Positions 1 through 64,000 of a stretch of 64,000 bases of DNA are shown piece after piece. The translations under genes and the position numbers were made by a program. The DNA is from Tubiluchus corallicola (Eukaryota; Animalia; Priapulida). How positions within the stretch are numbered: the first letter of the stretch is position 1; each line of letters opens with the position of its first letter. Below the pieces are notes generated by a model that was given only the letters and a program-made list of their open reading frames with translations, was not told where the DNA came from and ran no database searches. The DNA lies in NCBI GenBank assembly GCA_030141605.1, contig JAQGDQ010000233.1, forward strand, positions 186,001-250,000, written 5' to 3'.

Positions 1-2902
1 CTTTCCGTGGAGACCCCCCGCTAACTCAACAACTGATCCCAAAACACGCAAGCTGAGTACTGCAGCTCCGCCGAGTTTATAATTAATTTAGCTCGGAAAA
101 TTTCTGAAATTATCTAATTAAGCAATTAATTTCGATCTCATACTACGTGGTGTAATATTAAGTTTACTTTGCATTAACATTCAAAGTGTCAAAAAGCTGT
201 CACGAAAATTGCTCGAGCGAAGTCTGTGTACGTCGCGCATCTAATTCGATTAAAATAAATATTGATTAAAGAATGTATTAATTTTCTTTTTCATAATCGT
301 TGTTTGTGAAATTGTGTTACCAAAATCATTTGTTTTGGCTCGGTGCCATCAATATTAAACAAAAGTCAAAAACTCGTTTTTCTGAGTTTTGTATTAAAAT
401 ATTTTGATAGAAATAAAATATTAAAGAAATGATATTTTGGCTATGTCAGAATACTACCTATCTGTTTTTCTTTCTCCTTTTGGTTGAGCACATTTACTTA
501 ATAACGGCTTTCAAAAACGCAGTTTAAAAGGTTAAGAAATCGATTCGCTCGTTATGCCTCTCTTCTGTCTATCATTACACAAAATATGCGTAAAAGCTGT
601 GATGGCAAAACACTATTGATATTGCTGATGCATTGTAAATAAATCATCGTAAATGGAAATTAATTTTTGCCGCTGTAGAAATCCAAGAACATAATTACCA
701 AAAAAACAAATTCATATTTAATAACCCTGTATTTATAATAAATTTTTGTGTGAATAAATTTTCCATCGTAATTAATAAGTGAGTAAGTAAGTGAGTAAGA
801 AACAAACAAAACAAGCATGGTATGTTAATCTCTTTTTAATTAGTACATAAACAAAATTTAGCCTAAGTATTGAATTCCAATATTGTATTGCACAATGCTT
901 GGTGATTTATCAATGTTGGTGAGCTATATAGACACTGTACAATAACTAGGCTGAGATAATGATTATTTATGAATGAACCGAGGGTTTATCTCAAGTTATT
1001 AATGATGTGCTCAAGATGCCTGTTAGCTTAGCTGATAAACAAGGAATTCCTAAATTAATGAGAAAAATGGCGATAACTAGCTAAAATCTCACAAGAAACA
1101 CTCTCGTCGACAACCGCGAAGTTACAATAAACTCATTTTCTTGTAAAAATTATAGCAGCGTTCATTAATTATATAGTTACGCAATTAATAAAATAATTGA
1201 CAACTGCACGATCAAATAATGACATAGAGCCTGTTTTGGGAAAATTACACGCTAATTAAGTTTGAATCTGAAGGGTTACAAAATGAAGAGACTAAACTTA
1301 AGCGGTCCAAAAACACGCTAGACATTCTCAAGGTTATTATTTATTATTTTTTACCATTTATTCGTATATGTTTAGCGCAAACAATACAATCACATTAGCG
1401 AATTAATACAAAAAAATAATTTATCACTCTTAATAACTTAGCGTCAAGTTATCATCGACTAACGATAGAATAAACCCACAGTTATTAAATTCTGAGAATC
1501 AAACCTAACTGAATGGGAAGAAATGTAAAGACCAGCCGTTCCCTTTCACATTTCGTCCCTTTTCGGCTAGGTTCGGGTAAAAACATTTATTAATTGTGTT
1601 TTTGGGTGCTACAGAGTTTACTATCAATCTTCTATGTGAATAAAATAGCTGTGAATGCGTACTGGTAACGGAATTTAAGCAATGCTGGGTATGACTGCTA
1701 TATTAAGATCTACTAAGAGCGGCATAAAAATTAATTGTAAAAACGATAAATTGATCTATTCTTACTAAGAATTCATGCATACTATTACATGAGAACTTCC
1801 ATGCTATTTATTTCAGGTTACAAAAGCTGCCCAACTATGCGCGAGACATAAATTTACTTTTAGCTACTTTTTTGCTTAATTAATAATTTTGTGATAGATA
1901 TGATGAGTTAGGCCAATTAACTAGGTCTTAATTATCGTCTGAAATTACGTGCTCACTAGTGACACATTTTTAATGTTAATTCTAATTTAAAGTGTCTTGC
2001 CAAAACACCAGTAATTGTGTATACTGATAGCAATACAACAATAATTAATGGTATGAATATGATATATGACGCTATAATAAGTTATATGAAGCTCTTTCAG
2101 AAAAAACGTAGCGGGCACTTCAACATCACATACCAATCTAGCGTAAGCTGCCTTAAGCTGGATAACTTTACTTGCACGTATCATATTTGTATACACAAGA
2201 ATAACTATAGTTTCTACAGTCATTAAATGCTGTGGCCACGCAGGTTAATGCATTAGGTAGATATTTCTTTGCCGGCAAAACAATTTCCGACGATTTTTTT
2301 GTCGACGAAAGTAACATTAACTCAAGTGATATGCACTTAATCGGAAATGTTCTGAACGTTCCTGGTTGACAACGTACGTTTTGAAATATTCTTGCTTTAA
2401 AAGAATCTGCACAGCTTGAGACGTATAATATATTCCTAAATAATAGCCAAAAATAGGAGTTAAAACAGCGGCGTCACATGAATCGTGTCAAACGTGGGAA
2501 GCAACCTACCCAGCTTGCAAACAACAATAAAAGTAATTTACGGGAAATGAGGATAGGAGTTGCCGCTTTCGCACCCAAAACGAACCAATCTAGTTACTTT
2601 GTATAGCATTATGCTCTGTTAATTAGGAGAGTACAATAAGTCCACCCATGGGCAAAACAAATCGTCACGCTGAGTTGTTGACCAATGTAAACGTTACAAG
2701 CAGCTGACTAAAAATCGTCGGAAAAGGCAAGATAAAGGTGAGGAAAAAAAACGTAATTCAGTACTGTACCACTGCAATTTGTCAAGGAGACTGACACAAA
2801 AAACCTGCGGACGTGGTAGCCACTAGAAAAACAGAATACTCTAAAAGAGTTACAAGAGTAATATAAGAGTTATCATTACGAGAGTTATCATGCTAAGTTA
2901 CA

Positions 2903-5330
2903 TTAATGTAGTTGGCATACGTAGCAATCGGGTAGATTACATGAGTCATTATAGGAAGAGAGATAATGCTGTTTTAATTCTTTAACAATGCAACTTAAGC
3001 CATAATTCTTACTGTTAAACGACTTAAATTTAATATTACTGGGGAATTTATTGATCATATTAGGAACAGTGTATGTGAGAGACTGCTCAGCATATTTGGG
3101 TGTTTTACAATAATGCATCTGTAACTGTTGTCTTGTAAGATAATAATGGACATTGAAGTTATAAACCAGTGGCAAACTTTTATGATACATTGGTAAAAAC
3201 TCCTTTACGTATTTATAATAATATTTCGCAATAGCGACAGAATAAACATCTTTAATCTTTAGAATTATTAACATTTTAAATATAGGATCTGTATGAGCAT
3301 TATATTTAACACAAGTCATTGCTCTTACAATTTTTTGAGCGATTTTTCTATTCTATTACACTTGGATCCCCACAAGAGTAGTCCACAATTAATATGACAG
3401 CTAACAAGACAAGCATATATTTTCATTTTGATTGAAAGAGGTAAGAAATGGTTTAGTCTATTAATTATTTCAAAGGCATTACAAATCTTTTTATTTAAGA
3501 CATCTGTATGAGCAGACCAAGACAAATGTTCATCGATGACTATCCCCAGAAATTTAAACGACGTAACACGTTTAATTTCAATGTCACTAATTTTAACATC
3601 TAAGGCTGGTATCCGTTTGTTTATAGTATGAAAAATCATATATTTTGTTTTAGAAATGCTTTAGTTTATTAATTATTCCAAGAGCATTACAAATCTTTTT
3701 ATTTAAGACATCTGTATGAGCAGACCAAGACAAATGTTCATCGATGACTATCCCCAGAAATTTATACGACGTAACATGTTTAATTTCAATGTCACTAACT
3801 TTAAGAACTAAGGCTGGTATCCGTTTGTTTATAGTATGGAAAATTATATATTTTGTTTCAGAAATGCTTTAGTTTATTAATTATTCCAAGAGCATTAAGT
3901 TTTAGTTATGTTTAAAGAAAGTTTGTTTTCCAATTACCGATTTGTTAACTTTTTGTTGATAACGATTTGTAATTCTTTGTTTATCAAGACATTTAACTGT
4001 TCATCGTCACAGTTAACATTTGGGTTATGTACGACTGAAGTTGTAAGAAGTGATATATCATCTGCATATAACACATATTTCAAGTATTCTGAAGTACGTG
4101 TTATGTCACTTAAATAAATAATAAACAAAAGTGGATCTAAAATGGATCCTTGCGGGACACCTATATTTATTGGGAGAACATCAGATATCATACACAACAT
4201 ATTGCTTACGATTTCTTAAGTAACTTTCTAAAAATACTATTGCATGCTCATTTAAGACATAATTTTTCAATTTATAAAGAAGAACATCACGATCTAATGT
4301 CTCAAAGGCTTTGGTTAAATCGAGAAATATCCCAACCGGGGCTTTGCCAGACACCATAGCCTCTAATTCTGTTGAGTTTACAAATTCCAGTGTTGCTAAT
4401 TCTGTTGAGTGTTGAGGTCTAAAACCATGCTGTGCTGAATATAACAGGTTATTACTTGTGAAATAGTCAAAAAGTTGATTAAACATTATTCTTTTGAGGA
4501 TCTTTGAAACAGTATGCAAAATGGAGATTGGTATATAGTTGCTAATTAATTGTTTTTCATTTTTTTTATAAATGAGCGTAACTTTTGCTAATTTTAGTGA
4601 ATCGGGAAAAGTCCGTAGACCAAGATATTGATTAAATACGACTGTAAATGAATCAGTCAAAACGCCTTCTAAATCTTTTAAAAGTTTGGTAGATATACCA
4701 CCAAAACCGCAGCCGCAGCTTGTTTTGGAGTTTAGACTTTGAATAACATTATTTACTTTGTCTGAGGTTACTTCCTTAAAATTAAAGGATAAGTCATTCT
4801 GTACTGCTAAGTATTGTTGAAAACCGTCATTTGCACACTTCAACTTTTCAACTTCAACCAATGGTCAAAAAATATTCTTTGAATTTATTTGCGATTACTG
4901 TTTTGTTGTGCTCCTTTCTGCCTTCTATAAACATATATTCAGGAAAAGTTTGCTTGTTATTCGTTTTGCTTATTATTTCATTTATACATCTCCATATTTT
5001 ATGTAGATCTGTACAGTAAATCGTAAAATAGTTAGTGTAGTACTTGTGTTTAGAAGTACGAATCAATTTCTATTGTAATTTATTTTATTGTAAGTGCTGA
5101 TATTAACTTTGTAAGTATGCAGTTCTGGTGAATATATGGGTTACGAGCGATAAGTTTTACACATTTGATCCCTTATTTTTATGGACATAATAATACCTTT
5201 AATAACCGGTTTCGTGGATGTTTATGCTTACGAAATTTCACTTTTCTGACTTTACTTTACTTATATATTAGTGGTATATCACTATATTTTGAGTACAATA
5301 GACAGCGAGAGTTGACTTGTAAGCTTCTGC
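2903..5330 (-). mobile_element. Degenerate L2/CR1-group LINE ORF2 (reverse transcriptase), frameshifted and 5'-truncated
   Basis: Successive minus-strand ORF fragments carry RT motifs in order: FPDSLKLAKVTLIYKK, QHGFRPQHSTELA, GIFLDLTKAFETLD, GVPQGSILDPLLF, YVLYADD, FKFLGIVIDEHLSWSAH, AHTDPIFKML and a C-terminal CNLPDCYVC. Multiple stops and frameshifts. Confidence 0.93.
3476..3897. repeat. ~208-bp head-to-tail tandem duplication inside the LINE
   Basis: gcattacaaatctttttatttaagacatctg... starts at 3476 and again at 3684; the copies differ at only a handful of positions. Confidence 0.95.
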
Positions 5331-5368
5331 ACCTTTTTGTGAGGTATCTAGAATGCACATTAAAATAA

Positions 5369-5550
5369 TTGAACTGAATTGAATTGAAATTTATTTTTTC
5401 CATCGTACTACAATATATACAATAACCACATCCAGTCTACAATAAGAATACAATGGTATATACAGATAAATAGGGCCTCGTAGTTATTAATGCAAGTTAA
5501 GGGGAGAGAGATAACGAGCTGACCAAATGGTCATCTAGTCAGCTATCTTT
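5369..5550 (-). mobile_element. 3' tail/UTR of a non-LTR retroelement
   Basis: Minus strand ends AAATAAA-TTTCAATTCAATTCAGTTCAA (short tandem-repeat tail). A 26-nt core (5521-5546) recurs in the opposite orientation at 63767-63792 with 25/26 identity. Confidence 0.5.
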
Positions 5551-6499
5551 TTCATATAAACAGAATGGTGAATAATCACAGGCAACACTATTGAAGTCCA
5601 AGGACCTGTCAAGTCAAAGTAAATTAATTTTAATTTCAGTTTAAATTGCTGAATTAGTAATTTGTAAGTAACTGAAGTACCTAGCATATCCGGAGTTGCA
5701 GTATAGTACTGAAGTTTGGGTGGATATTTGAACGTTTAATTGAACAAAATTACAGTTTATTAACTTAAGTGCCAGAAAAAACGAATTGTGCTTTTGCGTG
5801 TAACACTGCATGAACAATGGGACATACAAGAGAGATCAACAATTAGACTAACAGATAATTAATTGAAAAAGAGGCGCTAAAAATTATAAGTCAACCAAGA
5901 TTTGAACTCAAAACTGTGCTTTCATGGCACAGAATTGTTGTTACATGGCATACCGACTCAGCACCGCAAAGCTGATTTGAGGTTTCACCGTTGCAGTACA
6001 CGCGCACACGAGTACATGTGAACACCTGACTTATATAAGTTAAAGCTCTTTCGTTTTTGATCTGGTGAAAATTGATGCATTATTGAATCTAGACAAAGCC
6101 AGTATTACTGTTTTGTCCTAATGCAATACTCTTTCGGGTAAGGTAAGGGAGTATTGTTGTCATGTTCAGGACATGCTGTAGCATTAACTCCAAATTAATT
6201 GCAATTACGACCTTTCTCCATGTTAATTGCAATCAGCGGGATTTGCCGTTTGCCTTCTATAATTTCGGTCATAAATTCAATCAGTGTCTTATAGTGAAGG
6301 ATAACATAAATGGAGCAGCACAAATAGAAAAGGATAAGCCATAAATTGTGCCGAAGGGAATACGTTATAGTTACTTTTGTGCTTGGCTTCGAATAAAATA
6401 TAAAAATATTGAAAGAGAGCATAAGAGTTTAGTGTTTACAATATTACAATATTTTCATATTAGAGGCACGAATTTATATATTAATACTGTCACGTAATT

Positions 6500-7325
6500 C
6501 AGTTGCATTATATACAAAGTTGACTATAATTTTAAGAACATCTAAGCCCTTCTGACGCATTAAAAATTTTAATTTCTCTTGCTCAGGTATAACAGCAAAA
6601 GTAGGTACAAATTGTTTCAGTTTTTTATATAAGCTAGATTTAAAGTCGTCATATAAAGTGCAATGTTATATAAAATGAAGTTCATCCTCTACTTCCAACT
6701 TTACGCAATATTGATTGTTCGATTCCCCCTTTGGATTTTTTTAGGTTTCTGAGAACTTATTCTAAGTTTAGTGAATTTTGTTATTAACTTTTTGTCAAGT
6801 CCAGACAACAAGTAGTTTTTCATTTTATATTGGGTCTTAAAGGTTCTGTGAGTTCTTAACCTATTTTGTCCGTCTTTTCTATTACGTCTACAGAGTTCCA
6901 TTTTCCATGAGTTAATATAATCGTTTTAAAATTTTTCTTCGATTATATCGATTAGGTTTTTTGTGTTAATAAAAGTTTCGCCATACATCAGATTATTTTA
7001 CGAATGTGTAGCCCAACAATAAGGTTGACCCAACAAATTAACCAAACAAGTTCCCCATAATAACAATTAAGATTCTTTTTTACCTGTCTTGTTAAATATT
7101 ATTATTTCGGCTTTTTTGTATTAACGGCTAAACCTCATCTATTACAGTATTCCTCTAACCTATTAATTGAGTACGGAAGCCCGTCTTTAGTAGACGAGAT
7201 TAAAACCATATCATCAGCATAAAGTAAACAGTTAACTTTAGTATATTATTATACTTTATTATATAAATAAACTGGATTACTATATGAGGGGTAAAAAGTT
7301 CTGGTATATCGTTTACAAACTCTTT
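6500..7325 (-). mobile_element. Degenerate LINE ORF2 fragments (RTE-X-like), internally deleted
   Basis: Minus strand gives FVNDIPE (~7300), KVNCLLYADDMVLISS (~7195-7240), LRTHRTFK..KNYL..KFTKLRISS (6701-6901) and an EVEDELHF..HC.LY zinc-finger-like C-terminal motif. Clade assignment is from memory of the motif. Confidence 0.75.
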
Positions 7326-7662
7326 CGTGAACTTTCGCGTCTTTCCTTGCCTTTTTATTAAAAAAATAATTTAATATTTTTTAGATACTCGCATAATTAC
7401 ATCATTAGATGCCTCATTTCAGTCACCTATAATACTGAAACTATTAGCTGCTATCTGAATTCTTCGAAACTTCTAATGTGTGGCCAATGAAAGCTGATGA
7501 TAGTTGCACGTTCAGAAAGTGAGAAACCTGGAATTCTTTAGTCTTTAGCGAGTTACTACATTTGTTGTGCTGTTTTTTCACCTGTTTCTATTTCCTTAAC
7601 ATTTCGTCACTTTTTCTCCTGTTTCTATTTTCCTTAACATTACCGTTTTTTTTTCTTTTCAG

Positions 7663-9917
7663 CTGTGTCGGTTGCTGTTAATGCTTACACCTTAGTGGCC
7701 ATTTCAATGGAACGATTCTTTGCCATCTGCCAACCTCTGCACTCGCGCGGGTGGCAAACTCATTCGCACTCATACAAGGTGCTGGCCATCATATGGACGC
7801 TAGCAGCCAGCACGCCACTGCCAATTGCTGTCTTCACCGAGTATATTGAAATGAGTGACGGCAGGCACAAGTGCAGAGAAAAGTGGCCATCTGAATTCGG
7901 TGAAAAGGCGTTCTGGCTAACCATGGATGTTGTGCTGTTTGTCATACCGCTATTAGTGATGACGACAGTGTACACAATTGTTGCTATTACTCTTTGGAAA
8001 GATCATCACGTCACACTACCTACTACAGAACATGGTATGTATGATGGATACTGCACACTTTGCGCACTTTAGTTATTGTGCTGGTTATATTGTGTTGCAT
8101 ATATAGATGCTGGTTATTCTACAACCGTCAATTTCATAAAGGTCACTTCTAATAAGTGATCTCGATGTTTACAAACTTGTAGGGCGTCTGACTTCGGTCA
8201 TCTTTCATAAACGTGAATAGTAAGAGTAAAATCTGAAAATTTGCCGAGCCTTCTTATTAGCAGAAATTTCTTATTATTTCCTGAAAACAACCGGTGAAAA
8301 ATAAGACGGTTATTATGGCATTACACAACAATTCTATTTTCATGAAGTTCGATAAAAATATTAAATTAATACGTTTGGCAGTAGCTTTTAAAGACTATAA
8401 TCAAACGACTTGTAAAGTCTGTCCGGTTTAGCCGATTAGTCAACAGAAAGTGATCCTTCTTCTGAAATTAATGACATTTTTCTTCCATGCTGAATCCTGA
8501 TAGATATTAGCTCCTTGGCACAGTAAGAGTGCGGTGAAAATTTTGTAGTGCAACCGGGCTTGAATCTGTGATTCCCTGGATCAACAAAGACACTGCTATG
8601 CAATCATTAACATTGATGATTCGTTGAAGTGAAGCCCATTTTAATTCTTGTATGACAAACCACTTTCTTGGCGTTTCTGACTGTGCATCAGTTCAATACT
8701 CAAAAAAGCAATTGCATTATGCACTCGAATAATTAAAAGGGAGTGCATAATTTTAGAATTTAGGAATTACATTATTAATGGTAATGTAAAAACACTATTA
8801 ACATTGTCGTCGTTGTCGTCTAGTTGACGTCGTCAATGTCGCCATCGTCGTTGTCATCATCATCATCATCGACATCATGATCGTTATTATCATCTTCATC
8901 TTCTTCTTCTTCTTCTTCTTTATACGATCAAAACGAGGAGAGCAGGGAAATAATAAATATTTAAAAATCAATATTTTTACTCAGTGTTTGTCTGACATGG
9001 ATAATCAATTTCAAAAATTCAAGTAACATAAACTGAAACAAATTAGTGAAATTACACGCGAGAGGAAGCAGTTCATTCATTAAAAAGATGTGACTTCGGA
9101 ATGGCAAGCGGATATTACCAGCTACTATGGCTCAACTGGCTTCAAGGCTCAAGTGGATTCTCCGCATGGCTGAATCGAATTAGTTAATGACTTCTCTAAT
9201 ACGAGTAGACATTAGGAAGTATCACTTATAATGATTTCTATTTTTCTTACAGAACGAAATATGCTGCGCCGATTCAGCGAGTGTAGCACGTACTCGGAAA
9301 TGGTTCGACATCCGGACGCGGAAAACGGAACTTTGCCGCGTCGCTCGTCAAGTCTGGCTTCAAACACCCTCACTAGGATCATCAAGCATCACTCCTCCTT
9401 CGGTCGCATTGACAACACCCGTCCAAGTTTTTCATACGATCCCAGAACGCAGGCAACAAAGAGCCTTATAAACAAGAGAAGAATCATTAAGATGCTGTTT
9501 ATGGTTGTTGCTGAGTTTTTTATATGCTGGACTCCTTTGTATGTAATAAATACTTGGGCGTTGTTTGACCCGGTGTTTGTATACTCTAGTCTCTCACCTG
9601 CAGCAATATCTTATATTCAGCTGCTCGCCTATCTTTCATCTTGTAACAATCCAATCACTTATTGCTTTTTCAATGAAAAATTCAGGGTCGCTTTTCTCAT
9701 CGCGTTTGGATGCAGGGATCGTTCCTCCAGAATAAGCGGGCACACTTCATGCAGTACACATACTGCGAGGAGGCGTCTCAGCGAACCCGTTCCTAATTTG
9801 AAGATAAGCCGAAAAACTCTAAGCGTAGACGATGATGTTAAAGCCAACCGCCACAGCGCAAGTAGTGATACTGCGGTAGGATTGCCTGCCATCAGGGAGG
9901 CAGATCCCATAACTTAA
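7663..9917 (+). CDS. CCKR: Cholecystokinin/sulfakinin-type rhodopsin GPCR, 3' part (TM3-TM7 and C-tail); 5' exon(s) not found in the window
   Basis: Exon 7663-8034 (ttttcag|...VSVAVNAYTLVAISMERFFAICQPL...CREKWP...G|gtatgt) joins in phase 1 to exon 9253-9917 (cttacag|AA...KRRIIKMLFMVVAEFFICWTPLYVINTW...LAYLSSCNNPITYCFFNEKFR...TAA). The TM6/TM7 motifs match the CCK/sulfakinin receptor family. Confidence 0.9.
8805..8920. repeat. Compound trinucleotide microsatellite (GTC)n/(ATC)n/(TTC)n in the GPCR intron
   Basis: Directly visible: gtcgtcgttgtcgtc...catcatcatcatc...ttcttcttcttc. Confidence 0.85.
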
Positions 9918-11364
9918 TTTGAGGCCAGACTTATGTCTCAAAGTTAACTTTACCAAAAGAAACAAAGTCCCAAAATTGCCAACGCAAAGAATATAGTGTA
10001 AAACATCAACGAAATGGTGAATTTTCCAACTACAATTATGCAAAAAATACATATCCCTTATCTCATCTCTTGAAGGAACTTGTGGTTTAACTTAAGTAGC
10101 ACAACTCTAACTTAACAGAAACAAATTTTGCCATAGCGACTAGTCAATAAATTTGGTGATATCAGCATTGCTGAATAAGGCATACTAAGTGGACAATCGC
10201 GGATTCTTCGATGATTCACCAACAGTCGTGAGAACTGACTCATCATTCACCGTTTGCTAATATCAATCTTTTAACTTTGTGCGAGAAAACATATAAAGAG
10301 CCCTGGAGATTATTTTGAACTTTTGTTAATTTATTTTTCATTGTGTATGTTATAGATATTTTCTTATTTATGCTGTTTTGACCTTTTAGCTGTAATTAAA
10401 GCGCAATTTTGTACGTCGAAACAATACACTTACCACGAAAAACAATTTTAGATTTGTAACTACTGTTTATTCGTCACGAAGTAATTCAAGTCTTTTTTAA
10501 AACCGTGTTTATTACTCATACACGAAAGGTGGACATGGACCATAGAGGACATAGAATTTGCTGTAAACCTCTACGGAGTTCCACTCCTCCATCATTCGTA
10601 TGGATTTTGACAACGTGGTATTAAAGGAGACGTACAAAGAGTTTTCAGAAACTGATATTTGACCTTAAAAATGCAATTAAGATCACTGCCCATTAAAATG
10701 TATCCTCATTCTGTAAGTTACCCGAGTTTAACATAAAGATAATTCTTAGTGACAATAATTAATGCAATTAATATAAATGCCACAATAATGAAAATAAACA
10801 CACGACGTTTCAATGCGCTACTGCATTCTGTGTTCTTAATACAGTTCTCTCTTGAATGTGGCTCAGTGCTTTTTGTGGTTTTCCCCAAATGGATCTTATT
10901 TACTGCTACTCTGCAGTTTTTCGATGACTATCCCTTAGTGGTATTTTTGTCTAGTAATTGTTGTGTTTTTTCTACATTATTTTTTCACTTAAAGATGATC
11001 AACAGTGTAGATTGAAACGTTTTATTTTTTCTTTAATTCAAAAATAGTGGTGATTGTTGAAAGGGTCAAAATTTGTTCCCTATCATCAGGTCTCGTTTTA
11101 GCAGAAGCTAATTGTTTAAGCGTATGAACAAATTTATGTAGATACTAGCATACATAATCTACCAGCAAACTTAATTTGTTTTGTGGAAAAGGTTTCATAC
11201 TTACGCGATGCAATAATTATTAAGCAAGACCACGAAGATACAGCTAAGCTTAACCTATAATAATTGCGCGTACATATCAAGCGAGGAAAGGGAGGGAAAG
11301 GAGAGAAAGAGTGGGAAGCAAGTCTTATATAAAGAGACAGAATGATTGAGAGGTAGGTAGGGAA

Positions 11365-11510
<146 letters not shown>

Positions 11511-12492
11511 TGACACAGAGCGAATTTCTAATAATTTAATTATAAGGATTCGTTATATCACTATTAGCGTCTTGACGAATTGAAAAGCGGAATTACAGAG
11601 ACTTATACGGTTCGCCGTGCACATAACCTCAGCAATTATAGCAATCATTGTCGCATACAAGGTTTATAACGTAGTTATTCGCGTTTTTCGACTTGTGACT
11701 AATTCGCAAAACGACTTTCTGCGCTGTCAGATATGCAGTTAGTGTAAGCATCGAGAATTTATCAATCGGAATAGATGTCCAAAGTTAGATAAAGATTCAT
11801 GAAGTCTGTCTTAATCAGGAGTGGTAAATACATTTATTTTATGCATTCCTGCGCCACTAATCTCACACTCTGTGCTTATCAAAAAATAATTAATTACCAT
11901 ATTAAAAGTATAGCATGTCTACATTATAAAAGAAGATAGTGATTATATTATAAAAGGCAGTGATTTAAAAGTATAGCAGGCCTACATTATAAAAGACAAC
12001 AACTCCTGAACGCAATATGTAAAATCTAACTGGTCAAATGTATGGCGTCAACACACAAAACGTCCATGAGTAATAATATAAAGACTGGCACGTTGCAGGC
12101 GATGAATGGGCATCTACTTTTAATTAGAAACGTTGGCAGTTAGCACACTTTCCTCAATGTGATTAGAAAGTAAATGCGCGAATACCAATGAAATAAGTGA
12201 AAAGTAAAAAAGAGGAAAGCCAGAGACTTTCAGGCAGACAGAGAAGTGAAGGTAGAAAAAGAGAGATATAGAGAGAATCGAGAAACAGAGAGAAAAAGTG
12301 CAAGATAAGAAAGAAAGATAAGAAAAGAGGGTATCAAAACATGCACAATGATACCTTTGGCGCTGCTAACAATAACATCGACATTCATGATGATAAGACG
12401 CTCTAACAATATGATAACTTCTAATAAAGTAAAGAAATCACTGCTAGGAATCAAAATGCATGTAAAACATGACAAATTAATATTTGAAGCAA

Positions 12493-12498
12493 TTTATT
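12493..12498 (-). terminator. Candidate polyadenylation signal (AATAAA) of the SLC36 gene
   Basis: TTTATT on + at the end of an A-rich (U-rich in mRNA) stretch ~670 nt downstream of the stop codon. Confidence 0.4.
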
Positions 12499-13162
12499 AA
12501 AGACACAAAACCAACAAAACAATTGGCCTTTGACATAACGTTTTTCCTAATTAATATTAATGATCATATTCAACCTCAATAGAAACAAATGATTGCAAAT
12601 GAAGCAATTGGTCATAGATAATTTTAGTCTTCATTTAAATACTACTTGAAATGTCTCAATATATTACAGCAAAATGAGTTATCCTAAAAGCTTTGCTTCA
12701 CATTTATGACAAACATTAATTTACTAATGTCACATCAGCTTTTATCATTAAAACTACAAAAACTTACATTTAATGCCTGATTAATAATAACAATACTGAC
12801 TGAAAGAAAGTAATATGGCTTATCACTTCCGCTCTGTAGCATTTCTCTGAAATACACTTTATGAAGTTGTCGAATGCCTAACACAAATTCAAGTGCAATC
12901 CCAAAATTTGAACAATTCTACAACAAAAATAAGTGACAAGTGATTTGAATTTCATAGCGCAAACTAAATTTACATCACAATTTTCCAAAATATAATCTTA
13001 TATGTGTTACAAAACATTTTGGATTATCTACACAATACAGAAACTGCCAGCAGCAACACAAATTATTTCAAAAAATTTTGCACAAATAATACAAATTATG
13101 AAAAATAAAATTTAAATGTTTGCATGATAACTGTAATAGCAAAATTAGTTAGATAGCATTAC

Positions 13163-16100
13163 TTATTTATTTTTGTTAATAATTTTCAGTATGGACACAT
13201 AAGTTCCTGTTATAAACCCTAATAAACCAAATAAAAATATAATAACATTTTTTGTCATTCGTAATACACCTACGTTTGGCCAACAGCTGACTACGTCAAG
13301 AATAGGCGGAAAAAGTAAAGCTAGAGTACTGCTAGCTGCGGCTCCTACAAGTGAGATGAACAAGCCTAAGTCTGGTATTAAAACAGCCATCATAACTGTA
13401 AAAAAAACATTTTGAAAATTTAAAAATTCTAAAAATTACGTATACCTAACATAGGTATTTCATAACGTAAAGTCACATATTGGAAAACAACAATAAGACA
13501 CATATAGATGTCCGAGTTGTATTTTTTGCATATTTATTTTACACACAGCAGCATATTATGTATTTCAGATGTATTGTAAGTTTTTCTAAAAAAGTACTAA
13601 AAATATGGTAAGAGTTGACTAGTCTGACTCCCAAATCATCTGAAAATATCTAAGATATCAACAAATGGTGCAACAATCGTTGATGCCTACCGAAAAGTTT
13701 GTTATCTAAATATACATATGAAATTAGGGACAATGTGGAAAAAGCTCTAAGCTTTTATAATGCATCACTTGTCTGTCCAAGACTTTCCAAGCACAATAAG
13801 TAAACCACTGTGTTCTCTGAAAATTGGAATTTCTAAGTAAAATCACCTCAATATAGAAAAGGACACCTTACTTAGATTAACTGATCACAAATGGCAAAAA
13901 ATTTAGTTGTAACCACTACACAATTTTCCAACCACTACACGTGCATCTTTGAAGAGCACAACATACCTTTCAAAATCTCAATGATGTTTCACAAAAAATC
14001 TATGAATAAATTAGGTAAAGCATTATGACTTTTTCAAAAGCAGTATAGTGAAGGCAATGCAAAGGTGTGCAATGCTACGAAAAGCGATTATCAAAAAAGA
14101 TTGGCAGCTACTGCAAGATGAGTGTGGCTGTAAAAAAAACATAAAAAAATGTGCTGAACAGAAGACAAATGGTTTCAACAAATACTGATTAAATACTCAC
14201 AAGTGAAGCAAACTAACAGGGTCCTAAACAATAACTCCCAATAGATACGTGCTCGCTCAGCTCGTATATGCCTCTGTATAGAAGGCCACATTATCTCGAT
14301 AGCTACGTAAAACTGAAGGACATAGGTAATGAAGATTGCGAGAGTAAACATGGCTTTCACTGCTGTATTGAGCCTAAAATAAAATATGCTTTTTGTAAAT
14401 AAATCATTCAATCATCAATAATCAATAAACTGTACAGCTACATTGAAGTTCTGATAAACATTAACTGCAATTGAATAATATTAAAGAGCCAAAATGAAAA
14501 ACAGGCTTAACCTGCAAACCACTAGTTTTTCACTAACTAGCAGGCCCTACCAGTGATGTCTGATTGATGAATGGTAGCAAATAAATGTTATCTTGGTCTT
14601 TCATTTGGTTCTGTTGAACTCGGTTAGACTGAATGAGAACAAGTTTAATCACAGTCATCAGCTTATCTTTCAGTTTTTTAATATACGGTTTATAGCTGAT
14701 TGCAAGGACATCCATTATGAATAATTCATTTCTGTAACAAGTTAACTCTTTTCTATGGCTCACAGACCTGCTGAACGTAAATATTTTCTGAAGGAATAAA
14801 AAATCATTATTAATATCTATTCTTGTATTACAACTTGCACCACAATGAGAATAACGTTTTTTAATAACGTTTATCAGTTTTAATCTAAAAAGGCAATTAG
14901 GCATAGAACCGATTATATGCCTCATAATACAGTACACTGAACTGTCAAAGATAGTTAAATGCACTTAAGGAATTTAAAATTTTACATTTTACAAGTTTAG
15001 CACAACGCAGCTTTGTGAAGAAAAACATTTTAGCAGCTTCAGCTAACCCTGGTTGCGTCCTTAATCTTCTCAGCCCCAGAGACACCCGCACCCCGGGGCA
15101 CTGGCCCCCTGCCCCCCTCTTTCATAGGACATGTTGTCAAGTCATTGTTACATTAGTTCTGCAACAATTTAGGGATTGGAAACATGTTCGAAGTCACAGG
15201 GGATGTCACACAGTCTCGGAAAAACATCACTAATATTTATTATTTAACGTCTATAATATAGCTAACGTCTATAATATAACTATGTAATAAACAGACATAT
15301 TGTCATGGAAGATATGCCAAACAAATTATAATAATCGAATATCTAATAAGATGGCTGACATGGTAGAAAGAAACACAAATGTAAAGAAAAGATAATGCTA
15401 AAATGATAAGTAAGTGAAGCCAGGTCTTGCAAATCACACCTCTGCACTTCTATAATCATGGCTACTTTAAAAATACATATCAAACAGCAAAATATAGAAA
15501 ACATTTCATTTCAGCAGTAATTATTACGAAACCACGTTCCAAGTGACCAAGTTGCAACATGTTGTTTTACATGTCATGAATAAATTGTGCAGCAACAAGC
15601 AACCTTTTGATCCGCACAAAAACAGAAAGATACCTGTCACCAGGCGCTCGTTCTGTGCAAATAGAAATAATTTGTTTAGCCTTTTATTTACAGTGCCTTT
15701 AAAACAACTTTCTGCAGAACATACACTCGAGACCAGATGACCTTTTTAAGGATTTGCTGGAAATTATTAATGCATTTGTTATGCTTGTTAAATGCATGCA
15801 ACTTGAAAGACGGTAATTAGTATTAATGGATTCACAACATGAGGTGAATTAGTAAAATGTTTCATACTAGTTCCCGCTAGCTGTGCGTTATATTACATTA
15901 ATTAATAGCATCAAAATGCAATTAAAAGTAATTAATCTTACCCAGAAAAATTGTCTAAGAAGTATCTTTTCCTAACAAGGACTACATTACAACATTCGCT
16001 TACTGAAAATCCTGGTACAGCTTAGTATATTTAATTTAGTTGAAGTGCTTTCGGAATTGCTTTACTAATTATACAAAAATACGAAGTATTAAAATTAAAA

Positions 16101-19100
16101 AAGCCTATTATTGCCCAACATAACTTGCAGAGACTTAAATACATGTAATCACTGGCAGAATAATTTACTTTGGGATACCAGCAGAAACAAAAAAAATATT
16201 GGCTCAAAATAATAAAATTATTGAATAATAGATAGGTTGAACTTAGAAATTTTTGATATGGGATTGCCGAAAAGCTACAGCAAAGTTAGCAACAAAAATG
16301 TTAGATTTGCAAGATGTAACCTGCTCATAAGCAAAAACTATTAAACAAATGAAATCTGGTTGCAATCACAATTATGTTGAAATAGGCTTAAAGCAATAAA
16401 AAAACTTACGGGATTGGTGGAAGATTTAATGTAATGCTGCCCAACACATTTTCACCATATTTCAGGTAACCATAGAAACCAACAGCAATGTACATAATGG
16501 CAACCAATGACATGCCAGTGTTCAAAACTCCAGTTAAACCAGCAAAGTCTTCTGGTGTAGCCATTTTATTTTCTACAGGTAATATCTAAACAACAAAGGC
16601 ATATCATTGATTAATGCAACTCATGCGCATAATGCAAAGGTCAGATTTTGATAGTCATTATAAGTGATTAACTGGACTTATTTAATACAACAATAACATG
16701 GCGATGTGGGTGATGATAGTAATACTAAAAATTAAGGTGTGAAAAACCCAATTTCAAATCTTAGTAAATCATGATAAAATTAAGCAATAAATAATATTAA
16801 AAAATTTAATAATTAACATTAATTTAAACTTGCTGACAGCAAAGTTAATTTAACAATATACAAAAACAATTTATAGTGTAATGAATGTTTTGTCATTCTG
16901 TTAAAACGTATATTCTCATGCAATTAAGTGACTTGCAGACAAATAAGTAAATTTAATTTAATGCGCAAAAGCATTGCAACTAACAAGCTACACATATGGA
17001 AGAGTGTGGCAGGCATTCTCAGCTAATTATCAGTCTTAAATTGTCTTCAGCTGAAATGTAATAATTACACTGACGTGATGAAAAAAATCGACTATTATGG
17101 GGACTTACCACACCAATGCCTTCAAAAGCATATATAGCAGTACCAAAAAACGTAGGCATGTCCTGCCATTGGCCCACTAATGTCCTCGTCCAACTAGGCG
17201 GCAAATCCTATATTAACAAATGACTGCTACCTTACTTGGTGATATTTCAGAAACTAAGCATGTAGTCAAAACAAATAAAACAAGTGATACAGAAAATGAA
17301 AATGTAAACATTACAAAATATGCCATGATACAAACAAAAATTTTGTCATTGTCTATAACCAATATATATACCTAATAAATTACAAGGTATGATATTTGTT
17401 CCTAACCTTTGCGACCAAGGCCCACTTCAATTAATAGATGTGGAAAGCATTTCAAGCTACCTCTATTGCGTCCCAAGGATGGCCCAAAATAGAAACTTTC
17501 TCTGTATGTTAAATGATGTCTTTTAAATCAAAATAACCTCTGCATTACTCCTCAGAGCAATCAGTTATTCCAAAATCTTAAACAGGCAACCGTATTTTCA
17601 GCATTATGTACGTTAATAAGATTATAGTAATACAGCTCTTAAATAAAGAGTGTATACATCTTATTCCTACAAGTCTAAACAGACTTTTCAACTAAATTTA
17701 ACCAGCAATTGTAAGAACCCTAAATACTAACATAGAACTGACAACATACACAAGTAAATGTTATTTTTTGGCAATATATCTTGCATGTTTTGTGCAGATG
17801 TTATTTATTCACTTAACTATTAAAATACTCATACCTGAAAAAGGTCTACGAGTATGATAATAAGACCAGCAAAAGTGAGCAAATTTGCAAAAGCAGAGAA
17901 TGGAGCCATGAACTTCAAATTTCGCACAAAGCACAGCAATATCACAAATGGAAGAAGAAATGCCATAAAAAGCCTATCATTATTGTGATCGTTCACATCC
18001 ATGTCTGGATAGATAACCTGAAGAATACAAGAAGCTCATAAATATCAAATCTGAAAATGTGTGATAGAACATACATACACTAATCCTTACATTAATAAAC
18101 TCTGAGTGCAAAGTCCGAATCACAGCACGTCCTTTTTCACTTCTTCCAAACACACATTTACAATGGCATAATAACATTGGCACAATTTTTATTTACATTT
18201 CACTGTGCAAGGGAATCTATTATCTATCTTTACTGAAATATTCTTTGAACAATAATTTTTCCAATTTCCATTTTTACAAAATTTAAATAAGACTTTCATC
18301 TTAAAATATAGAAGAAACTTTGCAATAATCTGCAAACTTGTTTTTTTTTCAATCTGAGAATGCAGGAATATCTCAAAAAAACCACATTTTTGCTTTCCAT
18401 GCAGAAGGCTTAGTTCAATTCCACGATAGAGTCATACCAAAGACTTAAAAAATCGTTTCTTAACAAAGTATGTGGATTTATCACACTAACAAGTATGTTG
18501 TCATAATCACTGTTAAGGGGTTTAGTTGGTTATCCTAAATCGAAAATATAAACTTTAGAGTTCATGTAATTTATTGGCTTAATAATCGAACAAAAATAAA
18601 GATGACTATTATTATTATTATCTGGAAATAGAGATACACTATATCTAAAAAAACCAAAATTTCTAAAAATAAACACTAACATTAACAACTAAAAATAAAT
18701 TAAAACAAAGAAAAAATGAATTAAAAGGGCATTCATTAGAGTGCAAACCTTTGCCAAAGACTGCCAAATACACTTTAAAAACACAGCCGCTTGGTTAAGA
18801 AGACACCAGTAATTGTTCTGATGTCTTACTTACACTATTAAATAAGCCCATTTAAATGCTGAGCAAAAGCTGTAAACTATAGCTGATGATATCAGAGCAA
18901 TAGATGGTATGCATCATTATACCTTCCAAGTGAGAATTCCCCGAAAAAGAACCTAAAAATAACTTGTCATTGATCATCCTATCAAATGTGTTTAGAAAAA
19001 AGGATTATGGTATCTTGTAGCCCAGTTCTTTCCCTTTCCAAAGAGATATAAAACTCTCTCCAAGACCCCATGAAGTGTGAAACGTGCTTTCTATAATTCT

Positions 19101-22100
19101 TCAAGTTTTGTGAACAAATAAATGGCAAACTGGCAAACGATCTCATTTTGGCAGTTTTTTTTACAAACCCAGCTCTTTCATGGACATGCCAAAATGATGA
19201 AATTTGAACTTGTTCTTCTCTGTCACACTCTACTACCTCTAAAAGTGTTGTGAAAACTGCTTAAGTAATTTTTGCGTGATCTTGTTAACTAGCAAACAAA
19301 CTAACAAACCTATGGCAGTGAAAACATAACTGCCTTGGTGGAGGTAAAAATGCTATATTTCAAAGCTATATTTCATGTTATATATATATCTATGGCATTA
19401 TGTCATTATAAATGACCAGACATCAAAATAAAAGGTAGTGATAGATATTCAAGCATAGAATCTTATCAGCATAAATGTATAAAAAAACAATGTTAAACTA
19501 CCTGAAACTTAAAATGATTACCTGCTGAATATTTTGCGATATAAAAACGAAATAAACACAGCAGAAGCCCAGTTGTGTTGCAGTCAGGAATACGTTGATC
19601 ACACCCCTACAACATATACAGGGTAAAATAAAAACAATGATACAAAGTTACATGGCTATTTTACAGTTATATGTAAACTCTATAACTAAACAGTAACCAT
19701 TTACTGAAATTGCATTTATAAAAATGATAATATTACATTTAAAAACATTTATTACATAAAAAAATCTATTACTGCAGATACGATGGTTCATCCTTTGCCA
19801 CAGGTTTCGTTTAGTTTTGTTTCAAATTATTTGTTAATTCCATAATAATAAAGAATTTATCTATCTATATGGCTATTAAATTTTGAGGCATTATTATAGC
19901 ACTTATTAAGAGTTAGCAAGACGTACTACATTGATAAGAAGTTTAACACACATGGTGCGAAAATTAAATGCCTTACTCTTTGAAACAGAATTGGTCGAAA
20001 TTGGAAAGTGTAGAAAGTAAGCCACCAGTTTCCCATTTTTAATTATTTTGGTCAGAAAAAATATAAGAATTTGTTTAATAAATGGTACCTACCATGCTTC
20101 TGACAATTGTTGCAAATATGATACAGCTTTTATTCTAGAGGCAGCCTAAGCTAATGCATAAATAACAAGAAATCTACAGGTTTGTCAAGAAAGCTGATAT
20201 CACCAAATGTGATAAAAAAACTGACCAAATCATGCATGAAAAATATTTCAAATTGCAAGTCTTTTACAGCTTAGCAAAAAAGTAGAAACGTCAAATAATG
20301 TTCCAAAACATCTGCTGCTAATTAAGATCATTTCATTTAGCAACTTTGTTTGTTACATCTAATAGCGTCCAACAAGGTTATGTAGTTTCTGCAAGATCAT
20401 CAAACACTGCCAAGTGCAATATAGCCTCAAGCTAGTAAGCACATATAACCATTAATCAGAAATTTAACATAAGATAACAGTTTTACTTACTTTGCATAGA
20501 CACTTAAAGATCTAAGTGGTGCAGGTCCTCTTTCAAATGCCACCTCTACAACAGTTCCATAATCCATAGATATTACCTCTGTTCTGTAATTGAGTTAAAT
20601 TATCGGCAAAAATGGTAGCAAGTTATTCTTTACTACGCATAGTGCACACTTAGCTGAAAGTATCAGTTACGTATGGAAAAGCTGATTACTAAGCACAAAT
20701 GAATAACTGGCTAAGAAAAATTATACTTACTCTTCACAAAGTTTGTGGCATGTGTTCACTAATATGTGCATACAATGAATAGCTATAGCACCAATAATTA
20801 TCAGACCAACCGAGCCTCCCTGAAAATGTAAAACATTCAGATGTCTGATATTGGATTTGAATATTTGGCTTGTCTACAAAGATCACTTAACAAGTATTGG
20901 ATTACAACTTTCAAGTGCAGACATCTGCTAAGCTAATAATGACAACCAAACGAAACTTGCTGTCATGCTCTCTACATGCTGTCAAGAAGTTTTTGATAAA
21001 GAAAACATCATTTTTATTTTCACAGTAAGGTTAGAGCTAAAAAAGACAGCTAATTAAAACTGAAGTGATTTTACAAGCAGTGCTCACCTTATTATTAATA
21101 TTAATATGGCATGAACAATTTAAATTACTAATAATTTTTTCTAGCTACGTAAGTCTTTCAAGCAGGTAGGCATAATGTAAAGTAATATAACTTTGTATGG
21201 AAAAGTAAAATAAATTAATAAAATTGCCTTTTCTTCCTGTTTAATTTAGATTGAGTATTATTACGTGTCCTCGTCATTTTCACCATTAACAGACAATCTA
21301 ATCCAAGCACTAATGTGTGCCAAATCTCAAGGGTATAAGAGATTTGCATTGCTGATGTTATTAAACATGATGAAAGTAAGTAAAGTAACATGGGCTATTT
21401 GACTTGTCAGATATCTGTTACGTAAATTAGTCAGGTTCTAGTTGAGCCACCAACATCACATAGAGTAAGTCCTGTCATACTGATTCTAGCTTGCAATGCA
21501 CTGAAGTGTATAAAAATAAATAAACAAGTCTTGCTCTTAATGTCTGGGACAGAAACACAGTAATTAAGTACAAAACACTACCTTACTTCTAAACCTAAGT
21601 TCATATCTAGTTAAGATGGGAGGTGGTACCACGATATCATGGCTGCCTGTTAATTTTGTTTTAATACGGCCTTTATAAATTCAAGATTGGCTTGGACATT
21701 TTCATTTTCATTTAGTTTTCATCAATTTCATTTAAACAGCACTTTTATTAATTCAAGATTGGTTCAGTTGGTGTGTTCAAGAAGTCTTTTTGTTATGTCA
21801 TCAAAGTCGCATGCTAGGAATTCATATAAAAGTTTGCAACTGTAATGTAAAATGACACTGATTACACACATTAGTTTTAGTAATAATAAAAAAATATTAA
21901 ACATGTCATAATAATGCCTTCGTCCACAAGTACATAACAAGGAAAAAATTGTTCGAACAATAATCTGACATAATACCCATCAGCTTTCAAAAGTCAAAAT
22001 CACCAGTGAGTGTGACCAAGTGACCCTGCCTATAATTACTGTCCACATGCTAAGTCTGGTTGAATTAGCCTCAAAAATCCTAAAAACATAAATGCTAATT

Positions 22101-23664
22101 GACTTGGCGGCACGTAGTGCCCTAATAAGGTCCTACTGATCATAACACTCCCGGTAAACCTACTGGTAATAAGGTCATCTATAACGTATTAACATATACA
22201 TATTTACCACCAGACCAGCATTCATCATGGCAAATGGCATTGCTAATATGCCACTGCCAATGTTTCCCTTCAGCAAATGCATCATAGTCTGCAAATTTCT
22301 GCAAATACAAAGTTGAGCATTTATATATATTAAAAGGAGTTTGGCAATAAACATACTACAACTTTAATATCACGTAAGTGTGTCAAATTTGTGGAAAACA
22401 TGGGCATTAAATTGATGAATAGCAACAGTCATTTGTTCTTTGCACAGTTTATTCCTTAGAATATTTTTCATCCTAGTTTGGAAATTGATGCAAAACAAAC
22501 TTATACTTTCTACAGCACTAAGTATTTTCAAGAAACACGAGTTGAATGAACCTCGTGAAGATTTGGTGCACTTTTGCTATATCTAATATGCTAACTTCTA
22601 TTGCACACTTGTGGCTAAGTACAATATTATATTTCTATTCTACATGACTAAGCAAACAGTGTTAATTTCAACTGTAAATACCATGGTCAAAGATTAAGAG
22701 CCATGTATTAGCCATTTGAATCTGCATTTATAAAAGAAAAAAATAGGCGTAATTTCCTTAGCAGCTTATTAGTTTATTCTGTAATGGATAGAAATTGTCA
22801 TTAGAAACACTTTATACAAATAGAAAGTGCAACAAACGTGAATGCAGATTTTACCTACGAGCAAAGTTTGCATGTGCTTAATCTTACTAGTGATACCACT
22901 AAGTCACTGACCTCCATTCGTACATCATAGTCATTAATGGCTCATTAACAATCAATCAATGATATCGTATGTTGACAAGGGTTTAATTATTTACATAAAC
23001 AATAATATAAATTAAGAAAAACAAAATACATTGAAAACACAATGAAAGTCTGTAAAGTTTTAGAAAAGAAAAGAAAACACATTCAAATGTATTAAAACAC
23101 ACACATACTGCCATTATCTTAGCATTATCTAAAATCTAAATCCAGCATGGCACATATTGAATAATATATGACTTTCATGAATTAATCACTTGTGCTTGCA
23201 TCATTTGAGAATGCCGGTTCAAATCAGGAGATGTATATAGGCCTATTGTAACAACTTTTCACAACTTCTTATCATTCAGACTTGGAAAGTGGATTTAAGG
23301 CCAATTTGACTACGCATCTAATAAAAATTTAAAACAGCACAAGTTTAACATGAAACTTTGCAAAAATCAACTACATGTATTATTTAGGATGCTTGTATTA
23401 TTAGTAGTTTACATTAAATTGTCAAAAGGAAATAACATACGTTGTGGCATGTTCCATGTTTGCTTCAGCTCTTGCTTCAGACAGACTTGTCCGAGATGAC
23501 TCTGACCTCCGCAGTGTAGGCTGTGCTGCCTTCTGCTGCACGATGTTCCGTTGCACAGCTTCAAATATGGCCACATCACTCTCACTGGCTTCAGATTCAG
23601 AGACAGAATCATAACTGGCCCCAATACCAACCAGTGGCTTCTTCTCTTCAGGATCTTTCACCAT
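13163..23664 (-). CDS. SLC36A: Proton-coupled amino acid transporter (SLC36/PAT, pathetic-like), 10 coding exons, 481 aa
   Basis: Exons 23664-23441, 22298-22208, 20819-20731, 20583-20491, 19606-19522, 18017-17835, 17207-17109, 16585-16410, 14373-14201, 13395-13163. All introns are GT-AG with consistent phases; total 1446 nt. Family motifs: [94 protein letters not shown]. Confidence 0.95.
18722..19348. mobile_element. Probable Helentron-associated non-autonomous element (HINE/DINE-1-like) in an SLC36 intron
   Basis: One end reads ...aaacaaactaacaaac...gaaaacataactgccttggtggaggtaa; the other reads gcattc..agagtgcaaacctttgccaa. This resembles the subterminal-IR/microsatellite/hairpin layout of HINEs; recognised by pattern only. 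Confidence 0.45.
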
Positions 23665-26059
23665 CGTAACACTAGAAAACTACATCTGCAACAAAAAAAG
23701 ACAATGTAAAATTTTACCATTTCACATTATTTACAGAAGTCTAAGGTTTGTTAATAAACCCATAATTTCAGTTTGATTTAAAATAATTAAATATTGGATT
23801 CTGTTCAGTTTACTGTGTATCGGCACCGATATGTTCAGAGTTTTATCAGCAAAATGGTCAAAATAATTATGTGATTACGCACATATACAGAAATATGTTA
23901 ACAGAAAAAATAGCTTAAAGTTATCAAACATACAATTAATTCTAAGTGAGTCTATGCAATTTAAATATTTGAAGCAATTCGTTGTTCTGGCTAACTGCCT
24001 TACTTAAATGCTAGATGGTGGTACATAAAACCTTGGTACATTCAATCACCTTTTCACTTAGTTGTTCTGTACGCTGTACAGTCTACAGATACAGTAGGCG
24101 ACTGTAGCCATCCTGATTAGCTCTTTTTGATTTAGTAATACATTTTATTATAATAACATGTATTACTCAATATGTATTACTAAATATGTATTATTTCCTG
24201 CTCATAATATGACCAGGAAATTTACTGGTTTTTGACGGTTCGGCTTTTGACAAAAAAATTCAGTAGACCTATCCGTATCAGTTTCAAATTTTAGTAGGTA
24301 GCAACCTTACAGATGTCCTCATCTCACAGAGAAGACTTTCTCTTGCAAACAATGTTATTGAATTTGCCCTGATGTGATAAATTCTGATGCACAATTGCAT
24401 TCAACTCTGCTGAGTCAAAATAACAAGAGAAAATAGCCTAGTTATAAGTTGTTAAAATAAAAATGTTGGCTGCAATTTATTGCATATTAAATGAAAGATA
24501 AGAAGCATTAAGGCTCATGGTCATGCAGACACATGTACAGCTTTATTATGTTTTTAAGGATCAATACAGACATAATCTACTCAAGGGCATATCAAGACAT
24601 TACTATGCCTTAGGCTGATAGCTCAGTCCTTCCCATCTCTTTTATGATTTACGACTGTTTATACAGGCAGTGCAATAAACATTTATTTGTTTACTAGTAC
24701 GAGGTATATTACTAGCACTATTACCTACAAGTGGTGGGCATAATTGACTTCTAATAATCGATTAGTTCGTTAAAGTAATTGAATACCAAATGATTGCTTT
24801 TGTGTCAACAAGTTTATAATAATTTGAAACACAAAAAGTGCAAAATGCTTTTAAATAATTTTCATCACCACTGACTAACGCATTTGGCAGTATCACTCAT
24901 CACTAGTACCTACGTCGTTGTTGTTAAATACATATTTTTGCACAGCATTCGCAGCCGAAATTTCAGATAATTTTCAGTAGCATTTTTCAAAGGTTTACTA
25001 GTATTTATCCAATTTACCTTTTCTTTTCTCCTAGATGTCAAAAACTGCTGAAAAATCTTGGCTAAATTAGTTCAAATAAAGCGAAAAGTTCATGACACGC
25101 TTCTAACGGCAATGTGACATTTCTTCAGTGCTGACGACTATGAAGTTTTAGGGTCTCTGACCCCATCAAACCACGTTTTATTTTACTTAAGCAAAATCAC
25201 GTTTAATTTTATAATTTAAGAAATATAGGCAACAAAATATCCACAAAACAAAATTTGTTTATTTTTAATAAAGTATTATGATCTTTAAATAATAATCATT
25301 AATGATGTTAAAATCCAAAAACATTATAACACATTTTCTAAGGTGAACCACTCCATCAAATTTGAGATACTATACTATAAAACTTCCCTGTCCTTTTTGT
25401 ATTAGAATTTTTTATCGGTAATTTTGAACCACAGCAAAATAAAAGCAAACACACAAAAAACAAAAATTTTACTTATTTTAGAATTTTCTTTTTTCAGTTT
25501 TAATAGTAGTTGGTTTTGCAAAAATGCTTCGGTTCGGTTTCGTTTCGCTATCGGTTTCCTAAATTTCGTTAAGTGTCTGTTAAGCATCGTCAGTATTCAG
25601 TATCGGTACCATACTTGGCTACAGCCTGGTCAGGCTACGCCCCTGAATTCACTCTATAATTCTGAGCATCATGCAAAGCTTATATTTTGTCTTACTAATA
25701 AAGATCAGCAGCAATAAAGGTGTTTTACTTCCCCGCTTCTAATTATTTTGTAAAAGTATAGTTATCATAAAATAATACTAAAAACTGAAATATAAAAACA
25801 TGGAAGCTTTTCACTTTCAGTTTTTTCTATATTTCACAGTTGTGAAAGTCTTCACATTATCAGGCATCGGCAAAAACCCACCCTTGTATGCAGGTCTGGC
25901 AATATCAGTACCCATTATGATCTATAAAATGTCTATATCCATTATCATAAATTCCATTCCGATCAACCAATATACATTATAAACAAAAAGGAAAAACTGT
26001 AGGTCTAAAGCGAAAACTACACTCGATTATTGCTTCAGTAACAGTAACTAACACTCATA

Positions 26060-26350
26060 ACATGGCTTATACTGGTTAAAACAGAATAAGCGCAACTAAA
26101 CGATTCGTATCAAAAATATCAAGTTTAAGCTAAACTTGTCAAAAAATATAATTACAGTCTCTATACTTGTCAGAGTGGCTATACCATACTGTTCTAAAAT
26201 CATTCACCACACTAGATCAGTGACAGAAAACAAAAATATTATGGGAGACCTTTAACATTGAGCTTTTGACCTAATTCGTCGAACCATAGATACGTAATTA
26301 CTTAACAGAACGGAAGTATCACACGGGGATACGATAAAATAATAATTACG
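26060..26350 (-). promoter_or_regulatory. Probable promoter / non-coding first exon region of the SLC36 gene
   Basis: The ATG-containing exon has a splice acceptor at 23686-23687, so an upstream UTR exon is required. This is the nearest upstream CpG-enriched patch and has an ETS-like CGGAAGT at 26311. The exact donor is not resolved. Confidence 0.35.
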
Positions 26351-26462
26351 TCCTAAATTTATAAAATTATCACATGCTTGGTAACATTACAGTACCTGGT
26401 AAAATAGCACCTGGTGAAATGGTTAAACTGTTGCTAAAAAAAGTTGAGAAGTACGGAAAATA

Positions 26463-27555
26463 TAACTCGAAGTCTTAATTTCGAGATTTTTGGTGCAGGA
26501 AAACACAACAAGGAAACCAACTTGTCCAAAAAAGGGAAATTTGTGGACAATAGATTGCAAATCAACATTAAATGCTCTTTCTAATGGTAAGCAAAGTAAA
26601 CTGAGTAGGTAAAAAAAGAAATGCAAAAAAGTGAACATTGATTTGAACCAGGGTCCAAGGAACCTTTCGGAATACAATTAAGCAGTATATGTAATGTTAA
26701 TCTGTCCCAGCACTATTTTGACATTTCATGTCTGTTGGTCAAGTTTGATTTCAAATTCAACAATAATTGTGAATTTACTTTTTCTTTAATAATAATCTTG
26801 GAATTACTCAACTTTTAGTGAATTATTAATGAATTTAATTTACACTTAATAGAAAAACTTATTAGAAATAATAGAGTTAGCTCAAGTACAAGAATTTCAA
26901 CTTGAATGGAAGTAAGGAAAATAGTAGTTATAAATTATAGTTAGTTTAGCAAAAATTTACACTACTTCTAGCATATCATTGATCAACAAAGATATATACT
27001 ATACTGAGATATTAATTTTTCCTTATATTTACTGATAAGATAATAAATTGATTTGTTTTTAGGTGCTTGAGGAATAGAGTTCCAGATGTGTAAAGTTCTA
27101 GGTTCTCCAAATTTGGCTATCTTATCATTCTTATGTTAAAGAAAATTATTACTGATTAATACAGCAATAGACCAATAAATAACTTGAAATCTTAATTTCG
27201 AGATTCTTAATGCAGGAAAACACAATAAGGAAGCCAAACTTGTCCAAAAGGGGAAATTTCTGGACAATAAATTACAAATTGCCAATCAAAATTAAATGCT
27301 CTTTCTCATGGCAAGCAAAACAAACTGAGTAGGTGAAAAAAGAAATCCAAAAAAGTGAACCTCGTTTTGAACCAGAGTCCAGGAACCTTTTGGAATACAA
27401 TTAAGCAGTATATGTAATGCTAATCTGTCCCAGCACTATCTTGACATTTCATGTCTGTTGGTCAAGTTTGATTTCAAATTCAACAATAATTGTGAATTTA
27501 CTTTTTCTTTAATAATAATCTTGGAATTATTCAATTTTCAGTGAATAATTATTGA
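26463..27555. repeat. Direct repeat pair (~370 bp; 26463-26832 and 27180-27555) separated by an L2-like 3' fragment
   Basis: Copies align along their length. The first copy contains a minus-strand B-box-like GGTTCAAATC (SINE-like). The spacer encodes ...LHIWNSIPQ...YKEKLISQY on the minus strand, like an L2 ORF2 C-terminus. Confidence 0.9.
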
Positions 27556-27669
27556 CGACGAAGTTGCTATTAATTTTTGAATTGAATACTAGTTGTCCGT
27601 AGGTTTTTTTATAATTCTTCAAGTTATTGTCATTTTAAGGAATTGCTTCTGAGATTTATATTAACATTA

Positions 27670-28030
27670 TTTGCACTTTTCACTTAAATGTTGATCATGC
27701 TGGATTTCTGGATATAACGCAACGCTTCATCACACCAATACGACAGTTTGCTTTTGCAATAATGTGATTCACACTAAGTCTTGAGGTAAGTTGGTGAGCC
27801 TAATCACCAAGTCATGAATGCAACTTTGTTCATATGTTTGTACATAATTTAGAAAATAAGGGGTTGCAACTTTAGGGCGTTTTCTTACAAAAGCACATTT
27901 ACTTGGTTTGAGTCATCATTCATTTGCTGCACTAGTCTAAAAATCAAGTTGATAGAGGTCATGTTATAAAATGTAATGATCAAGATCGTTCAGTATAGGA
28001 CGAAAGAGCTTTGGGCCAGCAACAAAATAT
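27670..28030 (-). mobile_element. Highly degraded CR1-type RT fragment
   Basis: Minus strand reads FVAGPKLFRPILNDLDHYIL*HDLYQLD...KPSKCAF...HDL...HIIAKANCRIGVMKRC, matching the CR1 pattern FADDTKLYR..LQ.DL..L...KC...DLG...KAN..LG.IKR. Confidence 0.6.
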
Positions 28031-28479
28031 GATGAAATGTTATGATGAAATTTGCTCGTCTCTTGAGAAACAATATGAGGGTCACTCATTGTACTTTGGG
28101 AGATATATCTATATGCCACTTGCATGGGCATCGTTCATCATCTCCTATCATCAGCACCATCTTAAACGTTTAAGGTCCAACGTTTCCTAAATAATATTAC
28201 TTACCTGTATTACTACTACAGTTAAAGAGTTTTGTGTTTTGTTAGTACAGTACATTGTTCAATAAACTGCGCTACTTATGGTACCACATGTTGGCATCCT
28301 TGGAATTTCTAAAAATTCAAAATATAAGCTGAAATTCCTTAAATTTGCAAGTGGCAATCGAAAATTTTATAACAACCGTAAAACATGTAAAACACAATAT
28401 TTTTTGTGTTGCCTGTAAGAAATGCCAACATAGGACTATGTTATTCTACAATACCGTCATCTAGATGGTAGTCTATATT

Positions 28480-29362
28480 CTAGTTTATTGGAAGAAATGC
28501 ACAATGCTTACGTCTATGAGTTGTTGATTAAACCATTTTGCAATCAAGAAAATACGCAGTTTAGTTTAATTTATGGCCTTGCAAGTTAGATAAAAACAAC
28601 TATTTGATTAACTTTAAATAATGACAAAACGAAATATTTTCTTTTGTTGTTAGTTTTTATAAACCTCAATGAGATCTTCACAGTCAAAATTAATTCAAAT
28701 GTGGTCAAAACTTATACTATACATCAATGTAATAGTGGTGCATTTTAAGCTATTTTTCTGGTTATAATCACGGTTCAAAAATAACATTAGGACTTCTGTA
28801 ACTCGGGCATTCAATATAAGGGTCGTCTATGGAACGGAACAATCAAATTTATTCCATTTCCGTAGCCTAACAAAGGAAAAATGCAAAAACTGAATAAATC
28901 TTGCAGACGAGCGCAAGATAAATTAATATAGAAAATACACATTGCAGGCATGATGTTCATATGTTCAAAGACAAGAGAGACTTAATATTTTTGTTGCTCA
29001 TTTATTGTAAAGCAAGGCTAACTGGCTTAATTTCTTTATTATATTTATGTCTCTGTATTCTGTAGCGCTTTGAAACTTCGTCTCTAAAAATACATTCTGT
29101 TTAAATTGAAAAATCATCTTTTGGCTGCTTGAAGCGTTAATTTCGTGTAAAAATATCCGCTGGTCTGCAAATTTGTGTTTATGAAAAAGTGCAATCAGTT
29201 TATCTGCTAATTAGACATTAGTTGAGACTGTCATGTTGTTTCGTTTTGTTTAGTTTAGTTTAGACAGTTGTTGTCCAGCTTGAGCTGATGTCCCGAATGC
29301 CACTGGGCGTGCTTACGCCACAGCGGAGGCGGAGCGATAGACCAATATGCTAGACATCAATT
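28480..29362 (-). repeat. Interspersed repeat, copy 1 of an inverted pair (partner 34450-35610)
   Basis: The reverse complement aligns with 34450-35165 and 35475-35610 at roughly 80% by eye (e.g. tatcgctccgcctccgctgt, tttttacacgaaattaac, tgtgcatttcttcc). Confidence 0.9.
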
Positions 29363-30097
29363 CTGGCAAAAGCAAGGCCTGCGAATACAGTGACAAAGAC
29401 AATTGCAATGCCAACAACTGCAATGGCAATGGCAGTAGCAGCTAGAAACTGCTATGACAATGGTGGCAACACTTACAGAATTGGTCGAAGAGGCGAAATT
29501 GATATAATCATATATTAATATATACATAGAAAAAGCACAAAACGATGGTAAACACTAAACAGGCAAACATGCAAAAATATACCTGTACACAGACTAGCAA
29601 AATACTCACACCATTAAGCAGAATTATAATCAACATTAATGCATGGACATTTTACCAAGCGTTTTTCTGCATTTCTTTAACCATTTGGCCACAAAATAAT
29701 AAACGTATGTAAACAAACGTTTGTCAGCTTGCAAGGCTACATAAATAGTATCAGGTTAGGTTGTAGACAGCATTATACAGGTTTCCAAGCGAGAATTTCA
29801 CGAAATGGAACGTAAAACTAACTTGTGGTTGTTTGACCTAGTGGAAATAATAAAAAAGAATTAACTTATCTTATAGCCAAGTCCTCCTCTTTCCAGATAG
29901 CTATAACACTCTCTCTGAGACCTCCACGGGTGTTTCGTGTATGCTTTAGCGTGTTTGGCTCGATTTAATTTTGCGAAAAATTTACCGTGTAATTTTCACC
30001 GTGCACCATTAGTAGACTATAGCAGGATATTGCATTTAAGCCAAAAACAGTTTTTCGTCAATTTCGACATTCAGTTTTTCTTACAGTTTTCTCAGAT

Positions 30098-31155
30098 GGC
30101 TCTAGGTTACTTGGGCAGTAGACACTTGGGCGATAGCACTTGGCTAGTGGACATTTAGGCAGTGGTCAGTTGGGCCGTGTACACTTATGCAACGACATTT
30201 GGGTACTGAATACTTTATAAGCAGTAGAAGTAACAATACTATAGTATGCACTTATACAACATGCCTACTCACCTACATGCTAACCTGACTATCTACCTAC
30301 TCTCTGTACATACATAGATTCAAGGACTGTTGTCACAGAAAAGCAAAAGGTCCTGAGTTTCGAAACTTGCTGGCTGTTTGGCTCATAATTCTTCAGTGCT
30401 TTCCTCCTTAGATTAGCCAGCTGGTAGGTGAATTGTTGATTATTCATGAACCGTTAAGTTTATTATATCTAGTTTACCGCAAGTTCATTATCTAAAATCG
30501 AATGCAACAATCTCAAGAAAAATTTATGAAAATTCATTAGTTTCCAATTGCTTTCATAACCCTCCATTTCATACCCTAATGACAATGGCAGTGGTTTTTG
30601 AGAGTAAGACAATTAGTAAAAAATACCACAATCTAGAGAAAAGAAAACAATTCAATCAGCCTCTCTATAACTGTGTGCTACCGTCACAGGAAAAAAGCAT
30701 AATAAAATATGTACATACGTAGACAATTAGACATGCACGTATTAACTAAAAATGTAAGAAGAGAAACCCATCTACCCAGTTGTGTGCTACCCGAATGTCC
30801 TCAGTTGAACCGTTCCTTATCTCCAAAGTCAAGAAACTTATACAAGCTTGGGTGCCTAGCCTTTAATAACTATTTTATTGGCTGCACAGATTACTGTTCA
30901 AGTGTTATTGCCAAAAATGAATTGAAGAAAGTTTCACTTTATCAAATTGAACACCAAATGTCTGAGTTTAATATCTGGGGGACAAATGTTCAAGGCCCAA
31001 ACATTGCAGTGCCTAAATACGTGGCACCCAAATATTCTGGGGCGGGCCCAAATATCCGGAGCCCAAATGTATGAGGTCCAAATATCTCAGGACACATATA
31101 ATCGAGGCCAAAATGTCTGGGGCCCAAATGTCAAAGGCCCAAGTATCCATAAACC
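30098..31155. mobile_element. Foldback-like non-autonomous DNA element with inverted arrays of ~15-bp subterminal repeats
   Basis: Left end ggctctaggttacttgggc is followed by ggacacttgggc-type units (30098-30205). Right end has gcccaaatgtc-type units (30950-31155) ending gcccaagtatccataaacc, the approximate reverse complement of the left end. No clear TSD. Confidence 0.7.
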
Positions 31156-31259
31156 GATACATTCATGGGCGAATTCATACCAACAAAACATCTTAATTAT
31201 GGCCGATTTCTTTTTGAAAGTATTCGATATGCATTTTTTTGTACATTTCACAGAGTAAT

Positions 31260-31470
31260 CCTTTACAAAGCCGCCCTGCAGTATTTCAGTCACATTGAAG
31301 CTTGCCTCACTCGTGATCTTTTTACTAATTCGCCCACCCTGATGGTATTGGTACAGATCCTGAGTTGTCTTGAGCTTTTCGATAACTCCAAAATCGCTGT
31401 GACATGGTAAGTATGTGTGACCTGGAATTAGGAAATATGAATTCTGTTTGGTGGAGCAGTCCATGTCTAT
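31260..31470 (-). pseudogene. Relic of a DDD/E transposase, Sola1-like
   Basis: DCSTKQNS-YFLIPGHTYLPCHSDFGVIEK...FNVTEI resembles the D-x-C-x-x-QN ... FLxxGHxxxxCDxDFGxIEK motif set. The catalytic D appears as H and the inter-motif spacer is deleted. Superfamily recalled from memory, not searched. Confidence 0.6.
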
Positions 31471-31599
31471 GAGTTTCGTCCTTTTTCCACTCAACCACTT
31501 AATTTATATAATTATGTACGACACACTCTTGTAAGATAGGTCCCATGAGGATTCCCCGGATATTGGCGAACTGCTGAGCGCAGTGATAGTACTGATAGC

Positions 31600-31766
31600 T
31601 TCGAGTTTGACGTCGAAGAGCTCTTGCCTTGCAAGAAGTATTTTTCGCCAATTTTAGTCTTTAAAACCGTTTTGTGTTAGGCTTGAAGTTACACAAGTTT
31701 TTTGCTCTTGATTAATTAAAGTAAAACGACCAAAGACCAACAGATATTTCAGCGTGAATATATAAT
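31600..31766 (+). promoter_or_regulatory. Probable VAMP promoter and first exon ending in the split start codon AT|G
   Basis: CpG-rich patch with TGACGTC (~31608), TTTTCGCC (~31641) and an Inr-like TTAGT (~31654). An ATG-free leader ends ataAT|gtatga (31765-31766), which supplies the AT needed by the phase-2 exon at 36902. Confidence 0.55.
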
Positions 31767-34700
31767 GTATGATTTTTACTCACCCGTGTCGTATACGTTA
31801 TATAATAATAATATTAATCTTTATTTAGTCGGCTTAAAATGAGGCTTTCGTCGTCGACGTAAATAACAAACTACACAGTTTGTATGCCATTTGTTTGGGG
31901 TGCCTGATATAATAACGTATGTTTTGATAACCCCTTTCCTTCCATTTTGGTTTATAATTGTTTCCCTTTCCAAGTTTTTTATGACTGGGAAAAAATAATT
32001 TGATTTACCGGTAGTTGGCTAAAATTAAGTAAAAAGAAGTTGCACTGCGAGCTCATCACTATGCTAACTGATGCTGCGATAATGAGAGGCTATCGATTTT
32101 TTTGTAACGTAGTCGTGTTTTAACAGATGATTCTGCCGACTGTTATCTAGCAAGTTCTGTCCAAACTTACTCACTAAGCTCACTCCAACTACTGAATTCA
32201 GGAGACTTATTTTTTTCATTTTCTGGAAATGCTTAGTAAATAACTCCATTTATGCTAGTTTTGATAAAAGTAGAATAAACTACTCTGTTGCTACAGTGGT
32301 TTTATCAGATACCTTAAAATACCTTGAAAGAGCTCTGTTTTATTTTTTGATAAATGAAAAAATTAATATTTAAAATAGTTTATCAATTAATAAACTTATT
32401 AGATTACACCGAAGTGGAGCTCTTTGAGCACTTAAGTGAGATCACTGCTACTGTTTACCCCTCAGATAAGCAACTTACAAACAGGGTAGACGAAATGAAT
32501 GAATGAATTGTTTGGATGCAGTGCAGTTGTAAATTATGTAGCTGTATGTTAATATAAAATTAAAATCTATCATCTGATTACACTGACAATTTGTGCTCAT
32601 TTCAATTTCAGCTTGGGCAAATAAGTTCTGTATCTTGTTTTCTTTTCTGGTCATTTATAGAAACAGAAGTTGAACACAACTCAAGTTTTCTGTGTGTGCT
32701 CAAATGCTTGTCTTTTGAGGGGCGTGATCATGCTTGTGCCCCATTGTGTCTCTATCTTGAATTTAGAAATACCTGTTACTACTCCCTCAACTTGTCAAAA
32801 TCACTCTTGCAAAATGCTAGTTCCTAATGATTTTCAGAGTCACTTGCCAGGGGAGTAAAAATTAACTGTTTGGGAAGCAAATAAGAAAAAAATCCCTCAC
32901 TAATAAATGACTTTTGAAACAAAATTACTAACATTAAAAATAAAATGTAGTTTTTCTTTCAAACTATCAACGTTTCCTTGCTGTATTTTTCGTAGTCTTT
33001 ATCGCCAGTCCAGGGTAACAGAATGGAACACCATTGCCTTATTGGATGTTCTGCAGTATTCTTAGCCAATCACATCACTAGTCGTATAGTGATCCCACGA
33101 TATTTACTCAAGTTGTGTTTAGTCATTGGTCAGCATTCCATGGTTTTGCGGCTACTAAGTACTTACAACCGTGCACATAATATAAAATTTTATACGAAAC
33201 TACTTCAATAATTTCTCATTGTTGAACTTATAGTATAATCTACTACATTTGTATTAAAACTTAGCAGATACATTGTGCCTTTTAGTAATTAAACTAGGAA
33301 TTAGTAAAAATTCCAATATTTTAATTAAATGTAGAAAAACTTTATTCTGCAATTTTTACGGCCTCGTCAATTTTTTCTATTTTGATTTTAATGAACATGC
33401 ATTGTTACTTTACTAAGTTCAACTACCACCAAGTAAGTTCTAAACTAAAACTCCAGAATTACTGACTGGAACCAGTATTTTGGCACGTATAGTGTGTCAC
33501 TTTTTGACCAGTGTAGAATATAATGTCAGAGACGAATAAGTTTAATATACATTACGCACTCCCATGCCTTGGACAAGTACTAGTGCTCATACTATAATTA
33601 CGATAATTATGTTGGCTGATTATGCGACTCGTTTTATAATTTGTTTGTCCCTTCCGGTAAGCCAAACAAGGTGCAGTATTGTAGCAGGCATTTTTATCTA
33701 TAGTACAATATGTCTATATGATCGACTATATTAAATATAATACTATGCCATAGACCCATACAGCAGCATAATTTGCATTAAAGCTCTTAAATAGAAATTG
33801 TGCATTTTTAAAGCTTTAAACTTCCACACATCCGAAATACAGAATTTATTACTCGCAGCAGCACTTACTACAAGATTTCGATGTCATATTGTGTATAATG
33901 GCTATGCTACACAGTTCTGCCTGAATGACATTGTCAGTATGGCATTTGTGCTTTTTTTTGTAACTTAATTGTTGTAATGACATTGTCAGTATGGCATTAG
34001 TACTTTTTTGGTTGTTGTAATTTTACTTTCAGGCTAGGTATACATGTAAAGCTGCAGGTGAAAACAAAAAGTTTAATAAAACTTTTTTTCTTTCCAAACC
34101 TAGTCTAAAAAATTTGTAATACTAGCAGATGAGCTGGGGAAGGATTCAAAGCAAAAATGCTAAGCTAACACATTAGCGCATGATAAATGTATCTGAGCAC
34201 TTACAAGCAAAATGGCTTACAAATAAAATGGCTCTTAACATGGTTGTTTTTATGCATATTAGGGTGCACAAAAGCGATGAAAAGATAACATAAAAATAGT
34301 AAAAACTCTCATCACACATAAGTGTTTTACCTTAAGTATGTGAAACAGAAATTTTGAGTCGATTATGTAGAGTTATTTGAGTTATTCAATTACTGACAGT
34401 TTTTATATACATTTGAATAAGAGCAGCCTTTCCCAGACGTTGTTGTGTCAATTGGCGTCAAACACATTGGTATATCGCTCCGCCTCCGCTGTAACGTAAG
34501 CACACTCAGCGGCATTCAAGACAACAGCTCACGCTGGACACCAACTGTGTAAACTAAACTAGACAACATGACAGTCACAGTTAATGTCCAATCAGCAGAT
34601 AAGCTGATTGCACTTTTCATAAATATAAATTTGCAGAGCAGCAGCTATTTTTACACGAAATTAACACTTCAAGTAACCAAAAAATGACTTACTTTTCAAT

Positions 34701-37700
34701 TTAAGCAGAATGTAGAGACATAAGTATAATAAAGAAACTAAGCCAGTTAGCATTGCTTTACAATAAATGGGCAACAAAATATATTTATGAAAGTCTCTTT
34801 TGCCTTTGAATATATGAACACATCATATCTGCAATGTAGTTTTTCTAATTTTAATTAATCATGTTATCGTTCTAAAGCTTTTATCCACTTTTTGCATTTT
34901 TTAAACTGCTTGCTAGACTACAGAAATGGAATAAATTTGATTATTTGATTCCATAAACAATATTGCCCATGTTAGGTAAGTCATAAGTCCCAATGGCATC
35001 TCTTAATTGTGATTATAGCCAGGAAAATAGCATAAAATTTACTATTTCAGGATACAAATTTTACGTTGATATATAACATAAATTTTGACCACATTTGGAT
35101 TAATTTGGACAGTGAAGATCTTATTGAGCTTTATAAAAACTGACAAGAAAAGAAAACATTTTGTCTGAATATGAATTTCTATGAGTGTGCTTGCTTACCA
35201 CATAATCCTGACAGTTGTCATGTATTCCCGTAGATGAGTTCAACTCTGCCGCTGGTCTTTAACTATTGCTAACTGGTCATTCCTACAACCTGCGCAAACC
35301 TAGTTGCTGTAATTTTTACATGCTGGTTATCCTTGAATCATTTATACCTGCCAACTCGGGCTTCAATATAAAGTTATAAATTTCATTGTTACTTCTGTTC
35401 AAGTCGGCCATTTTACATTTGCGATCATTAAAGCAGCATCATATGATTGGCCTAATTAATCTCGTTAAGTTAATTTGTATTTTTTAATGTTAATACTTGT
35501 CTTTATCTAGCTTGCAAGGTCGTACATTAAACTTAACTGCATATTTTTATTAATAACAAAGTCAGTACCTCATAGACGCAAGCGCTGTGCATTTCTTCCT
35601 ATAAAAAACTAATTTATACTATATATTTCCACTACTTCACCTACAATATTAATCGACAATACAGACAATTGACAACCTATAATAAGATTTAAAACCAGGC
35701 TGATTTCTCTCCTCTCCTGCACATTTATGAACATTTGAGCATTTTTCGTACGAATGTAACATATACCGACAATACCAAGTTAGAGCTGTTGTCCCAAAAG
35801 ACGAGGTAATGAACCGGTTCTGTGGGCATGTGAAAAATAGGCACACTGATTGGACAGTCAGCAGAGCTTGACTGAGAATGATTGACATTTTGTTTGACTT
35901 CAATTAGGCGACCGATTCTGTTAATCGTGAGTCTAATAAACAGCACCCACAAACAAAGGTCTCAATGAGGTAAATTGAAAGGTATAAGTTATGCCTTCAT
36001 TGGTTGACCCCTGTCCCCTCTAGGAATGAAAAAATTAATATTGGATGGGTCAGGGAGACAAATGCTTCTTCCAGTGTAAATGACAGTTAGCTTGTAGTAC
36101 ATATTAAATGAAAGGTATTGAAAAGACACATTTAATGGCGTTGTTGTCGTTGTTAGGCTGGGACCGGTTAAGGATTCACTTAACTGGTTAACCGATTAAT
36201 GAGATCTAGACATCATCGGAGACACTCTGTAATTTGCCGGCTAGATCATCGGAGAATCAAATAAACAAGCAATTTACAAAACATATCAAGTGAAGCTTTA
36301 GAGGAATAAGTTCAAATAAGTCGAAACTTTTATTCATAGAAAAAATTTCAAATCGCTAGTTTTTAGCTTGGGTTGCTAAAATTTACTCATGCCAAATGCA
36401 AACTAATTAAAGAAATTTTGATGAGCAAATTTGTGAAAACACCAAGTTAGCCATTAAAACTTTGCTGTTTAAGCAACATTCTTTCTTCCTGAGTTACCTG
36501 TGTAGAATTTTAGAAGTTAAAGATAATTTTCATTTGGTGACTTATTTTCACCTGATATTCAGCTTTTAAATATTTACTAATTTAAATTTAGATTTGAGAA
36601 TATTTTCAAGAACAATCTTGCATTTGAGAATATTTTTAATCAAAGTAACATCCTGAGAAGTGAGCCTTTTGTTATAGGGTGCGAGCAGTCTGTGTGTAAT
36701 GATTTTCTTTATTGAAATCATAGTACATGTAATTATGCATTGGAAAATTTGTTGCTCAAAAGATGAAAGTATGTCCATGATTTTACGTATATACGATATC
36801 TTGCTCAGAAAAACTTAGCAAAAGTGTCAGTTAGTCAGGACATGCAACTTCACTAGAAAACAAAGTGATATTAATTTAATTGTTATTTTCCATTACAACA
36901 GGGCTGACTCACAAGGCAATAAGAGACTTCAGCAGACACAAGCTCAGGTTGATGAGGTATGACAAATGCATAGTGACATAGTATTGATCATATGTAATTA
37001 AATTTTCGTTGCAGTGCAAAAGTTTACTGTACAATAGTGCTCTTATTTTTAGTTTGACTTATTTTAGGATGAAGAGTAATGGTCACTCTATTACTTTGCT
37101 ACTTTGTTCTTAATGACTGAGAACGACAATAACTATTTTGCCTAACAAGGCTACAGTTTTTATTTTGTAACATACAGTTGATTTTGTGCTGAAAGTTGTT
37201 CATGTCAGACATTTTTCAAATTTTAAGGTTACTGGAATTATGCGAGTGAATATTGAAAAAGTCATTGAGCGTGATGAGAAACTTTCTAGTTTGGACGAAA
37301 GAGCAGGTATTATAATTAGGCTCTAAATGTAAGAGTTGATCTACTGGAGCAGGTGCAGTTGTCGTAAAATCTTTAGATGTGCTAACACCTTGTCTGATGT
37401 AGAACAGTGTCCTATGTGAAACGTCATATATCAAGATCATTACTTTGTGTAGTGATCAAGACTAATGATCAAGAATTAGTTTCACATTAATATGACACTA
37501 CCATTTTTCTGCTTCTACCTCTCTTTACCCTACATGTGGTCTGTTTTTTTTTTTGCATGTTTTTCTGTCAAACTAGGTGGTTGATATAATGCGTGTTAAT
37601 GTGGAAAAAGTTCTTGAACGAGATGACAAGCTTGGACAATTGGATGAAAGAGCAGGTAGAACTAACCAACCTTTGGTTACTATACCTATGATTTGTAGTT

Positions 37701-40700
37701 TATGTTTATCTTTCATATACCAGACTATGTGGATATGCCCTTGTTAAGTTAACCTTATTTGTTATGCACTGAGTATGACATCATCTGCAATTTGTACCCA
37801 ATTCATGGCTGTTTTTAGTTAGTTAACATATGTTTGCTTGCTTGTTTGTTTGTTCACTATTTTTGTTTGCTAACATTGTTTTTAATGAGCTGAAATAAAC
37901 TAACGAGGCTTGTGAAAGAACTTATTTTGTGTCTATTTACTGTGATGTTTAAAAAGCTACTAACATATAGGTTTGCCTCAATTATGCACATGGAAATGTC
38001 TATATTTCTAGTTCCTGGTACTAACAGTAATGTCTAAGTGTCATAAGAAGATTAATTGGTAACAGTCATTTTCTGTTAAAGCCATTGAAAACTGTATTTG
38101 CATTGAAATTTGCATTAATAATCTTTTTTTAAGTTGAAAATGTTTAAATTATCCCTGAAAGAACAACAATTTAAAACCATAGCTCAAAATGACCCACCAT
38201 TTAAAATGTTTTAAGTTCAAATATCACTTTAAACATAGTTTTATTGATAACAGAGATTACAATATGGCTTGAGCAGACAGTTTTACAACTGATAGATTTT
38301 CTTGGCAATGGTATGTGACACTTTAAAGAGTGCAGACAATAAATGAACAGTTGGAGCATTATAGTACAACAAGTGCAAATATTGTTTTCTTAAGATTGAT
38401 AGCCTTCATTACAGTTCTCTTGCTCAGGAACTTCTGCATGGTCCCTCGCTTCCCCACTCATGAGATGAGAATATTTTCACCATGGGATTATTTTAAAAAA
38501 ATCAATGCTTAAACATTAAAAAATGCAGTGAAACTAGGATTGGCCTCACAAACTTGTGAAAAATACTTCGTCTAGAAACACACCAACATTTCAGCATACA
38601 ATTGATAATTATTTAGGTGGTAGGCCATACAGTTTGTAGACATGAATATATATACTTATTAATCAACACACAAATTTTAGAAAATTTCTCTGCGTAGAAT
38701 TGATATAGAATTGCCATGAAGTCAATGATGTTCAGGATGTCATTTCCATAAATGCATGCAGATGGCAAGTTAGTTTTCATGATAAGCAGTGTGTTGCTAT
38801 TTCCAGTTGTGTTATTATAATTAATGGCAGCTACCTGCACTTTTTGTTTATATATAATAGTGTTTAAATTTGCTTGGGTTATGAGAAGAGTATGTGCGCT
38901 ACAGGTAGTATCATAAATATTTGCCAAGTACATGCATTACAATGCCAAAACAAGTAAGAATGTGGCAAAGCTGTCTGTAAGGTACAAGCAAATCAGTAAT
39001 TTATTACTCTGCTCAGAATCTTCAAAAATTTTTTTAATAATATGGCAACGTGAGGCCTCCAAAATTGTAAGGCTCTGAGCAACAACCCAGTGTTCCTATG
39101 TCTTAAAGCAGCCTTGAAGGCATTTTTAATGGTAAGTTCAAATCACACTGTCCACGCTAAGAAAACCTTCCACTTACATAAAGCTTTAAAAATTTGGCTT
39201 TAGATTTTATACCACTTGTATACTGCCTTTTTGCATACTGGACTTGCGTTGGCAGTACGGCTGTATAAAACATGTAAATTTAAACTCCCACAATGACCGT
39301 GTTAGACGTTTTTTCGTTAGTGAGTGGTGCACAGTGGAGGGTGAGTCAACGACATTTTACCAATATTTGAATCATTTTGAATAATTAATAATTTTCTTTC
39401 CTAGTTACATAAGTCATTCGAGCAGGTAAGCAAAATGCTAAGTAATATAACTTTGCATGGAAAGTTTTTTGGGACATGGTTTAACATTTCCTTCGCCAGG
39501 TTTACGTTGTGCGTATATGACGTCATATAACAGTGCGGTCGGCACAGTGTCACATGAAACTTAAATCGGAAACAAACAAAAAATCCTTTCAACTCGAGCA
39601 CGATATACGCATAAAATTGCTAGAAAGTAGTATAATTGTCAGGCAATTTTTCTGAAACCTATTTTAAGTACCCCTTTTCTTGTCCTTTAAGATGGCCTTG
39701 TTCTTGCCAGAAGTCTGATTCTTTTGGTTTTTCAGGGTTACATAAATAGATTAAAGACATGCACACTCAGCTGGGCAACTTCTCCTGTTTCTCCATTGGG
39801 CATTGTGTAAAAAATAAGCATTGTACCGCATTAGAAGAGGATGGATAACTACACATCCCAATTTTGAAGATAACTTCATGAAATCTTGTGTTAGCCCATC
39901 AGTATTGGAACTTGAAATTTCAGTTTGTCATATTAAGCGGTTTTAGCAATAAATTAAAATAAATTGTGGTCTAAAAATCATCTGGCTTTCTTTAAATGTA
40001 GAGCCTTATTGCCTAGTGATTTCAATTAAATTCATTGCTGACATGTAACCAATTTCTCTATTTTAATACAGCACATACTTGTGTTTTCAGATGCATTACA
40101 AGCAGGAGCTCAACAGTTTGAAGCAAGTGCAGGAAAACTGAAAAGGAAGTACTGGTGGAAAAATTGTAAGGTGAGCGAATTCAATTTTTGGATACTGTAG
40201 TTAATTAAATTATAATGACCTGTAACAAGATGCTTTAATGCAGTCTGGCATCATCATCAGTGTATTTTCACAAGGCAGCTAGAAGTATATATTAAACTAT
40301 ATCTCGTGAATACTGCTATCCTGTTAATAGGCCAAAATTAACCACTAAATGGATAATGCTAGTCGCATGATGACAATTGACAACCAAAAAAAATTTAGCT
40401 CTATTTTTTGGGCTGTTATGCTATGAATTACTAGATTTATATAGTGGTTATATAGAGCCTGTTAGCAAGATGGTAGTGCTTATTAGATTATAATATAATA
40501 TTTATTTCTAACTGGCTTATAATTGTTGGATTATTAAGGCATGGATTCCCCAACTACAAATCAAATCTGTAGTAAGGGTGTTACATCTCTAGACTATGCA
40601 GATAAAACTCAAACTCAACAAACGTCTGTATCATCTATGTCAACAATGGCATGAGTTGCGTACTGAGGTCGCTTCTTGCCTGTAAAACTGATTTTTGTAT

Positions 40701-43700
40701 GATATGAAAGAAAAAGAAAATTGTATTGTTATGAAACCTCATTTTTAACAAAAGTGTAGCAAGTCCTAATTAGAAATTTTAGTAGCTTACGCCAGCAGTT
40801 GACAAATAAAAAAGTTTTTATTGTCTTTATTTTTGCAGTTATTGTGCCATTTCATAAATGGACAAATTCTATCAAAATTAGAATGCACACAGTCTATAAT
40901 ATCAGGCCAGAGTATTGTGTACAATATCGTATGCCAAATTTAATTTCTGAGTGCCTGATAATTGATAACCATAGATTGCATGCTTCTTTAGACTAAATTA
41001 CCTTCTGAGTTTGCCTGAGAATTCTAGTATTCCTAATTTCTCTTAACTCTCAGTGTAATCAAGTTTCTTTTTGACATGTGCACATGTAATGTAGGTGTAT
41101 TGTTTCAGCAAGGTTGATTTATGACATAAATTTTGCTATCACGTGCTATAATATTTATAATGCCTAGTGTGTACACTCAGTTATCAGTATTTGTGCACTC
41201 ATGAGTACGCTGTTTGTGCGACATGTGCACAAGTTTTCACAACTTCAGTGTTCGTACCTCATTGAGGATGGTGATAATTAAGTGATAATTACCATTGATT
41301 CATACATCATTGTCTATATAGTAGTAGACTTGGTGGACTTGTGTAACGATGGTTTTGCTTTGTGATAATGGGCGGGTGGTTCATAACATGGAGAGGGGGC
41401 AGATAATGCAAAAAGAAATGTCAAAAACGAGTTTTATAATGAGGCGTGACAGCAGTTCGTTATTTGATAATAATTCTGTGACATATTTGCATGAAGCTAG
41501 CATTAATGAAAAAGATACTTCTCTTCGAAAAGCCTCGGTAAGTCAAAATACACAATAATAGACTACATATAAAAGTAATTTTTTACATCAGGGATGTCTT
41601 ATTAAACACATTTTGCTCATTTAAATTATTTTTCTTTTATAAATATTGCACATTTACTGCAGCCTGGTAAGCCAACCAGTTATGTGATCTTACCTAGATA
41701 ATTCTTCAGCTGATTTTCTGCGCCATATTGACTAGGAAGTTGACTAGGTGACTAAAAATTCACCCAAGTGATGGTTTGAATGGGAAAGAAAAGATATGTG
41801 GAGATTAGTCAGAGCAGTAGTAAGGGAACAAGAGAGAATGCAGCAAATGATTTGGCAAGGAAAGGGAGCACAACAAAATGCGGACAGAAAGGAAAAGAAT
41901 GTACGAGAGAGGAATATGGTTGTAAGACTGTGAGTGATTGGAAAGTAGCCCTACTGATTTAAAGTTTTTTAATTTACCACATGTTAACTTGCACATAGAA
42001 TATTGGCTCTCCTACTAACTACTTAAAATCGATGAGCACAAACTCACAAAGAGCACGGTAAAACAAGTTATGTAGAAATAATAAGTACTAAGTATTTTAT
42101 TTTAATATTTTAAGTGTTTTTGAGTTTTTGTTAGCTGTTAGCAGTCATGTAAGGAACAGTTAACAACTGGAAAGTTTAAAAACCATTAAACTGAGTTTCT
42201 CAATGTTTAAATAAAAACTTATATCAAATGATTATGAGGTTATACAACTACAATTAAACTGCAGATCTCGTTGCATGGCACCGATAAGCTGCATTAATCT
42301 ATGTAATGTTTATTCAGTATTTGTGTTTACATTACCGCGTTCCATTTTCTTAATAGTATACTCATAAACAAGTTAGATAGGCTTTGGAAGAATAACTTGG
42401 TCATAGTGCATCTGATTAGGGATACCTTGATTTTACTTAGAATACACAGGCATACACTTTTACTTGTTTAATACTCTGTATACACAGACACATTTTAAAC
42501 TATACTGTTTTAATAATAACTACTCAAAAGGCACATAGCTGCATGTTTACTATTTTGTTATATTATAAAATCATTTGTTATAACTGAAAGAAATCCATTC
42601 CGTTTGCTGGACTTTTAGTCCAAAAACGCGAATTACAATAAATTCTGCACACACAGGCAAAACATGCAATTAAATACATTTGTTATGGCTGTAGTACCGA
42701 TGTAACTCATACAGTACATTTAACTAGAGCTTAAATAAGGTGCTGATTGTTCTTCGTTACATCATTAGATGATTTAGAGAGAGAAATTTGTTCATGAAAT
42801 CAGGATATAGCATACTTTTTCATTTCTAGGCACTTTTAGACAAAATGTATTTGGCCTGGTTTCTACACCCGTTGAATTATAATAAAAAATCTTTCAATCT
42901 ACATAGTAAGTCAATGTCAAATGCATAATATTAATTGCATTTTTGAATAAATGTTACCATTGTAAAAAAACTGTAATGCCCTTATTTTGACTTAATGAGC
43001 AAGTGCACATTTGGAGAATAATGGCTTCTTCATAGTTTCAGTTCAGTAATTTTTGTGACCTTTTATACTTTCAAAGTAGCTAAGATGACCTTTACATCCT
43101 TGTACTACATGAAGCATGATTAATTTTTATAGATTGTTATGTATATTTTCGTCATTTATTCTGCTACTCTAAATATCTATTGTAGACATTGAGCCTCCAT
43201 CTATTGGCTATTTAGGATGTTTTGGTACCTCATTTAATGCTAATGTTACTGATGTTTTTTCTGGCAATCTGGTTAAATGCCCTACTCATCTTTGCCTTCT
43301 GATTTTAATTTTGTGCTCCAAAAGTTCCTTTTTGCAGCTGCCCATTTGAAATAACATACAGCCATCTTACTTACAAGATTTTTTTAGCAAACTTCTGTGG
43401 AATACATCTATTTCTGCTTCATGCATTGCAGTTAAACCCCACATTTCACTGTTGTGCTTGAAGATGCTTATATATTGAAGAGGTCACAGCCTTGCTTGAG
43501 GGATAGTTTTATGCCATATTATGTATATAGAATATTAAATATTAATTTTCACTTTTTGCAGATGATTGCCATATTGGTAGGAGTTGTCGTCGTGATAGTT
43601 GTCATCATTATCGGTAAGAATTTTTAGTATTTCTCTATTCCTGTGTACTATCTTGCGTCACTATGTTGCTTCAGTGCTTATGCTTCTCTGAGGCTAATCA

Positions 43701-44812
43701 CCAGCTTCCCACAGCTTTTGTTAATACATGGATGGGTGAGGTTTGTGGTATTTTGTAGATGCCACTTTTTGCTGATTTGCACAAAAAATATGCTATACCA
43801 TAGTAAATGTGTCAGGTATGAATTTCAATCCCAAATTACTCCATCTATGCACTGTGTGTGTGTTTCAGCCATATCTCTTACTGTTTCTATGGAGCTATGT
43901 TTCTGCTTTTCTGTGTAGTGACCCTGACGCTAGGTCACTGACTCTAGGTTACTAATCGTTTAGCAGTAACACAAGAGCGACAGTTGCTCAAAATTGTTAT
44001 TGTAGTTTTAAAATTATCTTAACTTTGCATGTAAATGTAAAATGGCAAAAACCTTAAAAATGATCAAGATGTTATTTATTAGAAAATAAGTTCACTTGAG
44101 TTTTATAACTGATGCAAATGGTTAAGAAAGAAGGTTGAGAAATTGTAAATGAAGAAGGGTGTAATTTTTGACATACTCCTTCGTGTGAACTCTAGTAGAT
44201 TGGCTACTAAGACTAGGGCAAATGAGCAAAGGTTCAATAATTATATCCTTATGATCAACCAAAACATCCAGTGCATGTTAATGTTTTTGCTGATTGTGAT
44301 AACAAAGCATCTAGCATCTCCATGTTTTTTCATGGGAAAGCAAAGCGGGCAATAATCAAATTTATTTTTGCAATGCTTTTCTTTTTTGTTGCTTATTCGC
44401 ATAATAATTCCCATAGCACAAACGACATAAAAGGATACGCTAACTGTGGTAACCACCTTGGCTAGCTGAGGAACAGAAGCCGGATGCCAGATGCTCAAAA
44501 ATGTTGGGCTTCCACTGTCCAGTGCCATAATCTTTGATATCAACACTCATTGATAATATAAAAGTTCTATTTCTCACTTAAACATCCAGGACGTGGGCAC
44601 CAGATGCTAGACCCTGGGTGATTTGGTGCATCTTAGGCTTAAATTGGATATAGGTTTGCTAGATTTCAAGATGCTTCCTGTTCTCCCTGAAGCAAATATG
44701 CTGTTAAGTCTAATCATTATGAGTTTCATGCATTTCTTTGATAGGTGTGTTTCTTCCTTATTATTATATTTTGTTTTTAGTGTGGACTGTAACTAAGCAA
44801 AAGGAGGAGTAA
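31765..44812 (+). CDS. VAMP: Synaptobrevin / VAMP1-2-3-type R-SNARE, 99 aa, with an alternative exon 3a/3b
   Basis: Exons: 31765-31766 (AT, inferred), 36902-36956 ([19 protein letters not shown]), 37228-37306 or 37577-37655, 40091-40170 ([27 protein letters not shown]), 43562-43613 ([19 protein letters not shown]), 44781-44812 ([10 protein letters not shown]). All GT-AG with consistent phases; 300 nt. Confidence 0.93.
34450..35610 (+). repeat. Interspersed repeat, copy 2 of the inverted pair, with ~310 bp of extra sequence at ~35165-35475
   Basis: Aligns to the reverse complement of 28480-29362 on both sides of the extra segment. Confidence 0.88.
37228..37306 (+). CDS. VAMP: VAMP alternative exon 3a ([26 protein letters not shown])
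   Basis: ttttaag|GTT...GCAG|gtatta; 79 nt, phase 0 to 1, open frame, paralogous to exon 3b. Confidence 0.85.
37577..37655 (+). CDS. VAMP: VAMP alternative exon 3b ([26 protein letters not shown])
   Basis: Long pyrimidine tract, aactag|GTG...GCAG|gtagaa; 79 nt, phase 0 to 1; closest to the canonical synaptobrevin sequence. Confidence 0.93.
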
Positions 44813-46460
44813 AAGATGTATAGACAGCTGTTGTCTGCTAGTGCTTACATCCCACAAGTCATGGTTGTTATGATCTAATAGAAGAATTTTTTGTATATGC
44901 TTGCTCGAACTCATAGTACATATTCAATGTATAACTGTCTGTTAGGATACTACGTATTGAGTAGTGCATGAGCATTTATGTAAATACTGTGTTTTGTCAA
45001 TAATTTTCAATTTTGAGCGAAAGGAAGTATTGAATAAACATTCATCTGATTAGTTTGGTTTTTTGTCGTAGTTACTGCTGACTGAAGTAGTACAGCTAAT
45101 ATTAATAGTATTAGGCTGACTGGTTGAACTGCATAAAATCGACCAATGAATTGCTTGGCTTGTCACCATATGTACCGTATGAATAAGTAAGACAACATTT
45201 CTATTTTAAGTCAATATGCTGTGTAAAACATGCAAAATCTTGAGCCGACCATTTAAATTACAGAAAATATATTAATAGAATCCATAAACTGTACTCCTCT
45301 TCTTGAAAGTCCTTTAACTTTGTTTATATTGATATAAGCTTTTATGCACAGCACGATTAGCTTATTAAACAAACTGAACTCTAACACCTGAAGTCATAAA
45401 TGTCATACTTTCTGACAATGACAGTTTTGAGTAACAGTTATCTATACTAATAAAAGGTGATGGATTTCGAAGTGTAAATGATACCATTTGTTTACATGAG
45501 ATGATGTACTAATTTATGTTCATTGTAAATGTGAATATTGTGTTGCTGTTGTTGTTCTAGTGCATCGATAATTTACCATTTAATAAGAATTAAATGCCCT
45601 GGAGTGACTTGATAACTGCCTATCAGTACATCTTTTCTTCTTTCTTACACCAGCAGATTTAAAATGCTTTAAATTTAATAAGACTTTAAATTAAGTGTTA
45701 AAACCAATTTTTATCCTGCCTACAACAGACTTGTTAATAAAGTTGTTTCTGACTATAATCGGAGATTTGGTCCAATTATTTTAATGATCTGTTGTTAGCC
45801 ATCCAAGTATTCAAGTATCTGGAAATTGGTAATAGAATCATTGTACCATTTTTTTACTTTTCCTGTCTAGTTGATACTGCCATTTAGCGAAAATTGTCTC
45901 AGTCTTCTTTTTTATCAGTACAATAATGGATAAAAGTCGGTTTTTGAGTTGTTTGTACTCATTGTATTTTTTAGTCTTTTCTAAAACAGTGGATTATGCA
46001 CACTGATGAAATTTTACTACTTGTCCCATCTTTATCATCAGTTGTTACCCATAAACTGCGTGCTGTATTTCATATCGGAAAATTTATTTTTGATATACTT
46101 TGTGGGAAATTTTTGATTTTTTTTTGCAAAATGTAAATGATAAGAGTTCTGAAATGCATACGTTTATAATAAATTATTTTGTGTAAATATGTGATAAGAT
46201 TTTTTTGTAACTGTGTGACTTATTTTAGTAAAATGGCAACTGGCAGTATTACAACTTTGTTGGTTCATAGCACTTTTATTTCTGGATAGCAAAACAAACG
46301 TGAGCCAAATTAACCACCTCTTGTTGTAAAGGACTGGAATCTAAACTAAAAGTTGTCTCTTATTGTTGTTAGTTTGTGTTATTTAGCCAAGATATTTAGC
46401 CAGAGGCAATCAGATATTGTGTAAATTACCTGTAAATTGTAATTTTGTACTTCTGTGAAT

Positions 46461-46474
46461 TTTATTTTAATAAA
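46461..46474. terminator. Back-to-back candidate poly(A) signals (TTTATT-TT-AATAAA) at the VAMP/LPP 3' junction
   Basis: AATAAA on + at 46469-46474 is followed by a GT-rich tract; AATAAA on - lies at 46466-46461. Base skew flips from T-rich to A-rich at ~46550. Confidence 0.5.
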
Positions 46475-48807
46475 CTTTGTATGTTTGATTGATAATTTAT
46501 CAATATCTGTTTTGAAGATTTTTAAATCGTGTAACCAATACATCTGCATCAAAAAATATTAACCAAAAATCTTGTTTAATGATAGTTTATAATTGAAGAA
46601 TCTTACAAGCTTTGTATAAAAAGGCCTAATGGAAATATCATAATAAATACAGTACATTATAAACTATATAATTATAAACATAAAAATTGTCCAACAACTC
46701 AAAGGACAAATACAAAATTTTGAATATGACAATACTTTTGCTAAAAATATTATCGGTTGCACCTTTATTAAAAGCTCTTACAAAGTGGTAGACCTAAGCA
46801 AAGGAATCAACTCGAAAAATACCTATAAACACTCATAATATATATTTTGCTTCTGCAGTACTTAATGCTCACACTACATGGCAAAGCATACTATAAAATC
46901 GCTATGACTATTAAATTAATAATTTTAAACATGCTAAATGATTTCATACAGTGATAGATGTCAGCTGTTGGTTTTTTACAACAATCAGGAAAATATTTAT
47001 GAACAATTGTGTTACTTTGCAGACAAGTACACTGTAATTTGTACTCTGTATCACTTTTGACTGATGACTCGTAAAAATTTCAGTTGTAAATCAGGAAATT
47101 ACTAAACACTGAACTGGGTGGTCTCAAGCAGTAAAAAAATATAAAGTTCATTTTGCTAAACACCATCTTGCTTCTAAATTAATTAATTACAGGTAACAAT
47201 TCCAATTTCCTTAACGATGGCATTTTCAATTTTTCTACATGCAATTTTACATGACAAAAAGTTAAGAAATATCTACTTTACAAGGTATAGTATGTAAGCA
47301 TAATTAGCTGTCAGCCTTTCAAACACTGAACAAATCGTAAGATAAAGTGCCCAGCAATTAAAATCAGATGCCTGAATTAATAAGCTCACACACTACATTC
47401 CGTTAATAAGCATCCACTATGGTTAGTACAAAAAAAGACAGAAAAATACTTCAGCATGACATGTACAACTAATACTGTGTGCACACTATTATTGTAATAC
47501 TTGTAGATACACTGTAACACGGATATCCATGCCTTCATGATAGAATGGCCTTGCACTAATACAATCTTCAGACCAAAGTGATTATCTATAAAAACACTAA
47601 TGAAGTTATTATCCCACGAAAGGATAATAATCATAGTTAGCTGATAACGAAGTGAATCCTTCTACAATTTAAAAAAAGAAGTCTTGCGAACATATACGAG
47701 GTTTGGAGCAAGCTAAAAAACATCTAAAAATATTGTAATAAAAATGAATACATGATTAAATTTGTCTACTAGTAGATTTCATAAAATAGTTAAGTGCACT
47801 GAGTACAATATAAGTGAAATCTAAAAATTACGCATAAATTTTTTGACTCACTGCTCCACCAATAACGTATAAAGCATAATCGTAAACTATACTGTGCACT
47901 CTCAGCTACCACAGAGATCAGTAAAAATTAAAAAGGACCTAATAAAAATCCTCAAAATACAACCTCCATGTAGTGTTCATGCAAAATTGTTAGAAGTATA
48001 GTAACTATATTACTGAAAAACATATACAACAATATTACAAATTAGTACATTTCATTATGTGTGCATTAAATACACCATTACCACATGGATGAAGAGCCAC
48101 ATTTGAACCTGTTCTAAACAATAAGATGTTTAACTGTAGACAAATACTAGCTAAAACAACCCTTTCAAAACATTTATAATCGTGACTTATAGATAACATG
48201 ATAAGCAATAAACTGTGTAGAGCCAAAACAACTTCTTAGTGTCAAATTAATGTCGACACGCACACAGTACATAAATAAAAAATTGCTCAAAAGAATACAA
48301 TATCTTGATTTCCTTTATTTATTGTAAAATGTGTTGATCTCTAATAAATGCAATCAATGTTTCATACAAATAAAATTTGCAAATTTATAAAACTAAAATT
48401 TAATTTTGATTGTAAATTTAAACTGAAATACCAAATAAAACTAGTAAGTGGTCTTAAATATGTACTCTCTACCAAATGCTTACATGCTTTCTAGCTGAGA
48501 TCCAGACATCACTTAAGATATCATTTTTCTAATGCACTAGCACATATACCTCTGTATAGTTCATGCATATATACCATTTTCATGAGGATTTTTTCCATAG
48601 AAGAACCCATAAATACATAGTTAATTAATAAAAAGGGATCTTTATTCTATTTCTCAACTGATAATCATCAAAATCTAATCAACTAACCTGACCTCGTCTC
48701 TCCATGAAATTGAATTAAATCCACACATACTTTTTAATATCTTTGCAGACAAACGAATAATCACAAATTTTTCTCACTAAAGCAACTGTATATATTAATT
48801 TCGCTGG

Positions 48808-49519
48808 TATATATATATATATATATAACCGAGGAGGCTACAGCTCCAACAACTGCACCATTCTCGACAATCTATACGTCAAATGAAAGGTCTCCACCCA
48901 AGAGTTCACACCTGGAGGTTTATTTTTCGAATCGGGCCCACTGGGAGGAACGGGGGCTGAAAAACTTCCAAAAATGGCCATTTTTTGCAAAATGTATACC
49001 TCTTATTTCTAGAGATCCAGAATGGACCACGGGTGACGCTGGTAATGGTTGAATAGCTCATTCACTGGTGGGTGTAATAGTCATATTTAGATTTCGCGAG
49101 AGGGCCACTAATGTACGCTACGGGCATTTTCCCAGACCCAATTTTTTCGAAATTTTGGCCAAACGGCCAGTAGAGAAAATGTTCTAGCGGCGCTTAGTGT
49201 GACTCTTGGAAGGAGATATCTAGCTCTTTAGAAAGAGGAAGAACAGGGCTACACGATGATGTGGGCTATATTTTAGGGCAGGTCCACCAAGAGGAGTGAC
49301 GATGAGTTAATTAGATGTTCCATTTTTGGCAATTTTTGCTTGGAAGATTGCTGACGCAAAGCCATTGTTGTGACGTCAACCATTATACTCTGCTTATAAC
49401 CTTATAACTTTAATTCAGTAAAAACTGCTGCTCGCTTTGCGTTATAAATGAGGACTATGTAGGATGTTCACAATTACAAGTTTACTTATATGCAAATTTT
49501 TTTGCAGGGCCTTTGCTAG
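48808..49519 (+). mobile_element. Probable non-autonomous Helitron-like insertion downstream of the LPP stop codon
   Basis: GC/CpG-richer block starting with (TA)n and ending in a short hairpin (tgcaaa...tttgca) followed by CTAG|T, the Helitron 3' signature. The 5' TC is not visible. Confidence 0.5.
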
Positions 49520-50063
49520 TAATTAATTAATGAGAAAGATAAATTTTCTGAGCTGTTTTCCAATCAATTGTCACAAAAACCTCACCATCTTTTTCTTTTC
49601 ACACATCATTGTACAGAAATTAATTTGCAGGGTTTTGAGATACGTTTCTGACTAACAGGTTCCTGCAAGTACGTAATGTTTTTTGCTAAATTTTAGTTGT
49701 GATAAAAAAATAAATGTGTAAGGAACTTGCTTTTGGGCAAGAATAAGAATTTGATTACTATCTAACTTATGATTAATATGCTTTAAACATTGTAACATGC
49801 AAGGATAGCCACCTGGGTTTGATAATCATATAAAAACTATAAGCTAAACTTGCACGTGCCTAAGTTTTGCCATTTTAGTAATGAACAAGTAAAAAATGTT
49901 GGTAAAGAAATGAGATAACAAATGTAAGCTATTCGTGAAAAACTGTAAGAGTCAACAATGCCAAGTAAGCTGACATACTTGTCTACATATACACATATTC
50001 CATTCTAGCTGTTGACTGTAACACAGCTAGACCATATGAAAACCCCACCCTGTAGTAATTAAT

Positions 50064-53000
50064 TTACAGTTCAGTACTCATCCTATTCGTAAGATCATTA
50101 ATTCGCGTAGCATTGCACTGTCTGCACAAGACATGATCGTCTAGGGGATAGCAACCACGTCCATCTGCCTGAGAAGACAGCAGTGTGCCACAGTCCTGTA
50201 ACAAAATTTTCATTTGACAAAAGAAAATTACAGTTTGTTACGTTATTAAATGTACTTGACATCACATGTCATACATTTGGAGAAAGACACCAAATGTGTT
50301 TGCATAAGCTGTATCACAAATTGTCCGCTCATTATGGTGTTACAACAGGTAACAGCATGACAAGACTGGCATTGATCTAGATTCATTTAAAAGTAAAGCT
50401 TTCGTAAATAACTGATAGGTTGGAAGTTTTTCACACAGGTAAAATAGTCGTATATTAGACTGCACACTCCCACCACAAAGGAATGGTCCTGCACTAATGT
50501 ATAACTCAAAATAACCATGTTTATAAACTAAAAGGCTAAGCTAAGTCAAATCAAATTAAACAAAAGTTCTAATAAATTAGACTATAATAAGCAGTATAAT
50601 TTATGGTGAATGCATTGAAAAACACGGAATGCATTTTACCTCACAACGATAACAATCCACATGGAAGCTCTTATCCAAGGCCACAATTCTAACTGTTTCC
50701 TCTTGTCCACTTTCAGGCATTATAGGCTGATGGCACATTGCACAGCGTGGAGCAAACTTCCTACATAACAAACCAAATTCTCCAATAGTTTCAAACTATG
50801 TATTACATAAATTGTGCTAGATTGCAGTTCTGCATTACGTAACTATGCAAAGAGGCAGTTTAACATGACAAAAAATGCTGCATAGTGTATATACACAGCA
50901 AAATACCTTAAGTAACGAATTCGGTCACAGTTAAGAAAATCTCTGAACAAGAAATCTTTTCGGGGAATAAAGTTGTTGTTTCATGTCATTGATGTCACCC
51001 TTGTCCTGGTTTCATTCTTCTTATAAATAAAGCAAGTCTAGTTTTGCATTTTTCAAGCAGCATTTATTTGCTGTACAAATTCCTTAGATTCTTAGAACAA
51101 ATTCATACCTGATCAAAAAGATGGTTAATTGACCATCTCATCATAACCTAATGTACTGAAATTTCATCAGGACATGTTTAACAGTTTTAAGACAATGTTC
51201 ATAAGAATATAACATTTTATTGTCACTGGTATTCAAGCAATCAGTGGCATACCACATCAATATGATATGAATGACGGCAAGATGAAAGACAGGAATGACT
51301 GGCAAATATACAAGTTATAAATGTCTGAAATAGCCATAATATAAGCAGCAAACAGACTTGTCAACAGTATCAATATGTCACTGTCCCCCATCGATTCATG
51401 ATAAAAGCAACGTTAGCCTCATAAAATATTTTTTTATACAGTTGCATTGTAAGCTGGACTCCAACATCAAGTGGCAGGGCCTCATGCTTGAACAGTTGTT
51501 ATGGAATTTGAATCTCAATAAATATCTTCCAGGCAGAGATCCTGAATTGGCAGGTGTCTTAATAACGCTGAGATGCATATATATCCTCCCTTAACAATAG
51601 AAATCATCAGTAGCAATATCCCTAAAGTCATCTATCCATTTACCAACCAGCGTCTAGCCTCCGTGCCCTTACCTTTCCTAGTTTCCTAATAACCACTCTG
51701 CTTGGTTATACAGCAAAACCATCACAATGGAATTAACGAGTGTCTTGCCTTATCATTTGTTAATGACAAACTTACAAAATTCTAACTGTTTATCAAATTC
51801 TAAAATGCTTACGTCCGTTTTATTTTTCTACTGGATGGGAAATGACTTTTGAAAAAAATACGTTGAAAAAAAATTTGAAGTTATTATTACTTACAGCAAT
51901 TAGACCTGATCACATCTGCATCATAAATCATTGTATAAGTCTGTTTAATTAGTTGCACAGAAAAACGGATAATGTATTTCACTAAATGCTTTAATCGAGT
52001 GCTCACATAATCACAACATTTCTGCAAGCGAAATCAATAAGCTAAATGCACATCCAAAAATTTTTGCTGATATACAATCAAATCTAGTTAAGATCTTACA
52101 TAAAATTTTCCAACTAGAGTTTTGATACCTATGAAAGTCTTCTATACAATGTATTTGATTAGTGGCATCTACAGTAAAGGGGATTCCGTCTAAACTCTTT
52201 CCACACACAACACACGTGAAACAGCTGGGATGGTATGGCTTGCCAGTGGCCCTCAAGATTCTGTCCATTATTGGCTTAGAACACACTGAGCACTTCTCCA
52301 ATGTATTCTGCAATAAAGATAATCTTTTCTAATATAAGATAATCATCGCAATGCAAAAGACAGTCTGGAAAACATGCAAGGAAGACAAACAAATATAAGT
52401 AATCAATAGGCTTTCTGTTTAGCTAATGACTTTGCGCAATAAGACTTTCATATTGACACTGTAGCCATTAATAGTAAATGTGTAACCACTAAATTGATTT
52501 CAATAAATAAAATCTACTATTTAAAATCACTAAGACGAACAGCATAAGTTTCACATCATGTTACAATATGCATTATAAAATTTATTCAACGCACAACTCA
52601 AACATATTCAGTGTGAATGAGTGATACTTTTCCAATAGCCCATATTCGAAAATCAAATAATAGTCCACTCACAAAATAATCCTCCTCACAGTATGGTTTT
52701 CCTTCCACTGCATAAAATGGAACACCTCTAAGTTGCCGTGCTGTAAGTATATAAAATTATGAACAATTCATGCTTTGGTGCTATTGCACGTACACATTCT
52801 AGGCAATTGCATCTTTTTTCACTTGAATTTAATATGTTAAGCTGCAGTATATGGATTATTTGAATTTTGCCATGCTGTATATGCTTTAGTAAGAAAAATA
52901 TACTTTCTCTTGCTTCTTGTGCTATTAGTAACATTATATAACACGCTTTACAAAAAATTGATCTAACTCATAAAATCGAATTATGAACAAGCATAACTCT

Positions 53001-56000
53001 TAAAACATATGAAAGATAAGCTTTAACTTAAAAATGTGCGTTAGTCTGACATGTAAGCAGTAATCAAGAGGCTAATAAAATAATAAATGAATTATATAAA
53101 ATAAAAGCATTTCACTTTGCCACTTCAGCGTCTCATATCAAAGGATTATCCAAGACACTGAGCTAATTTCCGGTCCCATTACAACAGCAGGTATAAAAGA
53201 GCACCCTTCTTAATGAGCATTTAATCACAGTGTGCAAAGTGTGAACTGAAAACAAAACAAAATAATTTCCTTGTAACTGTATGACACACATTTTACTATA
53301 GTTTAATAAGAGTACCAACGCACCACATATGCAACAAACAAAGCATTCAATGTGAAACATTTGATCCATTGCAGAACAGCCACCATCTCCAACTATCTGT
53401 TTCTGACATTTGGCACAAGAACCTGAAAAAAACCAATATAAGCCTACAGTCACATTATTTTATGAAACTGTGGCTTACTGTCAACTATTTTTATATGCAA
53501 CATCACTAAAGCAAATTATAAACAAGTGTTAGAATAAGTAGCACATCAATCCATATTTCCTTTATATACTATATGCAACTATACTACTGTATGCTACTAT
53601 GTGTAACTGCATTACAGGGTTGTTATTGAAACGAAAATTTCAAATCAATATTGCTAGCCATAAAGATGAAAACTGATTTTAAAACAGAAAGTGTCTTTTG
53701 AAAACTGATCAGCTACAACAAAAAATGAGAATTTTAAGAAAATTGTAGGCATTTTAAAAACGCTACATGACCTGTGTCAAAGCAAATTAGTACGGCAGCA
53801 CAAAGTAAACTGGTGCAACTTTGCAACTGTAAGCACTTAAATGATAAAATTGCAAATCTATGCAGTGACAGCATAAAAACACAAATTTTTAAGGAAACAA
53901 ATCAAATTACTGAGGCCACATTACAAGGACATAAAAGATGCTACCCACAGTTAAAACGTTTTTTATTTGATTGGGAAAGGATGTCGTCTCCTGTATCTGT
54001 TGACTGACTGTACAGTATACATAACAAGCATGCGAAGACGTGGTTGACGATTTTCAGTACCATCTACAATTATTTAAGCAAGACAATAAGACTCTCTTTT
54101 ATTAATATAAATTATGTAGACTCACATAGAATTAAATATAATATTAAGGAACTTTAGTTATTTTTTGGCAAGATATTTCTAATAACTATATGTTATTCTG
54201 TATTTTTTATGACAATAATCAGCCAAAAATTCAGACACCAATACATAGTAATTATCGAAAAACCCAAACCGAATTCGGTACCTTAAAGCAAAAGCCAAGT
54301 CTTTTGGGAAGTCAAGTTTATTTTAATATGTATGAAAAATGTTAGAAAATTTCAGCAGTAAAACTGTGATAAGCGCCTTGTGTAATCAACAAAATCAATT
54401 TAAAGCCATGATCACTTCAAGCTTGGGCGCGCTCATTTTGAATAAAAAATGATGTCATTTTGCTAACAGTGCAATATAAAAACACTTATCGCAGGCACTT
54501 GAGCAAACTTTTTTGCAGCAGCAGTTATTATTATCAACTATAAAGAATCCTAAACATTAAACAAGAGATTATTAATGCTGTTTTTGCTTTTTGATGAATT
54601 CCATTGCCCACTATGTAATGTAAACCAGTTACTGATGATAATATAATCTCCAATTAGGTTAGTTGAAGTCGACAAAGCAACAAAATAATTATTTTAACAA
54701 GCCAAAACTGAACTCTATAAGCTGAGTAGACCGCCTGGCACTTTTTGTGTGCTCACAGGCTCACAGACTATCATGCTTATCTGTAATTATAATATGTACA
54801 GTACTTATACATTTTAAGGTATAAACCTCTGGATTAAAGCTATGCTAGCACTTAAAAAGTTAATGCTAATTTTTCTGACGACTAATATATACATAAACAC
54901 AGTTAAACACAAAGATTTAATCAGGTAGTGTTACAGAAACACAGTGTTTACATAAACACAGTTAGAAAGATTTAGTCAGCTCAGAATTTCTGAGCGAACT
55001 GAAGAAGCTTTGTTACACGTGCCTTCGTGCTGTCCACCAGCTTACATCATTTTTTTTCAAATATGCCTGCACCGAGGTTCATTTGGTGGGAGATAAGAAT
55101 GATTAAAATTTCTTTTGCCTTTGTAAGCACAGCATTTTATGTGCCTATGTTACTTGGTAATTTCAATATTTTAAAACTTTTACGAACATTATTTGGCAAT
55201 TTGACCCAGATCGAGACAGGTTTGTCATGCTCATGCACCACATACTAATTTATCACATATTTCAGAAAGAATTTTCTGAAAACATACAAGTGTGTTTATT
55301 TGGACTCAGAATACCAAATTACATTATTATTTAGTAAAGTTCTATTTAGGAACAACAACAAAAACAACATTAAAGATATTGATTATTTACGCTTCTTATT
55401 TTTCAGAGCAGTATTGTACGTAAAATCTCGCCAACTTGCTGACAGTAATTTTGCTGAGAGTGAATTTTGCTGAGAAACAGCTCGCACTTACTGTGGGAGA
55501 GTAACTCGGAGCAAATTTTGCTCTCTAGCCCGAACATGCTTGCGAGTTACTTGGGAGTAACTTGGTGAGAAACTCGCAGCTGTGAATGCGTTGTTAGCCA
55601 TACCTCGAGGAAAGCTGGCAAATACATCCGGGTTGGCACGAGAATCCATACTCTGCACAAGCAAATTGGTCAAGGCATCTACTTCGGCCTCTGGCTTGCC
55701 TCCCTTTGGCATACTCGGAGACTGTGGTGGAGGAGAGCTTGCATAAGTAAGCTGCTGCTGTTGCTGAGAAGGAGATACATAAGGCTGTGGGTAACCCCTT
55801 TTTTTCACTGAATAAAAACAAAATTGATTAACAATTAGCCATTAAGTGTCATTATTAATTAAGCACTTTATGCACTTTCAGACTTCACAACTACGTTTTC
55901 AGTTCATTACAGTATGTCCTCATTTAACAACTGCCCTTTCTGACAGACAATGAAATTTTGTCAGCAAATTTCCTCACTTAGTAACGTATTAGAAGCTGGA

Positions 56001-59000
56001 CTGCCGATTTATGTTTCAAATTTTTGATTTAACAATAGCTTATTCTGTACCTTAAATTACATTACATGCAATTTTACGCAAGTGGCAAAACTATTGCACT
56101 AACACTGCAACAAAAAGTCACTTCTACCACAAAAATTTAATGTTTAATAAAAAAAGTAATGTATAAATATAAACAAGCAGCTGGTAAAAGTTTAACATTT
56201 CCATTTTTCAATCAACACCGAGAAGCCATTAATATGGCATTCCCAGAGTAAATGAAGATGTGGCTTCATCTAATGACAATTTGCTTAACATAGCATTAGT
56301 CGGAATAAACTAGTGTGGCTAAACAATGACTTATTGTATGCATAGATTAATAATAAAAAATTGTATAAAATGGATTACAGCAGTTATCGACTTATGACCG
56401 GTATTAGCGGATTGGTCATAAGACGAACTGGGCGCAAGTTGGACCAATATGTCAAGTGGTGTGGGCTTACATGTTGCACGTGGAGTGTGTACGGCTGTAT
56501 GTGCACCAAGTAAGATGGCACTTTCGAATGAAACTATTGAAAGCGATAGTGATTTAAAATTAATTTACTTAAAAACAGACGAAAATATATAAGTTACTAT
56601 TACTTTTGTATTATTAATTAATTACGTTGTGTTTGGGTCGTAAAGTCAAATAGCTGTAACTTGATAATTACCTGTACCCATATTTCTGTGAACAGTATAA
56701 GTTTATGTCAATTAGCAATGATTTCAGCTTGTCGTTGTCATGCAATTTCGGTCTTATCAGTACGTAGCTAATGCTTTTTGCAGCAAATTAACACATGCTG
56801 TTAAGCAAACAGAAACATAAAAAAATACACTGGTAAAGGTTCAGCCATAATCAATGGTTATGGGTGTTCTCAAAAACGGGGGGGGGGGTAATAAATTTAC
56901 TGAATTCTTAGCACAGCCTTCAAGTTTTAATCATTAAAAGATGGTCGAAAAATAAAACAAAAGCCTTAGTAAAATTATAGCAAGAATACCGGTTACTGTA
57001 GAAGACGCCTGTGGTGAAGGTGAACGTCCATACGCAGGCCCAGAATATCCAATTTGCTGGATGGTGGTTGGAGACGGTGGAAGGGGGAAGTCATCATGTG
57101 GAGGAGGTGGATAAGAATCGGGGGAGTAGTTGTGGAAGGTGTGTGTTGGGGGCGGTGGTGGAAGATCATCATCAGAGTCATGAGAATACCGCACAGTTCT
57201 ATGTGAACTAGAGGTAGTTTGACCTCCTGACCCTAAAACGAAAATAAGTTCTTAAAAGTTCCATAAAGCAAAAGCTGTACATTCATAATGCAGCTTAAAT
57301 GATAAATCAAGGGAGACATTCAATAATTGCTTATATTTATTTGATTTCATGATTTTATTGCTCCTGTACTTGTTTTGTTCTGTTTATTCATATAGTTATC
57401 GTTATTTCATTTGTTTACAATTTTTCATTTAGTCATTCATTCATCGATTATAATACATTTGATAAAAATTGTTCAAAAAACTGCAACATCTTCTTATTTG
57501 TCAATCTCTACCAGCAGTCACCTCAACAAAGCCAAATACTACTCAAGGTAAGTGCCACAGCTGACAGTCTGACATTTGTACAGTTTGCTAAAATTATAAG
57601 TGAAATTTACAACTTCAATTTAGGATTGGGAGCAGTACCCATGGCAATTTTTAATGAATAAATGATTCACTCATTAAATGAATGAATGGGTGGTTGTATG
57701 AAAGACAGCAAACAAACAAAAGATAATAAATAAATGAATAAACAGAAGCAGAACGAAAAATCAGCTGCATTCCAAAGAGGTTTTGTAATAGTGGATATGA
57801 AAAAGCCCTAACTTTGTGAGCAGATTAGGCTTAAAGCATGGAAAACAAAAAAAAACACATAAGTCTATAATGTCTGGATTTACTTGATACTGAATGAGAT
57901 GCTTACAACTGGTCCAGCACAGTTTTCTTCATATATATAAAGGGGCAGAGAAACAGATAAAAAAGAGAAAGAGAGAATTAAAGGGATAGCAAAAAACTCC
58001 ATTCATGATCGAATTAAAATGAACTTGCAAGAGTAGCGAACAGGGACACGAAAGTCAATGCGAGTTTCTCTCGCCTTTTTTACTAGGCTAGTTTCTTAGA
58101 TTTTTAATAAGTAAATAATTTGTATTGGGAATTTATAATAAATTACTCAATACAAAACAGTAAAATTTACATTTGGATGGTAGTGATTGGGCTACGCCTT
58201 GATTTTACTAATCAAATGTGTAAAAACATATCAGTTAAATACTGCCAATATTCTTTATATCAGGATTTATTAGAACCTGAATTACCAGTGCTTAATCCAA
58301 TAACTCTATATTATCTCTATGCTAAATCTATGTTTTACAGAAGACTATGTTTTATAAGAAATAATCAGGAAACATCAATGTGTTGAGACAGAATATTCCT
58401 GTGTTTTATTAGCAGAAATTACACACTCGGATCCAAATTTTGTAATCTAATAAATCCTTAAGAGCACACCATAACGTAAGCACCTGTTTGCTCAAACGAC
58501 ATTACAGCACCAAAAATCAACACGAAGAGAAACGGTTCAGAGTTTATCACCAAACACTTGCTGCCATAATTTAACTGGAACCAACGGATTCACCATCGAA
58601 ACCGGTTGGTTGGGAAAAATTCATTTATTTACAAAAGAAAGTCTTGTCAATCAGCACCAGACATTTAACAGGCCCAGACTTTAACCAGTACAGGCATAAA
58701 TCTATCAAAAACAATGTTTATAAAATATGCAAGGAATATTGCAAAATCCAATGTGTCTGCGTGTTTATGTTATACTGTATACAAAAACTATTTTAGATAA
58801 TTTCACTTTTGCATGTCAACAAACGTTCTGTTAAACATAAAAATTCAGTAAATCTTAATTGTAAGATTGCTAAAGAAACGGTCAATCAATTAAATAGGTA
58901 AAAATCTCTTTTTTGGTACTTCACAATTGTTTTTATTTACAAATTTTCTAATTTTATGATAAATGAAACATCTATCTAAAGTTTTTACGCACCCAGCAAA

Positions 59001-61233
59001 TTGTCATATCTCACAGTCAGATATCTACAGTTACAGTAACATTTCTATAATCAAAAATATACAGGCCAAACCAGTGCAATTCTTCAAAATGTATACATTT
59101 TGACATTACACATCATTTATATCTAAATAAACTGATGGAAAACTAATTAGACTAAATCAAAAATGAAATCATTATAAAATATTGGCTATTCAGTGCATAG
59201 TATAAATATGATAAATATGATAGTGAACTCAATTAATGATAATAAAATACATATCATGTATAGATCTTTAATGTGTTGCCTTAAAAAATGTCTTACTAAC
59301 TTTGCTCAAAATTGGATTAAACCCTCAAGCACCCCCTTGTTCCGTTCTTTTCACATTCCAATGCTTTGTTTATCTATTGGGAAGTTGTAAATGCTAACGT
59401 ACACAACATCCATTCTATTAGCATCATTTTGTGGTGCTCATATTTGCGAGGTTCATAAAACAGGGTTTGTTTTCTAAGGAAGTACGTAATCTACCCTCCA
59501 GATGATCTACATAGGACGTCTGTTCTGCCTGCTCCCCCAAAATAGCAGTGTGCTTCAATTTAGGTTGGTTAGTGAGTATGGTTATGTTTTCTCTGGCAGT
59601 TTAATCTACAGGCAGATGGAGAACAGAGGTTAATATGCTCCTCGTGGTAACATTATCGGGAACTCTACAAGGCTTTCCTCTAAAAATCAACCTCTCTTAA
59701 AACAGCTAATGAAAAAATCACATGGCAGGAACGTTAAACAGATTCCCTAAGCCTACAAAAGAAAACTTGAAATTCAAAAAAAGTAAGCAAACTTGCTAAG
59801 ATAATGCTGTAGGCATATATTTAATTTTCTGTCTGTATTGCAAAACATGAACACACTCCATAAAATTAAACAAGTATTACCATCATTATTATTACTTGTA
59901 GCTACAACACTAATATTACAGTTTTGATGATTTTCCATCTTACATCAAAAAATCTTTCACTATATGCAGAACTGCAGGATACACAAAAATTCGCTGACTA
60001 AATACTACTGTTCTGCCTATTTTCGTGGCTTTAAAGATATCCATTAGCTGTTCCAAAAAGTCCAGCTGTTTAAATAGGGTGTTTACAAAGATCAGTTTTC
60101 TCTGACTAGGTCAAATGACAGCAAGCCATATCAGCTTAACTATAAAGTACACGTTTCTCGAATGTCAACAAACAAACTGTGAGACTGTAAAATCCACAGA
60201 ACATGTCAAAAATTCCTGACAGCAAGCATGGCATTTGACATTTAAAAAAACTAATTAAAAGATATTCACAGTATTTTGTGTTTACTGGCAATTGTTTATG
60301 CCATTATTTACTTACTGTTGATACAAATAAATTATTAACAAATTAGCAATGACCTACAAAAAAAATTGGGCATAACTACGATGAAATTGCAATTATTTTT
60401 GTTATCAATAACTTGCAAACATTCCACATAGTAGTAAATATTTATTTGCCAGTTAATCATTTTGTCAATTTGTAGCAGGTGACTAAACAAAACAACAGGC
60501 AGAATAATATTTAGTTAAGTGCTACAAATTGAGAATGTGATTAGCTTGCAGTTGCAGTTAATGAGTATCTATTATGTTTTATATTTTAAATGATGATGTC
60601 ACTGCTATATCTAACAAGTGAAGCATCATTTTATGCAACAGACAACAGAATTGCTATATGTAATACATATGTAATAATATCAAACTGTATAACAGAATTA
60701 TACTGAAAGGAACTTTAGAGAATAAAGTACACTTCCAATTTTAGTTGCTATATGTGACAGCCAGACATCTATAAAAGACAGCAAATAGTTGCAATGTGCA
60801 CAGTCAAACATGAATGTACCATTCTCTGCTTGACAAATTATCTGTGCTTACTGTGTTGAATGACAGAGTGAATAATGTAGTACTAAACAAATACATAAAA
60901 AATCCAACTAAGCACGACGACCTTGTACATTGCAAACTTTAACTGTATACTTCGTTCTATTGCCAAACAGTACTGCCAAATAGCAGTATGCAGTTTGTTT
61001 AACCGAAAACCTAGAAGAGTTTAGGAACTCAATGTAAACATACCTTTATAGCTCTGGCTAGCAGTGTGAATAGTAACAGAAGAACTATGTGGAGAATATT
61101 TAGGTTTTGGTGGCACAACTGGACCAACTTTCTTTGTCCCATACGTCTGCTGACCACTTGAAGATGGGCGGCTGCCAGAGGACACTTCGAGTTGACCAAA
61201 CTGACGTTCTAATCGCTGTTGAGTTGTTGACAT
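50064..61233 (-). CDS. LPP: LPP/zyxin/TRIP6-family LIM protein (proline-rich region, NES, 3 LIM domains, C-terminal STEL), ~411 aa
   Basis: Exons 61233-61044, 57232-56990, 55807-55604, 53422-53324, 52740-52673, 52307-52129, 50760-50640, 50195-50064; GT-AG with consistent phases (1236 nt). Motifs: [67 protein letters not shown]...[39 protein letters not shown]. Extra N-terminal exons cannot be excluded. Confidence 0.94.
56471..56494 (-). CDS. Candidate 24-nt frame-preserving microexon of LPP
   Basis: Minus strand tcttacttggtgcacatacag|CCGTACACACTCCACGTGCAACAT|gtaagc, inside a phase-1 intron; open in the required frame (AVHTPRAT). Confidence 0.45.
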
Positions 61234-61400
61234 TTTTCTATTTTTCTAAAATGAGGAGGAGTCATGCATTACATTAAACAGCGAAAAAACACTTTTTAAT
61301 TACAATTTCAGTAGGTCACCAAAGTCAAGATTTCATAATAAAAAGTTGTAGATGCGAAAAGACAAAATAAATCCAGCATTAACTGACAAGTTCTAAACTC

Positions 61401-62206
61401 TAGTGATGCAATGAATCCACTTTTCGCGAATTCATACCGGACCCGGATCACAACAGCCAAACAAAGATTGAATGCAGTACCATCTACCGAATCTGGACAT
61501 TACTAAATCCAGATTTTGTAGTCATTTTATTTGGATTTGCTAATTCTGGGACACTGCCACTACATAGGTACAATTTTTTTTTGCAGTTTGTCTAACCAAA
61601 AATGCAAAACATTAAACCATTTATAAACCATGTGCGTATCATGACTCAGTGTAAGTGTTTGCTCACAAATTCCAAAAAAGTATTCTTTCATTCTTAGAAA
61701 GTCTTAATTTTTATGAACTTAATTTAGCTAAAATTAATTGAAATTCACACACCACACTTTGTTTGGCAGCCACATTCACAATGAGAAAACATGTGACCCA
61801 GCAATCATTACCATAAAAAGATTTCACTGATTTGCTTGCCAGTGAAATCTGATAAAGGCCTATTATAAGAGATATCAAAATATCCAAAAACATTCTGCAG
61901 ATGTCATAAGACCAGTACTTAGTAAGCGGGAGAATTCTTAAATTTAGCTTCTTAAAATTATACATACCTAGTAATAGTTATATTACTATTTAATTCTCCC
62001 CCTTGCATAATAATTTTTCTGCATTATTGTGCAACAGAGTAAAATGCAATCATGGAGACAAAACACAGTCAAATGGTCTGTGTAATGTTATTAGGTCCAT
62101 GTTACAGTCGAATGGCTGATCGAATCTGCCAAATATCATTTACCAAATCCGGGATGCTTAAATCCAACCGAATATCATATCCCAAATCAGATCTGGTGCA
62201 TCACTA
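61401..62206. mobile_element. Non-autonomous hAT-type element
   Basis: Perfect 10-bp TIRs TAGTGATGCA / TGCATCACTA, subterminal ccgaat/atccgg repeats, and a degenerate 8-bp TSD (ctaaactc / ctagacac, 6/8). Confidence 0.75.
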
Positions 62207-64000
62207 CTAGACACCAAATTATTTAAAAGTTACACTCTAACTAATTAATAATTAAGTTCAATTTCAGTCTTGGTACATATTTTTTTCCCATAATCAAATT
62301 CAATCCTAGTTCTTTTTCCCACATTGTATCTTTCATTCATGATGGTTACATTTCGGTCACCAACACTGAAACTAAACTTAAAAATAAAAATTTATCTATG
62401 AAAAGATAATGCACTTGGTTGCACACATAACAATTATCATCGCACTAACTCCACAAGTGAGTAGGCCTAATTCTGCAGCATCACTTTAATTACTGGATAC
62501 AGTTTCATCACAACAAACGAATAGGAAAGGAATGTTAGTATGCTAAAAATGACCACTAATGCATGGCAGGCATTAGTATTTATCCCCACCAAGCACAAAT
62601 TTGAGTGAATACATCAATAGGTAAACATATTAAATCGCAAGTATTAATTTTGCACAACTAATTGTTCCACAGATGAATGGCACACAAAGTAAATTTGGCA
62701 GATGAAAAACTTCAAGAATTGTAGCTAACAGTGCAAAAATTTATAAAAACACATAAAAAGCACAAAATAAAAACGAGAAACCTAAACTATTAGTACAATG
62801 TATGGCAACATTAAAAAATATCTCCATCGCAGCTGCTGGTTGGACCAGAAAACAGAATTAATTTAATAAATTGTAAAGCTTAAAAAAATTATCTTAGGCC
62901 TAAATACAGGTCTTATTGCATACACATCTAATATTAACAGTAACACTGTATAATGCTTGTAAATTTAAAAAACCATGCTGGGTGTCTGAAGTTAGATCAT
63001 CTGAAGAACACGCTTCATATACTAAGCAATGATATAAAAGAACTTATCTTTTGATGAACCATGGTGCAAACTGGGATGGAGAAACAGTGAGGTTTTACAA
63101 ATTGATGCAAATTTTGCTCATTAGTTACATATGTCTTTCAAACAGGAAAGCACAATGCTAACTAAAATAATTTTGTTAAGGAAAATTTTTGGGGACATAC
63201 TTTAAAATCCCCCTTTAGCACAACAATGACTGATTGGTGTGTTTGACATATTTGCAAATACAAATTTCAAGGCTATGCAGTTATACAGTGCCCCTTAAAT
63301 TTCAAAAATTAATAAAACATTGCATTATTCAATGCTACTCTAAAGTTAATGTACCAAAGAAATTCTGCAATGATACTGCACAGTGTGTATGTTGACCATT
63401 GAAAGTTTACCCAAAGGCTCTGGTATGTATGAATAATCACCTTAATGTGTACGCCTAATAAATAATTTGAATAAATTTAATTATCAATTAAGTTCAATTT
63501 GTCAACATCCCCATGTAGCACTTGTGCCCCATTGCCTTGCGCCGCCGCATTGCATACTGAATGCAGTATACAGCAGGCTGGTACCAGGTACACAGGGAGG
63601 CAACACACAGTGATGTTGCACACAGCAAGGCGGTATGTACATTGCATCACGGCACATGTAGAGGCAGTATACACAGACATCAAGCGAGTGCGAGGGTCCC
63701 GCGTTCTGTATAATCACGATTTACCGGCTGCAGTGGTTTAGGTTTAATGGGCTTAATCACATACGTATAGCTGACTAGATGACCAATTGGTCTTTTGCTA
63801 CCCTTTCTCCTGCACTCTCCTAACTCTTTTCTTTATGCATAGCTTATGCTGATTAATTAATAATTACAGCAATTATGGTATATTTGTATTCTGGTGTAAA
63901 TGAGGAAATAAATAAAAACGTCTGTATCTATGATTATACCGTACGTCTACGTATAACTATAAACGTAACGACGTATGATCATTATACAAAAAAATACGGT

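What the first reader, a model, noticed from the sequence alone, without database searches (positions are those of the whole stretch)
37228..37655. Tandem-duplicated, mutually exclusive exons swap the core SNARE helix of synaptobrevin/VAMP
Seen: two 79-nt exons 270 nt apart, both phase 0-1 with intact AG/GT, encode [26 protein letters not shown] and [26 protein letters not shown]. They differ at 7 of 26 residues, and 9 of the 19 identical residues use different codons, so the duplication is old and both copies look constrained at protein level. Including both gives GGT-GGT-TGA immediately; skipping both reaches TGA within exon 4; only exactly one gives a protein. Known: SNAP-25a/b uses this strategy for a Q-SNARE, whereas VAMP1/2/3 and fly nSyb/Syb diversify by gene duplication. 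Inference: one gene makes two R-SNARE isoforms (e.g. neuronal vs constitutive). I do not know of a described case in VAMP, but cannot verify novelty.
Basis: partly seen in the sequence, partly recalled or inferred. Interest (0 to 1): 0.88.

Follow-up and report, generated by a model that had tools for sequence, protein, structure and literature searches.

The report
Swappable sorting-signal exon in synaptobrevin
An invertebrate's vesicle-fusion gene (synaptobrevin) carries two side-by-side copies of one 79-base exon, and only a message with exactly one copy stays in frame, so the gene likely makes two proteins with the same fusion core but a different recycling signal, as annotated gene models of arthropods and a lamp shell also suggest.

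Summary
Observation confirmed in every detail. Both exons are under purifying selection (dN/dS about 0.13), so 3a has not been dead since the duplication. No RNA covering exon 3 was found: use of 3a is inferred. It is not unique. The scan found this before on other DNA (two arthropod findings). RefSeq isoforms swap the same block in Artemia (two versions) and Lingula (three), and 13 arthropod gene models carry both blocks in tandem, Gly44 first and Asp44 second, as here. New here: the gene is not arthropod-type. All eight SNARE layer residues are identical, and the seven differences are off-layer. They include V43T and D44G at the AP180/CALM sorting site, so the swap changes the helix surface, not the core. 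Four ACTAAC (STAR-type) motifs follow 3b and a TGCATG (RBFOX-type) precedes it, suggesting a tissue switch. One ancient duplication versus independent ones is unresolved (AU p=0.20). No paper describing it was found in the library searched.

The parts
31765..31766 (+). End of the inferred first exon; supplies AT of a split start codon
   Evidence: AAT|GTATGA donor; AT + G of exon 2 gives a 300-nt open frame. Inferred; no RNA covers it.
36902..36956 (+). Exon 2 (55 nt), start of the R-SNARE motif
37228..37306 (+). Exon 3a (79 nt), VAMP2-equivalent residues 42-67, Thr43/Gly44 version
   Evidence: unchanged in run X1
37307..37576 (+). 270-nt intron between the copies; long enough to be spliced, so no steric exclusion is expected
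   Evidence: branch-point-like words 84-264 nt before the 3b acceptor
37554..37559 (+). TGCATG (RBFOX-type motif) in the pyrimidine tract of the 3b acceptor
   Evidence: in 1 of 5 other-plus-this internal and last acceptors listed (6 examined); chance about 0.016 per 40 nt; post hoc
37577..37655 (+). Exon 3b (79 nt), Val43/Asp44 version, closer to the family consensus
   Evidence: 24 of 26 identical to Lingula X1/X2/X10
37661..38025 (+). Cluster of four ACTAAC (37661, 37899, 37959, 38020) plus one more CTAAC (37870): STAR-family-type binding motifs
   Evidence: densest in the window on either strand; 0 of 5000 dinucleotide shuffles reach 4
40091..40170 (+). Exon 4 (80 nt), second half of the SNARE motif and juxtamembrane linker
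   Evidence: joined to exon 5 in run X2
43562..43613 (+). Exon 5 (52 nt), transmembrane helix; single copy
44781..44812 (+). Coding part of the last exon with stop

Best explanation
The synaptobrevin gene holds two tandem copies of one 79-nt exon, and it likely splices in one or the other to make two 99-residue v-SNAREs with an identical fusion core and a different helix surface. Shown: only one-exon messages stay in frame, both copies are under purifying selection, all eight layer residues (-4 to +3, including the zero-layer Arg) are identical, and the seven differences are off-layer. Inferred: messages with both or neither exon would be removed by nonsense-mediated decay (stops lie 203 and 81 nt before the last junction). 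The choice would be set by tissue-specific proteins binding the ACTAAC cluster after 3b (STAR family) and the TGCATG before it (RBFOX family). The main functional difference is predicted to be in endocytic sorting by AP180/CALM, because 3a changes Val43 to Thr and Asp44 to Gly beside the invariant Met46.
For: Frame logic. pN 0.19 versus pS 0.67, Fisher p=0.0007; neutral decay of 3a kept splice sites, frame, layers and at most 7 changes in 2.7% of 4000 simulations at distance 0.15, 0.1% at 0.25 and 0 of 4000 at 0.35 and 0.5. Seven differences missing eight layer positions: p=0.048 (numbering; layers -4 and +4 from PMC2819690 passages, the rest by heptad spacing). Artemia: 5 of 8 isoforms Asp44-type, 3 of 8 Gly44-type, same flanks. 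Lingula: three versions among 7 isoforms seen. Val43 and Met46 are needed for VAMP2 endocytosis by CALM (PMC3267021, PMC4199285 passages); Met46 and Asp44 are vesicle-targeting determinants (PMC5649181 section 10). NMD backs up 14 of 19 non-3n exon clusters in C. elegans, and ASD-2 and RBFOX switch such clusters (PMC4165533 passages). ASD-2 binds CUAAC repeats (PMC3469465 passages). Motif cluster.
Against: 3a is the faster-evolving copy (branch 0.28 versus 0.11), has Ile50 found in 0 of 63 distinct blocks from other animals, and has an AAG acceptor. The lack of change in 3a in run X1 is weak (10 differences all outside it, p about 0.08; the next intronic contig also has 0 differences in 167 nt). 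Among 80 metagenome loci no pair had the same flanks with a different block. The motif finding is post hoc and one ACTAAC abuts the 3b donor, so direction is unclear. Val-to-Thr is a mild change, and in VAMP8 mutating the residue at that position alone only weakened CALM binding. A reference title states that fly synaptobrevins are functionally interchangeable (title only).
Confidence: 0.62

Rival explanations
1. Both exons are used one at a time, but the two proteins are functionally near-equivalent; the pair is kept by selection on each copy without a real division of labour.
For: All layer residues identical and several changes conservative (V/I, L/I, D/E). Isoform sets seen for molluscs, nemerteans, Priapulus and echinoderms show a single block, so many animals may manage with one. 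Fly paralogues called interchangeable (reference title only).
Against: Gly44-first, Asp44-second holds in 13 of 13 double-block arthropod models and in the window. A non-random motif cluster sits next to 3b.
Confidence: 0.2
2. Exon 3a was functional for a long time but is now silent or barely used; the gene makes only the 3b protein.
For: 3a is more diverged and carries residues rare in the family; AAG acceptor.
Against: Intact frame and splice sites; dN/dS 0.13; 0 of 10 differences in run X1 fall in 3a (weak); regulatory-type motifs around 3b.
Confidence: 0.13
3. The two exons are ordinary cassette exons, with both-in or both-out splicing used to tune synaptobrevin level through decay, rather than a strict either-or switch.
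For: The 270-nt intron allows the two exons to be joined; both unproductive forms meet the usual decay distance.
Against: This would not need protein-level selection on both copies; all 15 RefSeq isoforms of Artemia and Lingula seen carry exactly one block.
Confidence: 0.04
4. Assembly artefact: two haplotypes or paralogues were merged.
For: No contig of run X1 bridges 3a into 3b (it ends at 37551).
Against: Copies are only 71% identical with near-saturated silent sites, flanking introns do not align, X1 links 3a to almost the whole intervening intron, and the same layout recurs in other animals.
Confidence: 0.01

Closest known systems
SNAP-25 exons 5a/5b (vertebrates; PMC2581893, passages)
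   Same: Tandem duplication of one exon in an exocytic SNARE, either-or splicing, few residue differences.
   Different: Qbc-SNARE rather than the vesicle R-SNARE; arose in bony fish and is absent from Drosophila per that paper; function tested in mice, whereas nothing is tested here.
Arthropod synaptobrevin 79-nt exon pair (Artemia RefSeq isoforms XP_065560706-14; double-block models in 11 species; earlier scan findings)
   Same: Same 26-residue block and boundaries at protein level; Gly44 copy first, Asp44 copy second.
   Different: Arthropod copies mostly differ at 2-4 residues (Frankliniella and Ephemera more), here 7; both window copies share Glu65, arthropod ones do not; window exon 4 lacks the arthropod EQQ signature. 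Homology not resolved.
Lingula anatina synaptobrevin, three alternative blocks (XP_013393957-63 and X10)
   Same: Same block swapped with identical flanks; window 3b is 24 of 26 identical to one version.
   Different: Three versions, none with Gly44; Lingula also has alternative transmembrane exons, which the window gene lacks.
C. elegans let-2 exons 9/10, egl-15 5B/5A, unc-32 7a/7b (PMC4165533, PMC3585155, PMC3469465; passages)
   Same: Either-or exon pairs switched by STAR (ASD-2) and RBFOX proteins through intronic CUAAC and UGCAUG; let-2 has the STAR site downstream of the downstream exon, as here.
   Different: Different genes; binding shown by experiment there, only motifs seen here.
C. 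elegans unc-64 syntaxin 8a/8b and VAMP1 C-terminal splice variants (PMC4946901, PMC3123573; passages)
   Same: One SNARE gene giving neuronal and non-neuronal or differently targeted isoforms by splicing.
   Different: Those change the membrane anchor or C-terminus, not the SNARE motif.

Membership tests
Synaptobrevin/VAMP1-3 (brevin R-SNARE) | R-SNARE motif with zero-layer Arg | tested here: met
   Pfam PF00957 on exons 3a, 3b, 4; Arg at VAMP2 position 56 in both copies
Synaptobrevin/VAMP1-3 (brevin R-SNARE) | Short N-terminus without longin domain and a C-terminal transmembrane helix | tested here: met
   99-aa model; hydrophobic exon 5 joined to exon 4 in run X2; the start codon itself is inferred
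Homologous mutually exclusive exons (SNAP-25 5a/5b type) | Tandem homologous exons of equal length and phase in one gene | tested here: met
Homologous mutually exclusive exons (SNAP-25 5a/5b type) | Both copies constrained at protein level | tested here: met
   dN/dS about 0.13, Fisher p=0.0007
Homologous mutually exclusive exons (SNAP-25 5a/5b type) | Each exon seen alone in spliced RNA of this organism | tested here: inconclusive
   No RNA holder listed; run X2 has no laid contig on exons 2-3 and a filter may drop them
Homologous mutually exclusive exons (SNAP-25 5a/5b type) | Tissue- or stage-regulated choice with distinct function | not testable with these tools
   Only motifs
Arthropod Gly44/Asp44 synaptobrevin exon pair (same duplication event) | 3a groups with arthropod first exons and not with 3b | tested here: inconclusive
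   26-column tree puts 3a with arthropod first exons at 90/92, unstarred; a 3a+3b clade is not rejected, p-AU 0.204
Arthropod Gly44/Asp44 synaptobrevin exon pair (same duplication event) | Gly44 copy upstream of Asp44 copy | tested here: met
   Window; 13 of 13 double-block arthropod models
Steric-type or docking-site-type exclusion | Intron too short to splice, or competing base-paired selector sequences | tested here: not met
   270-nt intron; no convincing shared docking partner among 20 short inverted repeats in 36900-38600 (a single-sequence search, weak)

The most novel reading that the evidence does not exclude
The Gly44/Asp44 exon pair is one ancient switch that predates arthropods, possibly dating to the protostome ancestor: a single synaptobrevin gene chose between two endocytic sorting signals under STAR and RBFOX control, and the later neuronal and general synaptobrevin genes of flies are this switch frozen into paralogues.
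Probability: 0.3. Interest if true: 0.7.

Novelty: new member of a known kind. Interest (0 to 1): 0.45.

Why it matters
If both exons are used, many invertebrates diversify their vesicle SNARE by splicing rather than by gene duplication, and do so at the surface that sorting adaptors read. That gives a clean test of what separates a synaptic from a general-purpose synaptobrevin: same gene, same core, a few surface residues. A non-arthropod example with the same Gly-first, Asp-second order makes the age of the switch testable. It also flags a recurring annotation error, since gene predictors fuse both exons into one protein.

Tried and rejected
No whole genome is held, so paralogues could not be counted. 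Run search: no RNA holder listed; this is not evidence either way. Run X2 (RNA is a guess; 12 other letters and 16 gap letters over about 140 nt of the last exon) shows the exon 4-5 and 5-6 joints but nothing on exons 2-3 at 85% or 80% likeness; a filter can drop such contigs, and 3b is also missing from run X1. A homologue search with the 3a reading frame found nothing. The metagenome scan kept the best 80 of 342 loci, ranked against a one-block protein; 0 of 80 held two blocks, which that ranking biases, and none gave a usable exon pair. Trees of the 59 constant columns did not place the gene in a phylum (three duplicate rows left out). Two atlas look-ups gave no usable taxon. A second transmembrane exon was sought between exon 4 and the 3' end and not found. 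Docking-site structure: nothing convincing. Koo et al. 2011 was not held, so the direction of the Asp44 effect was not read at source. No structure or complex prediction was run. Literature searches aimed at the claim listed no paper on duplicated SNARE-motif exons in synaptobrevin; I judged from listings and opening abstracts, and most subscription journals, including the main SNARE-evolution surveys I recall, are not in the library. No supplements were opened.

Full report
Observation. The two exons are as described: 79 nt each, AG/GT, 270 nt apart, 7 of 26 residues different, 9 of 19 shared residues with different codons, 56 of 79 nt identical. Including both gives Gly-Gly-stop and skipping both stops in exon 4. 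With a split start codon at 31765-31766 and exons at 36902, 40091, 43562 and 44781, either exon gives a 300-nt frame and a 99-residue synaptobrevin. There is no third copy and no second transmembrane exon. The exon 4-5 and 5-6 joints are seen in a contig of run X2, which is probably RNA of a close relative.

Is 3a alive? Between the copies pN is 0.19 and pS 0.67 (Fisher p=0.0007; corrected dN/dS about 0.13, with silent sites near saturation). In a rough simulation starting from 3b, neutral decay kept splice sites, frame, layer residues and at most 7 changes in 2.7%, 0.1%, 0 and 0 of 4000 runs at distances 0.15, 0.25, 0.35 and 0.5. So 3a has been constrained for most of its history. A contig of run X1 spanning 37179-37551 has 8 substitutions and 2 indels, all in the intron after 3a, but this is weak (p about 0.08). 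Against: 3a is the longer branch and has Ile50, seen in 0 of 63 distinct blocks from other animals. No RNA covering exons 2-3 was available, so recent silencing is not excluded.

What differs. In VAMP2 numbering the exon covers residues 42-67. Val42 is layer -4 and Leu70 layer +4 (PMC2819690, passages); heptad spacing gives 46, 49, 53, 56, 60, 63 and 67 between them (my inference). All eight are identical in 3a and 3b; the differences are at 43, 44, 50, 54, 58, 61 and 62 (p=0.048 by chance). The swap therefore changes the surface, not the core. Val43 and Met46 are needed for VAMP2 endocytosis through CALM (PMC3267021 and PMC4199285, passages), and Met46 and Asp44 are named as vesicle-targeting determinants (PMC5649181, section 10 part 1). 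Exon 3a has Thr43 and Gly44. I infer that sorting is the likeliest difference. It is untested, and a single change at the position-43 equivalent of VAMP8 only weakened binding.

How exclusion would work. The intron is long enough to splice, and no docking-type pairing stood out. The exon is 3n+1, and the premature stops lie 203 and 81 nt before the last junction. In C. elegans decay backs up 14 of 19 non-3n clusters (PMC4165533, passages). The 400 nt after 3b hold four ACTAAC, against 0 or 1 after the five other donors. This is the densest cluster in the window on either strand, the most over-represented hexamer of that stretch (Poisson 8e-6, about 0.03 after correcting for 4096 words), and 0 of 5000 shuffles reach it. 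A TGCATG lies 18-23 nt before the 3b acceptor, in 1 of 6 acceptors. The STAR protein ASD-2 binds CUAAC repeats (PMC3469465, passages) and promotes the downstream exon of let-2 from the downstream intron; RBFOX proteins act through UGCAUG on egl-15 and unc-32 (PMC4165533, PMC3585155, passages). I picked these motifs from recall and after looking, so they are a lead. They do not say which tissue gets which exon.

Other animals. Two homologue searches gave 166 listed proteins (48 of 60 candidates; best 120 of 4511). Eight of them, all arthropod, contain the block twice (six by pattern, two more), and cluster look-ups added five: 13 models from 11 species, all with Gly44 in the first block and Asp44 in the second. 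These are gene models that fuse both exons with filler. Artemia RefSeq isoforms carry one block each with the same flanks: 5 of 8 Asp-type, 3 of 8 Gly-type. Lingula has three versions among the 7 isoforms seen. These are predicted isoforms; I did not see their reads. The isoforms seen for Lineus, Tubulanus, Liolophura, Priapulus, Amphiura, Haliotis, Mytilus, Dreissena, Aplysia and other molluscs show one block only, but these sets are partial.

Whose gene, and one origin or several? Window exon 4 matches spiralian and Priapulus proteins at 23-26 of 27 residues and arthropod ones at 16-22, so it is not arthropod-type. The neighbouring receptor's named relatives were arthropods in 3 of 3 clusters with a species name, among the top 10 looked up. 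A non-arthropod protostome is my best guess; the phylum is unresolved. In a 26-column tree 3a joins the arthropod first exons (90/92, unstarred) and 3b sits near Lingula (75/81), and the Gly-Asp order matches. But both window copies share Glu65, which arthropod copies lack, and a 3a+3b clade is not rejected (p-AU 0.204); nor is a clade of the three Lingula copies (0.105). One old duplication and repeated duplications both remain open.

Known and new. SNAP-25 5a/5b is the model case (PMC2581893, passages). Splice variants of VAMP1 and unc-64 change the C-terminal anchor (PMC3123573, PMC4946901, passages). Six searches aimed at duplicated SNARE-motif exons in synaptobrevin listed no such paper, but the library lacks most subscription journals. 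Two earlier findings of this scan describe the arthropod pair; I confirmed its presence in arthropod proteins but did not test the link to fly Syb and nSyb. PMC4290612 and PMC11666571 were searched for passages and gave only a reference title.

Verdict. A real, constrained exon pair that is probably spliced either-or: a new member of a known kind, already implicit in database isoforms. The added value is the non-arthropod example, the mapping to the sorting surface and the candidate splicing switch. Interest 0.45.

Noticed in passing
Stored proteins P0170/P0171, P0175/P0064, P0183/P0096, P0188/P0187, P0080/P0201, P0004/P0003, P0373/P0065: A second either-or cassette in protostome synaptobrevin: two versions of the transmembrane exon in Lingula, a chiton, Haliotis, Mytilus, Aplysia, Artemia and a spider, plus several alternative last exons. 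The window gene has one transmembrane exon (43562-43613).
   Followed up: partly
Lingula isoforms P0170, P0049, P0168: Three alternative versions of the exon-3 block in one brachiopod gene.
   Followed up: partly
P0001, P0052, P0065, P0067, P0073, P0082, P0099, P0110 and five more: Gene predictors fuse both exons with 2-37 filler residues, giving false double-SNARE proteins in public databases.
   Followed up: yes
window 28629-29362 and 34450-35164: Two copies of a repeat of about 700 nt in opposite orientation (84-92% in five arms) on either side of the inferred first exon; the second lies in a high-depth repeat in run X1.
   Followed up: no
window 26457-26832 and 27174-27555: Direct duplication of about 380 nt at 720-nt spacing, 82-95% identical.
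   Followed up: no
window 7638-9917 (+): Rhodopsin-family receptor; named relatives are arthropod cholecystokinin-receptor-like proteins.
   Followed up: partly
window 13166-18035 (-), probably extending to about 23700: Amino-acid transporter gene (Pfam Aa_trans).
   Followed up: no
window 50604-53459 (-), probably extending to about 61250: Three-LIM-domain gene with proline-rich upstream exons, zyxin/LPP-like by recall.
   Followed up: no
window 2900-5070: Broken LINE-type reverse transcriptase fragments.
   Followed up: no
Stored proteins P0008-P0048: A divergent mite synaptobrevin paralogue has Thr43 and Glu65 like window 3a; convergence or shared history not tested.
   Followed up: no
window 37027-37347: Run X1 shows no difference over about 320 nt around exon 3a, while neighbouring intron stretches differ at 2-4%; may mark regulatory sequence or a shared haplotype.
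   Followed up: partly
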